Source: Leptospiraceae bacterium
GTDB taxonomy: Bacteria > Spirochaetota > Leptospiria > Leptospirales > Leptospiraceae
NCBI GenBank assembly: GCA_024233835.1
Contig: JACKPC010000001.1
Span: 1,669,442 to 1,733,441 of the forward strand
DNA length: 64,000 nucleotides
Direction: 5' to 3'
Part shown: positions 1 to 64,000 of the stretch, one piece after another
Layout of the letters: the number at the start of each line of letters is the position of its first letter
Numbering within the stretch: the stretch's first letter is position 1
Translations under genes and position numbers: made by a program
The notes under the pieces: generated by a model
What the model saw: only the letters and a program-made list of their open reading frames with translations
What the model was told of the DNA's origin: nothing
Database searches by the model: none

Positions 1-319
1 TTTAATCAATTTAAATAAAAAGTAAAAACTCAGTGAAAGACGATTTATAGAAGTTAAGGTATATAGGAAAATAATAAATATTGAATATATAGAAATGAAA
101 AAATTTTTTTATAAGAAACTACTATAATATAAAGAGGGTCTATCATCAATTATAAAGCAATAGTTTTAATAGATTTTGCTACTTGACTTTTATTTTAAAA
201 AATATGAATAGGATTGGAAAATTATTAGCACAGAACTATTTGGCTCGCACTTTCCTCAGGAGTCTTCGTCGTTTCAGTTTTTGATCTGCCAGGGCAAATA
301 CTGGTTCTACTACCAAAAA

Positions 320-401
320 GGGATACACTAAGGAAACCTGCTGTAAGTCCTGCACTAATGGCGAAGCTTTTTAAAAATAGAAGTTTGAATCTGCGTTTCA
401 T
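320..401 (-). pseudogene. 5' remnant (about 27 codons, MKRRFKLLF...AGLTAGFLSVSL) of the secreted tail-fibre-like paralog family, then diverges into unrelated sequence
   Basis: Nucleotide identity to the 5' ends of the 2582..3274, 5421..6278 and 6352..7056 genes, including the conserved leader immediately upstream (402-470). The reading frame diverges after about 80 nt. Confidence 0.5.
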
Positions 402-477
402 TTTCCTGTCCTTGTTTGATTATTTGAGTATTACTATATATTACCTGTTTCTTATTCTTTGCCCTTTTTTCTCTTTA

Positions 478-600
478 AGGAGTAACGCTGAATGAGATAC
501 CATCCAGATTAATATGAGTAGCAGTAGTAGTAGCTTTTAAATCAAGATACACCCCCAAACTATAAACATTCAGTTTATGAGAAAAACCATGGAGGAAGCT
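478..600 (-). pseudogene. 3' remnant of the same paralog family (matches the last ~40 codons of the 6352..7056 copy)
   Basis: About 110 nt almost identical to 6352-6470 (ggagtaacRctgaaYga...cagtttatgagaaaaaccat). The match ends abruptly at ~600, next to the hipA stop. Confidence 0.45.
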
Positions 601-680
601 TTTACTCAGGCTCATTAGCAGAGGTTGAAACCTGCCGGTACTAGTATACTATGATTTTTGTATTTTTGTAAAGATTATTT

Positions 681-1961
681 TTATCCATTCGGGTTTTTAA
701 TTATTTGGGTATGCTTGCTTATTTCTTCAAAGATATATGGATTGAAAATCTGATTTGTTTCCAAAAGTATTTTATCAATTTTTTTTATTCCAGAGTTTAT
801 GCATATACTTTCCCATTCACTTTCTATTGTCTGAATCATTGCTCTGATTATCTCTATACTTTCCTCTTCTGATAGCAAATAGTTTTTAGATGAAGATAAA
901 CAATTAATTAATAGACTTCTATTATCCTGTCCGATGATTTTCATTGCCTGTCCTGCCATACTTCCACTTCTGGGTTGAGGACAAATATCATAAGCAGGTG
1001 TAAGCTTATATTTTTCTCCATCCCAAAAAGCAGCATGATTTCTGGCATGATCATCCGTATTCCCTACAAGAATATTAAAAACTAATCGTTTAAATAATTC
1101 TTTTAGAGTATTTTTAGGTGAAGAAAACTTATGGCGAATCAATAAAGCAAAATCTTCGTAGCTTGCATAACGTGCTTCCATTTCATGTAAATTTAAAAGA
1201 GTCAGGGCGGATAACATTAATTTTCTCGTCCATGATTCCCCAACCCTCTTTCTATCAAATCTTTTAACTAAAAGCACATCTTTATTTAACGAACTTTCTA
1301 ATTGAACATCAGCCACATCAATACCACATTTTTTAGCCAGCTTCATTACAATATATTCAGCTCGAATTATATCATAATAATCATCACTACTCGAAAATTT
1401 AGCGATGAATTTTTGATTAGAACTATTTATAAAAACTTTAGGTCTGGCTCCACCTATACTTGTTCCATGTAGCAAAGCCAATGTTAAATCATAATTAAGT
1501 TTTTTACCCTCTTCAATATAACTAACCGCTTCTAATAAATCTTTTAGTTTTATATCATTCTGTAATCTTGCGATATAATGTTCCGAACTTTCTTGAAAGT
1601 CCAATGCACCGATTCTATCTGAGCCGGACTTTAGAAAAAAAGTAATTTCATCCAGTTCATCATATTTATCTGAAATCATACCTGAGTTATAAAGTGCATG
1701 CAGAATGACTCTCCTTCCCCAGGCATCAGGGCTTGCATCTCGAAGACAAGAGGCTATGTTATGTTTGGGAGAAAAGGTTCCTTTTATCAATGGTAGCTCT
1801 TCGGGAAATATTGCAATAGCCTTTGGGTTGGAAAGGTAAGATTGACCGTAGGTAAAATAATATTTTTCATTTACATTTTGAACAACACCTGCAACAGTAG
1901 GACTTGCTTCTTGTGGTAAGAAAATCCAGACGAAGGCTTTATCCTTAGAAGTTGTCATCAA
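681..1961 (-). CDS. hipA: HipA-family serine/threonine kinase toxin (type II toxin-antitoxin)
   Basis: 426 aa. HipA C-terminal signature GNTDDHARNHAAFWDGEKYKLTPAYD (the family consensus is GNxDDHxKNFS...LSPAYD). It has an N-terminal HipA-N-like region and overlaps the upstream HTH gene by 17 nt, the usual hipBA arrangement. Confidence 0.85.
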   Translation of the reverse strand: MMTTSKDKAFVWIFLPQEASPTVAGVVQNVNEKYYFTYGQSYLSNPKAIAIFPEELPLIKGTFSPKHNIASCLRDASPDAWGRRVILHALYNSGMISDKYDELDEITFFLKSGSDRIGALDFQESSEHYIARLQNDIKLKDLLEAVSYIEEGKKLNYDLTLALLHGTSIGGARPKVFINSSNQKFIAKFSSSDDYYDIIRAEYIVMKLAKKCGIDVADVQLESSLNKDVLLVKRFDRKRVGESWTRKLMLSALTLLNLHEMEARYASYEDFALLIRHKFSSPKNTLKELFKRLVFNILVGNTDDHARNHAAFWDGEKYKLTPAYDICPQPRSGSMAGQAMKIIGQDNRSLLINCLSSSKNYLLSEEESIEIIRAMIQTIESEWESICINSGIKKIDKILLETNQIFNPYIFEEISKHTQIIKNPNG

Positions 1962-2268
1962 GGTTCACATCCTTTGAATGAACTTTAGAAGGTAAAAGAG
2001 AAAGAGTTTCTTTGTTCTGTTCCAATAACCTTAGAAATTCTGTTCTGGACTCAGTAAAAAGAGAAACCTGTAAAATAACTGCTGTTTCAAAATACTTTCC
2101 TATAGCAATGGAAGGCTCTCCTTTCAGTATACCCTGTAAAGTAGAACGAGCAACACCCAGTCTTTCTGCGAGTTCCTTTTGTGAAATCTTTTGTTTTCGT
2201 CTTTCTTTTTCTAAAATTTGTGAAAAAAGAGTAAGAGCTTCATTTGCTAAAGGAGATAAGTTTTTCAT
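1945..2268 (-). CDS. hipB: XRE-family HTH DNA-binding antitoxin (HipB-like)
   Basis: 107 aa with the HTH motif ISQKELAERLGVARSTLQGIL. It lies directly upstream of hipA and overlaps it. Confidence 0.75.
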   Translation of the reverse strand: MKNLSPLANEALTLFSQILEKERRKQKISQKELAERLGVARSTLQGILKGEPSIAIGKYFETAVILQVSLFTESRTEFLRLLEQNKETLSLLPSKVHSKDVNLDDNF

Positions 2269-2299
2269 AATGTGACCTATATATCAGTCATATTATAGG

Positions 2300-2480
2300 G
2301 TTATGTCCAAAATATCAAGCATATTTTTAATTACAGGTAGCTCCATTATCAAATGTAACCCAATTTGTGCCATTGCAGTAGCAGGGCTTACTCATCGAAG
2401 CTTGACAAGAGAGACACTCATCACACCAAGACAAAAGGACATGCCGATGATAAAAGGTTTCAAAAAGGCTTTATCTAGGA
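2300..2480 (-). pseudogene. Degraded 5' remnant of a tail-fibre-like paralog (residual ...SVSL... hydrophobic anchor) preceded by the family's conserved leader at 2481-2540
   Basis: The conserved leader sequence (tgtttgtctatttgagtatt...tacctgtttcttattcc) lies at 2488-2535. It is followed on the minus strand by ATG and a short ORF (MSFCLGVMSVSLVKLR*) that retains the SVSL segment of the family N-terminus. Confidence 0.3.
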
Positions 2481-2581
2481 ATGGTGGCTTGTTTGTCTAT
2501 TTGAGTATTCCAATATATTACCTGTTTCTTATTCCTTATCGCAATCAACATTGATGCTTATGGATATCCTCTCACTTCATA

Positions 2582-3274
2582 TCAAGGCGAGGTACTGAAC
2601 TGAATTACATCTAATTCAGCGTAGATTGAGTTCGCGCTAGCCCCGATTTTTACAGTACCATCAGTCCCAATAATATCCACCCGGTGGACGGCATTGCCGG
2701 TATGGGCAATCACCGGATAAGATACTACTCCATATGGCCTATAACCGGCAGGTAAGGTCAAAATAATATCATCGGTAGCAAAATTGCTGCCTGTTTTAAT
2801 GGCAAGGCCTCTCATATAGACTATATCCCCAATTTTTCGATATTGGCATTTGATCCAGCCGATGTTAGCACAAGATACCCCAGAACCTAAGGATGTTACA
2901 TCTATCCAGGGTACATTCCATGATATATTACCATTCACATCCAACTTTTCCGCTGGACTACTCGTCCCAATACCCACATTACCATCGGTATAAACCGCAT
3001 CTGTTGTGGTAGTTCCCTTCATCCAATTCGGGATACCTTCAATGGCAGTTTTGATAACATTGATACCGTTACCGATATTATTCAAATCGGTAGATGTCAG
3101 GGTTGAACCGGAAGTCCAGTCGGTTTTTACACTGACATTATTTACAGCGATTGCCAGAAGGGAGACACTAAGGAAACCTGCTGTAAGTCCTGCACCAATT
3201 ACCAGGCTTTTAAAAAAAAGTCTTATACTAATGGCGAAGTTTTTTATAAATAGAAGTTTGAATCTGCGTTTCAT
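2582..3274 (-). CDS. Secreted/membrane-anchored tail-fibre-like repeat protein, paralog A (230 aa)
   Basis: N-terminal signal/anchor MKRRFKLLFIK...AGLTAGFLSVSLLAIAV, then TDWTSGSTLTSTDLNNIGNGI and the DGNVGIGTSSPAEKLDVNG motif typical of phage tail-fibre-type domains. The C-terminal module (CQYRKIGDIVYMRGL...) is shared with 6352..7056. Confidence 0.6.
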   Translation of the reverse strand: MKRRFKLLFIKNFAISIRLFFKSLVIGAGLTAGFLSVSLLAIAVNNVSVKTDWTSGSTLTSTDLNNIGNGINVIKTAIEGIPNWMKGTTTTDAVYTDGNVGIGTSSPAEKLDVNGNISWNVPWIDVTSLGSGVSCANIGWIKCQYRKIGDIVYMRGLAIKTGSNFATDDIILTLPAGYRPYGVVSYPVIAHTGNAVHRVDIIGTDGTVKIGASANSIYAELDVIQFSTSP

Positions 3275-3345
3275 GTCCTTGTCCTTGTTTGACTATTTTA
3301 TTATTTTTATATAGTACCTGTTTCTTATTCATTGTCCTCCACATC
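3275..3345 (-). promoter_or_regulatory. Conserved leader/promoter region of the tail-fibre-like paralog family (AT-rich TATATAAAAATAAT box, AGGACAAGGAC RBS before the ATG)
   Basis: The same ~60 nt block lies immediately 5' of each copy or remnant (402-470, 2481-2540, 3275-3340, 6279-6340, 7057-7120). Confidence 0.35.
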
Positions 3346-3429
3346 CACTCTATGGGATAAGTCTCAGACCTGTTGTTACAATGATTGTGCTTTTCTGTTT
3401 TTTACTGCAAGGATATTTTTAATAGGGAA

Positions 3430-4007
3430 CTATATCATCCACCAGGGTAAAGCGAGAATTTCCTCGGTGATTAAATATGGTTTTTCGCAGGTACAAACTA
3501 TCAGTCCTTTTCCTTTTTCTTGTTCTGGAATAGATGAATAAAAAGAATGAATTCCACGTGCATCGTTTTTAGAAGGATAAGAAGTTAGCTTAACTTCAAT
3601 TGGGTAAAGTTTGCCTCTAAACTCTAAAATTAAGTCTACTTCAGCTCCTGCCTGCGTTCTATAATGATACAGTCCCAGAAATAAGGACATAGTTTTTAGG
3701 TTCTTTAATATTTCCATAACAACATACGTTTCAAATAGTTTTCCCTTCATGGGATGATTCATAATGCTTTCGGGTGAGCCTATTTTTTGAAGTTCACATA
3801 TTATACCTGTATCTGTAAAATATCCTTTTCTTTTCTTGCACCGGAAATATCCTGAACAGGATCAAAGGTAACCGTCTGTAAATTGCCCCTAAAAACTGTT
3901 TCTATCAGAGTAGATTTGCATACCTGTCTGGCTCCCTGCAAGCAAACCACCGGAAAATACTTAAAAAGTTTCTGTAATTTGGTTTCAATCAAGCGATTAG
4001 CATACAT
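3430..4007 (-). pseudogene. Disrupted AAA ATPase (AAA_14 + DUF4143 family): N-terminal Walker A piece (3801..4007) and C-terminal DUF4143 piece (3430..3762), with the middle missing
   Basis: The 68 aa ORF has ...LQGARQVCKSTL (Walker A-like). The 110 aa ORF has a DUF4143-like C-terminus (HYRTQAGAEVDLILEFRGKLYPIEVK). Both are homologous to the intact 396 aa neighbour at 4181..5371, but together they give under 180 aa with an intervening gap. Confidence 0.65.
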
Positions 4008-4180
4008 TTATCTTGCATTATGGCAGTTATAATAGCCATTTTGCAAGGTAAAAGAGCGAAACTGTCTTTTCAGAGGGAAATAGGAAAACAAGAACTTTTT
4101 GGTTTTTTATTTCTATGACAATACTGACTCGCAGCATAACCATTTTTTAGCAAAATTTATAGTAAAAATTAATATTATCC

Positions 4181-5371
4181 TTGAAATTTCGGATGCCATG
4201 TTCCTATAATTCAAGTATTATGAAAATTGAACGGATTCATGAAAAGCAAAATATTGAAAAGCTATTTAAGATATTTCCAGCCGTTAGTATATTGGGTCCG
4301 AGACAATGCGGAAAAACGACTCTTGCCAGAGATTTTGGTGCCGATCACTTCTTTGATCTGGAAAATCCTACTGATTGGCAAATCATGGAAAACCCTGAAC
4401 TAAATCTTGGCATTTTGGAAGGAACCATTGCGATTGACGAAATCCAGAGAAAGCCAGATTTATTTCCCATTCTAAGACACCTGATAGATACAAAGCCCAA
4501 ACAAAAATATTTACTGTTAGGAAGTGCGTCACCTCTACTTATCAAACAAACTTCAGATTCTCTAGCAGGAAGAATTGGGTATCACTCCTTAGGAGGTTTT
4601 AACCCAAAAGATTTAGCACAAGAAGATTTAAAACAATTGTGGGTTCGAGGCGGTTTTCCAAGAGCTTTTTTAGCTGATAGTGATGATAGCTCTTTTTTAT
4701 GGAGGGAAAACTATATTCGAACCTTTTTAGAGAGAGACATACCTCAACTTGGCATTCAAATTCCGGCAAATACGATACGTAGGTTCTGGACAATGCTTTC
4801 TCATTACCATTCCCAAATTTTAAACTATTCAGAGTTTTCCCGTTCCTTTGGAGTTTCCGACAAGACCGTTCGCAATTATTTAGAAATACTCGAAGGAACA
4901 TTTATGGTCAGGGTTCTACAACCCTGGTATGAGAACATAGGCAAAAGGTTAACAAAGAAACCAAAACTTTATTTCACCGATTCAGGAATCTACCATTACT
5001 TTTCATCTCTACAGGATTGGAATGACGTTATTTCTTCACCCCGCCTTGGTGCTTCTTACGAGGGTTATGTGGTGGAAAACATCATTCGCATTTCTGGAAT
5101 ACCGGAGAGAAATTTCTACTATTGGAGAACCCATGCAGGTTCAGAACTGGATTTGTTCTGGCAATACAAAGGTAAAAACTATGGAGTAGAAATCAAATAC
5201 CTCGATGCTCCCAAAACCACCAAGTCCATGCACTCTGCACTAAAAGACTTAAATCTGGAAAAACTGTATGTTATCTACCCGGGAAATAAAAGCTATTTAT
5301 TGGCAGAAAAAATCATTGTTCTACCCTTCCATGAAGTTAATAAAGAGTTATGGTTTGTTTCAAATGTGTAA
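4181..5371 (+). CDS. AAA+ ATPase, AAA_14 N-terminal domain + DUF4143 C-terminal domain (COG1373-like)
   Basis: 396 aa with Walker A GPRQCGKTTL, Walker B-like IAIDEIQ, and a C-terminus ending WRTHAGSELDLFW (DUF4143 pattern). The start may be an internal Met (MKIERI...). Confidence 0.85.
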   Translation: MKFRMPCSYNSSIMKIERIHEKQNIEKLFKIFPAVSILGPRQCGKTTLARDFGADHFFDLENPTDWQIMENPELNLGILEGTIAIDEIQRKPDLFPILRHLIDTKPKQKYLLLGSASPLLIKQTSDSLAGRIGYHSLGGFNPKDLAQEDLKQLWVRGGFPRAFLADSDDSSFLWRENYIRTFLERDIPQLGIQIPANTIRRFWTMLSHYHSQILNYSEFSRSFGVSDKTVRNYLEILEGTFMVRVLQPWYENIGKRLTKKPKLYFTDSGIYHYFSSLQDWNDVISSPRLGASYEGYVVENIIRISGIPERNFYYWRTHAGSELDLFWQYKGKNYGVEIKYLDAPKTTKSMHSALKDLNLEKLYVIYPGNKSYLLAEKIIVLPFHEVNKELWFVSNV

Positions 5372-5420
5372 CAAGCGATTCTTTCTTAATTGATCGCTTT
5401 TTTATTTCCTTTAAATTAAC

Positions 5421-6278
5421 TCAAAAACATAAAATAAACCAATTGATTCGACCTGTACCAGAAGTTCCACCTGATATATTAGTTTTAAAACTGTTGGTAT
5501 CAATACTTTCTGAACCAACAATGTTAAACGGATTTGCTGAAGGATGGCCATTTGTTGCAAAGATCATTTGTAGTAAAGGACAATTGATATTTCTATTATG
5601 GGTTATAGTATTAAATGAATCAGGAGCAATTGTTATAACAGCACTACCAGAATATGCCAACTTTAAAGATCCGTTCACTTCAAGCTTAGCTGTTGGAGTA
5701 GTTGTTCCAATACCGACATTGCCGGTATCATGCTCCATAAATAAAACATTAGTCCAAGTTGTGTCAGCATGAAATGCAAAAATGAAATCTTCTTTCTCGG
5801 TAGTGAATTGAGAGTTGAATCCTCGGGCTGAAAAATGCCAGCCGTATTTACCATTTTCTGAAATTGGCACACCGCCTGTCGGCCGGGTAGCAAAATTCAA
5901 AGATGATTGTGACTCTATTTCAGTGTTGCTGTTTTCAATTTGTATCCCACCATGACCCTTAACATTAGCATCAATAACTAATTTGTACCCGGGACTTGCT
6001 GTCCCGATGCCCACATTGCCATCGTTAAAAACTGCGTCTGTTGTGGTAGTTCCCTTTGTCCAGTTCGGAATGCCCTCAAGTGCTGTTTTGATAGCCTGGA
6101 TACCGCTACCGATGTTATTCAACTCGGTGGATGTCAGGCTGGAACCGGAAGTCCAGTCGGTTTTTACACTGACATTATTTACAGCGATTGCCAGAAGGGA
6201 TACACTTAAAAATCCTGCGGTAATTCCTGAACTAATAGCGAAGCTTTTTATAAATAGAAGTTTAAATCTGCGTTTCAT
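5421..6278 (-). CDS. Secreted tail-fibre-like repeat protein, paralog B (285 aa, two GNVGIGT motifs, distinct central/C-terminal module)
   Basis: Same N-terminal 70 aa module as the paralogs. Motifs DGNVGIGTASPGYKL and TGNVGIGTTTPTAKLEVNG. The upstream leader is conserved. Confidence 0.6.
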   Translation of the reverse strand: MKRRFKLLFIKSFAISSGITAGFLSVSLLAIAVNNVSVKTDWTSGSSLTSTELNNIGSGIQAIKTALEGIPNWTKGTTTTDAVFNDGNVGIGTASPGYKLVIDANVKGHGGIQIENSNTEIESQSSLNFATRPTGGVPISENGKYGWHFSARGFNSQFTTEKEDFIFAFHADTTWTNVLFMEHDTGNVGIGTTTPTAKLEVNGSLKLAYSGSAVITIAPDSFNTITHNRNINCPLLQMIFATNGHPSANPFNIVGSESIDTNSFKTNISGGTSGTGRINWFILCF

Positions 6279-6351
6279 GTCCTTGTCCTTGTTTGTCTAT
6301 TTGAGTATTACTATATATTACCTGTTTTTAATTCCTTACATGTTTTTCTAT

Positions 6352-7056
6352 TTAAGGAGTAACACTGAACGATATACCATCCAGATTAATATGAGTAGCA
6401 GTAGTATTAGCTTTTAAATCAAGATACACCCCATTACTATAAACATTCAGTTTATGAGAAAAACCATCAGTAGTTCCATGTGCCGGAACGGAAAAAGATA
6501 TTGCTTTAGGAGGTAAATATTCGGAAGGCAGGTTAATGATCATTTCATTATTAGCCAGGGCAGTGGATTTCGTTGCTAAACCCCTGAGGTAAACAATGTC
6601 TCCAATTTTTCGATACTGACAGCGTTGCCAGCCGCTATCTATAGTGCTGAAATTGCTGTAACCAGTTCCGAAGGTTGTTACATCTGTCCAGGGTACATTC
6701 CATGATATATTGCCGTTCACATCCAACTTTTGTGCTGGACTACTTGTCCCAATACCCACATTGCCACCGTTAAAAACTGCATCTGTTGTAGTAGTTCCCT
6801 TTGTCCAATTCGGGATACTTTCCAGCAAGGTTTTTATAGTATTGATACCGTTACCGATGTTATTCATCTCGGTGGCTGTCAGGCTGGAACCGGAAGTCCA
6901 GTCGGTTTTTACTGTGACGTTATTTACAGCGATTGCCAGAAGGGATACACTTAAGAATCCTGCTGTAAGTCCTGCACTGATTGCGAAGCTTTTTAAAAAA
7001 AGTCTTACACTAATGGCGAAGCTTTTTATAAACAAAAGTTTAAATCTGCGTTTCAT
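6352..7056 (-). CDS. Secreted tail-fibre-like repeat protein, paralog C (234 aa)
   Basis: N-terminal module nearly identical to the other paralogs. GNVGIGTSSPAQKLDVNGNISWNVPW motif. C-terminal module CQYRKIGDIVYLRGL... as in paralog A. Confidence 0.6.
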   Translation of the reverse strand: MKRRFKLLFIKSFAISVRLFLKSFAISAGLTAGFLSVSLLAIAVNNVTVKTDWTSGSSLTATEMNNIGNGINTIKTLLESIPNWTKGTTTTDAVFNGGNVGIGTSSPAQKLDVNGNISWNVPWTDVTTFGTGYSNFSTIDSGWQRCQYRKIGDIVYLRGLATKSTALANNEMIINLPSEYLPPKAISFSVPAHGTTDGFSHKLNVYSNGVYLDLKANTTATHINLDGISFSVTP

Positions 7057-7258
7057 GTCCTTGTCCTTATTTGAGTATTTTATTATTTTTCTATAGTACC
7101 TATTTCTTATTCATTGTCCTGCTGCACCGACGACTGAAAGGAGGAGAGCACAGCGTGGAGTGAGTTCAAAAAAAAATTTCGTTCTTAGAATTCAGATAGG
7201 CTTTCCTCATTAATTATATTATATATTTGATTTTTTCAGATAAATTAGAATACATATC

Positions 7259-7828
7259 TCATTTCTTTATCTCGTAGTGCAATAACACTATCCCACTACT
7301 ATAGGTATTTGCATTTTTTAGCTCTAATTTTTGCCAATTGGTAAATTCTTGAAAAGCGGAAATACCCTTCCCAATAGCAATAGGATTAACAAAAAAATGA
7401 AACTCGTCAATTAAACCTCCCTTAACCAGAGAGGAAACAAAGGAACTACCACCATAGACTATGATATCTTTACCTTCCTGATTTTTAAGTTTGTTGACTT
7501 CCTCTTTTAGATTTCCTTTTGCGAGTTCTACATTATCCCATGGAGATTTGTCTAGTGTCTTTGTAAAAACAATTTTCTTTTGTTTGGCTTTAATTAGGGC
7601 AGCTTCATACATTGGGTCTTCTGGTTTTTTACAAGTATCAAGCCAATAGGGTATATAATCAATCGCTAATTTTCTACCTAATAGCTCTGTATCTGCTGAA
7701 GCTGCCAAATCAAGAACATAATGTTTGATTTCTTCATATGCCCAGGTTACCCATTTTTGTTCATCATTGGGTCCTGTTGAATTAAATCCATCTAAGGAAA
7801 CTTGCATTTGTAGTTTAAGTTTTTTCAT
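7259..7828 (-). CDS. Dihydrofolate reductase-family protein (RibD C-terminal domain type)
   Basis: 189 aa matching the RibD_C/DHFR-like family pattern (MKKL...MQVSLDG...LLGRK...IIVYGGSS....LIDEFHFFVNPIAIGKG). Confidence 0.7.
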   Translation of the reverse strand: MKKLKLQMQVSLDGFNSTGPNDEQKWVTWAYEEIKHYVLDLAASADTELLGRKLAIDYIPYWLDTCKKPEDPMYEAALIKAKQKKIVFTKTLDKSPWDNVELAKGNLKEEVNKLKNQEGKDIIVYGGSSFVSSLVKGGLIDEFHFFVNPIAIGKGISAFQEFTNWQKLELKNANTYSSGIVLLHYEIKK

Positions 7829-8327
7829 AATTATTCCTTAATTAATTAAAGTTTATCAATGGTTCGTTTTCGGAACGAAGTGAAGGAAACACAATCTTAT
7901 ACCCTCTATAATAAAAGAAAAAATCATATGTATCCAAATTTTAAAGTGTCTATCTTCACTTTACTTCAAAAAAAATTTTATATTTCATGTAAATATTTAT
8001 GTAGTAAATACTCGTATGTTGCTAAAAGACCGCACTCAGCACTACGTCATGTACGCTTGGGTGTATCGGAGTTTTACCACATTTTTATATCTTACCAACA
8101 CTTATTTTAAAAAGACAACAAAAAAAGGAAAAGCGAAAGTGAAAAATTACTTTACTAAACACTATGCAAAACTCCTATCTACCGCCCTCTCAGGAATTCA
8201 TGATTTTAAAAGAATATATCACACAAAAAAGACAGAGTGAGGGTGATTGTTAGATACCGATTTTTAGCCTGGAGAAAAAGGAAGATTTACTTGACTTAAA
8301 ATCCGCATAGTATCAAACTATCCACCT

Positions 8328-8613
8328 ATGAACAGTGATTGTTTGGAGCTTTATCTTCCCCTTACATACAGAGTGAGCGATGATGTCTTGCAGGCAATTC
8401 AGCGATTAAACCATGACCTCATTATTGACCTGAGAAAAGAAAACGGTATCGGGATCCGGGTTACAGAGGACTTATCCGAACAAAAATATATTGAGCTAAG
8501 ATTTCCCGAAGGATTCCTACCTGCCGAAAGCTTTGAGGAGCTTACAAGTAACAGAGACAGGCTGCATTTTGAACAAAAAGGGGGAGACGATTTTTATAAA
8601 AATGGGAACAATT
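8328..8613 (+). pseudogene. Truncated membrane-anchored Uma2-like paralog (N-terminal ~90 codons only), interrupted by an IS insertion and an upstream frameshift
   Basis: Nearly identical at protein and DNA level to the first ~90 codons of 11970..12728 (MNSDCLELYLPLTxRVSDDVLQAIQRLNHDLIID...). An extra G at ~8580 shifts the frame. Homology stops at ~8613, where IS sequence begins. Confidence 0.6.
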
Positions 8614-8743
8614 TACAGCAATTCCCGCTTTGCTTGTAACAGGCAGATAAGGCTAAGATTTTTGGGTTTGCAGGGAATGCTTTCGTAAACTTTTTCATCA
8701 AAAATCGCTTGTACCTGTACAGGGATATAGTCTTTTTGACTAT

Positions 8744-9442
8744 ATGTCAGGCAAAAACGAGTTACACGCACGGGTAGATTTATCAGCAGATGGACTTTAT
8801 CAAGCAATTCGGGAGGAATTTTCTAAAATTCCAGACCACAGGGTCAATCCTTCGATTTCTCTAACAGATGCTTTGATGTCAGCCTTTGCTATCTTTTTTC
8901 AAAAGAACGCATCACTTCTTGAGTTTGAAAGAGAAAAAGTGAAGAATAAAAATCTTCAAAGTATATACAAGATTCAAGAGATACCTTCTGACACTCAAAT
9001 GAGAGAAATTGTTGATGAAGTTTCAACAGGAGCTTTCAGGAAAATATATAAAAACCTTTTTTCAAAACTTCAGCGTGGCAAGGTTCTCGAATCTTATCGT
9101 GTCCTTGATGATTATTATATTCTTTCCGGAGACGGAACCGGATTCTTCTCTTCAGAGAAAATTCATTGTGAATGCTGTCTTATAAAGAATAATAAAAGTG
9201 GAACTCTTTACCAGCATATGATGTATGGTGCCTGTATTGTGCATCCGGATAAGAAAGAAGTTATCCCTCTTATGTTTGAACCTATTACAAACGAAGATGG
9301 GAAAACAAAAAATGATTGTGAGTTAAACGCTTCTAAACGATTTATTGAAGATTTTAGAAGAGAGCATCCTCATTTAAAAACAATATTTGTAGAGGATTCT
9401 CTGTTTTCAAATGCTCCCCACATTGAATTACTGAGAGTATAA
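8744..9442 (+). CDS. DDE transposase, N-terminal part (split ORF)
   Basis: 232 aa ending at TAA. It continues conceptually in the next ORF, which is in a different frame. Confidence 0.65.
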   Translation: MSGKNELHARVDLSADGLYQAIREEFSKIPDHRVNPSISLTDALMSAFAIFFQKNASLLEFEREKVKNKNLQSIYKIQEIPSDTQMREIVDEVSTGAFRKIYKNLFSKLQRGKVLESYRVLDDYYILSGDGTGFFSSEKIHCECCLIKNNKSGTLYQHMMYGACIVHPDKKEVIPLMFEPITNEDGKTKNDCELNASKRFIEDFRREHPHLKTIFVEDSLFSNAPHIELLRV

Positions 9443-9464
9443 GCAAGTTGATAAGAAAGAGCAT

Positions 9465-9863
9465 ATGATTGCTTTTAGCTGGGTTACAGATATTGAAATT
9501 ACAAAAGAAAATGCTTATGAATTGATGCGAATCGCGAGAGCACGATGGAAGATAGAAAATGAAACCTTCAATACTCTAAAAAATCAGGGTTATCACTTTG
9601 AACATAATTATGGACATGGCAGTAAGGATTTGTCTAATAACTTTGCAACTCTTATGATACTTGCTTTTCTTGTAGATCAGATCCAACAATCAAGCTGTGC
9701 ATTATTCCGAAAAGCACTTGGGACTTTTCATGCAAAAAGATTGTTCTGGCAAAAGATAAGAAGCTTATTTGAAATATTTGAATTTTCATCTATGGAAGAG
9801 CTATTCCAGGCCATTGCTTATGGATTTAAAGCAAATATTTCTATAGGACAAAATTCATCATAG
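9465..9863 (+). CDS. DDE transposase, C-terminal part with the ARARWKIENETFNTLK motif (the YxxRWxIExxF signature of IS4/IS5-type transposases)
   Basis: 132 aa. It is separated from the N-terminal part by a stop and a frame change, so it is either inactivated or a sequencing frameshift. Confidence 0.65.
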   Translation: MIAFSWVTDIEITKENAYELMRIARARWKIENETFNTLKNQGYHFEHNYGHGSKDLSNNFATLMILAFLVDQIQQSSCALFRKALGTFHAKRLFWQKIRSLFEIFEFSSMEELFQAIAYGFKANISIGQNSS

Positions 9864-10755
9864 CGAGACTTTTAAAAACAGTGAAAGATTTTCTGAAGGA
9901 GCTATTCATTCATTTTTCCTTGTACTAATTTCACTATGATTTTATCTCAACTTTTACTATACATAAGTATTTTGGGTTTTTTTCCTCGAAGGAAATCCGG
10001 AAGTTATGGGTTAAAAAACAGGCTTAAAGAAGCCTTGTACTCTAAAGCGGGAATTGCTGATGCCAACACAGAGATAACACTGAGTTCCGGAAACAAGCCC
10101 CTTTATCTGCTTCTGAAGAACTAAAGTTAGTTATCAAGAAAAGTCAGGATCGACTTACTTCTAACAAACTATACAGAGAACAAAATATCACCTTAACCGA
10201 TACAGACATTAATAATCTAACTAATATTATGGTGGATATGAACCAATTAAATGATATTTCTGTAAATACTAACGACATTGTTCAGCTATTTGAATTAACA
10301 AAAGATGACCTCAGTGCCTTGAAAATTGCTTCGACAATGAGCTTAAAGCAGATAAATACTTTAGCGACAACAGCTTGTGTTCTTTCTGAAAATAGAGGTG
10401 ATATATGGAGTTGGTTATATAATGTTATTTATTTGATAACACACTGTGCAGGTTTATGATAGGATTACTATATGAAGATATTAAAATATACAATTCCTTT
10501 CATACTTTTGCTTCTGATGCAGTGTTATAATGGTAAGCAAGTTGATGATACTCTGAAGTATTTTTGTTCAGCTAATTTTTTGAATGCACAGACACAGAAA
10601 GAGAAAGATTTTATACTTCTTTCATGTGTAAACTATTTTTTGGACAGGCAAAGATTGAATGATTCAAAAAAAATAAAGTAAAAAGCACTGGTATTGCTAA
10701 GAGCTTGTGATTCCACTTCCAAACAAGCTCTTGGGTAGTGGGTAGAATTCTAAAA

Positions 10756-10810
10756 TATGAAACGCTTACATTCTGCTATCGATTATGTTGCCCCTTACGA
10801 CGTGATAAAC
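10756..10810 (+). pseudogene. Tiny remnant of an IS3-family transposase C-terminus (KRLHSAIDYVAPYDV)
   Basis: The motif resembles the conserved IS3 OrfB C-terminal ...HSSLGYLSP.E.. signature. Only about 18 codons are recognisable. Confidence 0.3.
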
Positions 10811-11054
10811 TGTAAACGAGAGAGAATACTTTCTGAAAGAAGAGAGAAGCTAAAGTTGGGTAAAGAGAAGAGAAAGCAATTTTTTCAGACAAGCCCTAAA
10901 AAGAAAGGGTCTTGTCTTACTCAAATCCCGTAATGGGAGTTTTAAGAAAGTGCAGTTTTGTAAATTTGCACTGCGACTTTATGCGAAAATACTATTACTT
11001 GTTTAAATTTTTACCCACCTTATTTCGGGACTAAAAAAGTCCGGTTTTGAAAGA

Positions 11055-11102
11055 TGAAAAAGCTTGACTTAAAATCCGCATAGTATCAAAATTTGTTCTG
11101 TT
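11055..11102 (+). promoter_or_regulatory. Conserved upstream element with a TTGACT -35-like hexamer shared by three Uma2-like paralogs
   Basis: cTTGACTtaaaatccgcatagtatcaaa occurs at 8290-8318, 11063-11091 and 11930-11958 (one substitution in the last copy), each about 35 nt before the ATG. Confidence 0.35.
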
Positions 11103-11870
11103 ATGGAAACAGAGTGTGTTGAACTGCAAATTCCCCGGCAGTATAGGCTTACAGATGAAGTAATCAAAATCCTGCAAATTCTAAACCATGACTTAATCAT
11201 AGATTTTGTAAAAGAAAATGGTGTGATTATAAAGCCAAAAACCCCGGAATTTGCAGGCCAGAAATACATCGATCTGAAGTTTCCTGAGGACTTTTTTCAT
11301 CCGGAAAACTTCGATGAACTTTATGAAGCCAATGAGCACCGGTTTCGGTTTGAACGGGTAGGGGAGACGATACGAATAAAAATGGGTTTTGGAAGTATAA
11401 TTGGTTTAATCACAGCAGCGATTGTTAGCTCCCTTTACATCTGGGCAAAAAAGACAAAGTCAGGAAGAGTGCGTTCAGATCAATCCGAATTTGAGTTTTA
11501 TAATGAAGAAACAGAAAGCCTTGAAAAAAGAATTCCCGATGTTTCTTATATTAGTTTTGAAAAGGTAAATGAAAAGGAACAAAAATCATGGGGCACAGGA
11601 AAGATTAAAGTTGCACCTACTCTGAGTATTGAAATAGTTTCTTCCAAATATGGCCTGAAGCCCGCTCTCTGGAAAATGCAACATGTATGGATGCAGTTCG
11701 GAACTGATATTGGAGTTGTAGTCTGTCCCTTTTCGAAAAAGCTGTACATTTTTGAGAAAGGTAAATCGAACCATATAGAACAAAGCATTTATCACAAGTT
11801 TACCCATACCCTCCTTCCCGACTATGAAGGTGATTTCAGCGAATATGTAGATGAAATAAGTGAATCCTGA
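11103..11870 (+). CDS. Membrane-anchored Uma2-family (PD-(D/E)XK-like) protein, paralog 1 (255 aa)
   Basis: N-terminal ~95 aa domain, one predicted TM helix (IIGLITAAIVSSLYIWA), and a C-terminal region with Uma2-like motifs (VSYISF...APTLSIEIVSSKYGLKPALWKMQ..MQFGTDIGVVVCPFSKKLYIF). Confidence 0.6.
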   Translation: METECVELQIPRQYRLTDEVIKILQILNHDLIIDFVKENGVIIKPKTPEFAGQKYIDLKFPEDFFHPENFDELYEANEHRFRFERVGETIRIKMGFGSIIGLITAAIVSSLYIWAKKTKSGRVRSDQSEFEFYNEETESLEKRIPDVSYISFEKVNEKEQKSWGTGKIKVAPTLSIEIVSSKYGLKPALWKMQHVWMQFGTDIGVVVCPFSKKLYIFEKGKSNHIEQSIYHKFTHTLLPDYEGDFSEYVDEISES

Positions 11871-11969
11871 GACTTGTATCTTAGGGATTAGGATGTGCTC
11901 AGGTTAAAGCCGGTTTTGAAAGATGAAAAAGCTTGACTATAAATTCGCATAGTATCAAACTATCCACCT

Positions 11970-12728
11970 ATGAACAGTGATTGTTTGGAGCTTTATCTTC
12001 CCCTTACATGCAGAGTGAGCGATGATGTCTTGCAGGCAATTCAACGATTAAACCATGACCTCATTATTGACCTGAGAAAAGAAAACGGTATCGGGATCCG
12101 GGTTACAGATGATTTATCCGAACAAAAATATATTGAGCTAAGATTTCCCGAAGGATTCATTCCTGCCGAAAACTTTGAGGAGCTTACAAGTAACAGAGAT
12201 AAGCTGTACTTTGAACAAAAAGGGGAGACGATTTTTATAAAAATGGGAACGATTTATACAATTGGTTTAATTACTATGGCAATCGGAGCCTCCCTGTACA
12301 TGTGGGCCAAAAAAAATAAAACCGGTAGAGTTTTACCCGAAAATTCTACCTATCAGTTGAGCGATTCTAAAACCGGTAAAACCGAAATCAGGATGGCAGA
12401 TATTTCCTATATCAGTTATGGGAAAGCTTCCGAGTCGGAGCAAAAAAAATGGGGGAAAAATTGTCCCATCGCTCCTACACTCAGCATTGAAATAGTTTCT
12501 TCCAAATATGGCCTGAAGCCCGCTCTCTGGAAAATGCAATATGTATGGATGCAGTTCGGAACTGATATTGGAGTTGTAGTCTGTCCCTTTTCGAAAAAGC
12601 TGTACATTTTTGAGAAAGGTAAATCGAACCATATAGAACAAAGCATTTATCACAAGTTTACCCATACCCTCCTTCCCGACTATGAAGGTGATTTCAGCGA
12701 ATATGTAGATGAAATAAGTGAATCCTGA
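11970..12728 (+). CDS. Membrane-anchored Uma2-family protein, paralog 2 (252 aa)
   Basis: Same architecture as paralog 1. The last ~245 nt are identical to paralog 1 apart from one substitution, while the 5' two-thirds are diverged. Confidence 0.6.
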   Translation: MNSDCLELYLPLTCRVSDDVLQAIQRLNHDLIIDLRKENGIGIRVTDDLSEQKYIELRFPEGFIPAENFEELTSNRDKLYFEQKGETIFIKMGTIYTIGLITMAIGASLYMWAKKNKTGRVLPENSTYQLSDSKTGKTEIRMADISYISYGKASESEQKKWGKNCPIAPTLSIEIVSSKYGLKPALWKMQYVWMQFGTDIGVVVCPFSKKLYIFEKGKSNHIEQSIYHKFTHTLLPDYEGDFSEYVDEISES

Positions 12729-12880
12729 GACTTCTGTCCCGGAGAAATTTGAAAGCTCTTTAGTTTTCACCGAGAATTGTTGGCAATGTCCTGTTTTGAG
12801 TTCTTTTCTTTCCTGAAAACTTATGAAAATATCTTGTATAGAAAACTTATATTAGATAAGCTGTTCGTTCAGGGGGCTTT

Positions 12881-13489
12881 ATGACAGATTTAAAAAATAC
12901 GAAATTGCTCGATGCTATTGCTGCTTCTATTCAGTATGAGAAAGATAAGTTTGATTTCTATCTCAGGGCCGTTGAAAAAACGACAGACTCCGCACTCAAG
13001 AAATTCTTCACAGAACTGGCTGAGGATGTAGAAGAGCATATAAAAGTGATTCAGGATTTTTATAAGAAAATCCAGGGAATTGGTGAGTTTCCAAATCTTA
13101 AGGAATTAAACCCGATTCACAAATTTCATACATCCACTATCGCAAAAGTAATGAAGCGTCTGGATAAGATAACCGCTTCTGATATTAGTAGCGACGAATT
13201 AGAGCTGGTTGAAAAAACGCTTAAAGCGGAAGACGATGGAAGAGTTTTTTATACCAAGACAAAGGCAAAGTTTAAAGATCCGAACTTAAAACTTCTCTTT
13301 CAAAAATTGGCCAATTTTTCTGATGAAAACCGAACCCTGATTGAATCTCATTATACATTTCTGAAGGAAGGTAAGGGTTCTGAAGAATATTACTGGGAAG
13401 ATGATTCCCTGATGAAGGAAGCATCCAAAGGAAAACAGGTTTTCAAAAAAACTGCCAAGAAAAAAGTAGCCAAAAAGAAAAGGAGTTAA
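12881..13489 (+). CDS. Hypothetical protein, possibly ferritin-like (two E..H-containing helical halves)
   Basis: 202 aa, helical, with EDVEEHIKV and LIESHY segments and a lysine-rich C-terminal tail. Confidence 0.3.
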   Translation: MTDLKNTKLLDAIAASIQYEKDKFDFYLRAVEKTTDSALKKFFTELAEDVEEHIKVIQDFYKKIQGIGEFPNLKELNPIHKFHTSTIAKVMKRLDKITASDISSDELELVEKTLKAEDDGRVFYTKTKAKFKDPNLKLLFQKLANFSDENRTLIESHYTFLKEGKGSEEYYWEDDSLMKEASKGKQVFKKTAKKKVAKKKRS

Positions 13490-13573
13490 AAACCCATTAA
13501 GACAGGAAAATTATTATACGCTGTTTCAATTGTAATCGGTTTACTGCTTCTAAGCCTCATTACTTTCTATTTA

Positions 13574-14638
13574 TTGAAAGATAAGGGAAAGAAGTTTGCA
13601 GAAAATCCAACAGAAGAAGAGGCCTTTACTCTTCTCTGGAATGGATATGATGGTAAGAAGCTGGAATACAGCTTTTTGGTAGTTTTTTATCCCAAAAAAA
13701 ATAAATCTATTCTGTATTTTGTAAATCCGATTACAGCCTTTCCGGGTAAAACAGAAATCCTGGAAAATACTTCCGGAAAGGAAATCTTTGCTTATTCAGC
13801 CAGCGAGTTAGAAAAGATTACTTCACATAAAATTTCATATTATATCAATCTTTCTTCGGAAAACCTGATTAAGCTTATTGATCTTTTGGGAGGTTTACCC
13901 TTTTATCTGGATCCAAATGTTCACCGTATACCGGGGAAGTATGCCAGAAAAGAAGGAGATTTTTTACTATTCGGAGAAGAAGCGGTCGACCTATTTTTCT
14001 TGCCGGCGAAACCTGAACCTATCAACTATATACAGAGACTAAATTTACAGCAGAGTATCCTTCTAAGTCTTCTGGATAAGCTTTCTTTTTTAGGAGGAGA
14101 ATTACACCAGGAGCTAATTCAATACCTGTATTTTCTGGCCGAAACGAATCTTCCTCGTGAAAAGTTTGAATGGTTTATTAAAAAAATTTCCGGAGGAAAA
14201 GTTTTTTATACGGTCTTTGAAGCTTCCGGAGAGTTAAAAACTTCACAAAATGGAAGAACTTATCTCTCTTTAATGACCGATCAATCGAGAGTGGGTTTTC
14301 ATGAAATGGAGTCCTTACTCTTTAAAGATGAGGAAAGTCTCGGAGAAAATGCAAGGGTAGAAATACTAAATGGAACAGAAGTGAACGGACTGGCAAAGAA
14401 GACAAAAGATTTATTGAATGCCCACTCAATTAAAGTTTTATCAACTGAAAATGCATGGAAATCCGGGATAAAACGGTCTATTATTTTAGATCGTTCGGGA
14501 AAAGCGGGTTATTCAAGAAGACTTGCAGAAATACTCGGGATCAAAAAAATTAAACATCTCATTAGAAAAGAGTCCGGTCTGGATGTTACCATACTCTTAG
14601 GAGAAGATATTGAAAGCAAAACTGGAAAAGTTAAGTAA
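13574..14638 (+). CDS. LytR-CpsA-Psr (LCP)-family protein with a C-terminal LytR_C-like domain
   Basis: N-terminal TM segment, an LCP-like core (ISYYINLSSENLIKLIDLLGGLPFYLDPNV) and a C-terminal RVEILNGTEVNGLAKKTKDLL... (LytR_C pattern). Confidence 0.5.
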   Translation: MKDKGKKFAENPTEEEAFTLLWNGYDGKKLEYSFLVVFYPKKNKSILYFVNPITAFPGKTEILENTSGKEIFAYSASELEKITSHKISYYINLSSENLIKLIDLLGGLPFYLDPNVHRIPGKYARKEGDFLLFGEEAVDLFFLPAKPEPINYIQRLNLQQSILLSLLDKLSFLGGELHQELIQYLYFLAETNLPREKFEWFIKKISGGKVFYTVFEASGELKTSQNGRTYLSLMTDQSRVGFHEMESLLFKDEESLGENARVEILNGTEVNGLAKKTKDLLNAHSIKVLSTENAWKSGIKRSIILDRSGKAGYSRRLAEILGIKKIKHLIRKESGLDVTILLGEDIESKTGKVK

Positions 14639-15020
14639 GGAAAATTCCGGCAATAAAATTCAGGCCGATATAAACCTGGTATTAAAGGATATCGTAGATA
14701 TTCTAAACAATAAAAAATGTGAAGATATTTCCATTCTGGATCTGGAGTCGGTGAATTCTTATTTATCTCTATTTGTGATTTGTACGGTGAAAACCGGAAC
14801 TCAAGGAAAAGCTGTATCCAAGGACCTTCTTCGTTCCCTGAAGAAATATAAACTAACAAGGGGAACAGCGGGGAAGACGGATAATACCGGTGATTCCGGC
14901 TGGATCTTGATAGATTTCGGGGAAGTCTTTGTGCATATTATGACCAAAGAAATCAGGGAATACTATAATCTTGACAAGTTATGGGGTGATGCAAAACATA
15001 TCCCCTTACCTGTTAATTAG
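14610..15020 (+). CDS. rsfS: Ribosome silencing factor RsfS (Iojap family)
   Basis: 136 aa with an Iojap pattern (DISILDL...FVICT..S.RQ-like...[15 protein letters not shown]...YYNLDKLW). Confidence 0.75.
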
Positions 15021-15021
15021 A

Positions 15022-16029
15022 ATGCCCAAGTTTGTTGACGAAGTTAGAATTATTGTTCGTTCCGGTCATGGAGGCCCCGGTTCTGTATCTTTTCGGAAAG
15101 AGAAGTATGTAGAATTCGGTGGCCCGGATGGAGGAGACGGAGGAAAGGGTGGAGATGTGCACTTCATTTCCGAACAGGCCCTTCAGACTCTGGATAAATA
15201 CTTGCCCTTAAAAGCCTATTCTGCCGGAGACGGGATTCAGGGCCATGGCCGTAACCAGAGTGGTTCAGGAGGAGACGACCTTACTTTAAAAGTTCCGGTA
15301 GGAACCCAGGTTTTCGATGCGGAAACCGGAGAACTTCTTTTTGATTTTTTAGAACATGCACAGACCTTTACCGTAGCCAGAGGTGGTCGGGGAGGTAAAG
15401 GGAATGCTTTTTTTAAAAGCTCTACCCATCAGGTTCCCCGTTTTTCACAGCCCGGAGAAGAAGGAGAAGAAAAGGAAATCCTTCTCTCTTTAAAACTATT
15501 GGCTGATCTGGGAATTGTAGGCCTTCCAAATTCCGGTAAATCTACCCTTCTCAGTAAAATTACGGATGCTCACCCCAAGATTGCAGGTTATGCCTTTACA
15601 ACCCTGATTCCCAATTTAGGGGTGGTTAGGAGGCACGGTGACAGCTTTCGTTATACAGTAGCGGATATTCCCGGGATTATCGAAGGAGCCAGTCAGGGAC
15701 ACGGTCTCGGGCTTTCCTTTCTGCGTCATATTGAACGAGTTCGGGGAATTCTTTATGTTTTTGACGCCAGTTCGGTTGATATTGCTGCAGATTTTGAAAT
15801 TCTCAAACATGAGTTGGAAGCCTATAATCCCATACTTTTAGAACTGCCTTCTCTCGTGGTCTTTAATAAAATCGATGTCTGGGATGATGAGGACTATACA
15901 GAAGAACTGATGAGAAAGTATGCTTCTATCAGCGAGAATATCATTCCCATTTCCGCATTAAAGGAAATTAATCTTGATCTTCTGCTGGATAAGATTGACA
16001 GCAAAATCTTTTCCTTAGAGGAAGAATAA
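15022..16029 (+). CDS. obg: GTPase Obg
   Basis: Obg fold N-domain glycine-rich repeats ([33 protein letters not shown]), G1 motif GLPNSGKST and G-domain motifs. The start is taken at MPKFVDEV, one nt after the rsfS stop. Confidence 0.9.
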
Positions 16030-16058
16030 AACCCAAGCTGAGTTGATAAATCTTTATT

Positions 16059-16922
16059 ATGAATAGAGAACACTTTTCCGGGCTTATACAAAAAGCCAGA
16101 CGAATTGTAATTAAAATAGGTTCGGCTCGAATAGCTGCGAGTCTTGAAGAAACAAACGATTTCTTGTTTAGTTTATGCAGCGATGTGAGACAACTTCGGG
16201 ATCAGGGAAAGCAGATTACCCTGGTGTCAAGCGGTGCGATTGCGCAGGGGAAACGGGTATTGGAAAAATACGAAAATCCTGATCTTATGAGCCTGAAAGA
16301 ACCCGGTCTAAAGGAAAAGCAGGCTCTTGCGGCTATCGGTCAGAGTCGTTTGATGAAATTATACGAAAGCTTTTTCTCCAAGGTGAATATCAACATCGCC
16401 CAGATCCTGTTCGGAGAACCCCAGGTCTTAGAGCCCCATAGTTTAGAGAATTTACACAATACTTTTGAGCAGCTTTTAAGCTGGAATATATTGCCCATTG
16501 TAAATGAAAATGACTCCATTGCTACCGACGAAATAAAAGTTGGAGATAACGACCTGTTATCAGCCATGGTCAGTCTTGTCATATCTGCCGATCTTCTGAT
16601 TATTCTAACAGGAGTGGATGGTTTTTTAAAGGAAGGAGAACTCATTTCTTTTTTGGAAGGGGTGGAGGAAAAGGAGCTTTCTTTTGCTCACGGGCCGGAG
16701 GGGCCGGGAACCGGAGGAATGCACACAAAGCTAAAAGCAGGAGGAATACTGGCAAAATACGGGATTCCAACGGCCATTATTAATGGAAAAGAAAAAAACG
16801 CAGTCTACAGACTCATGACCGAAAACCGTCTGGGTACTTTGATTGTTCCGAAGACGGAAAAGGCAAACCCTCAGGGAGAAGATACAATTCAGTTTTTACG
16901 CAGGGAATTTAAGAAGAAGTAG
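16059..16922 (+). CDS. proB: Glutamate 5-kinase
   Basis: Amino-acid kinase family with [15 protein letters not shown] and NENDS..TDE motifs. 287 aa, with no PUA domain. Confidence 0.9.
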
Positions 16923-16930
16923 GAAATACG

Positions 16931-18190
16931 ATGGAAATAAACTCGGAAGATTTACTTTATATCGAAGACATCAGCAAAAGGGCGAAAAAAGCTTCTCGCT
17001 TTTTAAGAAGTCTGAAAACCGGGGATAAAAACCGTTTTTTAAGAAGTCTCGCCCGGTCTATCAGGGAAAATCAAAGCTTTCTAATTCAGGAAAACCAGAA
17101 GGATCTGGAAGATGGGAAAAAGAAAGCTCTATCATCCAGTCTTTTAGATAGGCTTTTATTGAATGAAAGTCGTATAGAAGCCCTGGCGAAATCTGTCGAG
17201 GATATTGCAAATCTGCCCGATCCGGTGGGAGAAGTTGTGCGGGGGACCCAGCTTCCTAACGGTCTGGAGCTTATCACAAAACAGGTTCCGATAGGAGTTG
17301 TTCTGGTAATTTATGAATCCAGACCCAATGTGACAATTGATGTAGGAGCTCTCTGCTTTAAATCCGGCAATGTGGGAATCCTGAGAGGTGGAAGCGAGGC
17401 CATCCATTCCAATCGGGCCTTAGCTGAAATTTTTCGGAAAAGCCTCGACGACTTAGGCCTGGAAAAAGATTCTCTTATTCTAATCGAGAGAACTGACCGT
17501 TCCCTGGTGATTCCCCTTTTAAAGCAGGTTCAGTTTATAGATCTGGTTGTGCCGAGAGGTGGAGAGGGCCTGATTCGTTTTGTGAGCCAGAACTCGGAAA
17601 TTCCGGTAGTAAAACATGATAAAGGTGTTTGTAATCTCTTTGTCGATAGCTCGGCAATTCCCGAACGAACGATAGAAGTCGTTATAAATTCAAAAGTTCA
17701 AAGACCCGGTGTCTGTAATGCCCTCGAAAACCTGATTATTCATAAAGATTATCCCCGTACAAAGGAGCTTCTTTCGGCTTTACAGGCAAAAGGAGTAGAA
17801 TTATATGTGGATGAGCCCCTGAGAAATCTTTTACCGGGTTTGAAAGAAGCCGATGAGGAAGCATATAAAACCGAGTACCTTGACCTTAAGCTGTCGGTAA
17901 AAACGGTTTCTTCTCTAATGGAAGCCATTGATTTTATTGAAACCTATTCTTCCGGTCATACAGAAGCGATTTTATCAGAGAGTTATGAGAATATAGAGGA
18001 ATTTACTTCTTCTATAGACTCGGCGGCGGTTTTCGTAAACTGTTCTACTCGTTTTCACGATGGAGGTGAGTTTGGACTCGGAGCAGAGGTGGGTATTTCT
18101 ACCGGAAAGCTTCATGTTCGCGGGCCTATGGGGCTTATGCATCTGACAACGACCAAGACCGTACTGAAGGGAAGAGGGCAGGTTCGGTAG
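16931..18190 (+). CDS. proA: Gamma-glutamyl phosphate reductase
   Basis: 419 aa aldehyde dehydrogenase-type protein with ProA signatures ([28 protein letters not shown]). It lies immediately after proB. Confidence 0.9.
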
Positions 18191-18769
18191 ATGATAGGTC
18201 TGTTCGGAGGGAGTTTCGACCCTCCGCACCTCGGTCATCTGGGTATCATTCGGAGTTTCTGGAAGCAGTTCCCGGAAGCCAAAACTTTATACCTGGTACC
18301 GAACCGTCTTTCCCCGTTTAAAGAAAAGAAAAATGTAGAAAAAAAAGACCTTCTTCGTATGCTGGAAATACTGGTGAAAGAAGAACAGGAAGATATCCGA
18401 ATTTCCAATCTTGAGTTAGAAAGAGAAACCGAAAAAAGTTACACCATCGATACCCTAAAAAGGTTTGAAAAGGAGCTTCCCGGAGAAGAACTTCAATTTC
18501 TTCTGGGTTCGGATAGTCTCGAACGTTTTATGGACTGGAAAGACTCGGATGAAATTCTTCGTTTAGCCGGGCTTCTGGTATTTCAAAGACCGGGTTTTTC
18601 TGCCGGGATTCCGGATGGTATGGACGAAAAAAAGGTTTTGTTTTTGCGTAATGAGCCTTTGCCTTATAGTTCTTCTGCCATACGGAAAGAGCTTGGAAGT
18701 GGAGGAAGGCCGGAAGGTTTAAGTGAAGGGGTCTATTCTTATATCAAACAAAGAGAACTTTATATATGA
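18191..18769 (+). CDS. nadD: Nicotinate-nucleotide adenylyltransferase
   Basis: GGSFDPPHLGHL HxGH motif and SST...SSAIR C-terminal motif. 192 aa. Confidence 0.9.
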   Translation: MIGLFGGSFDPPHLGHLGIIRSFWKQFPEAKTLYLVPNRLSPFKEKKNVEKKDLLRMLEILVKEEQEDIRISNLELERETEKSYTIDTLKRFEKELPGEELQFLLGSDSLERFMDWKDSDEILRLAGLLVFQRPGFSAGIPDGMDEKKVLFLRNEPLPYSSSAIRKELGSGGRPEGLSEGVYSYIKQRELYI

Positions 18770-19374
18770 AAAAAGCCGTTTATAATACAGAATTTTTTAA
18801 GAACGAAATTCAGAAAGAAGTAAGTCATTCGCGTTATGAGCACTGCCTGAAGGTAGCCAGCCTGGCTGAAAAACTGGCTCTTTCTCATGCTTATCCCCAT
18901 GCGGAAAAAGCTTATCTTTGCGGAATCGTACACGATATTACCAAGCAGAAGTCTCGTGATTTTCACATAGAGCTATTTGAAAGAAATAATCTGAACTATC
19001 GTTCAGAAGAAATTCCACTACCGGCTTTTCATGCTTTTAGTGGAGCTCTTTATTTGCGTGAAAAGTATGGATTGGATGATAGAGAGATTCTTTCAGCTGT
19101 AAAAAGCCATACCCTCGGAGATAGAAAGATGGGTCTTCTGGAAAAGATTGTATATGTCTCTGATTTTTTGGGTTCCCATTTTGCCATGTCGCACCCTCGG
19201 TACGAAGATTGGGTCAATGAAACCTGTCGAGATTTAAACTACGGAACCTACTTGAAAGCCATGCATGTAATGGAAGAATTGATCGAAAAAAGACAGTGTA
19301 TACACCCACACACTCTTGAAGTATACAACCTGTCCTTGAAGTATTTAAAGACGGATTTGGACACCCACAAATAA
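18766..19374 (+). CDS. yqeK: HD-domain hydrolase YqeK-type (bis(5'-nucleosyl)-tetraphosphatase family)
   Basis: HSRYEHC...GIVHDITK HD motifs. It follows nadD, the canonical nadD-yqeK pairing. Confidence 0.75.
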   Translation: MKKAVYNTEFFKNEIQKEVSHSRYEHCLKVASLAEKLALSHAYPHAEKAYLCGIVHDITKQKSRDFHIELFERNNLNYRSEEIPLPAFHAFSGALYLREKYGLDDREILSAVKSHTLGDRKMGLLEKIVYVSDFLGSHFAMSHPRYEDWVNETCRDLNYGTYLKAMHVMEELIEKRQCIHPHTLEVYNLSLKYLKTDLDTHK

Positions 19375-19418
19375 TTACTTGCTATTTTATTTGATTTCCC
19401 AGAACTTACATAAACATC

Positions 19419-21128
19419 GTGACAGGCACTCAATCAAATCACAAAAGAAAAAGTAACGAGGCTCGAGCTTTTTCTTATCGGGATAAGAACTTTTTCTCCC
19501 GCTTCTTGCTTGTCTATTTCTTTTATATCAAACATATTTTCTTGCTTATCTGGCATTTTAAAGTTGCCCGTCGAATTTATAGTAAGGAAGTGTATTCTTT
19601 ACGAGAAGAAAAACTGTATACCCTTCTGGGGGAGAGACTAAAAGATTTATTTATAAAACTCGGGGGAGTTTATATCAAGCTGGGACAGTTTTTGTCGAAC
19701 CTGATTCATATTCTTCCCGAAGTTTTTACCTCCCGCTTACAGGATTTGCAGGACAGACTACCCGCCCATTCTTTTGAAGAAATCGAAGAACGTTTTAAGA
19801 AAGAGTTCCAGGTTTCTATTGAAACGGCTTTTCCTCAGATTGAAAAAATACCTCTAGCTTCTGCCTCTATGGCTCAGGTTCATATAGCCTGGATTAATGA
19901 ACAAAAGGTCGCGGTTAAAATCCTGTATCCGGACATTGAAAAAGTGGTGGAGAAGGATTTAAAAACCATTCTCTTCATTATGAAGCGATTAAACCGCCTC
20001 ATTTTTCATTTTGATTACAGGCGTCTTCATCGGGAAGTCGAGGAATCTATTTCCAGGGAAATGGATCTTTCTCTGGAAGCAGAGGCCATTTTAAAGATGA
20101 CCCGTCTTTTTCAGAACGAAAAGGATATTATTTTTCCGGAAGTTTATCATAAGTATATCAGTAAGGGAGTGCTTGTAACTCGTTTTGTTGAAGGAGTGAA
20201 AATTTCCGATACCCTGAGTGCCCGTTACAAGAATTCTAAGCGTTCCAAACCCCTCGCACTTTTATTACGGGCTTATATTTTAATGATATTCAAGCACCGT
20301 TTTTTTCATGCAGATCCACACCCCGGAAACCTGATTTATACTCCGGAGGGGAAGCTCTGTTTTATTGATTTTGGCTCGGTCGGGCAAATACCTGAGTCCA
20401 TGCAACAGGGACTGCGTAAGCTTCTTGTATCGGCTGTTCGGCAGGATTATTACGGGGTAATAGACTCCATGGAAGACATGGGCTTTTTTTCTACAGAAGC
20501 CAATAAAGAGCAACTGGAGCAAATTGCCAAATATGCTATTGAGAGCTTAAACAAGTTTACTACAGACACCGAGTATTTTCGGAATATTTCTCTTGAGCAG
20601 ATGAAGCCGGGAGAGATGAGGGAGTTTTTAAAAGGAATCAATACAAGTCTCGGACAGCTTTTGAAAATTGCCCGTATTCCACCGAACTATATTCTTTTAG
20701 AAAGAGTATTTGCCATGCTGGTCGGTCATGCAGCCTGGCTGGATCCATATAGAACGGTTTTTGATTACGCAAAACAACCTTTTTTCTCTCTGGTGGGTGG
20801 AGATGAGTCCCGTCTGGCAGAGATTGCAAGAGAAGAGGGGATGGATATAGCGGCAGATGCCCTTTCTTTACCTTCCGATTTACACCATGCTTTAGTGAAG
20901 TTGAATCGGGGAAGGATTACCTTCCGAAATTCTGATATTGAAAAGCAGACCAGGGTGATAGAAATTCTGGTTCATCAGCTTATCTATACGGCCCTATTTT
21001 TAGGACTTCTGCACTTTGGAAACTTTTTCTTTGAGAAAAAAGAATTCTTTAGTTCTTATATTTTTTATTTTATTTCCGGTTTCTTTGGTTTGAAACTTAT
21101 ACTCTCCCTATTTAAAAACCGAAAATGA
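19419..21128 (+). CDS. ABC1/UbiB-family atypical protein kinase
   Basis: Motifs LGQFLS, ASASMAQVH, AVKILYP, FHADPHPGNL and IDFG, with C-terminal TM segments. The true start is probably downstream of the annotated Met. Confidence 0.8.
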   Translation: MTGTQSNHKRKSNEARAFSYRDKNFFSRFLLVYFFYIKHIFLLIWHFKVARRIYSKEVYSLREEKLYTLLGERLKDLFIKLGGVYIKLGQFLSNLIHILPEVFTSRLQDLQDRLPAHSFEEIEERFKKEFQVSIETAFPQIEKIPLASASMAQVHIAWINEQKVAVKILYPDIEKVVEKDLKTILFIMKRLNRLIFHFDYRRLHREVEESISREMDLSLEAEAILKMTRLFQNEKDIIFPEVYHKYISKGVLVTRFVEGVKISDTLSARYKNSKRSKPLALLLRAYILMIFKHRFFHADPHPGNLIYTPEGKLCFIDFGSVGQIPESMQQGLRKLLVSAVRQDYYGVIDSMEDMGFFSTEANKEQLEQIAKYAIESLNKFTTDTEYFRNISLEQMKPGEMREFLKGINTSLGQLLKIARIPPNYILLERVFAMLVGHAAWLDPYRTVFDYAKQPFFSLVGGDESRLAEIAREEGMDIAADALSLPSDLHHALVKLNRGRITFRNSDIEKQTRVIEILVHQLIYTALFLGLLHFGNFFFEKKEFFSSYIFYFISGFFGLKLILSLFKNRK

Positions 21129-21194
21129 CATTTTTCGATTATCGATAGAAGTAAAAGATAGACGAAATGATATAAACTGTAAAAAGAGGATCTA

Positions 21195-21779
21195 ATGCCA
21201 GTTTTTAAAAAGAGTTTTTGGGAGGTCTTCCGTCCTTCCTACCTGATCTTTATTGCGATTGGGGTTTTTATCGACCTTTTAAGCAAATATTTAATCGTTC
21301 AAAACTTTAAACTTCACGATGGTCTGGATGTCTTCGGTGGAGTTTTTCGTATAACTCTGACATTTAACACCGGTTATGTTTTTGGTCTATTTCAGGATAA
21401 TCTCCTTCCCTCGATTATTACTACAGGTATTGCCATTATAATCCTGTTTATATACAGACTGGCATTCCACGATCAGGGAAATGCCTGGGGATGGAACCTC
21501 GTGCTGGTAGGGGCATTCGGTAATTTTATTGATAAGTTTTTCGTGAAAATGCCACCGGGAAGAGGAATTAAATTTGGCATTACTACGAATCTGGCCAAGG
21601 GAGAATATGCCGGAGTCGTGGACTTTTTAGATTTTGATTGGCCCGATTTTTTATATTTTGAAAGATGGCCGGCCTTTAATTTTGCGGACTCCTGTATTTC
21701 CGTAGGATTGGTTATTTTAATTATTTCTATGCATCTTGAAGAAAGAAGAAAGGCTAAGGAAGGAATACATGAAAATTAA
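21195..21779 (+). CDS. lspA: Lipoprotein signal peptidase (signal peptidase II)
   Basis: LspA motifs ([43 protein letters not shown]) and four TM segments. Confidence 0.8.
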
Positions 21780-22683
21780 TTATATAAATTCCAATGATGT
21801 AAAACTTCTGGTGAAAACCAGTGTACCGGAGAATTTGGAAGAGAAGCCGGAAACCCTCCTTTTTTTGCACGGTTACCCGGATAATCACAAAACCTGGTCT
21901 CATCAAATTGAATCCTTTAAAGACAATTACCGGATCATTGTTTTTGATATTCGGGGTTGCGGAGGTTCAACTCCTCCTCCCAGTCGTAAAGGATACCATA
22001 TCGACCACCTTATGCAGGATGTGGATAATGTGTTGAATGTTTTCTTAGAAAAAGATGAGAAAGTGCATTTAGTGGGTCATGACTGGGGAGCTATTATCTT
22101 TTGGTCTTATATTTCTATTCCTTCTTATGCTAAACGTGTGGCTTCTTTCACCGCTATTTGTGGACCGCATCCTACCCTGGCTCTAAAAAATCTTTATGAT
22201 AATATAAAGAGCTTTGATCCCTTTAATTTATTTGCTACTATTGATCAATTAGCCAAGTCCTGGTATGTTGCTTTTTTACAAATTCCCCGGATTCCCGAAT
22301 TTCTTCTTTATTCTTCTCCGGAGATGATGTGGAATATCCTGTTTTCTCAAAGCGGTCTTCCCGAATCAGATGATATTCGTCATTTCAGCCGGGAAGAAAT
22401 CCTTTCTACTTCTGTAGGGCCGATAAACCTGTACCGTGAATTAATACAGGGAGGGCTTCCACCCTTACCCGAAGAACCTATTGCTGTACCGATAACCGTG
22501 ATAGGGGCAGAAAAGGATTTAGCGATTACTAAATTAGCCTATGAAAATATAGATAAAATTGCCAGGCAGGTAGATATTCGTTATATTGATGCTAACCACT
22601 GGATTCACAGGGAGAAATCTGCAGATGTTAATAAGTTAATTTCTATTTTCTTAAAGAGGATTGCTCTACGTAAAAATACATGA
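21769..22683 (+). CDS. Alpha/beta-fold hydrolase
   Basis: [16 protein letters not shown] box, nucleophile elbow GHDWGA, C-terminal His region. The start is taken at MKINY, overlapping the lspA end. Confidence 0.75.
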
Positions 22684-23165
22684 AAAGAAGTTTAGTATTT
22701 TTGTTTTTTCTCCTCACTCTATCTCTTGAGGCAGGTTTTATTGGCTGGGTAAAATATACCGGAAAAGTTCCGCATCGGGCTAAATGGGTGGGTCTGGAAG
22801 AAAGGTTTCCGGATGGTAGTAAAAAAGAAGTTTATATCTGTCGGGCCGAGTACAAAGATATTCTTCATCCCGGAAGGATGAGAGACGGAAAGTGTATTAT
22901 TTCGGTAGATGGAAAGGAGATCCTCTTTTCCGAATTTGAACTTTTTTTTCATGGTAGTGAAGTGAGTTTAAAAGCTTTTAAAGGGAATACACCAAAAAAT
23001 GCTATAACTGCCGGAGGAAGTATCGGAAATCTCTTTTTTCTTTGTGTCTTGAAACACAATGGAAGCTGGTTACCCGGTAAGTTATACGAAAATGAATGTA
23101 AAATCGGTTATGGTGGAACCGAGCTTTCTTTCAAGGAAAAGTTTTATGTGCTTGTTAAAAAGTAA
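22680..23165 (+). CDS. Secreted DM9-repeat protein (DUF3421 family)
   Basis: Signal peptide, then two DM9-like repeats (VPHRAKWVG...VYICRAEYKDILHPGRM.DGKCIISVDGKE and NAITAGGSIGNLFFLCVLKHNGSWLPGKLYENECKIGYGGTE...FYVLV). Confidence 0.6.
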   Translation: MKRSLVFLFFLLTLSLEAGFIGWVKYTGKVPHRAKWVGLEERFPDGSKKEVYICRAEYKDILHPGRMRDGKCIISVDGKEILFSEFELFFHGSEVSLKAFKGNTPKNAITAGGSIGNLFFLCVLKHNGSWLPGKLYENECKIGYGGTELSFKEKFYVLVKK

Positions 23166-23287
23166 AATTTCTCAGATGAGATAAAGCATTTTTTATAGGG
23201 AGATTATCTGAAATTTATTCTTGAAATAAATTAACTTTCTTTTACTATGAACCTGTTCTACTATCTTAATTTTATAATTGAAAGCGA

Positions 23288-24379
23288 ATGATTTTTTTAA
23301 AACCCAGAAAATTGACTCATGGTCATGAGATTCTTCGAACCTCTAATGCTACCCTTATTTATTTGGGTTCTGCCAGCTTTCATTTTTCCTATAAGTTAAA
23401 AAGCCGTCTTTTTTTTGGTTCTCTGGATTTTAAAAAGCGGCGTTTCCAATTGATTCCTCTTTTCTTATCAGCTTTTTCTATTACTGCTTTTTTGGGCTTT
23501 GGACCCATTCATACTTCAGCCGGTTTAAAGCCGGATCCGATTCTTTCTAATACGGAAGCCGTAGAAAATGATATACGGGATATGGAAGCAAAAAATGCGG
23601 ATGATATCTACCTGCGGGAAACAGAAGAGCAAAAGCGTGCTATTTTGAATGCCTCTGAAGATGACAATGAGTTCATGAAAAAGACCCATTATACCATTAA
23701 AACAGGGGAAAACCTTAACAGTGTCCTGAAGAAATTTAACCTGAAAGCAGAAGAGCTGGAAGTAAAAAAAGGAAGAAAATATAATTTAAAACCCGGTGAC
23801 GTTGTGCTTTTACCGGGAAGAAACGGACTTATTCATACCATGAAAAAGGGAGAAAGTCTGGCACGACTGATAGATCAGTACGGTCTTTCGGTAAGAGATG
23901 TTCTTATTGAGAATAAGCTGGGAAGTGCAGATATTTTTGAACCGGGGGATAAAGTGTTTCTTCCGGGAGCAGTTGCTCCTGTACCGGAACCTACCTGGTA
24001 TTTACCGGTATCTTCAAGGGTGATAACTTCCGATTATGCTTACAGAACCTATCCTCGTTCTCACTTTCATGATGCTTTAGATTTAAAGGCCAATTATGAA
24101 TCTGTGAAAGCAGCCCGTTCCGGTAAAATTATTTATAGTGGCTGGATGGGTGGTTACGGAAATGTAATTATTATACAGCATACCGATAATTTTAAAACTC
24201 TATATGCCCATAATTCTAAGCTTTATGTGAAGCGGGGAGACAAAATACAGGGGGGAAGAGTAATTTCTCGTTCCGGCTGTACCGGTTATTGTTTTGGAGC
24301 CCACTTACACTTTGAGGTCATAAAAAACGGGAAAACCGTTGACCCCAAGAAATACTTGAAAGGTCTTAGATATAAATAA
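23288..24379 (+). CDS. M23-family metallopeptidase with two LysM domains
   Basis: LysM motifs (YTIKTGENLNSVLKKFNL and HTMKKGESLARLIDQYGL). M23 catalytic HxxxD/HLH motifs (HDALD, YAHNSKLYVKRGDKI, GAHLHFEV). Confidence 0.8.
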   Translation: MIFLKPRKLTHGHEILRTSNATLIYLGSASFHFSYKLKSRLFFGSLDFKKRRFQLIPLFLSAFSITAFLGFGPIHTSAGLKPDPILSNTEAVENDIRDMEAKNADDIYLRETEEQKRAILNASEDDNEFMKKTHYTIKTGENLNSVLKKFNLKAEELEVKKGRKYNLKPGDVVLLPGRNGLIHTMKKGESLARLIDQYGLSVRDVLIENKLGSADIFEPGDKVFLPGAVAPVPEPTWYLPVSSRVITSDYAYRTYPRSHFHDALDLKANYESVKAARSGKIIYSGWMGGYGNVIIIQHTDNFKTLYAHNSKLYVKRGDKIQGGRVISRSGCTGYCFGAHLHFEVIKNGKTVDPKKYLKGLRYK

Positions 24380-24396
24380 GATCTTTTGGAGTGTGT

Positions 24397-25509
24397 ATGA
24401 AAAAAATCCTATCTGTGTCCTTTTTTGTAACGACACTTATCGTGCAGAGCTGTTGTACGACGAATACAAATATAATTCCGAAAAAGGCAGATGCAAACGC
24501 AGTTAAAGAATATCTGAATGAAAGAATAAACCAACCTTTTGATAGAACCCAGACCCTTCCGGTTGTTTTTGCAACGAATCGGCGTATTGTATCCGGAACC
24601 TCGGTTCCAAAGTGTTCCAATAGTTACTTTTCCCCCAATTTTAATGAAGGTACGAGCTACGGGGTTTGTGATATCAGCGTTCCTATGAAACATGAAATTG
24701 GAACCCTTGATTCCAATCAGGATGGAGATTCTAACCAGTATTTTAAGTTTACTGATTTTACTCCCATCACCTCCACTCAGTGGATAGAAAAAGTAAAAAA
24801 CAGTAAACATGACGAAGTCATATTATTTGTTCATGGATTTAATGTTTTATTTGAGGAAGCTGTTTTAAGAGCTGCTCAGATGAAATATGACCTGAAGTTT
24901 CCCGGAGAAATCGTCCTGTATACCTGGCCTGCGGGACCTACGGGAGGTATCTTTGAGAAGTTGAATATTAATGGAACCTACAAAGCGAATCAACAAAATG
25001 CAAAGGGTACTATTCCGATGGTAAAACAAATTCTTAGAGATATTAGTTCTACAGGAAAGAAAGTGCATGTGATCGTGCATTCTATGGGACACCAGATTGT
25101 CCTTCCTGCTATTTCGGAATTATCTAAAGAGAAGCCCGATTCTTTTATAGAAGAATTAATATTGAATGCTCCTGATTTTCCTACAACTGAATTTCATTCT
25201 ATCAAAGGAAACCTGAAGAAAGCGTCCAAGCGAATTACGGTTTATTGTTCACCCGGCGATAAGGCCCTTGTAGCTTCCAGGCAGGTGAATGAGAATGAAA
25301 GAATTGGTTCCTGTGAAAAAATTTCCGGTGTAGATATGATTAATGTGAACGAGGTAGATGATTCTTTGATAGGCTTAAATCATGGTTATTATTCTTCTCG
25401 CCAGATTTTGACTGATCTGTATCAACTTTTACTCGGAGTAGATGCACAGAGAAGGCTCTTTATTCGTAATTCTCCTTCATCCAAAGAAGATTATATATTA
25501 AGAAAATAG
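24397..25509 (+). CDS. Lipoprotein, alpha/beta hydrolase of the DUF900 type
   Basis: Lipobox-like LIVQSC, then ILFVHGFNVLFEEAV...LYTWPAG...VHVIVHSMGHQI, consistent with the DUF900/PF05990 pattern. Confidence 0.55.
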   Translation: MKKILSVSFFVTTLIVQSCCTTNTNIIPKKADANAVKEYLNERINQPFDRTQTLPVVFATNRRIVSGTSVPKCSNSYFSPNFNEGTSYGVCDISVPMKHEIGTLDSNQDGDSNQYFKFTDFTPITSTQWIEKVKNSKHDEVILFVHGFNVLFEEAVLRAAQMKYDLKFPGEIVLYTWPAGPTGGIFEKLNINGTYKANQQNAKGTIPMVKQILRDISSTGKKVHVIVHSMGHQIVLPAISELSKEKPDSFIEELILNAPDFPTTEFHSIKGNLKKASKRITVYCSPGDKALVASRQVNENERIGSCEKISGVDMINVNEVDDSLIGLNHGYYSSRQILTDLYQLLLGVDAQRRLFIRNSPSSKEDYILRK

Positions 25510-25522
25510 AATATTTCCTATA

Positions 25523-25543
25523 CAGCGGGCTTTTTGCCTGCTG
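25523..25543. terminator. Hairpin (CAGCGGGC-TTTTT-GCCTGCTG) between convergent genes, a possible bidirectional terminator
   Basis: Imperfect 8 bp stem and 5 nt loop in the 54 nt gap between the 24397..25509 (+) and 25564..25956 (-) genes. There is no strong U-tract. Confidence 0.25.
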
Positions 25544-25563
25544 TTCATTAATATCAGTATAGA

Positions 25564-25956
25564 CTATTTTTGTTCAAAGGGTCTTGTATCTGAGGACATA
25601 GGGTAAATCCAGCGAGTAGTATAAGATAGAACAAAAATCAGAGGAGTGGCTAAAGTTTTTGGAACGGCAATTGTTCTTTCTAACATAATATTTCTTCCAT
25701 TTCCTCGAAGAAAAAAATAATCCGCTGCATCGATTCCGGCATCGGGAATAATTTCTATACTGTGAATGCTCTGATCAATGACTCCGCAAACGGCAAAAGC
25801 ACCCAGATGAATTGGCCAGATGACAAGGTTTACAGTTAATGAATCCGGTATTGCATTTTCGGCATAGGCTTTTGTAAATCTCGGATTATGCCAGTAGCCA
25901 CATTGGCTTAGAATTGAACAGAAGAAGATAAGTAAACTAATTTTGAATGTCTTCAT
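25564..25956 (-). CDS. Putative lipoprotein, tandem paralog 3 of 3
   Basis: Signal peptide with Cys (FFCSILSQCG). Shares an x-I-D-x4-H-x4-P core with the two upstream paralogs. Confidence 0.45.
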   Translation of the reverse strand: MKTFKISLLIFFCSILSQCGYWHNPRFTKAYAENAIPDSLTVNLVIWPIHLGAFAVCGVIDQSIHSIEIIPDAGIDAADYFFLRGNGRNIMLERTIAVPKTLATPLIFVLSYTTRWIYPMSSDTRPFEQK

Positions 25957-26389
25957 CGGTCTTTTCCTTTATCGGGCCTAAGAGTTTTCCGTTCATATCT
26001 CTTTCCCATTGTTTTCCCCATTCCGGCCAGTATTCGCTATCTCCCACGAAGACTGTACTCAGCATCCAATAGCTAACAGAGAAAACAGGGAGAAGAGCAA
26101 TTCGAATTGGCAGTGTACCCATGTTGGTATAATAACCAAAGTCGTGAAACAGGTAATCTTCGGAACGTCTATATGTTTTAGGTAAATGAACAGCCGGAGC
26201 GATGAGGAAGTTATCTATGCTTAAAGTAAGCACACAGGCCGGGATATAAACCGGGGTCATAAGCCACTGTCCGGTACGATGATTGGGAGTGATTTTTCTG
26301 TCCAACCAGTTGGTACTGGATAAATGGTTTACATTAGTAAGTGCGCAGGATTGAAAAAGAAATAGAAGACTTATTATTAGTTTACGCAT
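25937..26389 (-). CDS. Putative lipoprotein, tandem paralog 2 of 3
   Basis: Signal peptide LFLFQSCA. A paralogous core (LTLSIDNFLIAPAVHLP). Overlaps its neighbours by 1-20 nt. Confidence 0.45.
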   Translation of the reverse strand: MRKLIISLLFLFQSCALTNVNHLSSTNWLDRKITPNHRTGQWLMTPVYIPACVLTLSIDNFLIAPAVHLPKTYRRSEDYLFHDFGYYTNMGTLPIRIALLPVFSVSYWMLSTVFVGDSEYWPEWGKQWERDMNGKLLGPIKEKTDEDIQN

Positions 26390-26775
26390 TAGATTGTACC
26401 ACAGGAATAAGGGATGGGAATGGAGGTTCTAAAAACTTCAGAACCTGCAAAGGTAGCCAGCATGGTAACGATTCTCATCGGAAATACAATAAGTTCTAAA
26501 ATATAAGTATTCGGAACTTCTTTAAAAGCCCAGAGAGAGTCATCTATTGCACAGGGCAGACTGAAAAAAGGGTGTAGAACCAGTCCGTCGATCATAAAAG
26601 CAGTAAAGCCAATTGGAATACTGATAGGAGAAAGAGCTATCTTTGCAGTGGTCGTTTTGGGAGTAAAACCTGCATCAAGTCCCTGTAGAATAACCCGGTT
26701 CTTTTGATCCAGCACCGCACAGGAATGGATGAGCAGTAATAAGAGTATTAGAAATCCTTGCTTCACAGGATACAT
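26389..26775 (-). CDS. Putative lipoprotein, tandem paralog 1 of 3
   Basis: Signal peptide LLLLLIHSCA and a paralogous core (IGFTAFMIDGLVLHPFFSLP). Confidence 0.45.
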   Translation of the reverse strand: MYPVKQGFLILLLLLIHSCAVLDQKNRVILQGLDAGFTPKTTTAKIALSPISIPIGFTAFMIDGLVLHPFFSLPCAIDDSLWAFKEVPNTYILELIVFPMRIVTMLATFAGSEVFRTSIPIPYSCGTI

Positions 26776-26922
26776 ATAAAGTTTAAAAGAAATTTGAAAA
26801 GACTTTTTTATTCTGATATGTTTTTGCTTGGGGAAATAAACAAGAAAAGATATTCTTCGTATTTCCCCTTGAAAGAATTCTGCCTGATTAGAAGCTTGTA
26901 GATAAAAAGGAGCTTTTAGTTT

Positions 26923-28041
26923 ATGAAAATTTCCTCATTTTCTCCACCGGATAGAATGCTTATGGGTCCTGGACCTTCGGATGTTCATCACAGGGTATTA
27001 CATGCAATGGCAAGACCGACTGTGGGGCATCTTGATCCGGAATTCAGCCAGATGATGGAAAGTTTGAAAGAAATGCTTCGTGAATTATTTCAGACAAGAA
27101 ATAAAGTCACATTTCCCCTCTCCGGCCCGGGAAGTCTTGGTATGGAGTTTTGCTTTGTAAATCTCCTCGAATCCGGTGATAAAGCCATCGTTTGTCGAAA
27201 CGGTGTCTTCGGGTTACGCATGTCGGAAAATGTAGAGAGATGTGGTGGGAATGTGATTCCGGTTAATGATGAATGGACAAAACCTGTAGATCCCGAAAAA
27301 GTAAAAGAAGCTATACGACAGAATCCTGAAGCAAAACTTGTTGCTTTTGTTCATGCAGAAACTTCCACCGGCGCCAGAACAGATGCAGAAGCTATTTGTC
27401 GTATTGCAAAAGAGGCCGGAATGCTTACAGTTGTGGATGTGGTGACATCTCTTGCCGGTATTCCGGTAAAAGTTGATGAATGGCAAATCGATGCGGCCTA
27501 TTCAGGAACCCAGAAATGCCTTTCCTGTACCCCCGGAATTTCACCTGTTACTTTCAGTGAAGATGCGGTCAGTATCGTAAAGCAAAGAAAGAGAAAAGTT
27601 CAAAACTGGTTTTTAGATCTACAACAGCTTCTTTCTTATTGGGATGGAAGTTCAGGACGTACCTATCACCACACGGCTCCTGTTAATGCACTTTATGGTT
27701 TACATGAATCTTTAGTAATGGTTTTAGAAGAAGGTTTGCAGGCAGTGTTTCAAAGACATGAAAAGGCTTATCTGCAACTAAAAAAAGGTCTACAAAAACT
27801 GGGAATCGAATATGCTGTGGAAGAAGAATATTGTCTTTACCCTCTAAATGCAGTGAAAATTCCGAAAGGTATCGATGAGGCCGGTATTCGAAAAAAACTT
27901 CTTCTTGAATATGGAATCGAAATCGGGGCGGGACTCGGAGCCTTTGCCGGAAAGATCTGGAGAATCGGTTTAATGGGTAACAGTGCCAGAGAAAAAAATG
28001 TTTTACGCCTGCTCTCTGCACTTTCGGAGGTTCTTGTATAA
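26923..28041 (+). CDS. Class V pyridoxal-phosphate-dependent aminotransferase (serine-pyruvate / alanine-glyoxylate type)
   Basis: 372 aa with MLMGPGPSDV...HLDPEF, a lysine region (SGTQKCLS) and overall AGXT/SPT-like organisation. Confidence 0.8.
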   Translation: MKISSFSPPDRMLMGPGPSDVHHRVLHAMARPTVGHLDPEFSQMMESLKEMLRELFQTRNKVTFPLSGPGSLGMEFCFVNLLESGDKAIVCRNGVFGLRMSENVERCGGNVIPVNDEWTKPVDPEKVKEAIRQNPEAKLVAFVHAETSTGARTDAEAICRIAKEAGMLTVVDVVTSLAGIPVKVDEWQIDAAYSGTQKCLSCTPGISPVTFSEDAVSIVKQRKRKVQNWFLDLQQLLSYWDGSSGRTYHHTAPVNALYGLHESLVMVLEEGLQAVFQRHEKAYLQLKKGLQKLGIEYAVEEEYCLYPLNAVKIPKGIDEAGIRKKLLLEYGIEIGAGLGAFAGKIWRIGLMGNSAREKNVLRLLSALSEVLV

Positions 28042-28091
28042 ACACATACGCTTAGAATGAGGTTTATAAGATAAGATTCTTGTAAAAAGAT

Positions 28092-28880
28092 GTGCCCTTT
28101 TTTTTACTGTTTTTCATGGCCTTGCGAAAGGAAAACGGTCTGGTGCTTTATTCCAAAATCCTGAATGATGCGGATGCCATGATTACAGTTTTGGGGGACA
28201 GGTCTCCGAAACTGAAATTTATAGTCAAGGGGATAAAAAAAAGTAAAAAAAGACCTATTGCAAGTTGCGAAATAGGTTCTTTGATTTCGCTTGACTACTA
28301 CTTTCACGGGGAAAGGGATTTCTATAATGTGAAAGAGATAAATCTTATTGAGCGTTTTGATTATGCCAAATCAAGTTATCTCGAATATCTCTTGATAAAT
28401 TATTTCTGTGAGCTTTTGAATATTTTTTTAACAGAAGGAGAAATCCATGAAAGAGGTTTTAAAATTGCGTATGCCTGCTTTAATATATTAAATCGAAAAG
28501 AGTATCATCCTATACTTTTACCTTATTTTAAAGTGAAACTTCTCATGGAACTCGGCCTTATTTCTTATGAACTCGTCTGTCACGAATGTGGAAGAGAATA
28601 TAGAGAAACCTCCGGGGTTCATTTAAATCCTTATACTCTTGAAATTATCTGTCGTTCCTGTAATAATTATATACAGGAAAATACCCAGGTCGTTAATTTT
28701 ATAGATCTTGCCATACATGGGAAATATGCTATTTTAAAAGATATGAATATTCATTCTTCTTTATTGATTGAAGCTGATCACCTTTTAAATCTTTATATTC
28801 GAGCATATATTCACCGAGATATTAAAAGCGAACAAGTATTATATACACACTTGAGAGGAAAAGATGAATTCCGTAGTTAA
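28092..28880 (+). CDS. recO: DNA repair protein RecO
   Basis: 262 aa with an N-terminal OB-like region and a C-terminal CxxC...CxxC zinc motif (CHECG...CRSCNNY). Confidence 0.75.
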   Translation: MPFFLLFFMALRKENGLVLYSKILNDADAMITVLGDRSPKLKFIVKGIKKSKKRPIASCEIGSLISLDYYFHGERDFYNVKEINLIERFDYAKSSYLEYLLINYFCELLNIFLTEGEIHERGFKIAYACFNILNRKEYHPILLPYFKVKLLMELGLISYELVCHECGREYRETSGVHLNPYTLEIICRSCNNYIQENTQVVNFIDLAIHGKYAILKDMNIHSSLLIEADHLLNLYIRAYIHRDIKSEQVLYTHLRGKDEFRS

Positions 28881-29160
28881 GACTTTTATTATTTTGTTAA
28901 CGGTCGTTTTTATTTTTTTTAGTCTGATCTTTATGAATCGAAAGAAAATTAAGGAAAAAAGCAGGACTTTGCCTGTAAGCCATGCCGGAATGGGAAAACC
29001 AAAACCTATTCTTAGTATTATAAACGAATACAAATCTTCTGTCTTTGTAAACATCGAAGATGAATGGCAGCAGGTTAATTTGAATTTTGAGGATTCTTAT
29101 CAGGGATTTTTAAAAAAATTAGAAGAACGTATAAAGAGATTACAAAATGAAAGAAAATGA
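28864..29160 (+). CDS. Small membrane protein (one TM segment), unknown function
   Basis: 98 aa with a hydrophobic N-terminal segment. It sits tightly between recO and argS. Confidence 0.35.
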   Translation: MNSVVKTFIILLTVVFIFFSLIFMNRKKIKEKSRTLPVSHAGMGKPKPILSIINEYKSSVFVNIEDEWQQVNLNFEDSYQGFLKKLEERIKRLQNERK

Positions 29161-30907
29161 ATTATTGAAGTATCGCGTACTGGAAACCTTACAACAGGCT
29201 GTAGAAAAATATCTGAATGATAATTTACCGGAAAAGAAATTAGAGGATTTGCATATACGTCTGGAATATTCAAGAAATGAAAAATTTGGAGATTACTCCT
29301 CTGCCTTTATTCTGGAAAATAAGAAACATCTTCCTGGCAAACCGGAAGATATAGCCGAAAAAGTTATACAGTATCTTGTGCCGAATGAAATGTTTTCTTT
29401 TGTTGAATTTACAAAACCGGGTTTTATTAATTTTCGAATTGAACCTCTCTACTTACTAAATTATATACACCAATTTCTTTATTCGGATGGACCTCAGCGT
29501 GCAAGTGTTACGCATTCGCAGAAAATTAACTTTGAATTTGTAAGCGCGAATCCTACCGGGCCATTGAACATTGTATCCGCAAGAGCTGCTGCCATGGGGG
29601 ATTCCATTTGCAATTTACTTTCCCACATCGGTCATGATGTGCATCGAGAATTTTATGTTAATGATTATGGAAATCAGGTTCGTCTCCTGGGTTTTTCTTG
29701 TCTTGCAAGGCTCCGGGAGTCCAAAGGTGAACCAATACAAATTCAGGGAGATGAAGAAGTCTTAAATGAAGAAGAACTTTTAAAAGGAAATTATATTCCT
29801 TCAGAAGGTTATAGGGGAGAATATTTAATCAACGTTGCAAAAAATGTTTATAAAAATCATCAACCGGAAATTGATAATTATCTCGAAAAAAAAGATTATA
29901 AGAATCTTGCTGATAAATTTTCTCGCTGGACAGTTGAAGAAAATTTAGCTTCTCAAAAAGAAGCTCTTAAGCAATTTGGTGTTGAATTTGATGAGTTTTT
30001 TTTAGAATCCGGTCTTCATGAATCTAATAAGGTACTGGCTGTTTTAGATAACCTTGAGCGTGCAGGGGATGTAAAAGAAGAGGAAGGTAAAAAGCTTTTT
30101 GTTTCAAGTAAATATGGTGATGACAAAGACAGGGTGATCCTTCGGAAAGATGGAAGGCCAACTTATCTTCTTGCTGATATAGCTTATCATAAAAATAAAA
30201 TGGATAGAGGTTTCCATAAAATGATTAATATCTGGGGACCGGATCACCACGGCTATATAGCCAGACTAAAGGGAGCCATGTTATCTCTGTCATATCCTGA
30301 AAATGCCTTTCGCGTATTAATTGCCCAACAGGTAAACCTTATAGAAAAAGGCGAAAAATTAAAAATGAGTAAGCGTCTCGGTCAGTTTCAGACCATGACC
30401 GACTTACTGGAATATCTCGGTGAACATGCAAAAGATGTGGGTCGTTATTTTTTTGTCATGAGAACTCTGGATGCTCCGCTTGATTTTGATCTGGAACTAG
30501 CCAAAGATGATTCAGATAAAAATCCGGTCTTTTATTTGCAATATGCACATGCCAGAATTTGTTCCATTTTTCGAGAAGTTGGAAAAGCCTGTGGTTACGA
30601 GGAAGCAAAAAAACTTGAATTAACAGAAGAACGTTCGAGACTTATTTTCTGGCTGGGACGTTTTTTAGAAGAAACTTATGATGCCGGACTCAGCATGGAG
30701 CCACATCGTCTATGCAATTATCTCCAGAATTTAAGTAAGGCTTTTACACAGTTTTATATGGCAAAGAATAACCGGCTAAAAGATGCTGGCGAACAAGAAC
30801 GAAAGGGTCTGGCTTATCTCTGTGAGCTTAGTCGAATTTGCCTTTCGGAAGGCTTGAAACTTTTAGGGATATCTTCACCCGAGAAACTTGAAAAGGTAGA
30901 AGGATAA
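29147..30907 (+). CDS. argS: Arginine--tRNA ligase
   Basis: Class I motifs SANPTGPLNIVSARAAAMG (HIGH region) and KMSKRLG. 586 aa, with a C-terminal DALR-type anticodon-binding region. Confidence 0.95.
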   Translation: MKENELLKYRVLETLQQAVEKYLNDNLPEKKLEDLHIRLEYSRNEKFGDYSSAFILENKKHLPGKPEDIAEKVIQYLVPNEMFSFVEFTKPGFINFRIEPLYLLNYIHQFLYSDGPQRASVTHSQKINFEFVSANPTGPLNIVSARAAAMGDSICNLLSHIGHDVHREFYVNDYGNQVRLLGFSCLARLRESKGEPIQIQGDEEVLNEEELLKGNYIPSEGYRGEYLINVAKNVYKNHQPEIDNYLEKKDYKNLADKFSRWTVEENLASQKEALKQFGVEFDEFFLESGLHESNKVLAVLDNLERAGDVKEEEGKKLFVSSKYGDDKDRVILRKDGRPTYLLADIAYHKNKMDRGFHKMINIWGPDHHGYIARLKGAMLSLSYPENAFRVLIAQQVNLIEKGEKLKMSKRLGQFQTMTDLLEYLGEHAKDVGRYFFVMRTLDAPLDFDLELAKDDSDKNPVFYLQYAHARICSIFREVGKACGYEEAKKLELTEERSRLIFWLGRFLEETYDAGLSMEPHRLCNYLQNLSKAFTQFYMAKNNRLKDAGEQERKGLAYLCELSRICLSEGLKLLGISSPEKLEKVEG

Positions 30908-30908
30908 T

Positions 30909-32156
30909 ATGAAGCCCGATATTTATATTTTTTCTACCGGTTCCGAAATTACTTACGGAAAGAATACGGACACAAATTCTATCTGGATGGCCAATGAATT
31001 AAGCGGACTTGGTTTTATTGTGAATCGAATTATTGTATTACCGGATAAGCCGGAGTATATCGAAGAAGAAATCAGAAGAGTTATGGATAAAAGTAAAGTA
31101 TCGCTTATTCTTATGAGCGGAGGGCTTGGTTCTACACAGGATGATTATACTTTATCCGTACTATGTAATATATTAAAGGTTAATTATATTCCCCTTCCTT
31201 CAGCCGAAAAAAAACTCATTGCTTTTAGTCGTTTGAGAGGGAAGGATTATTCGGATATTCTGGATATGACTAAGCGACAGGTTTGCATTCCTTCTGGTGC
31301 TGAGCCTTTAGAAAATGAAGTGGGTCTTGCACCAGGTTTTTTTGTGAACTTAAATGAATTTTGCTCGCTTGCTGCTTTTCCTGGCGTTCCGGGTGAAATG
31401 ATGTCCATGTTTTCTAATAGGTTCCTTCCTATATTAAAAGAAAAGTATATTCCGGAAGAGATATATTCTGCTCATCGTTTTGTCTGGACAATAGGAGAAA
31501 CTGTTTTTCAGAGAAAATATATAGAGAATAATCCTTTAATTGAAAAAGAGGGAGTCGAATGGGGAATAACAGCTAGGCCGGGTTATGTAAAACTCTCCTT
31601 TCACACCCATGAAGAGAAAAGTCTGAAAGATATATTAGAAAATTTAGATACTCGTGTTGAAATGATAAGTGAAGAAGAGGCTCTTCCCACTATTCACCGA
31701 ATATTAACTGATAAGAAAAAAATGTTGGCTACAGCTGAAAGTTGTACGGGTGGACTTATCTCCAAATTGATTACGGATCTTCCTGGTTCTTCCCAATACT
31801 TTTTAGGTAGCGTTGTATCTTATCATAATAATATTAAGCGGGATGTTCTTTCAGTAAGTGAAGATACCCTTATAAATTATGGTGCGGTTTCGGAAGAATG
31901 TGCAAGAGAGATGGTCGAAGGTCTCGAAAAGCTTTATCATTCCGATTATTCTATTTCTGTTACCGGTATAGCCGGTCCGGGTGGAGGAAGTCGACAAAAA
32001 CCGGTCGGCCTTGTTTTTATTGGAATTAAACATAGGGGAGAAGAAGCTGAAATTCATAAATTTAATCTTCCTTTACGGCGGGAATTATTCAGGGAGTATG
32101 TAGCGAATATTGCTTTATATCTTTTATACAAAAAATTGGAGGAAACAAATACTTGA
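30909..32156 (+). CDS. cinA: Competence/damage-inducible protein CinA (MoCF-binding N-domain + CinA C-domain)
   Basis: LMSGGLGSTQDD in the N-domain. The C-terminal ATAESCTGGLISKLITDLPGSS is the CinA nicotinamide-nucleotide deamidase signature. Confidence 0.85.
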   Translation: MKPDIYIFSTGSEITYGKNTDTNSIWMANELSGLGFIVNRIIVLPDKPEYIEEEIRRVMDKSKVSLILMSGGLGSTQDDYTLSVLCNILKVNYIPLPSAEKKLIAFSRLRGKDYSDILDMTKRQVCIPSGAEPLENEVGLAPGFFVNLNEFCSLAAFPGVPGEMMSMFSNRFLPILKEKYIPEEIYSAHRFVWTIGETVFQRKYIENNPLIEKEGVEWGITARPGYVKLSFHTHEEKSLKDILENLDTRVEMISEEEALPTIHRILTDKKKMLATAESCTGGLISKLITDLPGSSQYFLGSVVSYHNNIKRDVLSVSEDTLINYGAVSEECAREMVEGLEKLYHSDYSISVTGIAGPGGGSRQKPVGLVFIGIKHRGEEAEIHKFNLPLRRELFREYVANIALYLLYKKLEETNT

Positions 32157-33226
32157 TATATTTCATTAGTAATATAGTCTTATTCTTCTTTTTATTTTTT
32201 TATTTTTTTAATGTAAAAGAACTTCACGTTTCTTTTGTCCAGCCAAATTGGATGTGGAAAAAAGAGAGTTTTAAGGGTTTGCCGGAAGATAAACGCTTTT
32301 CCTTTTCTCCCAAGAAATCATTTAATGGTTACAGGACAGCTGCTGAATGGTTTTCCTTTCGCACGGGAAAAAAAATTCCACTAAAACCAAAAGAAAAAGT
32401 AGAAACTCCCAGCACTGGATCTGGATACCTGCTTTATGAGAAAATCGGAGAAAATGTAGAGTTTTATTCTTCTTATGGAGAAAAACTTTGGAAGATGCCT
32501 TTTAAAAGTTATCCCAGGACAAGTCGGCAGGGAAACCTTAGCCTTTTAATATCAGGAGATAATAACCAGGTTATTACTGTTGATAAAAATGGAGCTAAAA
32601 TCGGAATAGAAAAGATGGATGGTCGCTTTTTAAGTGATTATGCTTTTTCTAATAATACAGAAGGTGCTTTTATTGTGTTCGCAGGGGGAGAACTTTTTCT
32701 TATTAACTCTAAGGCAGAACCTCTATTTCAACTATTTGCAGGTAATGATAAGGAGTTATATTTTTTTAAGAGTGCGGCTCTATCCCCGAACATGAATTTT
32801 TCTGCCGTTCATTTCCTTTATAAAGATAGCGATTATTTTCGTTTGATGAACAATAAAGGAGAAAAAGTATATGATGTGAAATTTCCGAGAGTGTATCCCC
32901 ATAAAATTTTTATGGCAGTAAGTGATGAAGGCTATTCTCTTATAAATTTACCGGAAAGGATTATATTTGTATCAAGTGAAGGAAAGGTTATACAGGATAT
33001 AAAGAAACAGAGTAAGACCCCTACAGTTTTTCAAACAGCTTTCTATACAGGGAAAATGTTTGTAGCGAATGCTTCCGGAGAATTAGGATTTTATGATAAA
33101 ACCGGAAAGCTTCTTAATAAACACTATATCTTCGATACTCCATTTCGGGCATTACCGAGTGGGAAGGAAGATGTAGTGTTTTTAGAATCCCGTAGTTACC
33201 TATTCACATTTCAATTGATTGAATGA
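32153..33226 (+). CDS. Hypothetical membrane-anchored protein, possibly beta-propeller-like
   Basis: 357 aa with an N-terminal TM segment. No recognisable catalytic motif. Confidence 0.35.
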   Translation: MIYFISNIVLFFFLFFYFFNVKELHVSFVQPNWMWKKESFKGLPEDKRFSFSPKKSFNGYRTAAEWFSFRTGKKIPLKPKEKVETPSTGSGYLLYEKIGENVEFYSSYGEKLWKMPFKSYPRTSRQGNLSLLISGDNNQVITVDKNGAKIGIEKMDGRFLSDYAFSNNTEGAFIVFAGGELFLINSKAEPLFQLFAGNDKELYFFKSAALSPNMNFSAVHFLYKDSDYFRLMNNKGEKVYDVKFPRVYPHKIFMAVSDEGYSLINLPERIIFVSSEGKVIQDIKKQSKTPTVFQTAFYTGKMFVANASGELGFYDKTGKLLNKHYIFDTPFRALPSGKEDVVFLESRSYLFTFQLIE

Positions 33227-33258
33227 TTCCTTATAGAAAGAGGTTTTTTGCTGTGTAA

Positions 33259-33654
33259 CTATAGTTCTTCTGTTTCTCGTTTGCAATTCCAGGGGACTTT
33301 TTGCCAGTATTTTTCTCCGTGATAGTTCCAGCGACCGATTAACTCCATTTTATCTTCGGAAAGTCTAAAATGAACATTTCCACCTCCATCGAATTGTTCC
33401 CAGGTTCCATTCATGAGAAAATTATTACCGGAAGCCGAAATGGTCCCCTGCTTATATGTATAGGAACCGTAGTAAGAACCGGCTTCTAATTTCCAGAGAG
33501 TTAAATACCCGTAAACACCGCAATTCCATCTGCCTTCAAAAGAATCTCCTTCATGAGTGTTTTTAGTGCCCGAATTTATCGGCAAAGTGTTTTTTTCCTG
33601 GCTGAAGAGTATGGCCGGGAGAAAAAGCATAAGAAAAAGAGCAGTTCTAAACAT
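33259..33654 (-). CDS. Small secreted protein, unknown function
   Basis: 131 aa with a signal peptide, an internal repeat (GRWNCGVYGY / GRWNYHGEKY) and two Cys residues. Confidence 0.4.
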   Translation of the reverse strand: MFRTALFLMLFLPAILFSQEKNTLPINSGTKNTHEGDSFEGRWNCGVYGYLTLWKLEAGSYYGSYTYKQGTISASGNNFLMNGTWEQFDGGGNVHFRLSEDKMELIGRWNYHGEKYWQKVPWNCKRETEEL

Positions 33655-33843
33655 AAGCTACCTTCCTGAATCAAAATAAATAAGTAAATTTTAGGCAATT
33701 CAGGGATTAAAAGTAAAGAAAAATTTTCTCCTTCGGTTTGAAAAGTTGTATAGATCCCATTTTTATAAAAATTCTTTCTGCAAAAATAGAAAAATAATCT
33801 TGCAAAACAAGAAAAATCGATATAGATTCTCAGAACATCAAGG

Positions 33844-34725
33844 ATGGATTATATGATAAGAAACTTACTATTTCCTTTTCTTTTTTTACTTGCTTTCGGG
33901 CTTGTAATTTGTAAGGAAAACAATGCTTCGGATAAAGATATCACACAGGCAGAAGAAGAATCTAATGAAGAAGAAAGTGATACAGGCATTGAAATCGAAA
34001 AAAAGACTGAGTCATCAAATTATTCTTCAAACTCTAAGCTTTCGGGTAATACAAAGATCTATAGTTTTAATCGATCTAAAAACCTTCTCATGAAAATTTA
34101 TGAGAAGCATAGAATTACTTTCTATTGTGGATGTAAATTCTATGAAGATAAAAGAGTAGATCCGGAGGAATGTGGATATGTACCCAAGAAAAGTTCGAAT
34201 AAGCGTTCCAGGAATATTGAGTGGGAACATGTGGTCGCAGCTGAAAACTTTGGCCGAAGTTTTAAAGAGTGGAGGGAAGGACATCCAAATTGTGTATCAA
34301 AAGAAAAACCTTATAAGGGCAGACGTTGTGCTTCTAAAGTAAGTGAAGAATTCCGCCGTATGGAAGCCGATATGCATAATCTTCATCCCGCTATAGGTGA
34401 ACTAAACCAGTATCGTTCAAATTATATGTACAATATGATTCCGGGAGAAGAAAGAGAATTTGGGAAGTGTGATTTTGAAGTAAAAGGAAAGATTGCTGAA
34501 CCCATGCCTTCTATTTATGGAAATATCGCGAGAACTTTTATGTATATGGATAAAGCTTATCCTCGCAGGGGGATTATATCGGGAAGCAATCGAAAGCTTT
34601 TTGAAGCCTGGAACCGCATGGATCCGGTTGATAAATGGGAGTGCGAGAGAGCAAGACTTATAAAAGAAATACAGGGCAATGAAAATTCAATTGTGGAAGA
34701 AGCCTGCAAAAAAGCTGGTCTATAA
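33844..34725 (+). CDS. Secreted endonuclease I family (EndA/Vvn-type non-specific nuclease)
   Basis: Signal peptide. Endonuclease_1 motifs (TFYCGC, EWEHVVAAENFG, DMHNLHPAIGELNQYRSNY). Confidence 0.8.
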   Translation: MDYMIRNLLFPFLFLLAFGLVICKENNASDKDITQAEEESNEEESDTGIEIEKKTESSNYSSNSKLSGNTKIYSFNRSKNLLMKIYEKHRITFYCGCKFYEDKRVDPEECGYVPKKSSNKRSRNIEWEHVVAAENFGRSFKEWREGHPNCVSKEKPYKGRRCASKVSEEFRRMEADMHNLHPAIGELNQYRSNYMYNMIPGEEREFGKCDFEVKGKIAEPMPSIYGNIARTFMYMDKAYPRRGIISGSNRKLFEAWNRMDPVDKWECERARLIKEIQGNENSIVEEACKKAGL

Positions 34726-34726
34726 T

Positions 34727-35998
34727 TTAGTCTTCTGATTGTTCGGCATATAATTGGATTGTTTCTATGTCCGGAATTTTTTTAAATTCGAGGACATAGA
34801 AATAGCCTTTTATCTTATCTGAGTTCTCAATAAGATTTAATAATTCGAGTTGTTTACTTTTTTTTAAGTAACCTGTTTTTTCATTCCAGAATTCTTCCAT
34901 CACCAGGCAACCCCGACTTGGTGTTAATGGATAGTAGGGTTTTCCTTTGTAATAAGCTGAACGAATTCCTGTTCCGTGAGAATAGATGAAGTCTCGACCT
35001 GCCTTTCCGGCATAAAAAGTTTCCTGTAATATTAGATTATTTCTATATTTGTAAGGAATTAACTTTAGATAATCTCCGATACTCCATTCTCTTGAGTATG
35101 GTTCGGAATGAAAATATTGAGAAGGACTTACTTCATTCGGCATGAATAATTTAAAAGCCGGAGTTGTACCAATCAGGGGACTTTTCGCTATATGTAATCC
35201 CTGGATAGAAAAAACTCCTCTTGGAGTATTTCCGCTTTTCAGGTAAGGAACTACATTAGTAATGGAACGAGCCAGTTGGGCTTGAAGATAGATGTTTCCT
35301 TTTTTATCTCGCAAAAATTTACCATCAGGTTTGCGGGTAAGTAAAACACCGGGAAAATCACGGTTTTCATTTTGCAAACTATAAAAATACCATAGATTTT
35401 TTTCTGGAATATAAGAAAAAAAATCCAGCAGGGCTGACTTTTCCAGCTTTTCCGAATATTTCTTTTTGAGATAATTATTCAGTAGGAATAATTCAGGGAT
35501 ATCCGAATAATTAGGAAAATTCTTATACAGTATTTTTTGAATAAACTTCTTTGAGTATTTTAATTTAAAGTTTTTTTGAAAGTAATCTGCCGCAATGGCA
35601 AAGTTTTTAGAATTGCCATCATTTAAAAGAGCCTCCATTGCTATCTTTTCACAGGAAAGCAGGGATAGGGAAATGCAGGTTTCTATAATTCGAAAGCGTA
35701 GCTTTTGAGGATATTTGTAGTATGTTAAAAATAGTTTTTCGGTTAATTTTTTTTCCTCTTTTTGAGATAAGGAATATGCAAAAAGTTGCATGCCCAAAAG
35801 TCCTGCTTCTATTTCTGATTCTTTCAGACTTTTTATATTACGATTTAGAAGAAGAGCTATACTTTTCTTTTGCTCTAACTCGTAAAAAAAACGATTTCTT
35901 TTTTTTGCAAGGGAAAAGTATATTTGCTCTTTTCTTAAAGTTTTAGAAAAAACGAATATGTTTGAGAAAAGAAATATTCCCAACAAAATATATTTCAA
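34727..35998 (-). CDS. Secreted protein with a C-terminal L,D-transpeptidase-like (YkuD) catalytic motif
   Basis: 423 aa. The C-terminal SHGTGIRSAYYKGKPYYPLTPSRGCLVM resembles the L,D-TPase HG...S.GC(I/V)R active site. Confidence 0.4.
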   Translation of the reverse strand: MKYILLGIFLFSNIFVFSKTLRKEQIYFSLAKKRNRFFYELEQKKSIALLLNRNIKSLKESEIEAGLLGMQLFAYSLSQKEEKKLTEKLFLTYYKYPQKLRFRIIETCISLSLLSCEKIAMEALLNDGNSKNFAIAADYFQKNFKLKYSKKFIQKILYKNFPNYSDIPELFLLNNYLKKKYSEKLEKSALLDFFSYIPEKNLWYFYSLQNENRDFPGVLLTRKPDGKFLRDKKGNIYLQAQLARSITNVVPYLKSGNTPRGVFSIQGLHIAKSPLIGTTPAFKLFMPNEVSPSQYFHSEPYSREWSIGDYLKLIPYKYRNNLILQETFYAGKAGRDFIYSHGTGIRSAYYKGKPYYPLTPSRGCLVMEEFWNEKTGYLKKSKQLELLNLIENSDKIKGYFYVLEFKKIPDIETIQLYAEQSED

Positions 35999-36004
35999 TG
36001 AAAG

Positions 36005-37177
36005 CTACTTCCTTTTAAACACCATCAGACTGGATTTGGTTCTACCTTTAATTACACCATATCCATAGTTAAACGGTAATACTTCGGACTTTGACTTATA
36101 CAATTCGATGAGCTCTTTTTGTGAGCCAACCGGGGGGGTTCCTCTTAAGTAAACTCTTGAAGTATACTTTCCAAAAAGATGTACATCCCATTCTGTTTGG
36201 TTAAATGCAGTATACGCGATAGCTGAATCATCCTGTACTACCATGTCGCTTTTCTCTAAAAGACCTTTTATAAACCTTTCAAAGCGTTTTTCCTGTAAGA
36301 GGTATTCTGCTGATTTGAAAATAAGATTTAAACGACCGAGAGAATTGAAAAATTTTCCTTCTTTCTGATCCATAGAAAAAGAGTTTTCATTGATCATGAT
36401 TCGAAAAAAGCTGAGTTCTCTTTTCTCTCCTTTGGAGTCTCGAAAAATAATTCGACTTCCGTACATTCCTTCTTTTTTGTCTTCAGTACTCAGACTGAGT
36501 TTGCCATCATCTTGAATTTCCAGTGTTTCCCATTTCTCAATTTGCATTCCGAGCCTGGAAAGAAATATAACCATGAGGGGTGTAACTCCCTGGAAATAAG
36601 GATTTGCCAGTTCTCGCCGCATCCGTCTATAGGTGAAATAGTTATTTAGAGAAAACTCATACAATAAATCTTGCATAGAGTTTAAACCTTTCTTCCATTG
36701 TTTTTTGTCGAGTGTCAATGGATTTAAAATTTTACCTGTAGGTTCCAAACCTATAAAAACATAGCGTCTGGCATCCGGATAAAAATTATAGGCATTAATA
36801 ATATCAGCTCCGCTGAGTAGGTATAAAACCGTATTGTCTTTATTATAAGCAGGAACTTTCTCCTTTGACCAGATACGGATCCTTGAATTTTCTTTTTCGA
36901 TTGCCTTCCAGTAGAGCTCTGTCTGTTTTGCATAAGAAACATATTCTTTAGTTTTACTTAAGTCTGCAAACATTCCATTCTCTTTTGTTGAACCACTAAT
37001 AAAAAGTGCAAGTTCGTTATAATAGGGATCTACTTTTTCAACTTGAACTTCTTTCTTTTTTTCTACTCCCTTGCATAAGAAGAGAGTAGAAATTAGAAAA
37101 ACATTAAAAAGAAATTTATAAAGTTGCATTCTTATTGGATTCCAAACCAGCCGCCGGTATCTCCACCTGCCCAGCAA
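36005..37177 (-). CDS. Hypothetical secreted protein or lipoprotein
   Basis: 390 aa. An internal Met followed by a hydrophobic segment and Cys (LISTLFLCKG) suggests a shorter lipoprotein form starting near 37129. Confidence 0.4.
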   Translation of the reverse strand: MLGRWRYRRLVWNPIRMQLYKFLFNVFLISTLFLCKGVEKKKEVQVEKVDPYYNELALFISGSTKENGMFADLSKTKEYVSYAKQTELYWKAIEKENSRIRIWSKEKVPAYNKDNTVLYLLSGADIINAYNFYPDARRYVFIGLEPTGKILNPLTLDKKQWKKGLNSMQDLLYEFSLNNYFTYRRMRRELANPYFQGVTPLMVIFLSRLGMQIEKWETLEIQDDGKLSLSTEDKKEGMYGSRIIFRDSKGEKRELSFFRIMINENSFSMDQKEGKFFNSLGRLNLIFKSAEYLLQEKRFERFIKGLLEKSDMVVQDDSAIAYTAFNQTEWDVHLFGKYTSRVYLRGTPPVGSQKELIELYKSKSEVLPFNYGYGVIKGRTKSSLMVFKRK

Positions 37178-37665
37178 CCCCCTCTACAACTCTCGGATAG
37201 GGATCTTGAGCACAAAAATTTGAATTTTTGAGCAGCACTGATGTCTTTATTACGGAAGCCTTTTGGATGACAGATTCTACCGATGTATTCACCCTCAACT
37301 CGCATTTGACCCATGACATAGATGTTTCCTCCGACACCATAAATAGCTGCATCTTTATTGTGAGAATAGCAGGCCACATAGCAGCCGGTACCACCCTTAA
37401 AAAGATTTTTCGTAGGTAAAACTTTTGCGGAAAATCCTTCGTAAGGTGTATTTACTACAATGTTTCCTCTGACATAAACCGTAAAATTTTCAGGCAACCA
37501 GTAGTCGGGGACATCTTTTTTGGGGTCTTCTTTACCATCCGGGTCCAGTACCGGAACATTATCTTCCTTCCCGGGATCAAAATTGGGTTGAGCCAGTATC
37601 GCTCCAAACACCAAAAGAACAACTGTGAACAATAAAACCACTTGTTTCATTGATAACTCCTTCAT
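37132..37665 (-). CDS. Secreted protein with a Gly/Cys/Trp-rich C-terminal tail
   Basis: 177 aa with a signal peptide. The C-terminus reads ...CRGGCWAGGDTGGWFGIQ. Confidence 0.4.
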   Translation of the reverse strand: MKELSMKQVVLLFTVVLLVFGAILAQPNFDPGKEDNVPVLDPDGKEDPKKDVPDYWLPENFTVYVRGNIVVNTPYEGFSAKVLPTKNLFKGGTGCYVACYSHNKDAAIYGVGGNIYVMGQMRVEGEYIGRICHPKGFRNKDISAAQKFKFLCSRSLSESCRGGCWAGGDTGGWFGIQ

Positions 37666-37725
37666 TGGGTTTTCTTAGGTTCGTAAATAATTCTTCTTCA
37701 AAGAAAAATAGCAAGTATAATTCCC

Positions 37726-38892
37726 TTACTTTTCTAAACGATAAGTATAACGAAGTCTATATCCTCCGGGTTTTGCCGGGTTTACAGGTTTTAAAATGGT
37801 TAAGAAGATTTCAGAAAGAGCCGGAATATTCAAGTCGGCAGGAATTTCAACAACTTTCTGTTTATTTTGGAGTTGGAAAAAGCAGTCCAATTTCACATCT
37901 CTATCAAAATAATTGGAGGCAAAAAGAACAATCGTATCATCTATAACTTCCTTTCGAACTTCGAATTTATCAGTCTTTTCTAATTTTTTAGAATAATCTG
38001 CATAATCTTCAGGTTTTAATTCAGATCCAAATCTTGTTTCAAAAGTTTCTTTATTCTCCCAAAAACCATAGTAGTATTTTCCGGTTTCCGGTTCGATTAC
38101 TTGATTATCATGGCTTAAAAATTTCGTTGGAACCGTCTTTGCACCTTCAAAGTCAGGTAGAATTACATCAAAATGCAGATGGGGACCCTGGCTCATTCCT
38201 GTATTTCCACTGTATCCGATAAGGTCTCCGGCTTTTATCTCTTCTCCTTCTTTTACTAGAGATCCCTTAAGTTTCAGATGTACATAAGACGCATAGGTAC
38301 CATCATCGTGTAAAAGAACAACTTTATTGGCTTTTTCGGCATAGCTCGCAGAAGCTCCTCCTTCATTGAAATGATCAATTACCTGTATTACTTTTCCCCC
38401 TCTTGCCGCATAAACTTCAGTTCCTTCCGGCATTTCAAAATCAAGAGCAAACTCCTGCCAGCCCTGATGCGTATAGAGTCCTTTATAACCCTGACTGAGT
38501 TTTCTTTTGGTTCCGTGTGCGAATGGGAAATGATATATATAATTATCATTATGAATGGCGGTTAGGGGATTGCCCGGACTGTACTTATAACTGATTTGAA
38601 ATTGAAAGGCTTTCTTAGGGTTCTCTGCCCGGATGTTGATAATTGGAAAATCTTTAGCACCAACAGGAATTATGGTTTTTAATTCCATAGAGGGACTGGC
38701 CTGAGTATTTTGAGCATTTATTACCTTAAAGATGAGCCAGTAGTCAAGCGGTGCTGAATTGGAAGCATAATAATTAAATTCTCCCTTCCGGGTAGCAGGT
38801 TTCTGATAGATCTTGATGGGACTTTCGGCAAATAAGGAAGCTGTAATCCATAAAAAAAACTGGATAAGAAAAAAAATGAGTTTATAATTCAT
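37726..38892 (-). CDS. M23-family metallopeptidase (secreted)
   Basis: Signal peptide. M23 motifs (HQGWQ..ALDF, VYAARGGKV, HDDGTYASYVHL, GNTGMSQGPHLHFDV). Confidence 0.8.
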   Translation of the reverse strand: MNYKLIFFLIQFFLWITASLFAESPIKIYQKPATRKGEFNYYASNSAPLDYWLIFKVINAQNTQASPSMELKTIIPVGAKDFPIINIRAENPKKAFQFQISYKYSPGNPLTAIHNDNYIYHFPFAHGTKRKLSQGYKGLYTHQGWQEFALDFEMPEGTEVYAARGGKVIQVIDHFNEGGASASYAEKANKVVLLHDDGTYASYVHLKLKGSLVKEGEEIKAGDLIGYSGNTGMSQGPHLHFDVILPDFEGAKTVPTKFLSHDNQVIEPETGKYYYGFWENKETFETRFGSELKPEDYADYSKKLEKTDKFEVRKEVIDDTIVLFASNYFDRDVKLDCFFQLQNKQKVVEIPADLNIPALSEIFLTILKPVNPAKPGGYRLRYTYRLEK

Positions 38893-39006
38893 GGTTTTTA
38901 GTCCTCGACAGAAAGTAATTAATCTATTAGACAGGAAGCTTTCACCCTCAGATCATGACGTAAAACAACTTTTTTTCGTCTAATAATAAAGAAACCGGGT
39001 AGAATC

Positions 39007-39585
39007 ATGGATAAAAAACTCAACCATCTACTCTGGGTGGAAAAAATAAAATTAACCCAGTATATTTTTAACCTGACCGGGCAGTTGAGTGAAAAGCAAC
39101 TGGAATTTATTCCGCCGGGAGGATACTGGAGTATTCGTCAGGATTTGGAGTACCTGCGTTTTATTGATAGTTTGATGCAATTTTCCTTTCCCCTGTCTGT
39201 CTCGGTGAGTTCTATTTTGCCTCTAAAAGAACTGGATGAAGGAGATATTGAATTAGATATGGAGAGGCTCTATAATTTGTATCCCGGACCTCTTTTACCT
39301 GGAAATCTGGGGACTATCGAGGTGGAGAAAGCCTCTCAATTGCTTCTCGATGGCTTTAGCAAGGAAATGAGGGCTATGTTTGAGTCCTGGAAAAAAGCCC
39401 TGGAAAATGCAGAAAAATACCTCAGCAAACTCGAAATTGGAGATTGTAAAAAGAAGCGTTTTTTTTCTGTTTTAGGGATATTTTCCATACCTGCCGGCAT
39501 TGATCTTCATACCGTGTACTCGAGTCATTTCTTTTTAGAAAAAATAAAAAAGGCAATGGAACATAGTGATTTTCCAAAAAATTAA
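39007..39585 (+). CDS. Hypothetical protein
   Basis: 192 aa with no recognisable motif. Confidence 0.3.
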   Translation: MDKKLNHLLWVEKIKLTQYIFNLTGQLSEKQLEFIPPGGYWSIRQDLEYLRFIDSLMQFSFPLSVSVSSILPLKELDEGDIELDMERLYNLYPGPLLPGNLGTIEVEKASQLLLDGFSKEMRAMFESWKKALENAEKYLSKLEIGDCKKKRFFSVLGIFSIPAGIDLHTVYSSHFFLEKIKKAMEHSDFPKN

Positions 39586-39658
39586 AAAATAATCTCCTTC
39601 TCCTTCTAATTTGTCCCTGCCCCCCTTTATAATAGATTTAAGTTTAAAGGGGGAGAAA

Positions 39659-39853
39659 ATGAAAACCTTACAAATTACTATCTTACTTTCTTTGTTTGTT
39701 ATTGGAGCTATGGATTGTGTAGGTGCACCTACTAAAGAAGATCGTTATAAATACATCATTAATGATTTCAGTAGAAAAGAATGGACTTCTAACGAAACCG
39801 GAGGAAGCCGCGGCCTTCAGGATAAAACTCCGGGTGTTGTGCAGAATTTCTAA
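39659..39853 (+). CDS. Small secreted peptide (64 aa)
   Basis: MKTLQITILLSLFVIGAMDC signal peptide, preceded by a GGGGGAG RBS. Confidence 0.3.
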   Translation: MKTLQITILLSLFVIGAMDCVGAPTKEDRYKYIINDFSRKEWTSNETGGSRGLQDKTPGVVQNF

Positions 39854-39874
39854 GAAAAATTGCGATTTCTCTTT

Positions 39875-41725
39875 TCAAAAGCGGTAAGTTGTTTTTATCA
39901 GAAGCTTTATCATTATTTGAGAAGCTTCTAATAAACCCTTATATAAAAGAATACTTTTCTTTGCAATAGACAGTTTTTCGTCCAGTCTTTCTTTTAAGTC
40001 TAATTGTTCTTCATATCCTTCCGTGATAGTTAAAATTACCCTCTGCATTCCTGAGGCCAGGACTTCATTTAAACCTTTTTTGGAAGCTACTTCTTCATCG
40101 ATTTTTGAGATTTGAGATAGTTTATTTTTAAACTCAGGAGACTGTAAGTTCTTCTTCTCTACAAGTTTATATATCTCATGACTTAGTTGAAGTCCTTTTT
40201 CTAAAAGACCTTCAAAACTTTTCAATTTCTGTATAAGATTTCTTGTAGATACCTGTAAGGCTTCTAAATCTAAAAAAAATCCTTCTTCTTTTAGAGGAAG
40301 ATTGGCTATGAGTTCTCGGACTTTTCTTACTTCTTCTTTTCGGCTTTGCTTAATGAAATCTTTCAAACTACAATACGGAATTCCTTCCAGGTTAGCACCT
40401 TTATTTGAAATATTTAACCATATTTTATCTCTTCTATTATCTTCAAACCATTTTTTGAATATTAATAATTTTTCATTTGTTTTTAATATTTTTCCTGTAT
40501 AACTTTTTACTTCTTTGGAAGGAAGAGCAGTTAACTGTCTGTAGTTATGCAATTCTCTTCTGAAATAGCGGCTTTCTTTGTAATTTAAACGCTCTTCTAA
40601 AACAGCTCCTTTACAGTGTGCAAGTCCTTCTGTAAAGGCCAGATCCTGACCGGCAAGAAAAACAGGTCCCGATGAAATCATAGAAGCGAGGCTAATGGAA
40701 TTAGTAGAAACCGAGCCTCCGAATGGAACATCCCCCACATCGATTTTAAAGCAAGAGGTGAAAAATTGCAACAAGGGAAACGGAGAACTGGTTATATAGC
40801 CTCTATTTAGAGCGGGGAGCTGTAAACTATGATAGCTTGAAGTTGGATCAAAAATAATGCGGCCTTCGTTTTTATAAGATTGAAGGTATGCACTATTAAT
40901 AGCCTGAGGATCTACTGTATATATCAAATCAGGCTCTATCCCTTTTTGTTGTAGCACATGAAAGGCAGTGTCCACACAGATGAGAATAAACTCTTCACGA
41001 AATTCACGAATTTCCTCAAGACTGTCGAATAAACCCGGACCCGCCCCGCAGACCAGAACGGGTAAATCATTAGCAGAATCAAAGAGTCGAGAGATGGGAA
41101 CAAAGTTTCTTAGCCGTTCTACATTTTGTAGCATGTTGCGAGTCCAGGATTTTTCAAAGCGAGAAAGAGTAGCTATATTTACATCTTTCTTGTGAAAAAA
41201 ACGTTCACAACGAAGTTTTATATCCATATATTCTTCTTGCTTCCATTGAAAACTTTGCCTGTGCGGGATAAAGCTCGTAGAAAAATTAGCAGTTCCGCGA
41301 AATGTATCAAAAAATTCCTCTTCGGAAAAGGGGGAGGTTAATATATAAAGTTTTTTATCTGTTAGATATTTAGAATAATCATATATAGAAAGCGCTTCCT
41401 TTAAAATGAATGGGAAGGGTTCTATCCAGACTAACTTTCCTTTTTTTCTTTGTAAAACTTCCTGTACTGCATAACCCAGACCTGCTCCTAAAAATATGTA
41501 TAATCTTTCTGAATCATCTTCCTGTAGACTATCAATATAGCGGGAGGATTCTTTTATCGGGTCATGTCTTGAATGTAAAAAAGTATCTTCAACCTTTATT
41601 GTAAAGGCTTTTACTTTTGTCTCAAAAACTTCAAAAGAGAAAATAGTTTTTGAGTTTGCAATTTTTTCACGAATTGTTCCTGATAGGGCAGAGAGATTTT
41701 CTTTCAGATACATTGCTTTTTCCAA
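39875..41725 (-). CDS. Motility-accessory-factor (Maf)/DUF115 (MptE-like) family protein, a putative glycosyltransferase
   Basis: 616 aa. The central PF01973-like core is VLVCGAGPGLFDS...ILICVDTAFHVLQQKGIEPDLIYTVDPQ (GxGxS...CN...PDY pattern). Confidence 0.5.
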   Translation of the reverse strand: MEKAMYLKENLSALSGTIREKIANSKTIFSFEVFETKVKAFTIKVEDTFLHSRHDPIKESSRYIDSLQEDDSERLYIFLGAGLGYAVQEVLQRKKGKLVWIEPFPFILKEALSIYDYSKYLTDKKLYILTSPFSEEEFFDTFRGTANFSTSFIPHRQSFQWKQEEYMDIKLRCERFFHKKDVNIATLSRFEKSWTRNMLQNVERLRNFVPISRLFDSANDLPVLVCGAGPGLFDSLEEIREFREEFILICVDTAFHVLQQKGIEPDLIYTVDPQAINSAYLQSYKNEGRIIFDPTSSYHSLQLPALNRGYITSSPFPLLQFFTSCFKIDVGDVPFGGSVSTNSISLASMISSGPVFLAGQDLAFTEGLAHCKGAVLEERLNYKESRYFRRELHNYRQLTALPSKEVKSYTGKILKTNEKLLIFKKWFEDNRRDKIWLNISNKGANLEGIPYCSLKDFIKQSRKEEVRKVRELIANLPLKEEGFFLDLEALQVSTRNLIQKLKSFEGLLEKGLQLSHEIYKLVEKKNLQSPEFKNKLSQISKIDEEVASKKGLNEVLASGMQRVILTITEGYEEQLDLKERLDEKLSIAKKSILLYKGLLEASQIMIKLLIKTTYRF

Positions 41726-41728
41726 GTT

Positions 41729-43642
41729 TTATTCCTTCACCTGCATTTTAGTTCTCAAATAATATCTTTTTCTTTTTGCAAGACGCATGATTTTTTTTCC
41801 CATAGATTTTCTGAATCTATGGATTTTATTTTTATAAATTTCTTCTTCTGTCTTTAGGGATTTGATTATCTTCTTGAATAGTTCTGGTTTATATAAATAT
41901 TTTTTTAAATATCCTAAAGGTAAAAATACTGCTTCTTTTTTATTTCCTTCGCTTACCATCCATCCGTATGAATGTATCTTCCCATTTAAAGTATCGTAGA
42001 GTCCACCGGGGCTTACTAAAAGCCAGGAAGGGCTTGCAAAGGGAAACAGGGCAAATAATTCCCGACCATCCTGTATGCGATACCAGCGTAGAGAACCATC
42101 CTGAAAACTGAGTACGGCTAATTTCTCATTTCCGGAAATATTAATCGCAGAAGGGATAGAAGGTAAACTTGTTACCCATATAGGTTTTGCATTTGTGTCG
42201 AATTTTCTTAAATATACATCCGTACCCAGTAAAAAAAAAGTATCCAATCGGGAAATAGCCAGGACTTTCGAGACTTCCTTGGCCGACTCCAGGATCTCTC
42301 TATCATAAAAAATAGGATCACGACTATTCTTCCAATTACGAATATATAAGTCTTCGGATTCCACTTTGTTGAGATACAGGTCTGAAACTTCCGGAGGTTT
42401 TAAAAGAAGTTTCCTATCTAAAAGAGAAAAAGCAGCCATATGTTTTCTCTCTATTCCAAAATCAAATACAATTCGGGAAGCATCATAAGAAAGTAGGATT
42501 CTTTCTTCTTTTCCGGTAAAAGTTTTTTCAGTTCTCTGTGTTTTGGAAAATTGTATTCCGTTTTTGTAAAATAATTTGAATTCGGCTTTTTCATCGTATA
42601 TAAGAAGATTATCCTTTTCTGAAGATGCTATGTTCAGGGGTTTTGATGGAAACTTGTAAATTACTTTATGATAAGCATTTGGTGTTGGATAATAAAATAA
42701 CTCATATCCGAAATCTAAATTTTTATAGATAAGGTAGAATCCTCCAGAACTAAGTTTTACCGGAAACAAAACAGGTGTATAAGATGCACTCGGGGAAATA
42801 AATTTTCCGGAATGAATCGTATTCCAGGATAATAAATTGTTTTTGGGGATATACTCATAGCTAAATTGCTTATCATTCTCACAATGACTGAAAAGATACT
42901 CTGCTTTATTTGAAAAAGAATACCGACAATTTTTGCTTACTTCTTTTCGAGCAAATTTGATTCTAAAGTCCGGGCTATAGACCTTGTAAGAAGCATCTTC
43001 GGATAAAACATAATAATTACCATCATGACCTTTTTTAATTTCTTTTATGCCTGTGGTATAATTTTTATCCGCCATATAAACCTTATTTTCTTTGAGTGAA
43101 AAAACTCGAATGCCATATCCTCCTCCGAGTCCAACAAGGATAAAATTACCATCAAAAGAATAATTTACAGCTTTGATAGGAGCAGGTAGGTCTGAAAATT
43201 GGAATAGTAATTCTGCATTTTGAATAGAAAAAATGTAAAGGCTGAAAGAACCCTGCCAGCTATAACCGGTCCAACCTCCTATAGCTAATTTTCTTTTATC
43301 CGGAGAAAGGGCTACTGCATAGATCTTACCTTCTTTTTTTTCTGCACTGCGAGGGATATAATACTTTTGGTAGGGAAGAGTATTTTTTGTGTGATATATA
43401 ATAAAATTCTTACATTCGCCACAGGCCCAAAACAAAGAGGAAGACTCATCAAAACCAATAAAAGACTTATGAATTTCTCCTGTTTCTTCCTGCGTACTTA
43501 GCGTGATTGTATTTCCTTTTTCTAATGAAAAATTAATTCCTTCGGGTTTCGGAAAGAAATCAACTTCCGGTAGAGATGCACAGGAAATAAATAGGTCCAG
43601 GCAAAGTAAAGGAAGTAAAAATATTTTTTTATATTCAAACAA
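41729..43642 (-). CDS. Large lipoprotein, beta-propeller-like repeats
   Basis: 637 aa with a lipobox (LFISCAS). Beta-rich repeats. Immediately upstream of the Maf-like gene and in the same orientation. Confidence 0.4.
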   Translation of the reverse strand: MFEYKKIFLLPLLCLDLFISCASLPEVDFFPKPEGINFSLEKGNTITLSTQEETGEIHKSFIGFDESSSLFWACGECKNFIIYHTKNTLPYQKYYIPRSAEKKEGKIYAVALSPDKRKLAIGGWTGYSWQGSFSLYIFSIQNAELLFQFSDLPAPIKAVNYSFDGNFILVGLGGGYGIRVFSLKENKVYMADKNYTTGIKEIKKGHDGNYYVLSEDASYKVYSPDFRIKFARKEVSKNCRYSFSNKAEYLFSHCENDKQFSYEYIPKNNLLSWNTIHSGKFISPSASYTPVLFPVKLSSGGFYLIYKNLDFGYELFYYPTPNAYHKVIYKFPSKPLNIASSEKDNLLIYDEKAEFKLFYKNGIQFSKTQRTEKTFTGKEERILLSYDASRIVFDFGIERKHMAAFSLLDRKLLLKPPEVSDLYLNKVESEDLYIRNWKNSRDPIFYDREILESAKEVSKVLAISRLDTFFLLGTDVYLRKFDTNAKPIWVTSLPSIPSAINISGNEKLAVLSFQDGSLRWYRIQDGRELFALFPFASPSWLLVSPGGLYDTLNGKIHSYGWMVSEGNKKEAVFLPLGYLKKYLYKPELFKKIIKSLKTEEEIYKNKIHRFRKSMGKKIMRLAKRKRYYLRTKMQVKE

Positions 43643-44192
43643 GTAACATCTTCTTTTGTAAGTTCTCTTTCACTTCTTTTCCTCTTAATGCCTCTACCAG
43701 TTCCAGGGCAAATTCCAGGGCAGTTGCCGGTCCTCTGGATGTGAAAATATTTCCATCACGAACAACTCTTTCTGCTTTTATAGAGATGGAAGTATTCTCT
43801 GTAGATTCAAGCTGGCCCGGATAAGAAGTTGCATTCCTTCCTTCCAAAATTCCGGCTTTTTCCAGGATTATTGGAGCTGCACAGATAGCAGCAGTGATTT
43901 TCCCCTTATGAAACATTTTTCTTGTCAGCTCTATGATTCTTTCATCATCCCGCAGGTGATGGGCTCCGGGTAAGCCGCCCGGAAAAACAATCATACTAAA
44001 TTCATCCTCAGGACAGGATAAATCGGAGAAAAGTACATCGGTATAAAAACAGATTCCATGAGAACCACAAACTGTTTGTGAATTCACTCCTGCGGTAACT
44101 ACTTCAATATCAGCTCTTCTTAAAACGTCAATAATGCTTACCGCTTCGATCTCTTCAAAACCCTCAGCCAAGGGTACCAGGACTTCTGACAT
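43635..44192 (-). CDS. DJ-1/PfpI-family protein
   Basis: 185 aa with the nucleophile elbow AAICAAP and overall ThiJ/DJ-1 organisation. Confidence 0.8.
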   Translation of the reverse strand: MSEVLVPLAEGFEEIEAVSIIDVLRRADIEVVTAGVNSQTVCGSHGICFYTDVLFSDLSCPEDEFSMIVFPGGLPGAHHLRDDERIIELTRKMFHKGKITAAICAAPIILEKAGILEGRNATSYPGQLESTENTSISIKAERVVRDGNIFTSRGPATALEFALELVEALRGKEVKENLQKKMLLV

Positions 44193-44347
44193 ATAAACCC
44201 CTCTTCTTTATTCAGGATCATTATCAAAGAATCATGCAGAGCTGGCAAGAAAATCTTGTTTTATTTTTTTTTAGAAAGATCTTCTTTTTTTTCTTGAATT
44301 CTTATTTCTAAATTCACTATAAAAAAAGTCATACTGAATAAATAACT

Positions 44348-45298
44348 ATGTTGAACTCCAGGTTAAACTTTTCCAGAATTACTGTTGAGCTTATTTCTAT
44401 GTATGAATGCAGGCTTCCCGAATTTACAGGCTCTCTTCTCAGGGGTTCTTTCGGTCATGCCCTTAAGAAAGTCTTTTGTGAACAGTATTCGGATAAGTGT
44501 TCTGAGTGCAGTTCCTCTTCGGATTGTGGTTACTTTCAGATTTTTGAGAGTCAGGATGACAATTTTCGAAAGATGGGCTATCATTATAAACCGCATCCCT
44601 ATATCATTACACCCTGCCATAAGAGCTATTATAAGGTGGGTGATAAGCTGCAATTCAAAATGACTTTTTTTGGAGATTTCATTCGTTTCTTTCCCTACCT
44701 TTCCAAAACTTTTGAGGAGATGGGAAAAGTAGGTTTTGGAAAAGATAGAAATACTTTTTCTTTAAGCTCTATTCGAGATGATATAAGTGGAAAAGAGCTT
44801 TATTCAGAAAAAGATAAGATGGCTGAGATTAAAACCCTTTCCATACAGGAATATGCCCGAAAAGAGTTTGATAGGATTTTTAGAGGCTCAAATACAGGAA
44901 CCGGAGATTTTGACATGGTTTTTTTAACACCCGGACGTTTTGCTGAGAATGGAAAAGTGTTAAAAAGTATAAACGGAAAGCTCCTGTTTGATAGTATCAA
45001 TAGGCGATATTCTACCATGCACTCTTTTTATGGAGAATTTGATAGAAAAGATATCTCCGGTGAGGAAGAGGTTCAGATAACTGTGAATGATTGTTCCTAT
45101 AAAAAATGGAACCGGTATTCTAACCGACAGGAAAGAAAAGTTCAACAAAGTGGTATTCTGGGTACTTACACCCTGAAAAATATCAGTCCTCGCACTTTCC
45201 AAATATTAAAAGCAATGGAGATTCTGCATATTGGAAAGAATACAAGTTTCGGTCTTGGAAAAATTGAAATTCGAATGGATGACTGTAAGAATTCCTAA
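44348..45298 (+). CDS. Cas6-like RAMP-superfamily protein (orphan; no CRISPR array in the window)
   Basis: 316 aa. N-terminus ITVELIS...RLPEFTGSLLRGSFGHAL. A C-terminal glycine-rich loop HIGKNTSFGLGKIEI matches the GxGxxxxxGxG RAMP loop. Also a Cys cluster CEQYSDKCSECSSSSDC. Confidence 0.4.
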   Translation: MLNSRLNFSRITVELISMYECRLPEFTGSLLRGSFGHALKKVFCEQYSDKCSECSSSSDCGYFQIFESQDDNFRKMGYHYKPHPYIITPCHKSYYKVGDKLQFKMTFFGDFIRFFPYLSKTFEEMGKVGFGKDRNTFSLSSIRDDISGKELYSEKDKMAEIKTLSIQEYARKEFDRIFRGSNTGTGDFDMVFLTPGRFAENGKVLKSINGKLLFDSINRRYSTMHSFYGEFDRKDISGEEEVQITVNDCSYKKWNRYSNRQERKVQQSGILGTYTLKNISPRTFQILKAMEILHIGKNTSFGLGKIEIRMDDCKNS

Positions 45299-47190
45299 TT
45301 AGCCACCAGGTTTTTAAATTCTTCTTCTTCTCGAATACTTATAAAATCTTCATCTTCTTTGGCTTTCTCCCTTAATTCAGGATGAAAGCTGAGAGCTCTT
45401 TGTAAATGCCTGAGAGAATTTTCTTTCGCTCCACTTAGGCAGTAGTAGCAGGCAAGGTTGTATTCGGTTTGTACTAAAGAGGGAATATCCTGTTCCTTAC
45501 CCTCTGAAAGCAAGGATAAGGCTCTTTCTGAGCATTCAATGGCTCTTTCCAGATCTTTTACAGCCTTATAACCCGTTGCCAGATTTGCCCAGCCCTGGGC
45601 ATAAGTAGGTTTTAACTCTACGGATTTTTTATAGGCCCGCAGGGCTTCCTCATATTTTTTCTCTCTTTTGAAGAGGTTTCCGTAATTTGCCCAGCTCTGG
45701 TGTTGTTCCGGATTGATTTTTAAAGAAGTTAAAAAGGCATCTAAAGCTTTCTCTATTTCTTCCAGTTCTGTATAACAAATACCCAGATTATTCCAGGCTC
45801 CTGCATTTTTAGGATTTATATAAATAGCATTACGATAGGAATCAACAGCTTCCCGGTAACGTTTTTCTCTACGAAAGTTATCTCCGATTCGATACCATTC
45901 TAACTCGCTATAAGGTGGGTTTAATTTGGCTCTCCGGCAATAGGTACGGATGGTTTCTGTTTTTTCTCCTATAGGAGGTCTGGCTATACGCAGACTGGTT
46001 TCTACTTTTTCGGCATTTCTTTTACCTTTCAGGCAGTATTCTTCTATTACTTCCAGGGGATATTGTTCAAAATCTACTATTTCTATTTTCTTAATCAGGG
46101 ACTTTAATATAGGATGAATATCCAGATTCTGGTGTTTAACCTTATAGAGTAAAACCAGAAGGGCATTTTTTCCGATTACCCAGAGAGGTTCCATTTCCAG
46201 CATTTTTAAAAAAGAATCCCAATCTCTATCATTTAGGTAGTAGTGAGCGAGAGTCCTGCTTGCATACTTGCGAATTTCGTAGTCTTTATCTAATAAACAG
46301 GTATTTAATATACCTATTAACTCTTTATAAAGAATATGTTTCTTTTCAAATATTCTTTCGAGATAAGCGAGGGTTCCACTTCTTACGATGTGGGGAGATT
46401 TTAAAAGGAAGTCCTCCAGCTTTTTGGTTTCTTTAGATAAAAGATAATGACCGGTTAAGGACTCAGCAACTGACCAGGAAACAGCTTCTTGATTTTGGAG
46501 TAAATCTTCCAGACGATTTACCAGCTCGGAAGGAAGCAAAACACGATTTGAATAGTAGGAAAGTGTTTCACAGACCCTGCGAATTAGTTCCTCTTCGTTT
46601 GATTCCAGTATTTTTATCATATACTGGAAGAGAAGTTCGATAAATTCTTCTTTTAGTCGAATGCTGCGCAGAGCCCAGAGAGATCCTTTTAGAACATGTA
46701 AATTTTCATTGGATAGAAGCTTTCGAGCGACAAACTCAAAATTCCCAATATCACATTGATAGGCAGTTACGAGATTTGCAGCTTCATAGGCCACATCCGG
46801 ATTGCTATCCCCCAGTAACCATATAATTTCCGGAATAGCATCCAGAATATCATAGCCCCGACGGAAAAGGTTTGTGAAGGTATAGATCGAATAGAGTCTT
46901 ACATATTCATATGGATCGGAAAGAGACTTGGTTAACCAGGGAATGAATATATGAATATCGGTAGTGCTGACAATCAAGGATAGGGAACGAACCAGACATT
47001 TTCGGACCACTTCATCGGTATGAAAGAGCAGGTTTTGCATTTCTTTAAAAAGCGGTTTTAAATCATAGCTGGCTTCTGCATAGGTTTCAATTCTATGAGC
47101 CGCATCTAAGATTTGCTTCTTATCCGAAGAATAAAGCTCTTTTCTGATTCTCCTCAGTTCTTCTGTTGATATTTCTTTGAGAATATCCAT
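45295..47190 (-). CDS. HEAT-repeat (N-terminal) and TPR-repeat (C-terminal) protein
   Basis: 631 aa. The C-terminus has three or four TPR units (AWNNLGICYTELEEIEKALDAF...SWANYGNL...GWANLATGY). The N-terminus has HEAT/PBS-lyase-like repeats. Confidence 0.6.
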   Translation of the reverse strand: MDILKEISTEELRRIRKELYSSDKKQILDAAHRIETYAEASYDLKPLFKEMQNLLFHTDEVVRKCLVRSLSLIVSTTDIHIFIPWLTKSLSDPYEYVRLYSIYTFTNLFRRGYDILDAIPEIIWLLGDSNPDVAYEAANLVTAYQCDIGNFEFVARKLLSNENLHVLKGSLWALRSIRLKEEFIELLFQYMIKILESNEEELIRRVCETLSYYSNRVLLPSELVNRLEDLLQNQEAVSWSVAESLTGHYLLSKETKKLEDFLLKSPHIVRSGTLAYLERIFEKKHILYKELIGILNTCLLDKDYEIRKYASRTLAHYYLNDRDWDSFLKMLEMEPLWVIGKNALLVLLYKVKHQNLDIHPILKSLIKKIEIVDFEQYPLEVIEEYCLKGKRNAEKVETSLRIARPPIGEKTETIRTYCRRAKLNPPYSELEWYRIGDNFRREKRYREAVDSYRNAIYINPKNAGAWNNLGICYTELEEIEKALDAFLTSLKINPEQHQSWANYGNLFKREKKYEEALRAYKKSVELKPTYAQGWANLATGYKAVKDLERAIECSERALSLLSEGKEQDIPSLVQTEYNLACYYCLSGAKENSLRHLQRALSFHPELREKAKEDEDFISIREEEEFKNLVAN

Positions 47191-47269
47191 CCGTTAGTAC
47201 AGCCCTCCAGCAAACGCTAAGTCTCATTTACCAGATAAGGAAGATAATGAAAGAAAAAAAGTTTTAATT

Positions 47270-48265
47270 TTATTTTTTAGCTCTTAAAAACAATAAAATT
47301 TTTTCTTTCAGGGCCTTTTCTCCATTATCCATTAAAACCATGTGACCTGAGTTTTGAATGGGGTAAATATCAACTCGATTTCCGGAGACTTCCAGCCTTT
47401 TGCCTAAATTCTCAAAACCCTGGGAGGAAAAGAAAAGATCGGAATTTCCATAGGCTAAAAAAATTCGATAATCTTTGACCCTCGGAACTAACTCTTCTTC
47501 CATCCATATAGCAGCTTTTTCTACCCGGTATCCATAACGAGAACTGTCTTCGAAGTTCGCATCGAGTTTCGAGGCTGCTTTCCTATTTTTTTGGGGATTT
47601 ACAATATCCCAGATAGATTCTCTACTGGGTGCTTTACCGGCTTCTGTAAATAAAAGCAGGTATTGTAACCAGGAAGTCTGTTTAGAAAACCAGTATACAA
47701 GTTTTCCGGCGGCTTTAAACTCCATACCCGTGTTGAGAGGAGAAAGCAGGATAATTCCATCCGGTCTTCGTTTTGCTGTGACTGCAATCGAGAGTGCGGG
47801 TAAGGTACCAAATGAGTGAGCTACAAGAAGAATTTCATGTTCCTCGGATTTTGCAGAAGCATAGGCCTCATATACCTGATTTGCCAGTCTCAGGTCTTCC
47901 TGAAACCTCCAGTCTCGATTACGCAATTCAAAAGGAGAACTCTGTAATCCGTATACCGGAACAATAATATTGGTTCCGGTTTGATATAATTCTTCAAACC
48001 AATCTCTATAAAAACCGGCAGGTGCCTGTGCACGGAATCCTTCCATGAAAAAGATAGTCCGTTTATTTTCCGGATTCACTAAAAAGAGCGGTTCTCCTCC
48101 TTTTTGATTATATTGAAAGATGGAGGAATAGGAACGATTTTTTTCAAAATTCTCGGCTTTTTCTTTCATGGAATAATATTGATACGCTAAAGAAGCATGG
48201 TAGATGGCATATAGAAACAAAAAGAAAAAAAAGAAAGACCGGAGTTTTTTTATAATATTCTTCAT
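47270..48265 (-). CDS. Secreted alpha/beta hydrolase
   Basis: Signal/TM segment, and LLVAHSFGT nucleophile elbow. Confidence 0.55.
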   Translation of the reverse strand: MKNIIKKLRSFFFFFLFLYAIYHASLAYQYYSMKEKAENFEKNRSYSSIFQYNQKGGEPLFLVNPENKRTIFFMEGFRAQAPAGFYRDWFEELYQTGTNIIVPVYGLQSSPFELRNRDWRFQEDLRLANQVYEAYASAKSEEHEILLVAHSFGTLPALSIAVTAKRRPDGIILLSPLNTGMEFKAAGKLVYWFSKQTSWLQYLLLFTEAGKAPSRESIWDIVNPQKNRKAASKLDANFEDSSRYGYRVEKAAIWMEEELVPRVKDYRIFLAYGNSDLFFSSQGFENLGKRLEVSGNRVDIYPIQNSGHMVLMDNGEKALKEKILLFLRAKK

Positions 48266-48277
48266 TAGAAATTCCTT

Positions 48278-48907
48278 TTAACCTGATTGAGCGATTACTA
48301 CTGCTGTTCTTAATAGAAGTAAACCGCCAAATTTTCGTTTTTCATCTCTCAAGGAAAACTTCAATTCCTTGTCTTTTAAAAAATGGTTTAAATCGGCTTC
48401 ATAGGCCTTTTCATCTATAGTCTGGGTCCACAGCCTGTAATGGTGTTCAAGAAGATGGATCTTTTTGGGAGAACTCGATTCTGATGCAGGTTTCGTGAAG
48501 ATAAAAAAATAGCATTCCCTTGGAAAGATAAAGAAAAAGCGGGCCGGATATTTAAAGCCAAATACCAGATCATAACCCATAGCAGCGGGTTCATTTAAGG
48601 TTCTGCTTAACCTTTGCATATCTATTGTAGAGGTGAAAAAACGGGTTTTATAATCCAGAAGTAGAACATCCTTATTTTTTTCCGGGATTTCAGGATTCTT
48701 TTCGAATAGAATGCCGAAAGCTAATTTCTGAAAAAAAACAAATACCTTTTTTGGTTCGAGAGAAAATTCCCTTTTCACAAAACGAAAACCATTTTTCCAA
48801 TGAGTCTGAAATAGGGCTTCTAATTCGGAACGGTCAAACGTTCCGCTTAAAAACCGAAGGGGAAATAGTTGAAATTTATACTCTTTCAATATATAAAATC
48901 CTTTCAT
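48278..48907 (-). CDS. Hypothetical protein
   Basis: 209 aa with no recognisable motif. Confidence 0.3.
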   Translation of the reverse strand: MKGFYILKEYKFQLFPLRFLSGTFDRSELEALFQTHWKNGFRFVKREFSLEPKKVFVFFQKLAFGILFEKNPEIPEKNKDVLLLDYKTRFFTSTIDMQRLSRTLNEPAAMGYDLVFGFKYPARFFFIFPRECYFFIFTKPASESSSPKKIHLLEHHYRLWTQTIDEKAYEADLNHFLKDKELKFSLRDEKRKFGGLLLLRTAVVIAQSG

Positions 48908-49084
48908 TTCATAAATTAAGTTGTAAGGTGAGAAAAGTCAAGTGTCCTTTAAAAAAAATTGAACCTCTTTTCCGCTAGTGCAAGCGAAGTGAATTTAAAA
49001 TATGATTTATACCAATAATAAAGATATCAGGGGAAGGCTAAAGCTTATTAGATAATTCTAATAATATAGAAAAATTCTTCTTAG

Positions 49085-49104
49085 CCCCATGCTTCAGCAT
49101 GGGG
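49085..49104 (-). terminator. Perfect 8 bp hairpin CCCCATGC-ttca-GCATGGGG containing the stop codon of the 49094..49714 gene
   Basis: Seen directly in the sequence. The downstream (minus-strand) context is TAAGAAGAATTTTTC, a weak U-tract. Confidence 0.3.
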
Positions 49105-49714
49105 GAAAAGAGGATTTGAAAAATGAGTCATTCTGAGTTTTTATAGCAGTAAAAACTTCGTCAATTGCCAGGTGTACTTCTTCTTTTATGTCTTCAGCAG
49201 AAAGATTTTCATTCAGGTTTTGCAATAGGGGAATAAACTGTTCCAATTCCGAAGCTTGCATTTTGGCAATGACTTCCTGTATTACCCAGTACTTCCAGAC
49301 AGCATCATTCGTGAGGAAAATTTTCTTAACTGTATCCAGGCTCTTTCGTCCCAGGGAAATCAAAAACGGTGTAAGTTCTCTGGCAATCGGCCAATTAAAA
49401 TCCTGAATGCAGGCAAAAATATCCAATAAAACAGGTGAAATAGCAGGATAACCGAGATTTATCAGTAACCTTGCGTTGTCAGTGTCATGTTTGTCTTCAG
49501 GAATAAGGTCTTGCAGGTCTTTCTCGGAGCTAATGAGGGGTTTATAAGGTTCCCAATTAAGATACTCATTACGTTTGAGACAGGCTATCTCCCAGGATTT
49601 GGCAGTAACTCGCCATATCTCTTTTGCATCGACCGGGATGCTTAAGCTGTTTGTAGTTGAAATAAACAGCAATGAGTTATCTTCTGAGGATTCATAAAGT
49701 ATATAAGTATTCAT
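49094..49714 (-). CDS. Hypothetical all-alpha protein
   Basis: 206 aa with no recognisable motif. Confidence 0.3.
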   Translation of the reverse strand: MNTYILYESSEDNSLLFISTTNSLSIPVDAKEIWRVTAKSWEIACLKRNEYLNWEPYKPLISSEKDLQDLIPEDKHDTDNARLLINLGYPAISPVLLDIFACIQDFNWPIARELTPFLISLGRKSLDTVKKIFLTNDAVWKYWVIQEVIAKMQASELEQFIPLLQNLNENLSAEDIKEEVHLAIDEVFTAIKTQNDSFFKSSFPPC

Positions 49715-49968
49715 AGATGCCGACTATATTCACTTTTTTCTTTGTAGATTCAAAATAAGACTCCTATTATTATAGGAATATACTACTGGAGAAAATATAA
49801 TCTAAATTAGAGAAAAAAAGCAAAACTTTTTTTCATTTACTTCGTCAAAATATACATAGAAGCAAAGGATTGCTTTTCACCCTGTTCAATTTCACGGAGG
49901 AAGTTATGAACACCCACATTATCATCGGAGGCAGCACCAGCTACTAACTACTATTTAAGGAGTTAGTA

Positions 49969-50109
49969 ATGGACAAAACTGTTTCTTTTTTTGATTCCGT
50001 TTACCTGGTCTCTATAAGTTTATACTCATTTATTCAGCGCAAGGCTGATAGCATCTCTATTTTAGTAGATGTCTGGGAATGCCTTTATCAGAAGGGAGTT
50101 CTACAATGA
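49969..50109 (+). CDS. Small ORF (46 aa) with a strong RBS, translationally coupled (ATGA overlap) to the next small gene
   Basis: AAGGAG 7 nt before the ATG. Its stop overlaps the start of 50106..50303. Hydrophobic N-terminal half. Confidence 0.25.
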   Translation: MDKTVSFFDSVYLVSISLYSFIQRKADSISILVDVWECLYQKGVLQ

Positions 50110-50303
50110 GTAAAACATATCGGGACAAAAAACGTACAAATGAAATGGTGAAACAGTTTCCGGATAAAGAGATTTCTTATAAGACAAGAATGAAATGCTA
50201 TCGTGAGAAAGTAAGTTATTCAAAAAATTATGAAGAACGCTCAAAATGTTGGGATCAAATTAGATCAGATGATGATAAACTTGTAGAACTGGAGAATAAA
50301 TAA
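50106..50303 (+). CDS. Small basic protein (65 aa, Lys/Arg-rich, two Cys)
   Basis: MSKTYRDKKRTNEMVKQF... AGGGAG RBS. Its stop overlaps the next start (TAATG). Confidence 0.4.
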   Translation: MSKTYRDKKRTNEMVKQFPDKEISYKTRMKCYREKVSYSKNYEERSKCWDQIRSDDDKLVELENK

Positions 50304-51033
50304 TGGCTAAAACTATGAAAATCAAAGATCTGCGCTTTGTTCGTTTTGGTAATATAGGTAGCTATAAGCAGCATAGATACACAGCAAATGAAAAAGACAT
50401 GAACAACCACCACCCACCTGCAAAATGGGGAATGTATGCATTTCCGGAAGCTGGTATATTTCTAGCACCTGTTACCCTTCGCATATTGGAGGGAAATGCA
50501 TCTGGGCAAAAGACGAGAATGGCAAGTTAATTTCTGCCGAAAATTCTAAATACTATATGACAGAAACTATTCCGGATAAGGAATATCAACCTAATAAAGA
50601 GTTGAGAAAATTGTTAAATAAAAAAAATCAAAAGGTTTTTTATCTCGATTACTGGAGAAAACCCTGTTACTGTAGTACCTGTATGAAGGATAAACAGGTC
50701 AGTCTAAAAAAGGAAAAAAAGCAGGATAATTGCAACAAAGAAAACTACTACTTGATGATTGTCCAAAAGCCAAAAGTTTTTTCCTATACAGGACCGGTTT
50801 GGCATCATCTTGAAAAAACAACAAAACCCGGGGAATACTTAAAAATCAAAGGGGATTGGATTCTTTATGAATACAGGGACTTTGTGGAAATTTTTCACAG
50901 AGCCAGAGTTGCCTATAAAAAAGTTCAATATGAAGAATATAAAGGAACCAACCTGACACATACAGAATTTCCCAGAAGAAACATCTGGTATGGTTCGGGA
51001 GTGGAAGACGAAGTTTTTATTGAGAGAATATAG
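50303..51033 (+). pseudogene. Hypothetical ~245 aa protein interrupted by a single frameshift near 50480-50490 (or a sequencing error)
   Basis: Two overlapping ORFs, 50303..50530 and 50425..51033, in different frames. Both look protein-like on each side of a GGAGGG run. Confidence 0.4.
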
Positions 51034-51070
51034 GTTTTGATAGAATAAGCTAAAAGGAGCTAAATTTTTT

Positions 51071-51667
51071 ATGTATACACATGCAATCATTTTAGATTTT
51101 GAAGCCACCTGCCAGGATGGACCTCGGATAAGTCCTCAGGAAATTATAGAATTTCCATCAGTTTTGGTGTCTCTTGAGCGCAGGGAAGTAATCGATGAGT
51201 TTCAGTCTTTTGTTCGACCGATTCATCATCCCCGATTAACCGATTTTTGCAAAAAGCTTACTTCTATACAACAGGAAGATGTGGATAAAGCCGAATTATT
51301 TCCTGATGTATTCCAAAAGCACCTTGCCTGGTTAAAGAGCCATGATTTGACGGAGAATAATGCATTTATTGTTACCTGCGGTGATTGGGATCTTAAGTCC
51401 GGGTTTCCGGCACAATGTTCACATTCCGAACCTGTAATAGAAGTGGTTCCACCTATATATCAACAATGGCATAATGTGAAACATTCTTTCTGTGACGCTC
51501 AGGGAGTAGAAAAAGCTCCGGGTATGAGAGGAATGCTAAAAGCCCTGGAACTGCCCTTAGTCGGGTGGCATCACAGGGGAATTGATGATTGTAGAAACAT
51601 AGCCAGGATTTTTTTAAAGCTTATGGAGAAAGGCATTAGTCCAGAGATAAGTTCTGTTTCAGGATAA
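51071..51667 (+). CDS. DEDDh 3'-5' exonuclease of the ERI-1/3'hExo-like (DnaQ-like) family
   Basis: Exo I ILDFEATC, Exo II CGDWDL, Exo III HRGIDDCRNIA (H-x4-D). 198 aa. Confidence 0.8.
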   Translation: MYTHAIILDFEATCQDGPRISPQEIIEFPSVLVSLERREVIDEFQSFVRPIHHPRLTDFCKKLTSIQQEDVDKAELFPDVFQKHLAWLKSHDLTENNAFIVTCGDWDLKSGFPAQCSHSEPVIEVVPPIYQQWHNVKHSFCDAQGVEKAPGMRGMLKALELPLVGWHHRGIDDCRNIARIFLKLMEKGISPEISSVSG

Positions 51668-51798
51668 AATACACCAAATTTATTCTTTGAACCATCGGTT
51701 GATGAGGGTTTACTGCTATTGTGGCTGTCCTTTTCTTTCTTTGTTTTTCTTGTACAGGCCTTTTTTCCGCTGTGTAGTTACGAAAAAATAAAATAATT

Positions 51799-53031
51799 CT
51801 AAAACCTATAACTGAAACCACTTGAAATATAGAATCCGGAATTTCCATCCGCTCCTATCATTCTATCGGAAGATAATTTGACATCGACTTTCTTTTTAGG
51901 AGGCATTTCCCCTTCTGCAAATAGGATTACATCGATTATATTTATCATCCAGATACCACCTACAATTTTTGCATAGGTATTTGCTTTTTGTTCGGCCTGC
52001 TTTAAGCGAGTATGGTTTTTATCATTCAACATATAGCTTAACCAGAAACTATTACCATAGTAGGAGGAAAGAAAATCTGGATTAGTACCATAGGGCCAGC
52101 CATTGAAATCCCGGTATTCCTTTTCCCGCTTCTTTAAATTTCTATAAGAAACTGCATAGACCAATGCACTTATCACTGTTGCTGAAAAGAAACTTATCGC
52201 TTTCAGGTTAGAACCATCTCTTCTTTGACCCCAGCCCGGCACCAGTGTGGAACGCCATATCATCGGCCATTTTACAGATTTACCCTCATAAGGGTTTTTT
52301 AGGGATTGTTGTTCCAAATACTCCATGGTTCCACCGGTAATCTTTTTCGCTAAAAACTCCACAGATTCTTCTGCTCCTTCTTCTGAAAGTTCTTCTATTA
52401 AAAGACTTTCCGAAAAATCCACCTTTTGCTTCTTAATGTCTATAACATCAGCGTTTATAAAAATATGGGTTCCGGCTCTGGAAATAGTTCCGGTAAGAAT
52501 CTTATTGGCTCTTAGTTCTACCGGAATCAGGGCAGCACAGTCGGAGCCTATACATTTCTTTCCGGCCAGGGCTTTTTCTATACTCCTGCTGTCGATTACA
52601 GAAAACAAATTTGTTTTAGTGATTTTCGTTTTTAAGAGATTACTATACATTTCTGCTTTTTCTTTTGGTATACCTGTGCCTATTTGGAACTTAATGAACA
52701 CGAGCCTTGGCTTTTCGTCTTCCGGGATAACCCAATCTGTATTGCTCATAAAAGCATCGGCCACCCTGACTCTCTCTTTTTCATAGAGCTCCTTGCGATG
52801 TTGTCCGAGGGCCTGAGCCAATGCCCAATGCACCGGTTTTAGTTTTAGCGATTTTACTACAACCTTCTTAAATTCGTTCGTTCTACCGCTCGAATAGGTA
52901 ATATGGACATGAGTTTCTGTAAGTTTGGCCCTGACATCCTCAATTACCTTTCCGTTTTTTAGAGTAAGTGTATCGGATAGAAGAGCAGACGATAATAGGG
53001 AGCATAATAATATACTAATATAGCTTTTCAT
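51799..53031 (-). CDS. Hypothetical lipoprotein/membrane protein
   Basis: 410 aa with a signal peptide (ILLCSLLSSALLS) and C-terminal hydrophobic segments. Confidence 0.4.
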   Translation of the reverse strand: MKSYISILLCSLLSSALLSDTLTLKNGKVIEDVRAKLTETHVHITYSSGRTNEFKKVVVKSLKLKPVHWALAQALGQHRKELYEKERVRVADAFMSNTDWVIPEDEKPRLVFIKFQIGTGIPKEKAEMYSNLLKTKITKTNLFSVIDSRSIEKALAGKKCIGSDCAALIPVELRANKILTGTISRAGTHIFINADVIDIKKQKVDFSESLLIEELSEEGAEESVEFLAKKITGGTMEYLEQQSLKNPYEGKSVKWPMIWRSTLVPGWGQRRDGSNLKAISFFSATVISALVYAVSYRNLKKREKEYRDFNGWPYGTNPDFLSSYYGNSFWLSYMLNDKNHTRLKQAEQKANTYAKIVGGIWMINIIDVILFAEGEMPPKKKVDVKLSSDRMIGADGNSGFYISSGFSYRF

Positions 53032-53067
53032 AAAAACTCCATTTATTAAACTTTAAAAATCCTCAAC

Positions 53068-55428
53068 TCAAGGTCCGTAGCGAACACAACGGACATTGTT
53101 GAGATAATAGGTCTTAGTGTAGTTGTCGACAGAGCCATTGAGGAAGTAGACGTACCATGCGGAGAGGTCAGAAGAAATGAGGCCACTCGCCGACCAATAG
53201 CCGGACAAAATTGTATTAGGAAAGAAAATTCCATTAATTTTTGCTCCTGTATCTTCGTTCTCTCCGGATAAATCTATCAATGTCTTTAATTCTTCAATTG
53301 TAGGTACCCGCCAACCTGTTTTCCCGGCAAAACCACCTGTTGGATTTGTATTCAAATCATTACAGGAGTTATATGCTGTACTGGAACCATCGTTCAGAAA
53401 TGTACCCAGAATTCCCGTATTGTTTCCTCCATTGCAGTCATTATCCATCTCATTGCAATAATAATATGTTCCTGCGTTTCCATCACAAGCATTTGTATTA
53501 TTATTCCATGTCTGTCCCTGACTACACTTCTTCCATATCAGTCCTGTGCTTTTGTCATAGATTGTGCCATCGCCATTATCAACATACCAGGTCTTTGCTT
53601 CCATATAAGGATCACAGGATATTACAATATTGGATACATTAGAAGTTATAGTTCCGCTTGCATTAAGAACAGTACAGGTCTGATCGGTAGGGTTTGTTTT
53701 TACTGTTACTGCATAGAAAGTATTGTAATTGATATTAGTTGCAAAGGTAAAGTTACCATTGGAATTTAAAGTCAATTCGTTTCCACTGTTCAGTTGCAAT
53801 ACAATGCTTTTAGAACTTCCCATACCCGATAATTCCCCTCCTATAGTATAATTTGTGGTTACACAACTTACGCTGACATTGGAGACATTGGCTGTAGCTG
53901 TTCCGATTCCATTGGAAAGTGTACAGGTCTGACCGGCAGGCTGGGTTTTGATGGTTACGTTATACAAATACGCTACTGATTTAGAAAAGGTAAAGTTGCC
54001 ATCGGCATTTATGCTTAGCTCATCTCCTCCGTTGTTCTGTAGTACCAACATTCCACTGAGTCCTGTTACTGTGCCTCCGATGGTAAAACTCTGGCAACTC
54101 ACGCTTACATTTGTAACATTAGTAATAGCAGTTCCACTAGCATTGCTAACTGTACATGTCTGCCCGGTGGGCTGGGTTTTCACTGTTACACTATAATCAC
54201 CCGCAACATCTGTGGAAAATTTAAAACTACCATTAGAAGTGATAGTTATATCATCTCCACCATTCTTTTGTAATACAAGAGTACCGCTCAATCCGCTTAC
54301 TGTTCCTGCCACAGTATAGGTAACAAGTCTGCCTGTGGTAAAACTGTAGGTTTTATTTTCGCCCAGAGAGTTTCCTGCCAGATCCTTTATTGTGCCAAGA
54401 ATAGTGATGCGGTGCTTCGTACTGGTGCGAAAGCTTTCATTCACTCGAAAGATTAGAGTCTTTTCTTCTCCGCTGACAGTTCCCGGAACATTTTTACTAT
54501 TTTCATTTTTATCAATCTCTACTATAGATAAGGATTGAGTATTCAAAGTAGTTATATCAATTGCTTCTGAGAAAATTAAAGTTATAAGAGTATTATTCGA
54601 CACATTCGTTGAGCCATCTGTCGGAATCACAGTTTCCACAACAGGTGGAGAGTTGTCTAAAATATCGTTGGTAGTAAAACTTATGTTTGTTGCTGTCGCA
54701 AGAGAATTACCGGCAAGGTCTTTGATTCCTGTTTGAATGAAAATTGTATAATTTGTCCAGGAGGAAAAGATGGCGGATGGTTTAAGCTGCACGACACTGC
54801 CGATAAACTCTAATTCTTTTTCTAATATAGTGTCTCCCTGTTTTAAGATAATAGTTTCATTACTCACCGTATCCGGATCTAAAGCCTCATTGAATACCAA
54901 TTGGATAGATGTATTTCTAACTATCTCAGAGGAAGAATTTGCCGGATAGCTGGTTTTTATAGAAGGAGATTCGTTATCTATATTATTATTGGTGGTGAAA
55001 TATATGAGTTCTTCGACCGGATTTTCCTGTGTATTACCCTCTAAATCCCGGACATTGTTCATAAATTTGACTGTGTGTTTTGTGTTTGCCGTATAGTATT
55101 CGGAAGGTGTAAACTTCAGGGTATTTTTAGAAATGCTAACAGTTCCTTGAATTTCTTTACCACCTGCATCATAGACCTAGAGGGTAGTTTCATTGGCAGA
55201 AGTGGAAATAAGGTTTTCATCATACACAATTAAAAAGGAGCGATTGCGGGCTATGTCGGTCTCGTAATTATAAGGTGTGGTATAGTTTACCTCGGGTGGA
55301 GTTTTATCCTTTTGTAACCAGAGATAATGCAAAAACAAACCGGGTGAGGGTTCAAAAGGATTATTGAAGTTTATCCCCGGAGTACAGGAAGAAAGAAAAA
55401 TAAGAAGTAGAATTACCAACCATTTCAT
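53068..55428 (-). pseudogene. Lipoprotein with SbsA-type Ig-like domains and a C-terminal DUF1566 (Lcl-C) domain, split by one in-frame TAG at 55174-55176
   Basis: The 55177..55428 ORF (signal peptide + lipobox, homologous to the N-terminus of 57998..60079) and the 53068..55062 ORF are in the same frame, separated by a single TAG. C-terminus KTWYVDN.DGTIYDKSTGLIW..CSQGQTW...WRVPT..EL..L...YWS (DUF1566). Confidence 0.6.
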
Positions 55429-55446
55429 GATGAGAGTCCGATATCT

Positions 55447-55475
55447 ATGATATGCTTTTTCATTTAATAAAGCAA
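55447..55475 (-). promoter_or_regulatory. Putative sigma70-type promoter of the lipoprotein gene (minus strand TTGCTT-N17-TATCAT)
   Basis: The same block is conserved upstream of the three lipoprotein gene copies/remnants (55429-55505, 60080-60135, 61277-61350). Confidence 0.3.
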
Positions 55476-55526
55476 GAATAAAAATATAGTTTACAGCAAT
55501 TATGAACAGTTTAGGCTACTACTAAG

Positions 55527-56285
55527 ATGAAACCGCCGGAAGAAAAAGAGACCTATCACCTAATTTTCCCCGAACAATACCCGCTACCTCCTCGCATTCA
55601 GGAACTTTCGAGGCTCAATACCGAACTAAGTTTATCGTATCAAGAAAATACATTGATTATCCGGGAAGCTCCCCCCTACGCCTTTCGAGACTATGAAAAC
55701 TTTCTTTTACGCCTTCCGGGTTTTACTGAAGAACTATTCTTTCAACTCGAAGAACTGAACGATGAAACACATTTTGAATTTGATGATAACGAGGAGGTCA
55801 TTGTTAAAATGTCTACTTTTGCATTAATAAGTTTATTAACAGGTGCTGTTTTAACTTCCCTTTTTATCTGGGCAAAGTCCAGAAAGAGCGGCAGGGTGTA
55901 CACAGAAGACGGAGGCTATATGCTCGAAAGCCCGAACGGAAAACATCTTCATAGAATGGCGGATATTTCTTATATAGCCTACAGTAAAGCTTCCCCGGAA
56001 GAACAGGCTAGCTGGTATTCCCGCATTCCCATAGCTCCGAGTCTTGCGGTTGAAGTTGTATCGGCTAAAAGAGGTTTAAAACCGGCACTGAAAAAAATGA
56101 AAGATATCTGGATGGCAAACGGCACTGAACTCGGGCTTGTTATCTGTCCTTTCAGTAAGAAAATCTATATATTTGAAATATCTAAAGAATCCTATACCGA
56201 ACAGAGTATATTCGAGGATTTCACCCATCCCGACCTCCCCGGCTACAAAGAAAACTTCAGCGAATATGTAGAAAAGATAAAATAG
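55527..56285 (+). CDS. Membrane-anchored Uma2-family (PD-(D/E)XK-like) protein, paralog 3
   Basis: Same architecture as 11103/11970: N-terminal domain, TM helix (FALISLLTGAVLTSLFIWA), and C-terminal ADISYIAY...APSLAVEVVSAKRGLKPALKKM...GTELGLVICPFSKKIYIFE. Confidence 0.6.
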   Translation: MKPPEEKETYHLIFPEQYPLPPRIQELSRLNTELSLSYQENTLIIREAPPYAFRDYENFLLRLPGFTEELFFQLEELNDETHFEFDDNEEVIVKMSTFALISLLTGAVLTSLFIWAKSRKSGRVYTEDGGYMLESPNGKHLHRMADISYIAYSKASPEEQASWYSRIPIAPSLAVEVVSAKRGLKPALKKMKDIWMANGTELGLVICPFSKKIYIFEISKESYTEQSIFEDFTHPDLPGYKENFSEYVEKIK

Positions 56286-56363
56286 CTCTAAAACCTAAAA
56301 CCGCTTGAAATATAGAATCCGGGAATAGTTAGTTTCATAATTATAAGGCGTGCTAAAGTTTAC

Positions 56364-56680
56364 CTACGGTGGTGTTTTGTCAGTCTGCAACCAGAGGTAG
56401 TGTAAGAGAAGACCGGGTGAGGGTTCAAAGACATTATTGTAGTTTATTTCTCCAAGGCAGGAGAAGAGTAAAAGAGTTACTATAGACAAGAACTTTTTCA
56501 TATAATTATACACAATTTCACATAATTCCATATTGAATATACATAAGTTTTTCGAACATCTCAAGTGTTTTTTTCTTTTTCATCTTTTTTAGTAAGATAT
56601 CCATCAGTATATATTACCTTTCACGCACTACAGTTCGGAGCGAACACAACGAACGTAGTTGCAGTTTGTTTCGTTTTTTA
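56364..56680 (-). pseudogene. Deletion remnant of a DUF1566 lipoprotein gene (N-terminal 60 codons plus the last ~10 codons; ~2 kb of interior missing)
   Basis: The 56364..56564 ORF retains the signal peptide and FEPSPGLLLHYLWLQTDKTPP. 56620-56680 retains the ...NYVRCVRSEL* 3' end, similar to the ends of the intact copies. Confidence 0.5.
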
Positions 56681-56709
56681 ATTTGGATAATTCCAAAGTT
56701 GGAGGAAAA

Positions 56710-57888
56710 TCAAATAGTTTCTAATTCTTTTGTTTTAATAATTGAATCAATAATTATCTTCTTTTTTGCTTGGAATTTTTCAAAAAGAACTTTCTGTTTT
56801 TCATTCAACTCGGTACCATATTTTGCTTCTATTAATATTCTATCTTCAGTAAGAAAATCCAGTTCTACTTCTTCCTGTAAATAATATATTTTACTTTTAT
56901 TTCTTATTAGAAGATAAATATAATTTTCAAAATAACTTCCTAAGTCTCTTTCTCCATGGAATAAAAACTTTATACCGAGATCACTTGCATAAACCTTCTT
57001 TGGACTCAATATTTTTTCATTTGTTTTTCCCCATCTTGATACAAGATGAATAAGGTATGTTGCTTCAAAATAAGACAGATAGCGTCTCGAAGTATCAGGA
57101 GAAATTTTTAATATTTTTGCTATTTTATTTATACTGATCTGTTTTCCACTTCTTTCCATCAACAAAGAAAAGTAGTCACGCATAACGTCACTATTTTTTA
57201 AACCGTAAAAAGCCGTTATGTCTTTTTGAATAATATCTTCTACAAGTCCCATCAAATATTGTCTTTCGGGATAATTAATATTTTCTGGCATTCCTCCTAT
57301 TTTAATGTAATCTTTGAAATAGGAATCTAAAAGAGAAGCATCTCTTTTTTTGACTGAGATTCCTTTAAAATCCAGGAATTCAAAAAAGTCCAGGGGTTGT
57401 ACTTCAAATACTGTAGTTCTACCTGTTAAATTTGCTCTTTTATCTTTAAGAAGAGAACTTGAAGAAGACGTAGCAATGATTTTTAAATTTTCTTTATCAA
57501 ATAAGTTTTTAAGCTGAATTTCATATTCATTTTTATATGTGATTTCATCAAAAAAAAGATAAGACTTTTCTTCAGATTTAATTTTGCATATTTTTCTATA
57601 TAAAGTGAGAATCTCGTGGATTGAGTTATTCTTAAATAAATAATCATCCATACTGATATAAAAAATATTTTTAGGTTTAATTCCTTTTTTTAAAAGATGG
57701 TGGATCATCAATTTCATGAGACTTGTTTTTCCCACCCGCCTGAGACCTGTAAGAAAAAGGATTCTATTTTCATTCAACCAGAATGGGAACTTTTCCTTAA
57801 GGCTTTTCCTATTCCACAATTCTATCTTAAAATCATTTTCCCACCACGGATTATAAGAATAAAGCGATTCTTCCATTTGAACAACCAT
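56710..57888 (-). CDS. AAA+ ATPase, AAA_14 + DUF4143 family
   Basis: 392 aa with Walker A GLRRVGKTSL, Walker B FFDEI and a DUF4143 C-terminus. Very AT-rich. Confidence 0.85.
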   Translation of the reverse strand: MVVQMEESLYSYNPWWENDFKIELWNRKSLKEKFPFWLNENRILFLTGLRRVGKTSLMKLMIHHLLKKGIKPKNIFYISMDDYLFKNNSIHEILTLYRKICKIKSEEKSYLFFDEITYKNEYEIQLKNLFDKENLKIIATSSSSSLLKDKRANLTGRTTVFEVQPLDFFEFLDFKGISVKKRDASLLDSYFKDYIKIGGMPENINYPERQYLMGLVEDIIQKDITAFYGLKNSDVMRDYFSLLMERSGKQISINKIAKILKISPDTSRRYLSYFEATYLIHLVSRWGKTNEKILSPKKVYASDLGIKFLFHGERDLGSYFENYIYLLIRNKSKIYYLQEEVELDFLTEDRILIEAKYGTELNEKQKVLFEKFQAKKKIIIDSIIKTKELETI

Positions 57889-57997
57889 ACTATCATATCG
57901 TATATTTGTCTACAATAATATATGTTTCAATCGTATAGGTAAGCATTTTATCTACTTTATTCTTACTCCATAATTCAAAAATTAATTTCCATTTACA

Positions 57998-60079
57998 CTA
58001 CGGTCCGGATACACAACGTACATAGCCGTCAAAGGTCTTAGAGACGCTGTGGACATAGCCAGTAACGAAACCGACGAGCAACGCGCTCGTAGTATTAGGC
58101 GCATAGGTAGTAGAACTCCAATAAAAGCCAGCAATGGTATTTGGAAATAAATTTCCATTGTTCAAAGCCCCTGTTGAAGAATAATTTTGTCCTGATAGAT
58201 CCAATAGAGTCTCCAACTCAGTAACAGAAGGAACTCTCCAATTGGTTCTTCCGGCAAATCCAGCAGGGGGATTAGAATTCAAATTATTGCATTGTGTGTA
58301 AGCTTCGCTTGTCCCGGTTCCATTTAAAGTATAGGGAGGATTTCCCGATGCATCAGAGTTACAACTATTATTATTAACGTCACAATATCGATATTTTACT
58401 GCAGTTCCATCACAACTATTTGTGTTTTCATTCCATGTCTGTCCCTGGCTACACTTTAGCCAGATTAGTCCCGTACTTTTATCATAGATTGTTCCATCTT
58501 TATTATCCACATACCAGGTCTTGGATTCCATATAGGGATTACATGACACCGTAATATTAGAGACGTTAGCAGTTGCTGTTCCTGTTGCATTGAGAATGGT
58601 ACATGTTTGAGTGGAAGGGTTTGTTTTTACAGTTACTGCATATGAATTATTATAATTGATGTTTGTTCCAAAAGTAAAACTTCCATTGGAATTTAAAGTT
58701 AAATCACTACCACTATTCAGTTGTAAAACAATATTTTTTCCACTCCCCATTCCTGAAAGATTCCCGCTGATAGGAAAAGCCGATGTAACACAACTCACGC
58801 TTATATTGCTCACATTTGCAGAGGCTGTACCATTGCCATTGCTAACTGTACATGTCTGTCCCGTGGGTTGTGTTTTTGCAGTCACACTATAATAACTTGA
58901 TACACCGGTGGTAAATGTAAGACTTCCATCGGATGTAAGAGTCAATTCATCTCCACCGTTATTTTGTAATATTAGAGTTCCACTCAATCCGCTGACAGTT
59001 CCACCAACCGTATAGGTGACAAGTCTGCCTGTGGTAAAATTATAAGTTTTATTGGTCCCCATGGCATTGCCGGACAGGTCTTTTATCGTACCCATAAGGG
59101 TGATTTGGTGTTTGGTACTCGTTCGAAAACTTTCATTCACACGAAAGATAAGACTCCTGCCTTCTCCACTTACAGCACCCGGTACTTTTTTGATACTTCC
59201 ATCTTCAAATATTTCTTCTATATAAAAAGAAGAGGTATTCAAAGTATTCACATCTATAGCCTCGGAAAAATTTACCGTTATAAGAGTATTATTCGACACA
59301 TTCGTTGAACCATCCGCCGGAATCACCGTTTCTATTACCGGGGGAGTTCTGTCCGAGGTATCTGTTGTGGTAAAACTGATTGTTTGTTCAGACGCCAGAG
59401 CATTGCCGGACAGATCCTTTATCCCGGTGGTAATCAATAATGCATATGTAGTGTTGGGTTGAAACCCAACAACAGGTTGAAACCCAACACCGGGCTTAGG
59501 AAGTTGTATCTGTACCACAGAGCCATAAGAGGAAATCTCTGTCTCAATGACAGTGTCTCCCTGTTTCAGTATAAAAGTATCCGTACTCGCATTCAGAGGA
59601 GTGCTGGTTTTTAAAATAGGAGGCTCTGTGTCTATATCATTACCCGTGGTAAAGTAAAAAACATCTTCCTTGAACACAGGCTGCACATTCCCCGCTAAAT
59701 CTTTCACGCTCTTTTGCAGCTTTACCGTATGTAAGCTATTCGCTGCATAGTATTCCGTCGGTATGAATTTTAGAGTATTCCTATTTACTTCTAATTTGCC
59801 CGGAACCTGAGTCGTAGCATGAAAAACCTGTAAAGTGTTTTCCTTCACAGACTCAGAAAGAATGGGTTCATCATATACTATTAATATAGAACGATTCCGG
59901 GAATAGTTAGTTTCGTAATTATAAGGTGTTGTATAGTTTACCTCGGGTGGAGTTTTATCCTTTTGTAACCAGAGATAATGCAAAAACAAACCGGGTGAGG
60001 GTTCAAAAGGATTATTAAAGTTTATCCCCGGAGCGCAGGAGGTAAAGAAAATTAGAAGTAGGTATACCAACCGTTTCAT
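57998..60079 (-). CDS. Lipoprotein with SbsA-type Ig-like domains and a C-terminal DUF1566 (Lcl-C) domain (intact, 693 aa)
   Basis: Lipobox LIFFTSCAPG. Ig-like PPVIETVIPADGSTNVSNNTLITVNFSEAID. C-terminus KTWYVDNKDGTIYDKSTGLIWLKCSQGQTW...WRVPSVTELETLLDL..YWSS. Confidence 0.7.
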   Translation of the reverse strand: MKRLVYLLLIFFTSCAPGINFNNPFEPSPGLFLHYLWLQKDKTPPEVNYTTPYNYETNYSRNRSILIVYDEPILSESVKENTLQVFHATTQVPGKLEVNRNTLKFIPTEYYAANSLHTVKLQKSVKDLAGNVQPVFKEDVFYFTTGNDIDTEPPILKTSTPLNASTDTFILKQGDTVIETEISSYGSVVQIQLPKPGVGFQPVVGFQPNTTYALLITTGIKDLSGNALASEQTISFTTTDTSDRTPPVIETVIPADGSTNVSNNTLITVNFSEAIDVNTLNTSSFYIEEIFEDGSIKKVPGAVSGEGRSLIFRVNESFRTSTKHQITLMGTIKDLSGNAMGTNKTYNFTTGRLVTYTVGGTVSGLSGTLILQNNGGDELTLTSDGSLTFTTGVSSYYSVTAKTQPTGQTCTVSNGNGTASANVSNISVSCVTSAFPISGNLSGMGSGKNIVLQLNSGSDLTLNSNGSFTFGTNINYNNSYAVTVKTNPSTQTCTILNATGTATANVSNITVSCNPYMESKTWYVDNKDGTIYDKSTGLIWLKCSQGQTWNENTNSCDGTAVKYRYCDVNNNSCNSDASGNPPYTLNGTGTSEAYTQCNNLNSNPPAGFAGRTNWRVPSVTELETLLDLSGQNYSSTGALNNGNLFPNTIAGFYWSSTTYAPNTTSALLVGFVTGYVHSVSKTFDGYVRCVSGP

Positions 60080-60179
60080 GATGAGAGCCCGATATTTATA
60101 ATATACTTTTTTAATAAATAAGGCAAGAGAAAATTAATCTTTATGAAGAAAAACTCTTTCTTTTTAAATATACTTTCTC

Positions 60180-60208
60180 TTGACAGACTCTCAACAATTA
60201 CGTAAAAT
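60180..60208 (+). promoter_or_regulatory. Near-consensus sigma70 promoter TTGACA-N17-TAAAAT, about 24 nt upstream of the Uma2-like gene
   Basis: Read directly from the sequence: ttgaca gactctcaacaattacg taaaat. Confidence 0.45.
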
Positions 60209-60231
60209 GGAAAAATTAAATGGGAACTGAG

Positions 60232-60990
60232 ATGAAACCGCCGGAAGAAAAAGAGACCTATCACCTAATTTTCCCCGAACAATACCCGCTGCCTCCTCGC
60301 ATTCAGGAACTTTCGAGGCTCAATACCGAACTAAGTTTATCGTATCAAGAAAATACATTGATTATCCGGGAAGCTCCCCCCTACGCCTTTCGAGACTATG
60401 AAAATTTTCTTTTACGCCTTCCGGGTTTTACTGAAGAACTATTCTTTCAACTCGAAGAACTGAACGATGAAACACATTTTGAATTTGATGATAAAGAGGA
60501 GGTCATTGTTAAAATGTCTACTTTTGCATTAATAAGTTTATTAACAGGTGCTGTTTTAACTTCCCTTTTTATCTGGGCAAAGTCCAGAAAGAGCGGCAGG
60601 GTATACACAGAAGACGGAGGCTATATGCTCGAAAGCCCGGACGGAAAACATCTTCATAGAATGGCGGATATTTCTTATATAGCCTACAGTAAAGCTTCAC
60701 AGGAAGAACAGGCTAGCTGGTATTCCCGCATTCCCATAGCTCCGAGTCTTGCGGTTGAAATTGTCTCTGCTAAAAGAGGTTTAAAACCGGCACTGAAAAA
60801 AATGAAAGATATCTGGATGGCAAACGGCACTGAACTCGGGTTTGTTATCTGTCCCTTTAGTAAGAAAATCTATATATTTGAAATATCTAAAGAATCCTAT
60901 ACCGAACAGAGTATATTCGAGGATTTCACCCATCCCGACCTCCCCGGCTACAAAGAAAACTTCAGTGAATATGCAAAAAAGATAAAGTAG
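60232..60990 (+). CDS. Membrane-anchored Uma2-family protein, paralog 4 (near-identical to 55527..56285)
   Basis: Only about five amino-acid differences from paralog 3. The start is taken at MKPPEEKE. Confidence 0.6.
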   Translation: MKPPEEKETYHLIFPEQYPLPPRIQELSRLNTELSLSYQENTLIIREAPPYAFRDYENFLLRLPGFTEELFFQLEELNDETHFEFDDKEEVIVKMSTFALISLLTGAVLTSLFIWAKSRKSGRVYTEDGGYMLESPDGKHLHRMADISYIAYSKASQEEQASWYSRIPIAPSLAVEIVSAKRGLKPALKKMKDIWMANGTELGFVICPFSKKIYIFEISKESYTEQSIFEDFTHPDLPGYKENFSEYAKKIK

Positions 60991-61276
60991 TTCTAAAAAT
61001 AACCAAAATCACCTGTACACCAACGTCGCCAGAGCATTCCCCGCCAGATCCTTTATCCCTGTTTTAAGATAAGCTTATCCGCTGTAAGCGTTTCCGGGAA
61101 TAGTTGGTTTCGTAATTATAAGGACTGGTAAAATTTACATCTGGTGGGGTTTTGTCCCTTTGCAACCACAGGTAATGCAAAAAAAGACCGGGCATGGGCT
61201 CGAAGAGGTTATTGTAATTTACGCTTCCAATGCAGGAAGAAAGAAAAATGAGAAGTAGAAATACCAGTCGTTTCAT
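60991..61276 (-). pseudogene. Deletion remnant of a third DUF1566 lipoprotein gene (N-terminal ~55 codons plus short interior pieces)
   Basis: The 61064..61276 ORF has a signal peptide, lipobox and FEPMPGLFLHYLWLQRDKTPPDVNFTSPYNYETNYSR. 61020-61060 matches an interior segment (cattccccgccagatcctttatccc). The conserved promoter block lies upstream. Confidence 0.45.
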
Positions 61277-61373
61277 GATGAGAATCCGATATTTATGATA
61301 TGCTTTTTTATGTAATAAAGCAAGAATAAAATATAGTTTACAGCAATAGAGGATTGCTTACACTGATTCTTAC

Positions 61374-62897
61374 ATGGCACGACCTCGTTATTTCAATACC
61401 TCCGGTCCGAATATTCCGGAGGAGCATTATACCCTGTTCCGTCCTGCTTTAATGGCAAAAGGTCGTGATATGGTTGAGAGAAGCCGTTATTTCACCATCT
61501 GGGCACCAAGACAAACCGGAAAAAGCACCTATTTTCGTCTTCTGGCAAAGGAGCTGGAAAAAGATGATTATAAAGTCTGTCATATTAATTTTGAGAACTA
61601 TATGAATGCCAGTCTGGAGTCTTTTTTAAAAACATTTGTTCAGGAAATAAACCAAAATTGGGGAACAAATATATCTTTAACGGAGATTTCAGATATAATC
61701 CAACAGTTAAAGGGGATTGCAGATAAAAAACTTGTTCTGATTATTGATGAAGTCGAAGGAATTAATTCTGAATTTTTTAATGAATTTTTACATTCCATTC
61801 GTAATGCTTATCATTCTCGTAATAACCATTCCTTAAAATCCGTAATCCTTGTCGGAGTTTCGAATATCACAGGAATCATACAGGACAATGCCAGTCCTTT
61901 TAACATTGCTGATGATTTGAGTTTATCATATTTTTCTAATGAAGAAACCGTTGAACTTTTAGAGCAACATGAAACAGAAACCGGTCAAATTTTCTCCGAT
62001 GAAGTAAAACAAAAAATAATCGGTATGACAGCCAACCAGCCGGGTCTTGTGAATGGCTTTGCCTATAAACTGGTTGAGCTTTGTCCGGGCAAAAAAGAAA
62101 TCACTTTAGACGACTATTTTACAATTGAAGAATGGTATCTTACAGAAGCGATTGATAAGAATGTGAGTAATATAATCAATAAATCTAAAAAATATAGAAA
62201 GTTTGTTGAAGAGCTTTTGTTTACCGAAACTAAAATCCCCTTCAAAATCGATAGACCTGCAATATTAGAATTATATATAAACGGAATTATTAAAAAAGAC
62301 GATACCGGCAATATTGAGTTCTGGGTTCCTCTTTATAAAAACAGGTTGTTAAATGCTTTTTTTCCCTATTCGAATGGGGAAAGTGAACGTATTGCCCGGA
62401 ACATGCTCTCAACAGCTTATCTTAACGAAGATGGAAAAATTAACTTTAAGAAATTAATCGATAGCTATAAAGAACACATCTCTCTTCGTAGCTTTCGGCC
62501 TTTCCGGGAAAAAGATGAAGAGGGAAAATTTGTTTCCATTCCGGAAGCTGCGATGATCTATAGCTTTGAAACCTTTATCAGTATCTTCATCCGTGAACTC
62601 GATGGTAAAATTTATCGTGAAGGATTTGTATCTCTCGGCAACACCGATATGATTATCAATGTTGAAGGCCATGAGTATCTGTTGGAATTAAAAAAATACT
62701 ACAGCCCCTCCTATTTTAAAAAAGGTAAAAAACAACTCGCCTACTACTGCAAACGAGCAGGATTAACGGAAGGTCATTATATCATTTATGTAGACAACCG
62801 GACAAAACCGGAGTTCGTTTCGGAAGAACCGGAAGTTATTGAGAGTATTACTATATACTCTTATCTTATCTGGTATGATGAAGAGAAAGACTTTTGA
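61374..62897 (+). CDS. AAA-type ATPase fused to a C-terminal PD-(D/E)XK nuclease-like domain
   Basis: 507 aa. N-terminal RYFNTSGP...YFTIWAPRQTGKSTYF (Walker A) and LIIDEVE (Walker B). C-terminal GNTDMIINVEGHEYLLELKKY (D...E.K core). Confidence 0.6.
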   Translation: MARPRYFNTSGPNIPEEHYTLFRPALMAKGRDMVERSRYFTIWAPRQTGKSTYFRLLAKELEKDDYKVCHINFENYMNASLESFLKTFVQEINQNWGTNISLTEISDIIQQLKGIADKKLVLIIDEVEGINSEFFNEFLHSIRNAYHSRNNHSLKSVILVGVSNITGIIQDNASPFNIADDLSLSYFSNEETVELLEQHETETGQIFSDEVKQKIIGMTANQPGLVNGFAYKLVELCPGKKEITLDDYFTIEEWYLTEAIDKNVSNIINKSKKYRKFVEELLFTETKIPFKIDRPAILELYINGIIKKDDTGNIEFWVPLYKNRLLNAFFPYSNGESERIARNMLSTAYLNEDGKINFKKLIDSYKEHISLRSFRPFREKDEEGKFVSIPEAAMIYSFETFISIFIRELDGKIYREGFVSLGNTDMIINVEGHEYLLELKKYYSPSYFKKGKKQLAYYCKRAGLTEGHYIIYVDNRTKPEFVSEEPEVIESITIYSYLIWYDEEKDF

Positions 62898-62965
62898 GGG
62901 AGTATCCAATAAAGAGTTTTATAATGATTTTTCTTGAACCATAACACTGTGTAGACAGGGTATAT

Positions 62966-63670
62966 TCACTCAAACAATTTTTCTACATTTTGCCAGGGCA
63001 TGATATTTACTTCATTTTGTATTTTTTCTTCATCCCCTCCATAGATAAGAAATTTGTTTGTTATCTGTAATTCTGTTTTAGAATAATACTTTAAGTTTTT
63101 AAAGAAATCAGAAGTTATCGTTGAAGCTGATTTTACTTCACATAAATCTACGAAAATCCCTTTATCGATAAGGAAGTCTATTTCATGACCTTTTTTATCT
63201 CGTAGGAAATATACATCTTCTTTATTACCCCTGTTGTATTGGGTTTTTAAGATTTCAGAAAAAACAAGAGTTTCAAAAATAGCTCCTTTTAAAGGATGAG
63301 AAAAAATTTGTTCAAAACTTTTAATACCCAGAAGATAACAGACAAGGCCGGTATCTAAAAAAAATAATTTTGGTGCTTTTATTAACCTCTTATTTATATT
63401 TTTAAAATAAGGGCGAATTAGCTTGATAAGAAAGCTGGCTTCCAGAACATGAATCCATGATTTAATTGTGTTATGATTTACACCACAGGATGTGCCTATC
63501 TCATTCATATTGAGTAATTGGCCTGTCCTTCCGGCAAGAGATTGGCTTACATTCTGCATCAGTTCAAATTGGCAAACATCCGGGTTTTCCAGACTTACAT
63601 ATTTTTTGTGAGGAAAAAGGATTTTGCATAATGTCGTTTTACCGGACTGCCTGGGGCCGGTTATGGTCAA
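62966..63670 (-). CDS. DUF4143-family ATPase, short form (234 aa, TTG start; upstream in-frame homology is interrupted by stops)
   Basis: Walker A GPRQSGKTTL at residue 5 and a DUF4143-like C-terminus (VYFLRDKKGHEIDFLIDKG). The upstream in-frame sequence still reads ...PKNCKQYPI before reaching stop codons. Confidence 0.55.
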   Translation of the reverse strand: MTITGPRQSGKTTLCKILFPHKKYVSLENPDVCQFELMQNVSQSLAGRTGQLLNMNEIGTSCGVNHNTIKSWIHVLEASFLIKLIRPYFKNINKRLIKAPKLFFLDTGLVCYLLGIKSFEQIFSHPLKGAIFETLVFSEILKTQYNRGNKEDVYFLRDKKGHEIDFLIDKGIFVDLCEVKSASTITSDFFKNLKYYSKTELQITNKFLIYGGDEEKIQNEVNIMPWQNVEKLFE

Positions 63671-64000
63671 AATTGGATACTGCTTGCAATTTTTCGGGGA
63701 TACATCAGGAAAGCAATAAATAATCGGTACTATTTGTCAATTGAATTATCAAATAGTACCGAATTTCCGTAACTAAAGCTTTGACATCCGTAGAAACTTT
63801 CACAGCGTAAGTCGTATTAAAAGGCAGATCCTAAGAAGGGTGAAAATCAATTGTATCATTCGTGTCGGAAACTGTTCCGGCAATCGCTATTATTCAAAGA
63901 ATATCGGCAACACGAACTCTCCCTTTTCTCTTAATGCAATAAATTGATTCATACACAAACAAACATTCCTCGAAAAAAAATCGATCCGCCTAATGGGGGA

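What the first reader, a model, noticed from the sequence alone, without database searches (positions are those of the whole stretch)
241..7120. Decaying tandem array of secreted tail-fibre-like paralogs with a shared promoter and 5' module, swapped C-terminal modules, and orphan 5'/3' cassettes
Three full genes share a near-identical ~200 nt 5' module and a ~60 nt upstream leader. Their C-terminal halves differ: paralogs A and C share the CQYRKIGDIVY(M/L)RGL module, and B carries a different double-GNVGIGT module. Orphan 5' fragments and a 3' fragment of the same family are scattered nearby. Near-identical 70-100 nt tracts (e.g. 3100-3170, 6130-6230, 6890-6990) are recombination substrates. 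This layout resembles cassette-based surface-protein variation loci more than a simple duplication.
Basis: partly seen in the sequence, partly recalled or inferred. Interest (0 to 1): 0.55.

Follow-up and report, generated by a model that had tools for sequence, protein, structure and literature searches.

The report
Decaying array of phage-fibre-like adhesin genes
A Leptospiraceae chromosome carries a partly degraded tandem array of small membrane-anchored fibre proteins built from phage tail-fibre parts, with a shared front end and exchangeable binding tips; this resembles the known "mosaic adhesive trimer" fibres of Bdellovibrio and is not a programmed cassette-switching locus.

Summary

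The "orphan" pieces are deletion relics. Window 318-590 is one 89% copy of the C/B junction, and 2488-2538 is a leader with no gene. hipBA and DUF4143 ATPase genes interrupt the array.

Synonymous divergence is 0.35-0.58 in the 5' module but saturated in the tips, so the 5' module has been homogenised or exchanged.

Related Leptospiraceae carry same-strand arrays of 2-6 genes with this N-module. Most tips checked are Peptidase_S74; one is Collar.

No expression-site/silent-cassette layout, recombinase or reverse transcriptase is present.

Two short-read contigs join A's 5' end to B's 3' end exactly within the 59-nt tract. This is either real recombination or a low-coverage assembly chimera.

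Verdict: a new variant of a known kind, of moderate interest.

The parts
6352..7056 (-). Gene C (234 aa): signal-anchor with an 11-codon tandem duplication, N-module, one GNVGIGT capping loop (6745-6765), and a receptor-binding-protein-type head (res ~120-234, 6355-6702; QYRKIGDIVYLRGL at 6577-6618).
   Evidence: (pLDDT ~90 for res 120-234); precomputed PF27455 YomR_C (weak)
7057..7126 (-). Type-1 leader upstream of C. It is A-rich and unstructured and ends in AAGGACAAGGAC before the ATG.
   Evidence: 94% identical to A's leader and 94% to D's
5421..6278 (-). Gene B (285 aa): signal-anchor without the duplication, N-module, two GNVGIGT capping loops 99 aa apart (6000-6020, 5703-5723), and a distinct ~85-aa C-terminal tip (5424-5696).
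   Evidence: The tip has 25 homologous clusters among 1.84e9 representatives, all C-terminal and after a capping loop, with no Pfam family. The AF2 model was unusable (pLDDT 40).
6279..6351 (-). 73-nt C-B intergenic region containing the type-2 leader of B. No terminator-like site was found, so C and B may be co-transcribed.
2582..3274 (-). Gene A (230 aa): same architecture as C. GNVGIGT at 2963-2983, head at 2585-2920, QYRKIGDIVYMRGL at 2804-2845.
   Evidence: (identical to P0002, Leptospiraceae MAG H7A25_07585)
3275..3344 (-). Type-1 leader of A.
3105..3163 (-). 59-nt tract in A that is identical to 6142-6200 in B. It is the crossover site of the A5'::B3' hybrid contigs, and k=31 Logan contigs break here.
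6142..6200 (-). 59-nt tract in B identical to 3105-3163 in A. The two tracts bound a 3037-nt direct-repeat unit.
2488..2538 (-). Orphan type-2 leader 43 nt downstream of A's stop. Homology ends at the ribosome-binding site and the gene body is gone.
   Evidence: 89% to B's leader
318..590 (-). Composite relic, an 89% copy of the C/B junction (6195-6467). It holds the last 37 codons of a C-like gene (478-588), a type-2 leader (402-474) and the first ~28 codons of a B-like gene (318-401). The ORFs 225-401 and 475-615 are truncated or artefactual.
   Evidence: head_C res 80-116 at 94.6% aa identity
681..2268 (-). hipB (1945-2268) and hipA (681-1961) toxin-antitoxin pair. It occupies the space between the orphan leader and the C-like 3' relic. 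The inference is that it replaced gene bodies of the array.
   Evidence: (HipA_C 8.7e-51; HTH_3)
4181..5371 (+). Intact DUF4143/AAA_14 ATPase gene between B and A, on the opposite strand. It is part of the 3037-nt unit.
   Evidence: DUF4143 3.2e-44; PADLOC candidate PDC-S01, 4.5e-79
3430..4007 (-). Two pieces of a degraded second DUF4143 ATPase gene (68-aa and 110-aa ORFs) upstream of A.
   Evidence: a related relic follows paralog D at another locus

Best explanation
What it is. This is a partly degraded tandem array of small MAT-like (mosaic-adhesive-trimer-like) fibre genes in the chromosome of an uncultured Leptospiraceae bacterium.

Gene architecture. Each gene encodes, in order:
- an N-terminal signal-anchor;
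- a lineage-specific conserved N-module of about 80 aa;
- one or two GNVGIGTxxPxxKL beta-helix capping loops of the kind found in S74-type phage fibres and Bdellovibrio MAT proteins;
- an exchangeable C-terminal tip.
A, C and a fourth paralog D elsewhere in the genome carry a siphophage receptor-binding-protein head. B carries a different conserved tip that has no Pfam family.

Likely function (inferred). The proteins probably form envelope-anchored trimeric fibres whose tips bind glycans or other surface ligands.

Likely history (inferred).
- The array grew by tandem duplication of a two-gene unit: a type-1 leader with a head-type gene, followed by a type-2 leader with a B-type gene. The three units are (C,B), (A, orphan leader) and (C' relic, B' relic).
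- Homologous recombination or gene conversion kept the 5' modules similar while the tips diverged or were swapped.
- Insertions of hipBA and DUF4143 ATPase genes, together with deletions, destroyed at least three copies.

Variation arises through ordinary homologous recombination among paralogs, not through a programmed cassette mechanism.

Shown: the architecture, the fold of the head, homology of the stalk to MAT fibres, the layout of the relics, the dS contrast, and arrays in relatives. Inferred: trimerisation, location in the envelope, ligand binding, and the order of historical events.
For: - Architecture and paralogy.
- Stalk. The profile hits solved Bdellovibrio MAT fibres 8ol4, 8ond (Bd2133), 8oml and 8on4 at E 8e-9 to 2e-5. 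B hits 8ol4 and MyRF through the capping loop. The published MAT capping-loop consensus and the tip-swapping concept are in PMC10769870.
- Anchor. There is a 22-residue uncharged stretch with Kyte-Doolittle(19) of 1.9-2.2, and AF2 predicts a helix over residues 3-43. Relatives have 30-70 residues before the hydrophobic segment.
- 5' module younger than the tips. dS is 0.35-0.58 in the module and above 1.8 or saturated in the tips. A/C identity drops sharply from 93% to 37% at about 2890. The mosaic site pattern gives p=2.6e-7.
- Two-gene unit. Leaders fall into type 1 (A, C, D; 90-94% identical) and type 2 (B, relic, orphan; 84-89%), with 71-83% identity between types.
- Family context. Same-strand arrays of 2-6 N-module genes occur in other Leptospiraceae and Spirochaetota genomes. 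Of ten relatives scanned, five have Peptidase_S74 tips, one Collar, one a weak Gp53-like_C match and three nothing.
- Chromosomal, non-prophage surroundings. The N-module was not found in IMG/VR.
Against: - No experimental data exist for this lineage. Trimerisation, surface exposure and ligand binding are extrapolated from phage RBPs and Bdellovibrio MATs.
- Residues 44-119 (the N-module) were modelled with low confidence, and B's model failed.
- The proteins are 230-285 aa, against about 1000 aa for Bdellovibrio MATs. Whether the N-module is related to the ~130-aa MAT N-domain was not tested.
- In a diderm, an uncleaved signal-anchor would leave the fibre in the periplasm rather than on the surface.
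- The low dS of the 5' module could partly reflect codon or RNA-level constraint rather than conversion.
Confidence: 0.72

Rival explanations
1. Programmed cassette-type antigenic or adhesin variation. One or more expressed genes are repeatedly rewritten by recombination with silent partial copies, as in vls, pilE/pilS or tprK.
For: - Conserved 5' tracts flank divergent tips.
- Partial copies are present.
- An A5'::B3' junction appears in two contigs.
- There is a mosaic signal in the 5' module.
Against: - All three full genes have their own leader and start codon.
- The partial copies hold only conserved sequence (5' module, leader) or 37 C-terminal codons. They have no conserved tract on the far side of a variable region, so they cannot donate a tip by double crossover.
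- They coincide with the hipBA insertion and deletion boundaries.
- No recombinase, invertase or reverse transcriptase was found in the ORFs scanned.
- Independent assemblies of the locus differ at only 3 sites.
Confidence: 0.07
2. Remnant of a prophage or tailocin. The genes are leftover phage tail-fibre genes with no cellular role.
For: - PHROG tail and tail-fibre hits.
- RBP head fold.
- The head domain is present in viral contigs.
- Neighbours include TA, DUF4143, Uma2 and IS-like genes, and the region is visibly decaying.
Against: - No capsid, terminase, tail-tube or baseplate gene was found among the 29 window ORFs scanned, which include ArgRS, Obg and other housekeeping genes.
- Every copy has an N-terminal signal-anchor, which virion fibres lack.
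- The N-module was not found in 2.9 million viral contigs. It is conserved in chromosomal arrays of several Leptospiraceae, including cultured Leptospira ognonensis.
- dN/dS is 0.2-0.3 in the N-module and 0.17-0.21 between head-type tips where dS could be estimated (A-C, C-D), indicating purifying selection.
Confidence: 0.08
3. Sub-question on the hybrid contigs. The A5'::B3' contigs (L004, L034) are low-coverage assembly chimeras through the 59-nt identical tract, not real molecules.
For: - The contigs are identical to the window apart from 1-5 SNPs, and they carry the 4610 allele of a MAG that has the normal arrangement.
- In the same sample as L034, the C contig dead-ends 79 nt before the tract (L003).
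- No full-length A gene was found in those two samples by exact-sequence look-up.
- These observations fit k-mer dropouts that leave an unbranched wrong path at k<=59.
- Logan k=31 contigs break in the tract.
Against: - Two independent samples and assemblies give the same junction and the same circular permutation of the 3037-nt unit.
- One of them is a k141 contig, and 141-mers span the 59-nt tract.
- A loop contig that outlasts its flanks suggests the unit has higher copy number than the flanks.
- The reciprocal normal junctions were assembled without trouble in a third sample (L002, L037).
Confidence: 0.55

Closest known systems
Bdellovibrio bacteriovorus MAT (mosaic adhesive trimer) fibre superfamily (Caulton et al. 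2024, PMC10769870; PDB 8ol4, 8ond/Bd2133, 8oml, 8on4, 8ojn)
   Same: - Exported phage-tail-fibre-like proteins encoded in the chromosome as a multigene family.
- A conserved N-terminal end for retention and diversified C-terminal tips, with evidence of tip exchange.
- GNVGIGTxxPxxKL-type capping loops. B's two loops are 99 aa apart, against about 96 aa in Bd3182.
- Tips are either Peptidase_S74 (in Leptospiraceae relatives) or non-S74 (in the window).
- Direct sequence match of the stalk.
   Different: - Size is 230-285 aa, against roughly 600-1000+ aa.
- The N-terminus is a signal-anchor followed by an ~80-aa lineage-specific module, not a signal peptide followed by a ~130-aa beta-rich domain. 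Relatedness of the two was not tested.
- The genes are arranged in tight same-strand tandem arrays with shared leaders.
- The A/C/D tip is a lactococcal/Listeria-phage RBP head. No Bdellovibrio MAT structure appears among the listed structural matches.
- The host is a member of the Leptospiraceae, a family not known for predation, so prey recognition is not an obvious role.
Siphophage receptor-binding proteins (Lactococcus phages p2, TP901-1, bIL170; Listeria phage PSA gp15)
   Different: - Sequence identity is only 13-21%.
- The head here is fused to a membrane anchor and a MAT-type stalk, not to a baseplate-docking shoulder domain.
- It is not part of a virion gene module.
Cassette-based surface variation loci (Borrelia vlsE/vls, Neisseria pilE/pilS, Treponema tprK)
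   Same: Paralogous sequences with conserved tracts flanking divergent segments, and partial copies nearby.
   Different: - There is no single expression site.
- The partial copies lack variable segments bounded on both sides by conserved tracts.
- The partial copies are explained by insertion and deletion.
- No population-level tip replacement was observed.
Pfam PF27455 YomR_C (C-terminal domain of SPbeta prophage protein YomR)
   Same: A precomputed weak hit of gene C's product to this family, consistent with a phage tail-protein tip.
   Different: The model is absent from the local Pfam copy, where A, B and C have no hit at E<=0.1. Membership could therefore not be re-tested.

Membership tests
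MAT (mosaic adhesive trimer) superfamily | Beta-helix fibre segments bounded by capping loops with the consensus V-G-G/N-pi-x-x-P-x-x-x-L | tested here: met
   GNVGIGTxSPxxKL is present once in A and C and twice in B. The profile and B hit MAT structures 8ol4, 8ond, 8oml and 8on4 through this region. The consensus is taken from PMC10769870. The motif here has one extra residue relative to the printed consensus.
MAT (mosaic adhesive trimer) superfamily | C-terminus is either a Peptidase_S74 chaperone/protease or an alternative (NS74) adhesive tip, exchangeable between paralogs | tested here: met
   The window genes have two non-S74 tips: an RBP head and B's conserved tip. Among N-module relatives scanned in other Leptospiraceae, five have PF13884 Peptidase_S74 tips at E 1e-15 to 1e-20, one has Collar, and one has a weak Gp53-like_C match.
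MAT (mosaic adhesive trimer) superfamily | Conserved beta-rich N-terminal domain of ~130 aa immediately after the signal peptide | not tested
   The window proteins have a conserved ~80-aa N-module after the hydrophobic segment. The AF2 confidence for this module was low.
MAT (mosaic adhesive trimer) superfamily | Trimeric fibre displayed on the cell surface | not testable with these tools
   No multimer prediction or experiment was possible. Only a monomer model was made.
Lactococcal/Listeria siphophage RBP head domain | Beta-sandwich head fold at the extreme C-terminus | tested here: met
Lactococcal/Listeria siphophage RBP head domain | Part of a phage baseplate: an N-terminal shoulder or baseplate-attachment domain, encoded in a tail module | tested here: not met
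   The N-terminus is a signal-anchor plus N-module. No phage structural genes were found in the ORFs scanned, and the N-module is absent from IMG/VR.
Cassette-type antigenic variation locus | One expression site plus promoterless silent cassettes that carry variable segments flanked by conserved recombination tracts | tested here: not met
   Three full genes each have a leader and an ATG. The relics carry only conserved 5' sequence or 37 C-terminal codons.
Cassette-type antigenic variation locus | Sequence variation of the expressed copy among closely related isolates or within populations | tested here: inconclusive
   Window, L001, L002, L003 and L037 are 99.8-100% identical, with 3 differences in 1-7120. 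The only variant is the A5'::B3' junction in L004 and L034, which may be an assembly chimera.
Diversity-generating retroelement target | Nearby reverse transcriptase and a template repeat with adenine-specific differences from a 3' variable repeat | tested here: not met
   No RT was found among the 29 window ORFs scanned. The repeats lie in the 5' module, and their differences are not adenine-specific.

The most novel reading that the evidence does not exclude
The 3037-nt segment bounded by the identical 59-nt tracts of A and B may really exist in natural populations as an excised circle or a tandem amplification. The segment comprises B's tip, the PDC-S01-like DUF4143 ATPase gene, the ATPase pseudogene and A's leader with its 5' end. 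If so, metagenomes have caught homologous recombination creating a new chimeric fibre gene (A's leader and anchor joined to B's stalk and tip) while mobilising a candidate defence gene. More broadly, Leptospiraceae would carry a previously undescribed signal-anchored 'mini-MAT' family whose tandem arrays act as a tip-shuffling nursery.
Probability: 0.35. Interest if true: 0.55.

Novelty: new variant of a known kind. Interest (0 to 1): 0.4.

Why it matters
MAT fibres were defined only in 2024, in a predatory bacterium, as a way to recognise many prey surfaces. The same building plan appears here in Leptospiraceae, a family not known for predation: a conserved retention end, capping-loop stalk and swappable phage-derived tips. 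The versions here are miniaturised, signal-anchored and arranged in tandem arrays. This suggests the plan is a general bacterial strategy for diversifying envelope-bound ligand binders.

The locus also offers a concrete, testable case of how tips are exchanged. It has a defined 59-nt crossover tract, a clear contrast in synonymous divergence between the 5' module and the tips, and a candidate recombinant already present in public data.

For annotation, it gives a working assignment to a set of 'hypothetical proteins' in Leptospiraceae, and it flags B's tip as a conserved domain with no Pfam family.

Tried and rejected
- Pfam and NCBIfam on A, B and C gave no hits. PADLOC gave no hit for the fibre genes.
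- The AF2 model of B failed (mean pLDDT 40), so no fold search was run for B.
- A k-mer-seeded search of B's tail found only GNVGIGT-motif matches. This suggested an orphan or decayed tip. The exhaustive HMMER search overturned that idea with 25 homologous clusters.
- The idea that the leader is a structured RNA was rejected. Fold z-scores are 0.05 to 1.8, no better than shuffles, and Rfam has no match in the whole window.
- A sigma-70 promoter in the leader was not detected by the consensus scan.
- DGR and invertase mechanisms were rejected: no RT or recombinase was found, and the repeat differences are not A-specific.
- Short ORFs between array genes in L009 looked like a partner gene. They share only 19-23% identity and have no Pfam hit, so they were treated as spurious.
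- An exact 26-nt search of JGI metagenome contigs for more strains found nothing.
- Literature searches (Leptospira + tail fiber + paralog; YomR) found nothing relevant.
- The third homology search, using the N-module profile, returned only short unnamed proteins and added little.
- An attempt to use the 4610 SNP to assign the hybrid contigs to a separate lineage failed, because the allele is shared with a MAG that has the normal arrangement.

Full report
**1. What is in the sequence**

All relevant genes lie on the minus strand: C 6352-7056 (234 aa), B 5421-6278 (285 aa) and A 2582-3274 (230 aa). The repeat finder reports three families:
- a 300-nt family (2880-3179, 5917-6216, 6662-6961; 73-86% identity);
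- a 121-nt family across start codon and leader, in four copies;
- a 51-nt leader family in five copies (411-461, 2488-2538, 3284-3334, 6288-6338, 7066-7116).

The protein alignment shows a common N-terminus up to GNVGIGT. After that, A and C share the CQYRKIGDIVY(M/L)RGL module. B continues differently and contains a second GNVGIGT motif (positions).

- The shared module is 85-93% identical rather than near-identical. The longest perfect tracts are 59 nt (A/B, 3105-3163 = 6142-6200), 36 nt (B/C) and 26 nt (A/C).
- The two 'orphan' pieces at 225-615 are one piece. Window 318-590 is an 89% copy of the C-3'end / intergenic leader / B-5' junction at 6195-6467. Its C-like part encodes the last 37 residues of C at 94.6% identity.

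A further orphan is a leader only (2488-2538). It lies 43 nt after A's stop, and homology ends at the ribosome-binding site.

**2. Surroundings and source**

- Between the orphan leader and the C-like relic lies a hipB/hipA pair (HTH_3; HipA_C 8.7e-51).
- Between B and A lie an intact DUF4143/AAA_14 ATPase gene on the other strand and two pieces of a degraded second copy. The intact ATPase matches the PADLOC candidate defence family PDC-S01 at 4.5e-79.
- The rest of the window is ordinary chromosome: ArgRS, Obg, an aminotransferase, M23 peptidases and others. None of the 29 ORFs scanned is a phage structural gene, reverse transcriptase or recombinase.
- A is identical to a hypothetical protein of an uncultured Leptospiraceae MAG that sits on a 2.05-Mb contig.
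- The same locus occurs in a second MAG (L001) and in short-read contigs L002, L003 and L037 at 99.8-100% identity. Across 1-7120, L001 differs from the window at three sites. The fragments are therefore not assembly artefacts, but the available strains are too close to test for variation.
- A fourth full paralog, D (P0133, 220 aa), lies elsewhere in the genome.

**3. What the proteins are**

Pfam and NCBIfam give nothing for A, B or C. PHROGs gives weak tail-fibre and minor-tail hits. A precomputed weak PF27455 YomR_C hit exists for C.

*The head of A, C and D.*
- An AF2 model of C has pLDDT ~90 for residues 120-234, a helix over residues 3-43, and low confidence in between.
- Foldseek against the PDB puts the C-terminal domain with the receptor-binding-protein heads of Listeria phage PSA and Lactococcus phages TP901-1, bIL170 and p2, followed by adenovirus and reovirus fibre heads.
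- BFVD returns phage tail and minor tail proteins at E ~1e-7.
- The same sequence motif occurs in 17 uncultivated viral contigs.

*The stalk.* A profile of the region preceding the head hits solved Bdellovibrio 'cell wall surface anchor family' structures at E 8e-9 to 2e-5: 8ol4, 8ond (Bd2133), 8oml and 8on4. These are the MAT (mosaic adhesive trimer) fibres of Caulton et al. 2024 (PMC10769870). That paper defines the family as follows:
- trimeric phage-like fibres;
- a conserved N-terminal domain;
- beta-helix segments bounded by capping loops (V-G-G/N-pi-x-x-P-x-x-x-L);
- S74 or non-S74 tips that have been swapped between paralogs.

GNVGIGTxxPxxKL is that capping loop. B's two copies are 99 residues apart, comparable to the two loops of Bd3182. 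B also weakly hits MyRF through the same motif.

*B's tip.* It first looked like an orphan, and its AF2 model failed. An exhaustive search then found 25 homologous clusters, always C-terminal and always after a capping loop. One of them (P0247) carries the Leptospiraceae N-module. None has a Pfam family for the tip. B is therefore intact and carries a rare conserved tip with no Pfam family.

*The N-terminus.* It has a 22-residue uncharged stretch with Kyte-Doolittle(19) of 1.9-2.2. Relatives have 30-70 residues ahead of it. It therefore looks like a signal-anchor rather than a short cleaved signal peptide.

**4. The family elsewhere**

A scan of species-representative genomes with the N-module found relatives in other Leptospiraceae (including Leptospira ognonensis), in a Spirochaetota MAG and in a Nitrospirae MAG.

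tblastn shows same-strand tandem arrays: 4 copies in L006, 6 in L009, 4 in L012, 3 each in L011 and L013, and 2 in L014. The N-module is well conserved.

Of ten relatives scanned, five have Peptidase_S74 tips, one has Collar, one has a weak Gp53-like_C match and three have nothing. None has the A/C head. Repeat analysis of those arrays shows 5' modules at 70-98% identity and 3' segments shared in other combinations.

The N-module was not found in IMG/VR. The window locus is thus a small, decayed instance of a lineage-wide pattern: arrays of anchored fibre genes with a common front and varied phage-derived tips.

**5. How the locus evolved**

- Nei-Gojobori estimates give dS 0.35-0.58 for the N-module among A, B, C and D. 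In the C-terminal modules dS is above 1.8 or saturated. dN/dS is 0.2-0.35 in the N-module.
- A/C identity falls from 93% to 37% within 30 nt near 2890.
- Within the 5' module, the sequence that is the odd one out changes along the alignment. B is odd in the leader and at the 3' edge, while A or C is odd in the centre (Fisher p=2.6e-7).
- Together these indicate that the 5' module has a more recent common ancestry than the tips, through gene conversion, unequal crossover or module exchange.
- Leaders fall into two types that follow gene type: type 1 for the head genes A, C and D (90-94% identical) and type 2 for B, the relic and the orphan (84-89%), with 71-83% identity between types.
- The simplest history is tandem duplication of a two-gene unit (head gene plus B-type gene) into (C,B), (A, B'') and (C', B'). 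B'' and most of C' and B' were then lost, with hipBA now in their place. DUF4143 genes were inserted between B and A. This history is an inference.
- The leader is unstructured, matches no Rfam family and has no sigma-70 consensus site. Only 73 nt without a terminator separate C and B.

**6. A possible live recombinant**

Two contigs from different samples are circular permutations of the 3037-nt unit between the two 59-nt tracts: L004 (ERZ28655569, 2994 nt) and L034 (ERZ27309295, a k141 contig, 2907 nt).
- Each runs from the ATPase N-terminus through the pseudogene pieces and A's leader and 5' end, across the tract, into B's 3' part, and on to the ATPase C-terminus. They lack 43 and 130 nt of the full circle.
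- They match the window exactly on both sides of the tract, apart from 1-5 SNPs.
- This is what an excised circle or a tandem duplication from A x B recombination would look like.
- It could also be a low-coverage chimera. In L034's sample, the C contig dead-ends 79 nt before the tract. No full-length A gene was found in either sample by exact-sequence look-up. The contigs carry the allele of a MAG with the normal arrangement.
- I rate the real and artefact readings at roughly 45:55. Read mapping would decide.

**7. Verdict**

The cassette-variation analogy is not supported. There is no expression-site/silent-cassette layout, the fragments are deletion relics without variable segments, and there is no dedicated recombination machinery.

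The closest known system is the Bdellovibrio MAT superfamily. The capping-loop and tip criteria are met. The N-domain criterion was not tested, and trimer formation and surface display cannot be tested here.

The differences make it a new variant of a known kind: small size, a signal-anchor, tight tandem arrays, an RBP-head tip, and a host lineage not known to be predatory. Interest is moderate at 0.4. It would be higher if the recombinant junction proves real.

Noticed in passing
window 8290-12260: A cluster of Uma2 (PF05685) putative endonuclease paralogs. The window carries about 3.3 kb (8624-11931) that is absent from the otherwise 99.8% identical MAG contig L001. The extra DNA includes an unassigned 232-aa ORF (8744-9442) and is flanked by 294-nt direct repeats (8290-8583 / 11932-12225, 95% identical). 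This is a strain-level insertion or duplication polymorphism.
   Followed up: partly
window 53068-60079: Two paralogous Big_5 + Lcl_C surface-protein genes (53068-55062 and 57998-60079, minus strand) have another DUF4143/AAA_14 ATPase gene (56710-57888) between them. This is the same 'DUF4143 gene between surface-protein paralogs' layout seen between B and A.
   Followed up: no
L035 1102-1232 (paralog D locus) vs window 3922-4053: Paralog D, at a different chromosomal locus, is followed by a relic of a DUF4143 gene start and its upstream region. The relic is 84% identical to the degraded copy upstream of A. This hints that fibre genes and DUF4143 genes have moved or duplicated together.
   Followed up: partly
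window 5424-5696 (B residues 195-285): B's tip is a conserved ~85-aa C-terminal domain with no Pfam family. Its consensus is ...YSGSTVITLxPNAxNTITHNLGI...IFATNGHxxANxFxVxG...NSFxFxAxGGxAGxARINWxIL. It is found in only 25 clusters among 1.84 billion representatives, always after a GNVGIGT capping loop.
   Followed up: partly
window 6979-7011 (C) and 3197-3229 (A): There is an 11-codon tandem duplication inside the signal-anchor of A and C (LFIKSFAIS | VRLFLKSFAIS in C). It is absent from B, D and the relic. It contains a T7-T8 homopolymer run.
   Followed up: no
L009 1-7300 (Leptospiraceae MAG HK-STAS-SPIR-4): The six-gene fibre array in this relative lies downstream of genes for a caspase-domain (Peptidase_C14) protein, a CarboxypepD_reg protein and a DUF4384 protein. 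It is interrupted by an rve-family IS transposase (17069-17902).
   Followed up: no
window 1-225 / L001 11117-13552: Just beyond the window start, downstream of the relic, lies an 811-aa predicted lipoprotein gene (lipobox-like FANC) that is unrelated to the fibre family.
   Followed up: no

Follow-up and report, generated by a model that had tools for sequence, protein, structure and literature searches.

A hipBA toxin-antitoxin module probably lies among the remains of two neighbouring genes in a paralog array of an uncultured Leptospiraceae bacterium

Introduction

In the genome of an uncultured Leptospiraceae bacterium, a hipB-hipA pair and an array of related genes share the minus strand, and truncated pieces of the array genes lie on both sides of the pair. 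This arrangement raises the question of how a complete toxin-antitoxin (TA) module came to sit among broken genes, and whether the pieces around it belonged to one gene or to two. An earlier reading of the DNA, here called the original prediction, held that hipBA had replaced the interior of a single surface-protein gene and might stabilise the locus. We addressed this question within a window of 64 kb, the whole stretch of DNA analysed, using profile and alignment comparisons of the module, the paralogs and the DNA between them, together with searches for related loci. The clades of hipBA within the tree of Hip kinases have been described (PMC8262856).

Results

The locus was found at 99.8% identity in a metagenome-assembled genome (MAG; GCA_020440905.1, contig JAGRNG010000003.1, locus L001), and three metagenome contigs carry it at 100% identity. 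Looked up as exact proteins, HipA and the neighbouring paralog pA returned the same arrangement only, on four contigs that are independent assemblies of the species. The exact HipA record bears the name 'HipA domain-containing protein [Leptospiraceae bacterium]' and comes from a contig of 2.05 Mb. The following features were assigned, in window coordinates:

318 to 401, minus strand: pB' stub, codons 1-28 of a pB-type paralog in second position, followed by unrelated sequence (tblastn)
411 to 461, minus strand: second-gene-class leader copy of the pB' stub (DNA identity)
478 to 590, minus strand: 3' remnant of a pC-type (first-position) paralog, its last 37 codons and stop (DNA, tblastn and HMM)
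591 to 680, no strand assigned: junction between the hipA stop and the 3' remnant, without significant paralog similarity
681 to 1958, minus strand: hipA, by family a Ser/Thr kinase toxin of 425 aa, ORF intact (profile matches)
1945 to 2268, minus strand: hipB, by family an HTH antitoxin and autorepressor of 107 aa (HTH_3 match)
2269 to 2321, minus strand: putative hipBA promoter and operator (promoter scan, conservation in relatives)
2322 to 2403, minus strand: 82 nt separating the stub from the hipBA promoter, without paralog similarity (DNA and HMM comparison)
2404 to 2487, minus strand: degenerate N-terminal (signal-peptide-like) stub of a second-position paralog (N-terminal HMM)
2488 to 2538, minus strand: second-gene-class leader (92% identity to the pB leader)
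2582 to 3274, minus strand: pA, intact first-position paralog of 230 aa, whose downstream partner is most likely the stub (62% aa identity to pC)
5421 to 6278, minus strand: pB, intact paralog
6352 to 7056, minus strand: pC, intact paralog

Judged by its domains, hipBA is a canonical two-gene type II TA module with both ORFs intact. HipA matched HipA_C (PF07804) over the complete profile (positions 1-213 of 213, E 9e-51), and its N-terminal domain matched Couple_hipA (PF13657) at E 1e-5 with 26.2 bits, above the cutoff of 22.5 bits. Because this N-terminal subdomain is present, the protein is classed as a HipA rather than a HipT. GNTDDHARN, the catalytic motif, and PAYD, the Mg-binding one, align with their counterparts in solved HipT and HipA structures (GNEDMHLKN and PAYD in HipT), and GTSIGGARPK stands at what we take to be the Gly-rich-loop position. 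The HipA ORF runs from 681 to 1961 on the minus strand and the recorded protein begins at ATG 1958. HipB matched HTH_3 at E 1e-9, and its gene lies upstream of hipA with an overlap of 14 nt. Scores against NCBIfam equivalog models did not reach their cutoffs (YjjJ NF007297, 45.3 vs 401 bits; HipB NF007271, 13.6 vs 79 bits), nor did the match of HipB to couple_hipB TIGR03070 (29 vs 71.65 bits), and the toxin is thus a member of the HipA family and not an equivalog of the named E. coli proteins. The organisation of the module appears canonical by the standards of the Hip-kinase phylogeny (PMC8262856). That a hipB-hipA pair lies inside the paralog array, as the original prediction had it, is confirmed: intact HTH_3 and HipA_C/Couple_hipA genes stand with truncated paralog pieces on both sides.

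Upstream of hipB, a promoter scan returned a promoter-like site with a -35 element TTGATA at 2313-2318 and a -10 element TAATAT at 2290-2295, separated by 17 nt. An imperfect palindrome at 2273-2290, TGACTGATATATAGGTCA, is a candidate operator. Of the three closest relatives, two (L017 and L021, with HipA identities within 58-62%) retain TGCTTGA together with TGAYTRATATAT, likewise a candidate operator, ahead of hipB, where the promoter-like site and the imperfect palindrome are conserved as well. HipB is 57% identical to that of L017 (tblastx). Owing to this putative promoter and operator of its own, the self-contained module would extend from 681 to about 2321.

More than 8000 HipA homologues were found. 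HipA identity drops straight from 100% to 62, 59 and 58% and then reaches a plateau near 53% over unrelated phyla, a patchy pattern that fits the horizontal spread typical of TA modules (PMC7167474). The three closest modules adjoin unrelated genes, namely a 640-aa ORF, a 323-aa ORF and a nucleotidyltransferase gene, and no paralog or junction similarity was found at these three loci. According to the original prediction, its reading would be undermined if relatives carried hipBA in unrelated surroundings and the flanking fragments were independent decay products; unrelated surroundings are indeed what the relatives show, though these are distant (58-62% HipA identity). The GC content of hipBA is 33% vs 37% for the window, close enough that composition gives no sign of recent import.

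The array itself contains three intact paralogs (pA, pB and pC), the N-terminal stub pB' and the C-terminal fragment at 478-590. In the paralog proteins, a signal-like N-terminus and about 117 residues are conserved, after which the sequences diverge. They matched PHROG tail-fibre and minor-tail families at E 1e-6 to 6e-9 (PHROG 3285 at 1.7e-8 and PHROG 9942 at 6e-9), gave no Pfam-A match in the library copy used, and have a weak precomputed match to PF27455 (YomR_C). A C-terminal domain of the form QYRKIGDIVYLRGL...LP.G[FY]RP...LDGISFS is common to the paralogs and their distant homologues, and same-strand tandem arrays of the family also occur in MAGs of other Leptospiraceae and Spirochaetota.

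A leader of 51 nt precedes every copy. Its pattern occurs five times in the window, always within the array, and is absent from the other loci fetched. The leaders fall into two classes. In the first-gene class, the leaders of pA and pC are 92% identical to each other, and each stands at the start of a unit, after non-paralog DNA. In the second-gene class, the leaders of pB, pB' and the stub share 88-92% identity with each other and 73-86% with the first class, and they always start 13-43 nt past the stop of a pA/pC-type gene. Going by leaders and gene order, the array is made up of two-gene units, in which a pA/pC-type gene comes first and a pB-type gene second, and each position has its own leader class. 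The contig L020 carries a chimera of a pA head and a pB body; leader class may therefore not be rigidly tied to the gene body, and the contig is possibly an assembly artefact. L020 forms a near-closed cycle of window 2955-6236, and pA and pB share an identical stretch of 59 nt. As proof of recombination the contig was downgraded, since this identity could give the same cycle in a de Bruijn graph.

On the hipA side of the module, the paralog remnant is well preserved. The 113 nt at 478-590 are 93.8% identical to 6355-6467 of pC, the encoded peptide of 37 aa is 94.6% identical to the pC C-terminus (tblastn E 3e-17), and the C-terminal HMM of the family scored 28.8 bits. The remnant had been placed at 478-600; it is real and ends at 590, with a sharp break in paralog homology at 590/591. 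In the other direction the similarity continues beyond the remnant, and the entire block 318-590 (273 nt) is colinear with 6195-6467 (the end of pC, a leader and the start of pB) at 89% identity. Within this block, pB' at 318-401 is 89% identical to pB aa 1-28 (tblastn), and the leader at 411-461 is 88% identical both to the pB leader and to the leader at 2488-2538. At 591-680, DNA similarity to the paralogs was no better than for shuffled sequence and the HMM comparison was not significant. An extension of the remnant to about 650 by an out-of-frame 'ILVPAGFNL', which resembles the LP.G[FY]RP motif of the family, was considered and rejected as not significant by HMM.

On the hipB side, the leader at 2488-2538 starts 43 nt past the pA stop and is 92% identical to the pB leader and 75% to the pC leader. 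Its homology ends sharply at 2487/2488, 9 nt short of the expected ATG. Compared as DNA, 2269-2487 resembled none of the paralogs better than shuffled sequence did. At the protein level, the frame ending in KAFLKPFIIGMSFCLGVMSVSLVKLR before its stop (about 2404-2487) scored 11.4 bits against the paralog N-terminal HMM, a value that no shuffle out of 1000 attained. We thus assign a degenerate N-terminal stub at about 2404-2487, detectable at the protein level only. It has no start codon, reaches a stop after 31 codons, and its coding part has about 42% DNA identity. The divergence of this coding part far exceeds that of the leader, which a simple recent truncation does not explain and which counts against the two-gene reading given below. 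The original prediction had recognised a degraded 5' remnant and leader at 2300-2540. The leader stands and the coding remnant stands in part, but 2322-2403 has no family similarity and 2269-2321 is the putative hipBA promoter and operator. Most of an open frame of 47 codons (2330-2470), which ends in CYCNGTNWVTFDNGATCN before its stop, falls within 2322-2403. The frame gave borderline matches (E 8e-6 to 9e-4) to three repetitive proteins at their Y-x-NGTNWV repeat, a motif that none of the fetched paralog loci contains. In the right junction, a similarity of the form 'VKLR..LP' fell short of significance, and junction DNA found no match in the window, at the loci of the hipBA relatives or at the other loci.

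The paralog pieces are truncated and their homology breaks off sharply at 590/591 and 2487/2488, which indicates that array sequence was lost or replaced where the module now stands. To this extent the proposal of a replaced paralog interior survives, but the interior of one single gene is not the favoured site. The leader of the stub is of the second-gene class and follows pA, whereas the 3' fragment is of the pC type, that is, of the first-gene type, and the two fragments are thus not taken as parts of one paralog. The stub is most likely, from its leader class and position, the second gene of the pA unit, and the 3' fragment the end of the first gene of the next unit. Further evidence comes from second-gene stubs that have no TA module beside them. 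In addition to pB' at 318-401, a second locus of the species (L019) has a pA/pC-type gene, P0126, followed by an N-terminal relic of 23 nt and a relic of a DUF4143 pseudogene. Since such 5' stubs of second genes occur without a TA module, the array is eroding generally. A DUF4143 ATPase pseudogene also lies in the present locus, at 3430-4007.

Together, the leader classes and the rule for second-gene leaders, the colinearity of 318-590, the unequal divergence of the two flanking pieces (94% DNA identity for the 3' fragment vs about 42% for the coding part of the stub) and the second-gene stubs without TA argue for two genes rather than one. Probably, then, hipBA with about 90 and about 166 nt of unassigned flanking DNA either took the place of one gene's body and the following gene's head, or lies between genes that eroded independently, and does not occupy the interior of one gene. 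The simplest ancestral order would be pA, pB'', pC', pB', with the hipBA segment now filling the pB'' body, the spacer, the pC' leader and the first ~590 nt of pC'. We nevertheless considered whether the stub (2404-2538, counted with its leader) and the fragment (478-590) could be the two ends of a single paralog whose interior hipBA replaced. Both lie on the same strand, in the correct order and orientation around the module, and recombination in the conserved 5' region could have joined a pB-class head to a pC-type tail in one gene, the chimera on L020 being of the reciprocal type. Such a gene requires an additional, prior recombination event, and L020 may be a de Bruijn-graph artefact of the shared 59 nt. 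As leader class and position also make the stub the partner of pA, the two ends differ strongly in divergence, and similar stubs exist without an adjoining TA module, we regard a single interrupted gene as doubtful.

The original prediction had looked to genomes lacking hipBA at this site, and neither a hipBA-free allele nor a syntenic relative was present in any of the collections searched. Scanning genome contigs with the paralog alignment returned only relatives of at most 51% identity with no hipA nearby, the leader pattern had 0 matches in metagenome contigs, and homologues of pC above 63% identity were found only within the same species. On the far flank of the locus, opposite the pA side, lies a gene for an 811-aa lipoprotein, for which one relative of 39% identity was found, without synteny. 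The ancestral state was therefore rebuilt from within-genome logic only.

Footprints of an insertion, which the original prediction had expected as short direct repeats or traces of an integrase, were likewise not detected. Direct and inverted repeats flanking the module were at chance level, no integrase was encoded within 1-8000, and no tRNA was found at the locus. In the two-gene reading, entry would most likely have been by illegitimate recombination of horizontally acquired DNA, which we infer from the lack of a site-specific footprint. The missing footprints also agree with another history, in which hipBA is an older resident, or entered a spacer, and the fragments result from later, independent erosion or expansion of the array. 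The host-like composition of hipBA and array-wide erosion (the pB' stub, the relic in L019 and the DUF4143 pseudogene) are in line with this. However, the paralog homologies on both sides break off sharply within 90-220 nt from the module, no spacer of the array resembles the junction DNA, and relatives of hipBA are never associated with the paralog family, making this history quite unlikely. The nearest transposase fragment, at about 8744-9863, is strain-specific.

The abruptness of the breakpoints could also have a different origin. In a donor from the Leptospiraceae, hipBA might have broken up a divergent member of the family, and this already interrupted allele might have been imported by homologous recombination with crossovers at 2488, in the leader, and at 590, in the pC-type 3' end. 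Identity falls from 92-94% to barely detectable at both breakpoints, and family-like traces occur just inside them: the N-terminal stub, which is significant, and faint strings resembling VYLRGL..LP and LPAGF. Apart from the stub these traces are not significant, and donor-like sequence was not found; we give such an import very little credence and retain the loss or replacement of parts of two genes as the preferred reading.

Discussion

The module studied here resembles the HipBA systems of E. coli K-12, Shewanella oneidensis and Caulobacter in having an upstream HTH HipB gene that overlaps the gene for a HipA of about 425 aa. As in canonical hipBA, the toxin combines the HipA N-subdomain with a full HipA_C core containing the GNxDDHxRN catalytic and YD Mg-binding motifs, and a palindromic operator, here a candidate, lies over the promoter, here putative. 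The module is only distantly related to the studied proteins: E. coli HipA matches at E ~1e-7, and the closest relative in the database is 62% identical. The candidate operator is of the TGAYTGATATATCARTCA type, whereas the operator of E. coli hipBA is TATCCN8GGATA. The value of the locus is mainly one of annotation, as it adds a HipBA module that is canonical though divergent, from an uncultured lineage of Leptospiraceae. Its insertion follows a pattern already known for chromosomal TA modules, and the phenomenon is ordinary.

Going by its family, the HipB2-HipA2 complex would repress the operon and neutralise HipA, and loss of HipB would free the HipA kinase to phosphorylate and thereby inactivate an aminoacyl-tRNA synthetase, leading to growth arrest (PMC8262856). 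TA modules stabilise cassettes of the Vibrio superintegron, according to Szekeres et al. 2007 as cited in PMC7167474, with mosAT on SXT as another case. By analogy with the former, as that citation presents it, cells deleting the present module would be disfavoured, and the DNA between the 51-nt leader repeats at 411-461 and 2488-2538 could incidentally be protected from recombinational deletion. The likeness consists in a TA pair that lies in a repeat-rich, deletion-prone segment with direct repeats on both sides. Unlike the superintegron, the locus lacks both an integron integrase and recognisable sites for cassette recombination, the TA pair does not form a cassette, and the array is tiny, with three intact genes in a neighbourhood that erodes despite the TA. 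Stabilisation of the locus by hipBA, as the original prediction suggested, may thus occur and is plausible by this analogy; the case is a weak one, since neighbouring genes decayed despite the TA.

A more far-reaching possibility is that the array is a recombination-driven variation system for secreted tail-fibre-like proteins of Leptospiraceae. Here, the leaders and the conserved 5' module would serve as crossover sites for variable 3' bodies, and hipBA would act as a lock between two 51-nt leader repeats, such that deletion of the module together with the donor stubs would be lethal or arresting. We consider this combined system highly unlikely. Were it true that the array shuffles variable 3' parts, it would be a new, if modest, case of surface variation among free-living spirochaetes. 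What the locus offers more directly is a small array of tail-fibre-like surface or secreted genes that is eroding while gathering selfish and accessory genes (TA, DUF4143 ATPases, IS). The paralogs resemble phage tail-fibre and minor-tail proteins (PHROG 3285 and 9942, PF27455) in their GNVGIGT..P..KL.V.G motifs and C-terminal domain. Unlike those proteins, they are encoded in chromosomal tandem arrays with no phage genes nearby, carry an N-terminal signal or anchor segment, and are short, at 230-285 aa.

Leaders and 5' regions of the paralogs

The following features were found at the 5' ends of the tail-fibre-like paralogs.

411-461, 2488-2538, 3284-3334, 6288-6338 and 7066-7116: five 51-nt leaders
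6976-7056 (paralog pC) and 3194-3274 (pA): N-termini with an 11-residue duplication
2303-2554, 3006-3314, 5983-6417 and 6710-7096, plus strand: long ORFs of 83-144 aa, antisense to the 5' region of each paralog

The leaders are conserved as well as or better than the coding regions and fall into two position-specific classes, one for the first and one for the second gene of a unit. They are candidates for a role as promoter, 5' UTR or recombination site. In the first-position paralogs, a signal-like segment carries an 11-residue internal duplication (KLLFIKSFAIS / RLFLKSFAIS), which is absent from the second-position gene pB and the N-terminal stub pB'. The antisense ORFs resemble one another only because the paralogs themselves share sequence and are thus probably not genes.

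On the hipB side of the toxin-antitoxin pair, one further frame was observed.

2330-2470, minus strand: 47-codon open frame, C-terminal end CYCNGTNWVTFDNGATCN followed by a stop

With E values of 8e-6 to 9e-4, this frame is similar to the Y-x-NGTNWV-x-x-DNG repeat of repetitive beta-rich proteins; it may be what is left of another gene of surface or tail-fibre-like type.

Relatives and strain variation

Five loci from other Leptospiraceae and Spirochaetota MAGs (L006, L009, L011, L012 and L013) carry the N-terminal module of the paralogs, in tandem arrays whose 3-5 genes all lie on one strand. hipA was found near none of these five arrays, and the window's leader sequence in none of the five loci.

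A segment of ca. 3.3 kb (8623-11932) is missing from L001, a MAG contig of the same locus that is otherwise 99.8% identical, and contains the following features.

8744-9863: DDE transposase fragments
11103-11870: second copy of a Uma2-family nuclease, near the other copy at 11970-12728

The segment is specific to the strain, the product of an IS insertion or of a duplication.

ATPase genes and a chimeric paralog

Two ATPase copies lie between the paralog units.

4181-5371, plus strand: intact AAA_14/DUF4143 ATPase gene
3430-4007, minus strand: second AAA_14/DUF4143 copy, inverted and fragmented

A relic of the same DUF4143 pseudogene (L019, 726-856) also follows P0126, a paralog at another locus in this species, an indication that the ATPase and the paralog family are recurrently associated.

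On the metagenome contig L020 (ENA ERZ28655569 scaffold_17751; counterpart in the window 2955-6236), the paralog P0127 is a clean single-crossover chimera in which the pA leader and N-terminus are joined to the pB body. The DUF4143 pseudogene and the ATPase gene lie on either side of P0127, so that L020 represents the chromosomal segment in circularly permuted form. Either the 5' regions of paralogs recombined, giving an excised circle or a tandem duplication, or the contig is an artefact of the de Bruijn graph, for which a 59-nt identical stretch offers a route.

Follow-up and report, generated by a model that had tools for sequence, protein, structure and literature searches.

A stand-alone Cas6 paralogue maintained in Leptospiraceae, in a genome that also encodes a type III-B CRISPR system

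In Thermus thermophilus HB8, the cas6 gene for TtCas6A (TTHA0078; PDB 4c8y, 4c8z and 4c97) lies outside any CRISPR-cas locus, and the same organism also has an operon-embedded enzyme, TtCas6B; both enzymes cleave the same repeats and leave an 8-nt 5' handle (PMC3902920). The combination of a solo Cas6 with an operon Cas6 is thus already known from other bacteria, and adjacency to arrays or other cas genes, typical of Cas6 genes, is not a defining property of the protein family, as TTHA0078 illustrates. The Cas6 of type III systems has moreover been described as not being a subunit of the effector complex (PMC5965381), so action in trans is mechanistically easy. Here we compare with these enzymes a cas6 gene that stands alone in a 64-kb window (the whole stretch of DNA that was analysed), which matches a contig of the same organism at 100% identity.

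The gene occupies positions 44348..45298 on the forward strand, stop codon included, and is an intact, full-length open reading frame of 316 amino acids with an ATG start. It encodes a stand-alone Cas6 endoribonuclease paralogue of the family defined by PF27225 (AF_1859_N) and PF10040 (CRISPR_Cas6). All of the motifs quoted in the original prediction are present in the translation: ITVEL at residues 11-15, RLPEFTGSLLRGSFGHAL at residues 22-39, HIGKNTSFGLGKIEI at residues 294-308, and a cysteine cluster, C44-x6-C51-x2-C54-x5-C60, that fits the pattern CxnCxxCx5C. The neighbouring genes are likewise as claimed, judging from the layout of the open reading frames and their Pfam domains. Upstream, a DJ-1/PfpI gene (43635..44192, reverse strand) is transcribed divergently; downstream, an Adaptin_N(HEAT)/TPR gene (45295..47190, reverse strand) is convergent, with a 4-nt overlap at the cas6 stop. 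Flanked by a divergent gene upstream and a convergent gene downstream, cas6 therefore forms its own transcription unit. The promoters of cas6 and of the DJ-1 gene presumably lie within the AT-rich intergenic region of 155 nt that separates them (44193..44347). A scan for promoter and terminator consensus sequences around cas6 gave counts at chance level, with no above-chance promoter-like site in this intergenic region; the arrangement TTGAAT-18 nt-TATAAA at about 44294-44323, read by eye, is a putative and unverified promoter.

What had been described as a Cas6-like RAMP protein is a genuine Cas6, with two ferredoxin-like domains and a G-rich loop, as judged from PF10040, PADLOC, an AlphaFold2 model and Foldseek. 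The profile searches divided. The protein scores 48 bits against PF10040 (CRISPR_Cas6; gathering cut-off 25, E 2.1e-12), and the PADLOC Cas6 profile PDLC01477 matches it at 2e-72, from residues 5-309 of the protein and over positions 2-295 of the 296 in the profile; several further PADLOC Cas6 profiles are also significant. The PF27225 assignment is the precomputed annotation of an identical protein, which is named in GenBank 'CRISPR system precrRNA processing endoribonuclease RAMP protein Cas6' and comes from a Leptospiraceae MAG. Two other profiles stayed below threshold: the TIGR01877 cas_cas6 equivalog (COG1583-type) reached 21.7 bits against a trusted cut-off of 58.65, over the C-terminal part only, and PF03787 RAMPs (Cas7/Cmr-type) reached 13.3 bits against a gathering cut-off of 22.1 (E 0.12). 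As the TIGR01877 cut-off is missed, the protein therefore belongs to the other Cas6 branch, COG5551, which the 2011 Cas unification paper classed among 'Cas6 proteins proper' (PMC3150331). Its membership of the RAMP superfamily derives from the predicted Cas6 fold and not from the PF03787 model.

Structure prediction, proposed originally as a check for a duplicated ferredoxin/RRM fold, gave the expected architecture. The AlphaFold2 model, built on 82 homologues (pLDDT 93.1, pTM 0.91), contains two beta-alpha-beta (ferredoxin-like/RRM) domains, judged by the order of secondary-structure elements, together with the G-rich loop and a long beta-hairpin at residues 243-279 (strands 243-258 and 263-279). 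Every one of the best 37 PDB matches by Foldseek is a Cas6 structure, at probability 1.00 (6dd5, 4ill, 4c9d, 6fjw and others; E down to 1e-14), with the Cas6 domain of the Marinomonas Cas6-RT-Cas1 protein first, then Sulfolobus Cas6 and Thermus TtCas6B. A sequence-profile search of the PDB matched three solved Cas6 proteins (6fjw, 7kft and 6dd5) over the C-terminal domain only, and found no solved relative of the Cys-bearing N-terminal domain. The G-rich loop, HIGKNTSFGLGK (residues 294-305; 45227..45262, forward strand), is a Cas6/RAMP hallmark. It lies between helix 281-293 and strand 306-310 of the model, aligns with the G-loops of the same three solved proteins, and includes six residues (G296, K297, F301, G302, L303 and G304) that are invariant in the 82 aligned sequences.

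Two further elements can be placed on this fold. The putative active-site segment LRGSFGHALK (residues 31-40; 44438..44467, forward strand) falls on helix alpha-1, which spans residues 28-43 in the model. Within the 82-member alignment R32 is present in 82/82 sequences, K40 in 77/82 and H37 in 66/82, the remaining 16 being without the His. R32 and H37 are candidate catalytic residues, in parallel to R22/H37 of TtCas6A (PMC3902920). The turn region of the beta-hairpin, KKWNRYSNRQERKVQQSGILG (residues 252-272; 45101..45163, forward strand), is likely, by comparison with solved Cas6-RNA complexes (PMC3902920), to be the element that binds the RNA stem-loop. It contains the family-invariant R256, S258, R260, G269 and G272, as well as K253, N255, Q266 and S268, which are specific to the clade of solo genes described below.

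The four-Cys cluster, located in the N-terminal domain (44477..44527, forward strand), was noted in the original prediction and is ordinary for its family. In the 82-sequence alignment, drawn from many phyla, C44, C54 and C60 are conserved in 82/82 members and C51 in 81/82, and the query has all four. With essentially no variation across the family, the cluster was ruled out as the mark of an unusual gene; its conservation points instead to a defining trait of the PF27225/PF10040 Cas6 subfamily, and it is probably a structural metal (Zn) site. Literature searches for zinc- or cysteine-containing Cas6 proteins returned nothing relevant. The modest wider value of the cluster lies in its being family-wide and apparently uncharacterised.

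Repeat searches and Pfam scans both bear out the observation that the window contains no CRISPR array and no other cas genes. No CRISPR-like array was found in the 64 kb by Tandem Repeats Finder, by a direct-repeat search or by a CRISPR-style k-mer chain detector, and an Rfam scan of the window at gathering thresholds gave zero matches. Pfam scans of essentially all open reading frames of at least 100 aa in the window, few of which are without any Pfam match, revealed no other recognisable cas gene. The Pfam content includes obg, proB/proA-like, nadD-like, lspA, argS, recO and cinA housekeeping genes, along with a HipA toxin-antitoxin pair, Uma2 nucleases and AAA_14/DUF4143 ATPases. Genomic association with an array and cas genes, absent in the 64-kb window, is nevertheless present at the level of the genome.

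A Cas6 paralogue (P0013), 41-42% identical to the query protein (P0001), shares with it the assembly GCA_020440905.1 and the run SRR12358676. Both proteins list a longest contig of 2,049,248 bases, as does P0121, which is also encoded in the P0013 locus. On the basis of MAG binning, the shared run and this identical reported longest contig, the query and the cmr locus apparently lie on one chromosome or 2.05-Mb contig. The paralogue heads a type III-B (Cmr) operon with the core order Cas6-Cmr2-Cmr1-Cmr3-CARF-Cmr4-Cmr5-Cmr6. In full, Cas6 and Cas10/Cmr2 are followed by a RAMP in the Cmr1 position, an inserted AAA_21/AbiEii pair, Cmr3, a CARF-nucleotidyltransferase fusion, HEPN/MNT pairs, Cmr4, Cmr5 and Cmr6, and last by more MNT/HepT genes and a Card1-type CARF nuclease. 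On a longer ENA contig, a small array lies approximately 4.8 kb past cmr6, with three repeats of 37 nt and two spacers; the repeat, GTGGGAATTAGTCTGGCTCGTTTGAGAGCATTGCGAC (also given as GUGGGAAUUAGUCUGGCUCGUUUGAGAGCAUUGCGAC), recurs at a spacing of 75-76 nt, and the last copy is degenerate. The end of the Logan cmr contig (L102) was considered as an assembly break at an array and rejected, as it shows only a 22-nt palindrome. Given a Cas6 of its own, a complete Cmr effector and at least one array elsewhere, the term 'orphan' fails for this genome: it holds for the 64-kb window, in which the gene is alone, but not for the assembly and run to which the gene belongs, where a Cas6-headed type III-B operon and an array are both found.

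To place the query among its relatives, we consider first those with cas neighbours. The Leptospiraceae relatives with 42-48% identity are all first in type III operons. P0005 heads a Csm-type operon, P0009 a Cmr operon and P0012 a III-D-like operon with Csx19, while P0011 adjoins fragmented csm genes; an intact cas6 lies beside fragmented csm genes in a related MAG (L017). Type III genes and/or arrays accompany cas6 within 10 kb at most of 80 loci from species representatives, and only two of the 25 loci with nearly full flanks are without both, in a search that was seed-based for type III genes and that other cas types would escape. The repeats of the host, of the closest Leptospiraceae representative (L022) and of L027 are alike in their 3' halves and fold alike, with a 4-bp stem, a 6-nt loop and an 8-nt tail that reads AUUGCGAC or AUUGAGAC. 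The stems, GCUC/GAGC, CCUC/GAGG and CUAC/GUAG, are related by compensatory changes, and the hairpins are small and of no thermodynamic prominence (z-scores 0.05 to -2.0). As predicted from the repeat sequences, this geometry is that of a classic Cas6 substrate giving an 8-nt 5' handle.

We think it probable that the solo gene encodes a functional, trans-acting Cas6 that processes pre-crRNA and feeds the Cmr complex beside the operon Cas6 or as a back-up to it. The gene would be transcribed alone, and the metal-independent endoribonuclease that it is expected to encode would work in trans, binding CRISPR repeat RNA produced elsewhere on the chromosome. A cut at the 3' base of the small repeat hairpin, between G29 and A30 of the 37-nt host repeat, would leave the 8-nt 5' handle AUUGCGAC on the crRNAs, which would then be loaded into the type III-B (Cmr) complex of the host. 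The query enzyme would share this task with, or stand in for, the Cas6 that heads the cmr operon, and may also serve other, unseen arrays. In this scheme the catalytic activity, the cleavage site and the repeat recognised are those that we infer for the enzyme. In its favour are the Cas6 identity and fold of the protein, the type III-B locus and array of the same genome, the type III context of related genes, the hairpin-and-handle pattern of the repeats, and the sequence conservation and native base composition of the gene described below.

Some features of the host system count against a trans-processing role. Its operon already has its own Cas6, and a second is not obviously needed; the visible array is also tiny, with its two spacers and degenerate last repeat.

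The closest relatives of the query are P0002, P0003 and P0004, at 54-57% identity, and none of them has a cas gene or array beside it within the readable flanks. P0002 and P0003 share a downstream synteny in which cas6 is followed, 2-3 bp on, by a gene for an ABC-F ATPase and then by DUF192, ECH and SpoIIE genes. P0003 and the Csm-linked P0005 come from one sequencing run, SRR28370466. P0004 is located between an OmpA gene and a Peptidase_S24 gene, adjoining a ribosomal protein operon. A neighbour-joining tree groups the four solo genes in a single clade within the diversity of the type III-linked Leptospiraceae Cas6 proteins. A scan of GTDB species representatives, a set from which the host genome is absent, found no member of the solo clade (best identity 46%), and a scan of JGI metagenomes with a clade-specific alignment found no further member (best 33%). 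At twelve positions the solo clade has a fixed residue that is rare in other members of the family; these positions are concentrated at residues 199-217 and 253-268, of which the second stretch falls on the predicted RNA-binding beta-hairpin.

These signatures leave room for a shifted substrate preference. With part of them on the RNA-binding hairpin, the substrate could differ from the repeat of the paralogue, which counts against the trans-processing role, as does the identity of only 41-42% between the solo copy and that paralogue. Both observations would fit a specialised Cas6 that processes a different class of repeat, from an orphan array or a second system, and would not duplicate the cmr-linked Cas6. 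Such an arrangement is also favoured by the common use, in type III-B systems, of arrays that belong to other systems. We nonetheless regard this specialisation as unlikely, in that no second array or cas system was seen in the approximately 64 kb and approximately 29 kb covered of a genome of at least 2 Mb, and the solo clade lies inside a Leptospiraceae clade in which the known repeats have a common 3' design.

The original prediction also offered the possibility that the gene is a relic of a lost system. A non-functional last gene of a deleted cas operon, drifting to loss, would have no cas genes or array nearby, as is the case here, and the intact cas6 beside fragmented csm genes in L017 represents a plausible route to solo copies. 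The idea of a decaying remnant is, however, contradicted by the sequence data, and we consider the chance that the gene is one to be slight. The open reading frame is intact and full length. Among 56 family-conserved positions, defined as sites with at least 85% conservation among family members outside the solo clade, the solo clade keeps 51 and the query 54; the query differs by V142I and G268S, and the conserved residues that it keeps include all four Cys, R32, H37 and the G-rich loop. The four solo orthologues are 54-60% identical, with pS at least 0.76 and pN only about 0.3, a contrast that is usable only qualitatively because synonymous sites are saturated and dN/dS is incalculable. Base composition is equilibrated with that of the host, the GC content of cas6 being 36.7% against 37.0% for the window, with a GC3 that is also like that of its neighbours. 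The pattern of saturated synonymous change against moderate protein change indicates that the solo gene has been long maintained under purifying selection. Its retention in the solo state by four diverged lineages, a point that like the Cys cluster has modest wider value, prompts one to ask what use these bacteria have for an additional Cas6 acting in trans. A recent horizontal insertion was considered separately and rejected, since GC and GC3 match the neighbouring genes and no integrase or transposase is adjacent.

That four lineages have retained the solo gene, in three different neighbourhoods, bears as well on the suggestion that the enzyme processes a non-CRISPR RNA. It would then have a regulatory function apart from CRISPR immunity, binding or cleaving a hairpin in a host mRNA or small RNA, an idea with which the native composition of cas6 agrees. 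In two of the four loci 2-3 bp separate the solo gene from the ABC-F ATPase gene downstream, so that it may be co-transcribed with a factor related to translation. Yet this linkage is absent in the query window and in L012, and the host keeps a type III-B system that needs Cas6-made crRNAs. A search for a substrate of this kind yielded no positive evidence. Copies of the host, L022 and L027 repeats were found neither in the window nor in the other solo loci at up to 12 mismatches in 37 positions, with positive controls recovered. The shared 21-nt core, at up to five mismatches, gave a single match, at 41619 on the reverse strand and inside a coding region, where shuffled sequences give about 1.5. 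The four solo genes were also compared for k-mers common to their upstream or downstream flanks; none exceeded the shuffled controls, leaving the loci without a common flanking motif, and the window has no Rfam match. An exaptation of this enzyme is accordingly improbable in our judgement. Equally speculative is its most specific form, in which the Leptospiraceae solo-Cas6 clade, with four known sequences and a hairpin diverged at K253, N255, Q266 and S268, would have been recruited to a non-CRISPR host RNA and, in some lineages, may be co-expressed with the ABC-F translation factor. If true, the solo clade would be a domesticated CRISPR nuclease acting in host gene regulation.

Read, as we prefer, as a trans-acting enzyme of pre-crRNA processing, the query shares with TtCas6A its genomic setting, a solo cas6 in a genome with an operon-embedded paralogue, and the two-domain Cas6 fold (Foldseek E about 1e-9, TM 0.47-0.63). 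The catalytic His of TtCas6A in the region of helix alpha-1 has a candidate counterpart, by analogy, in H37. TtCas6A and the query come from different Cas6 subfamilies: their structural alignment shows about 14-15% identity, phmmer and the family profile gave no sequence match between them in PDB searches, and TtCas6A appears to be without the four-Cys cluster. Activity has been demonstrated for TtCas6A, whereas for the query it is inferred.

The Marinomonas mediterranea Cas6-RT-Cas1 protein contributes the best structural match, its Cas6 domain (6dd5, 7kft and 7kfu) reaching an E of 1e-14 and a TMq of 0.57-0.60. This domain is also one of the three significant PDB profile matches (7.7e-05), with the C-terminal domain, the beta-hairpin and the G-rich loop aligned. 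It is, however, fused to a reverse transcriptase and Cas1, in a system that acquires spacers from RNA, whereas the query is free-standing; the two are about 14% identical, and the N-terminal Cys-cluster region is unaligned by sequence.

With the operon-linked Cas6 proteins of the Leptospiraceae (P0013, P0009, P0005 and P0012), the query has in common both Pfam domains, PF27225 and PF10040, the Cys4 cluster, and the motifs PHPY, TPxR, WxRYSNRQ and GKxTSFGLGK. Those genes are first in Cmr, Csm or III-D-like operons, unlike the query and its three closest relatives, which have no cas neighbour in the readable flanks and carry the 12 signature substitutions. Neither the Cys cluster nor the maintained solo state alters the understanding of CRISPR biology. 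What is corrected is an impression at the level of annotation: the Cas6 that looked like an orphan over 64 kb has, in its genome, both an array and a full type III-B system, and this locus represents one more arrangement of the TtCas6A type, a solo Cas6 together with an operon-embedded paralogue, in this case in spirochaetes.

The paralogue of the stand-alone cas6 in the same genome, P0013, heads a type III-B (Cmr) operon, and its third-position GC (GC3) is 0.47, as against a GC content of 0.33 for the locus. Accessory and defence genes both interrupt this operon and come after it (L102:1652-14611, on a Logan contig; L103:11002-15753, on a longer ENA contig of the same locus). They comprise AAA_21 with AbiEii, several MNT/HEPN (HepT) pairs, UPF0175 and MJ1673, together with two CARF genes, one a CARF-nucleotidyltransferase fusion (P0121, 564 aa) and the other a Card1-type CARF nuclease. 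The longer contig (ENA ERZ27248703 k141_895268) also reaches a CRISPR array of three 37-nt repeats and two spacers, located about 4.8 kb downstream of cmr6 (L103:15763-15950); its last repeat is degenerate, and the contig ends about 180 nt beyond it. On the Logan contig, the sequence stops 73 nt past cmr6 at a perfect palindrome of 22 nt, AGGGTATGCTTAAGCATACCCT (L102:14663-14684). This palindrome is not a CRISPR repeat; it could have arisen as an artefact of assembly or represent a terminator hairpin.

Among the closest relatives of the window's protein, which likewise lack cas neighbours within the readable flanks, two are encoded directly upstream of a same-strand ABC-F ATPase gene (L013:7693-10469 and L020:7664-10511), with only 2-3 bp between the cas6 stop and the ABC-F start. 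The ATPase has the domain order ABC_tran-ABC_tran_Xtn-ABC_tran at both loci, and the synteny continues downstream through DUF192, ECH and SpoIIE; the cas6-ABC-F linkage is absent from the window. The annotated start of P0003, the Cas6 protein at L013, is probably too late, as an in-frame ATG upstream adds an extension (L013:7660-7692) whose sequence, MLKSKLKFS..., fits the family N-terminus.

Both ends of the window are unusually dense in AAA_14/DUF4143-type and STAND-like ATPase genes. Four AAA_14/DUF4143 genes or fragments (3430-3762, minus strand; 4181-5371, plus; 56710-57888, minus; 62966-63670, minus) and an AAA_35/AAA_22 STAND-like ATPase (61374-62897, plus) are present. AAA_14/DUF4143 genes are flanked by two paralogous ORFs of 230 and 234 aa (2582-3274 and 6352-7056, both minus), which have no Pfam match; in each of them a 33-nt unit occurs twice in tandem (3185-3250 and 6967-7032). 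Four paralogues of the Uma2 family, putatively restriction endonuclease-like, all lie on the plus strand: two in tandem (11103-11870 and 11970-12728), and two (55527-56285 and 60220-60990) each behind one of two large paralogous genes (53068-55062 and 57998-60079, both minus) encoding Big_5 Ig-like repeats and a C-terminal Lcl_C domain, probably surface proteins. At 681-2268 (minus), the gene for a 426-aa HipA-like kinase toxin has an HTH_3 antitoxin-like gene of 107 aa as its partner, and a DDE transposase fragment is located at 9465-9863 (plus).

A possible route to solo cas6 genes is visible in the Leptospirales MAG JAAFIR010000008.1 (L017:10001-17000), where an intact cas6, P0011, adjoins csm genes reduced to short fragments encoding Csm1_B (96 aa), a Cas10 palm (453 aa) and Csm2 (76 aa), in what looks like a type III-A operon in decay. 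Two members of the same Cas6 family also occur in the Caldithrix sp. MAG DYKB01. The one at L093 has no type III gene and no array within 10 kb, and the one at L073 adjoins a repeat array, possibly making this genome a second case of a linked copy accompanied by a solo copy.

Follow-up and report, generated by a model that had tools for sequence, protein, structure and literature searches.

The lipoprotein and Uma2-like genes that lie side by side in the 64,000-nucleotide stretch of Leptospiraceae DNA analyzed here (the window) probably represent an old lipoprotein array in birth-and-death evolution with an embedded Uma2 gene homogenized by gene conversion, and we put the probability that their adjacency is a by-product of local duplication and not the mark of a two-component system at about 0.7. 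We infer the following order of events. Four adhesin-like lipoprotein paralogues, arranged in tandem and long diverged, would have been subject to ordinary birth-and-death evolution, leaving one intact copy, one with a recent nonsense mutation, and two reduced to 5′ stubs. A unit of lipoprotein gene, Uma2 gene, and stub would have been duplicated long ago; afterwards gene conversion would have homogenized the Uma2 copies and, less strongly, the spacer and the lipoprotein 5′ end next to them, while the remaining lipoprotein sequence accumulated synonymous changes up to saturation. From such an ancient duplication and later conversion, the observed adjacency would follow without any functional coupling.

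Architecture of the locus and fold of the Uma2 proteins

The locus consists of two copies of a tripartite unit (53068-~56560 and 57998-~61347) with four lipoprotein 5′ ends and two Uma2 genes in total, and not of the three two-gene modules proposed in a preliminary description. The first unit comprises lipo1 (53068..55428, minus strand), a recent pseudogene encoding Big_5, three ~77-aa repeats, and Lcl_C (DUF1566); a divergent spacer of 98 nt (55429..55526) that holds a conserved sequence block 5′ of the lipoprotein start codon; Uma2-1 (55527..56285, plus strand), a predicted PD-(D/E)xK endonuclease of 252 aa; and stub A (56315..56501, minus strand), a lipoprotein 5′ remnant that spans ~61 codons and is interrupted by an in-frame stop at codon 46; ~30 nt separate its truncated end from the stop codon of Uma2-1. 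In the second unit, lipo2 (57998..60079, minus strand) is intact and encodes 693 aa with three Big_5 domains, two ~77-aa repeats, and Lcl_C; the divergent spacer (60080..60231, 152 nt) is homologous to the first with insertions of ~50 nt; Uma2-2 (60232..60990, plus strand) departs from Uma2-1 in 17 of 759 nt and in 7 aa; and stub B (61027..61347, minus strand) combines a 33-nt piece of gene-internal sequence (61027-61059, ~91% identical to 59393-59425), lipoprotein codons 1-63 (61088-61276), and the upstream block (61277-~61347).

An AAA_14 plus DUF4143 ATPase gene (56710..57888, minus strand) that matches the PADLOC defense candidate PDC-S01 (3.8e-71) lies between the units, and an AAA_35/AAA_22 ATPase gene (61374..62897, plus strand) is divergent from stub B, where it fills the slot that Uma2 has beside lipo1 and lipo2. 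The region is variable and defense-island-like, with several AAA_14/DUF4143 and AAA_35 ATPase genes. The window also holds two tandem Uma2 genes that belong to the same subfamily (11103..12728, genes 11103-11870 and 11970-12728, plus strand) and an N-terminal Uma2 fragment (8290..8639, plus strand) that adjoins a split IS4-like transposase.

The reading frame of lipo1 is unbroken over 786 codons except for a TAG at codon 84 (55177-55179), which is CAG in lipo2; the same stop codon occurs in an independent short-read assembly of this organism (GCA_020440905.1, contig 615). The C terminus of the lipoproteins matches Lcl_C/DUF1566 (Pfam, 3e-25; NCBIfam Lsa25 model, 1.9e-24), and they carry a signal peptide with a lipobox cysteine; they are putatively surface-exposed and adhesin-like. 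The lipoprotein genes show repeat-number differences and deletions, and both stubs break off near codon 62-67. Two further full-length paralogues (P0017 and P0027) are present in the same genome, and the neighbor comparison was made without them.

Part of the preliminary description holds, namely, its family assignments (Ig-like/DUF1566 lipoproteins with Big_5 and Lcl_C, and Uma2-like proteins), the divergent geometry, and the decay of the lipoprotein copies (one nonsense codon and two stubs). The remnants that it reported at 56364-56680 and 60991-61276 are real 5′ stubs, but their bounds are corrected to 56315-56501 and to 61027-61276 plus the block up to ~61347. The upstream block that it assigned to every lipoprotein copy, ~55 nt before the ATG, is common to lipo1, lipo2, and stub B but is much weaker in stub A, and it may act as a promoter; a promoter consensus scan of lipo2 found only a 9/12 site, and an 11/12 promoter-like site (60180-60208, plus strand) directed toward Uma2-2 lies within the insertions of the second spacer. 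Uma2 is intact, as described, in both copies at the locus but not in the N-terminal fragment next to an IS (8328-8639).

Both Uma2 proteins match Pfam PF05685 (45.1 and 41.4 bits; cut-off, 27), and a profile search matches 1wdj and 3ot2. An AF2 model (pLDDT, 86.5; pTM, 0.82) retrieves 1wdj in Foldseek (E = 1.8e-12; TM, 0.84) together with 6okh, 3ot2, and 9y1l, and residues E84, D146, E176, and K190 are invariant. The hydrophobic stretch of Uma2, called a membrane protein in the preliminary description, corresponds to helix 99-119, the core helix of the TT1808/DUF820 fold; its predicted position inside the nuclease fold does not support a membrane protein. The Uma2 genes are solitary and are predicted to encode a cytoplasmic PD-(D/E)xK endonuclease of the DUF820/TT1808 type, with probable nuclease activity. 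The subfamily is rare: 5.8 billion proteins yielded 11 clusters, and 185,579 species genomes yielded 11 loci.

Divergence and probable gene conversion

Within the unit, the Uma2 and lipoprotein parts differ ~20-fold in age, which does not fit a plain segmental duplication. Uma2-1 and Uma2-2 are 97.5% identical (dS, 0.066; dN, 0.012), whereas lipo1 and lipo2 differ with a dS of 1.23 and a dN of 0.27; dS is 0.34 for their first 63 codons and 1.1 to 1.3 between the stubs and the full genes. Unit-to-unit identity is 95 to 99% over the Uma2 ORF, from ~6 nt before the ATG to ~12 nt past the stop, 88% in the 5′ 200 nt of the lipoprotein gene, and 48 to 81% in the remainder of that gene. Old lipoprotein paralogues beside near-identical, ORF-bounded Uma2 copies argue for recent gene conversion of Uma2. 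Conversion is also seen among the other Uma2 paralogues in the window: in the 11-12 kb pair, whose members share 42 to 46% aa identity with Uma2-1 and Uma2-2, the 3′ 263 nt are 98% identical (11613-11875 versus 12471-12733) although the first 150 codons are saturated, and the fragment at 8290-8623 is 94.6% identical at the nucleotide level to 11932-12263.

That the near-identity of the Uma2 genes stems from repeat collapse or cross-polishing in a metagenome-assembled genome (MAG) is highly improbable. The organism is uncultured and known from MAGs only, and the short-read assembly is broken at these repeats; it departs from the window sequence at only 4 of 5,384 nt, all in Uma2-2 and all with the Uma2-1 base (ORF positions 60, 174, 264, and 372), possibly a conversion polymorphism or read mixing. 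Nevertheless, the two assemblies agree 100% outside Uma2, 17 copy-specific differences remain scattered across the Uma2 ORF, similar mosaics occur in the Uma2 copies at 8-12 kb, and the lipo2 protein has a 100% identical database entry (P0012) recorded on a 2.05-Mb contig, which is probably the window's own assembly.

The boundaries of the high-identity block coincide almost exactly with the ORF edges, which is neater than conversion requires, and ORF-precise copying would also fit. Uma2 might accordingly be a selfish, homing-like gene whose ORF copies itself between paralogous array positions, or inserts between tandem paralogues and deletes part of its neighbor. We regard this as unlikely, even though the 97.5% identical block is flanked by sequence of 58 to 88% identity, both window units, and likewise a locus in a different Leptospiraceae genome (L005), have a truncated paralogue 3′ of Uma2, tandem or near-identical Uma2 copies occur at two loci elsewhere (L006 and L014), and the PD-(D/E)xK fold is also that of the homing endonuclease I-Ssp6803I (2ost; the match is nonsignificant, with an E value of 0.027 and a TM of 0.2 to 0.3). 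Outside cyanobacteria, the gene context of Uma2 is nonconserved and tied to mobile elements (Steczkiewicz 2012, PMC3424549), which would likewise suit a selfish gene. However, inspection of the alignments revealed no terminal repeats or target duplications at the block edges, no empty-site allele was found, and the hsdS fragment at a locus beside a type I R-M system (L002) is truncated on the side facing away from Uma2. Moreover, the ~25 nt 3′ of each Uma2 stop look homologous but diverged (roughly three-quarters identity, judged by eye), which suggests that both sites already carried Uma2 at the time of the unit duplication, and the partial conversion tracts in the 11-12 kb pair show that ordinary conversion is enough.

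Uma2 neighborhoods in other genomes

We surveyed ~15 independent loci of the Uma2 subfamily, including 13 further ones, from other genomes or metagenomes, whose flanks were usable. DUF1566 neighbors were found at only one of these 13, L005, where Uma2 is flanked by a complete DUF1566 lipoprotein gene on one side and a DUF1566 fragment on the other, both codirectional with Uma2 and of a different architecture, the lipoprotein lacking Big_5. No lipoprotein gene neighbors the window paralogues at 11103-11870 and 11970-12728, and none lies within 286 nt upstream or ~1.3 kb downstream of the closest Uma2 homologue in another genome (65% aa identity; L021). The Spirochaetota MAG P01_B01_bin.8 has a Big_5/Lcl_C tandem array with a fragment (L016) that lacks Uma2, as does a similar array with a fragment at L017, and carries its Uma2 genes elsewhere, away from lipoproteins (L007 and L008). 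An SNF2 helicase gene lies immediately 3′ of Uma2 at L003 and L007, a type I R-M system neighbors it at L002, tandem Uma2 copies occur at L006 and L014, and housekeeping genes are the neighbors elsewhere.

This survey has largely refuted the functional pair envisaged in the preliminary description, in which the lipoprotein and the Uma2-like protein would act together and be coregulated from the divergent spacer, and we now consider such a pair very unlikely. It would be in line with the adjacency seen twice in the window and once at L005 and with the short common spacer and its conserved block; the two local cases, however, are copies of one unit and not independent, the partner is missing from ~13 of 15 loci (among them the same-window paralogues and the MAG that keeps the families apart), the predicted compartments of a cytoplasmic nuclease fold and an exported lipoprotein differ, and Uma2-1 is kept beside a lipoprotein pseudogene. 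Nearly all loci elsewhere lack the pairing, but adjacency is not strictly confined to this locus. Because L005 has it, a weak nonrandom association within Leptospiraceae is possible: DUF1566 adjacency occurs at two of four independent Leptospiraceae Uma2 loci, versus a rough 1 to 2% by chance, an expectation based on an estimated DUF1566 gene density.

It is extremely improbable that Uma2 instead initiates recombination or conversion in the flanking lipoprotein genes, leading to surface-protein variation or deletions. Direct repeats of lipoprotein 5′ ends (full gene plus stub) do bracket Uma2, L005 and L002 likewise have a full gene and a fragment around it, the lipoprotein 5′ ends beside Uma2 are more alike than the rest of the genes, and the repeat-number differences and deletions would fit as well. 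Yet at most Uma2 loci no paralogues flank the gene, the array at L016 has fragments without Uma2, and the stubs carry only the conserved N terminus and upstream block common to the full genes, unlike the vls, tprK, and pilS systems, which use promoterless variable-region cassettes.

Comparison with known systems

Several known systems resemble parts of this locus. The Uma2 proteins share PF05685, profile, and fold with Uma2/DUF820/COG4636 (archetype TT1808 of Thermus thermophilus, 1wdj; also 3ot2 and 6okh, the latter from Leptospira borgpetersenii), including the conserved D, E, and K positions. COG4636 has been described as a likely solo toxin found mostly as paralogous gene cassettes (PMC2701414), and solitary genes and such cassettes are also seen here (window 11-12 kb, L006, and L014). 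In contrast to canonical Uma2, this subfamily adds an N-terminal alpha/beta domain of ~65 aa, has a fully hydrophobic instead of an amphipathic core helix (Kyte-Doolittle, 2.05 over 19 residues versus 1.0 to 1.3 in two canonical proteins), and barely matches PADLOC PDC-S03, which canonical Uma2 matches strongly.

The C-terminal Lcl_C/DUF1566 domain is shared with Lsa25 (LIC12253), a laminin-binding surface adhesin (PMC3444417), and with Legionella Lcl, which is reported to recognize sulfated glycosaminoglycans (PMC11162425). The window lipoproteins are much larger than Lsa25, with three Big_5 domains and two or three ~77-aa repeats, and they score 86.7 bits against the Lsa25 model, far below its cut-off of 260, so they are not Lsa25 orthologues.

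Free-standing homing endonuclease genes, such as phage seg and mob, resemble Uma2 as nuclease ORFs between genes with ORF-bounded near-identity and diverged flanks, but here there is no co-conversion gradient of high identity into the flanks. The mosaic identity, stubs, pseudogenes, and change in internal repeat number are those of surface-protein arrays under concerted and birth-and-death evolution, as are the tandem lipoprotein arrays with fragments at L016 and L017. In contrast to the usual concerted evolution of such arrays, the homogenized segment is the embedded nuclease gene and not an array gene.

Organization of the lipoprotein and Uma2 genes

Between 53.0 and 62.9 kb of the window, as read from the ORF map and Pfam, a full-length Big_5/Lcl_C (DUF1566) lipoprotein gene (lipo1; 53068-55428, minus strand) faces the Uma2-family gene Uma2-1 (55527-56285, plus) across a divergent spacer of 98 nt. 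Beyond Uma2-1 lie a lipoprotein 5' remnant (stub A; ~56315-56501, minus) and a gene for an AAA_14/DUF4143 ATPase (56710-57888, minus). The second full-length lipoprotein gene (lipo2; 57998-60079, minus) is likewise separated, by 152 nt, from a divergent Uma2-2 (60232-60990, plus), followed by stub B (61027-61276, minus, with an upstream block to ~61347) and an AAA_35 ATPase gene (61374-62897, plus). The preliminary description had parsed the region as three divergent two-gene modules; the features it named are real, but the region consists of a tripartite unit present twice, each time with a full lipoprotein gene, Uma2, and a stub, so that the lipoprotein 5' ends number four and the Uma2 genes two.

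Homology between the spacer upstream of stub B (61328-61376) and the lipo1 spacer (55481-55529) extends as far as the divergent gene's ATG. Stub B is faced by the AAA_35 ATPase gene and lipo1 by Uma2, so that different genes fill the same slot beside the upstream block conserved among the lipoprotein genes. A near-consensus promoter-like site (TTGACA-17-TAAAAT, 60180-60208) faces Uma2-2 within an insertion that is absent from the Uma2-1 spacer; upstream of Uma2-1 no comparable site was seen by eye or listed by the promoter scan, and on this basis the two copies may be unequally expressed. The scan returned 37 sites, barely above the shuffled expectation of 26.6 +/- 5.1, and promoters assigned in the locus are putative. 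No Rfam family reached its gathering threshold in the locus, and no tRNA was found there. Just upstream of the array lies a DEDDh 3'-5' exonuclease gene (51071-51667; KapD-like, NCBIfam 7.8e-20, below cut-off), and before it come two ORFs that match no family (50079-51033).

The 53-63 kb region looks like a variable, defense-island-like stretch. The AAA_14/DUF4143 ATPase matches the PADLOC candidate PDC-S01 at 3.8e-71, and a second DUF4143 ATPase gene (62966-63670), which appears internally shortened, with a TTG start and an AAA_14 match of just 35 residues, is probably another decaying gene of the island. Uma2-1 has no match in PADLOC. Weak matches to PDC-S03, itself a candidate, were obtained for Uma2-2 (E 0.03), for the paralogue starting at 11103 (6.7e-5), and for the protein P0006 (4.9e-4), compared with 1.6e-43 for a canonical Uma2 (L019).

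Unequal divergence within the repeated unit

Identity between the units, taken from self-comparison, is 95-99% over the Uma2 ORF, beginning ~6 nt ahead of the ATG and ending ~12 nt past the stop, 81-84% with indels over the spacer, 88% over the 5'-most ~200 nt of the lipoprotein genes, 48-81% over their remainder, and 58-81% for the stubs. By Nei-Gojobori estimates, Uma2-1 and Uma2-2, which differ by 17 nt and 7 aa, have a dS of 0.066 and a dN of 0.012, against 1.23 and 0.27 for lipo1 and lipo2 (0.34 and 0.076 over their first 63 codons) and 1.1-1.3 and 0.15-0.23 for the stubs compared with the full genes. Because the synonymous sites of Uma2 are likewise near-identical, purifying selection alone is insufficient to account for this contrast, and the common ancestor of the Uma2 copies is much more recent than that of their flanks. 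A simple segmental (tandem) duplication needs even divergence and is rejected by this spread of dS and by identities of 48-99%; duplication plus later conversion is required.

Some 25 nt past each Uma2 stop codon look homologous but diverged in an alignment judged by eye, and both stubs end near codon 62-67, which suggests that Uma2 already occupied both sites at the time of the unit duplication. The simplest history would comprise an old duplication of the tripartite unit, after which gene conversion recently acted on the Uma2 segment. A selfish Uma2 ORF that spreads in a homing-like manner is another way to read a near-identity confined to the ORF; set beside the diverged homology downstream of both copies, this reading is unlikely. 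Homing endonuclease genes are marked by presence/absence polymorphism at a defined site and by cleavage of the site when empty. We instead favor, with a probability of about 0.7, an old array of surface-lipoprotein paralogues undergoing birth and death, interspersed with solitary nuclease and ATPase genes, in which the nuclease copies were recently homogenized by gene conversion and the apparent module is a product of local duplication.

A second cluster of the same Uma2 subfamily occupies 8290-12733 and comprises an N-terminal Uma2 fragment (8328-8639), the split IS4-like transposase (8744-9863) that it abuts, and two tandem full-length genes (11103-11870 and 11970-12728). Within the tandem pair, the first 150 codons are saturated at synonymous sites while the last 263 nt are 98% identical, and the region of the fragment beside the IS4-like element (8290-8623) is 94.6% identical to 11932-12263. 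Judged from these identities, the cluster is a mosaic that clearly points to gene conversion among paralogues. Nearby, a 234-aa ORF on the minus strand (6352-7056) recalls, by eye, phage tail-fiber or collar-type proteins.

The source organism is an uncultured Leptospiraceae bacterium, and contigs of the short-read MAG GCA_020440905.1 match the window at 99.9-100%; both assemblies found, this one and that of the window, represent the same strain. Lipo1 is a single 786-codon frame broken solely by a TAG at codon 84 (55177-55179; CAG in lipo2), and this TAG also occurs in the independent short-read assembly and is therefore no base-calling slip of one assembly. Over 5384 nt (L001), the short-read assembly departs from the window sequence at only four positions (60291, 60405, 60495, and 60603), all of them in Uma2-2 and each carrying the Uma2-1 base; either conversion has left a polymorphism in the population, or reads from the two copies were mixed. 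An assembly artifact is a very unlikely source of the near-identity of the two Uma2 copies, the two assemblies agreeing fully outside Uma2.

The Uma2-like protein and its genomic neighborhoods

The two Uma2-like proteins score 45.1 and 41.4 bits against Pfam Uma2 (PF05685/DUF820; cut-off 27), and a subfamily profile search retrieves the structures 1wdj (TT1808; 8.6e-5) and 3ot2 (6.8e-3). An AlphaFold2 model (pLDDT 86.5, pTM 0.82) adopts the TT1808-type PD-(D/E)xK fold in Foldseek, with 1wdj as a match at E 1.8e-12 and a target-normalized TM of 0.84, and further superpositions on 6okh from Leptospira borgpetersenii (TM 0.82), 3ot2 (TM 0.81), and 9y1l. On the 252-aa protein, E84, D146, E176, and K190 are invariant among 14 subfamily sequences; in alignment, D146, E176, and K190 correspond to D, E, and K of TT1808. 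Given the family and profile matches, the fold superposition, and the invariant residues, it is reasonable to predict that the protein is an active PD-(D/E)xK nuclease. The Uma2 family has been described as a predicted endonuclease only (PMC3424549, PMC2701414); Uma2/COG4636, predicted to be a PD-(D/E)xK endonuclease, is considered a likely solo toxin that "mostly forms cassettes of paralogous genes" (PMC2701414), and outside cyanobacteria its context is reported to be nonconserved and tied to mobile elements (PMC3424549).

The earlier view of Uma2 as a membrane protein is not supported. Its hydrophobic segment, residues 98-116 (FALISLLTGAVLTSLFIWA, Kyte-Doolittle 2.05), forms helix 99-119 of the AlphaFold2 model, inside the nuclease fold and not outside it. 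The subfamily profile aligns the C-terminal part of this segment to TT1808, superposing the whole domain on 1wdj gives an alignment of 191 columns, and we take the helix, in the model, to be the first in the core of the nuclease fold. A membrane-spanning helix would place E84 on the opposite side from D146, E176, and K190, and a subfamily-specific N-terminal domain (~9-62), confidently placed in the model, appears to cover helix 99-119. On these fold grounds (AlphaFold2, Foldseek) the transmembrane reading is rejected, leaving room for a peripheral membrane association. The subfamily is rare (11 clusters in a collection of 5.8 billion proteins, 11 loci in 185,579 species genomes, and 2 loci in a metagenome collection), which is why the metagenome scan yielded just 2 further Uma2 loci, and it is distributed among Leptospiraceae, other Spirochaetota, and Bacteroidota. 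In an exact-sequence database look-up, neither Uma2-1 nor Uma2-2 was on record.

The repeated coupling of the two families had been taken as a sign of a functional pair with a decaying lipoprotein partner, but adjacency and orientation are not conserved across independent genomes. Within the window, the Uma2 paralogues at 11103-11870 and 11970-12728 have no lipoprotein neighbor. In a Leptospiraceae MAG (L002, 2239-8892), a Uma2 homologue (50% aa) lies between a type I R-M hsdM and a 113-aa hsdS fragment; the fragment matches the last 75 residues of the hsdS within that operon at 65% identity and is truncated on the side away from Uma2. On two unrelated contigs (L003, 6675-11240; L007, 5968-11052), a SNF2-family helicase of 1250-1390 aa follows Uma2 by 40-150 nt on the same strand. 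Tandemly duplicated Uma2 genes occur at L006 and L014, and the neighbors at seven further loci (L009-L013, L015, and L019) include a PLP enzyme, a pyruvate:ferredoxin oxidoreductase-type enzyme, an MCP, a pseudouridine synthase, AAA ATPases, a PIN protein, and glycosyltransferases. L021, which among homologues in other genomes is the closest (65% aa), lies on a short contig and has no Big_5/Lcl_C sequence within 286 nt upstream and ~1.3 kb downstream.

Only one surveyed locus from another genome, L005 of another Leptospiraceae MAG (4748-7770), has DUF1566 lipoprotein neighbors, in the order lipoprotein, Uma2, and a C-terminal DUF1566 fragment of 107 aa, with all three sharing a strand. The two families are thus adjacent elsewhere, although the pairing lacks conservation: the L005 lipoprotein carries a pair of Lcl_C domains but lacks Big_5, and the genes there are co-directional, whereas those of the window are divergent. 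Only Uma2 and Lcl_C match between the two loci, and the flanks are otherwise nonsyntenic. L005 also carries a canonical Uma2 gene ~3.5 kb upstream (1553-2308) and an adjacent DUF5683-like gene whose counterpart in the window lies at 51799-53031; the two DUF5683-like genes share just 125 aa at 30% identity. On this similarity the two loci may, but need not, share a common origin.

For the lipoprotein, the most similar full-length protein encoded in another genome (P0065, 41% identity) belongs to a locus (L016, L017) with two tandem Big_5/Lcl_C genes, an 88-aa Lcl_C fragment, and no Uma2, and its MAG, P01_B01_bin.8, carries Uma2 genes of the same subfamily at separate loci (L007, L008). Fragments in such Uma2-free arrays indicate that they are normal for the lipoprotein family and need no Uma2; remodeling of the lipoprotein genes by the nuclease, which the siting of Uma2 beside the stubs might evoke, is scarcely credible. 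In total, a DUF1566 neighbor is present at about 2 of 15 independent Uma2 loci, with no fixed orientation and with both families held apart in P01_B01_bin.8. A true functional lipoprotein-Uma2 pair is consequently quite improbable, even though the association at 2 of 4 Leptospiraceae loci exceeds our own rough estimate of chance, an excess of which co-residence in variable islands is the likeliest cause. Succession of Uma2 by an SNF2 helicase, accompanied at L003 by a downstream PDDEXK_2 gene, is as frequent as the lipoprotein association, and the helicase may be the more meaningful partner. A general rule that Uma2 lies between a full gene and a fragment was rejected, being true in the window, L005, and L002 only; the other loci are without fragments.

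The components of the locus are new members of known families, and as it stands the finding, with the lipoprotein array in birth and death as our preferred reading, is of little consequence. It does provide a clean example of a single unit's duplication and later gene conversion creating what looks like a repeated gene pair, and the lesson is that age contrasts (dS) and neighborhood surveys should come before claims of functional coupling. It also defines a rare, distinctive subfamily of Uma2, a family for which the cited literature gives prediction only (PMC3424549, PMC2701414), and the recurrent pattern of full gene, Uma2, and gene fragment, together with the two cases of Uma2 followed by an SNF2 helicase, could seed a comparative study. 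It is rather improbable that this subfamily, with its extra N-terminal domain and hydrophobic core helix, is a selfish recombinogenic nuclease that spreads between, and remodels, tandem paralogue arrays. Such a nuclease would explain the ORF-exact near-identity, the 3'-side truncated paralogue in two Leptospiraceae genomes, and the more similar lipoprotein 5' ends, and, if real, would mean that the Uma2/DUF820 family, so far without a function, takes part in the dynamics of paralogue arrays. The role of this unusual subfamily, and whether its recurrent siting beside truncated paralogues exceeds coincidence, are threads worth following.

The lipoproteins and related surface proteins

Lipo2 is intact and encodes 693 aa with three Big_5 Ig-like domains, two ~77-aa repeats, and a C-terminal Lcl_C (DUF1566) domain (Pfam, Big_5 7e-43 and Lcl_C 3e-25); lipo1 shares this architecture, but with three of the repeats. 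Lipoprotein-type N-termini with a lipobox cysteine, called by eye, are MKRLVYLLLIFFTSC (lipo2) and MKWLVILLLIFLSSC, and the features of spirochaetal Big_5/Lcl_C lipoproteins (a lipobox signal peptide, Big_5, and C-terminal Lcl_C) are all present. The internal repeat of ~231-249 nt (53629-54264, three times in lipo1; 58556-58960, twice in lipo2) shows a weak DUF4369 match and dominates thousands of database matches to "large repetitive protein" entries. The exact-sequence look-up found no record of P0017 and P0027, two other lipoprotein paralogues of this genome.

The stubs retain ~61-63 N-terminal codons; stub A has an additional in-frame stop, and stub B includes a 33-nt piece from mid-gene. 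Antigenic-variation cassette systems such as vls, tprK, and pilS combine one expression site with promoterless partial cassettes that span variable regions. The array is not of this type: stub B keeps the upstream block common to the full genes, stub A keeps a weaker version, and both cover only the conserved N-terminal ~63 codons.

For the intact lipo2, a surface adhesin-like role is what we would best infer. Its C-terminal domain falls in the Lcl_C family, named after the Legionella adhesin Lcl, which is described as glycosaminoglycan binding (PMC11162425), and resembles, below the model cut-off, Lsa25, a laminin-binding surface adhesin (PMC3444417).
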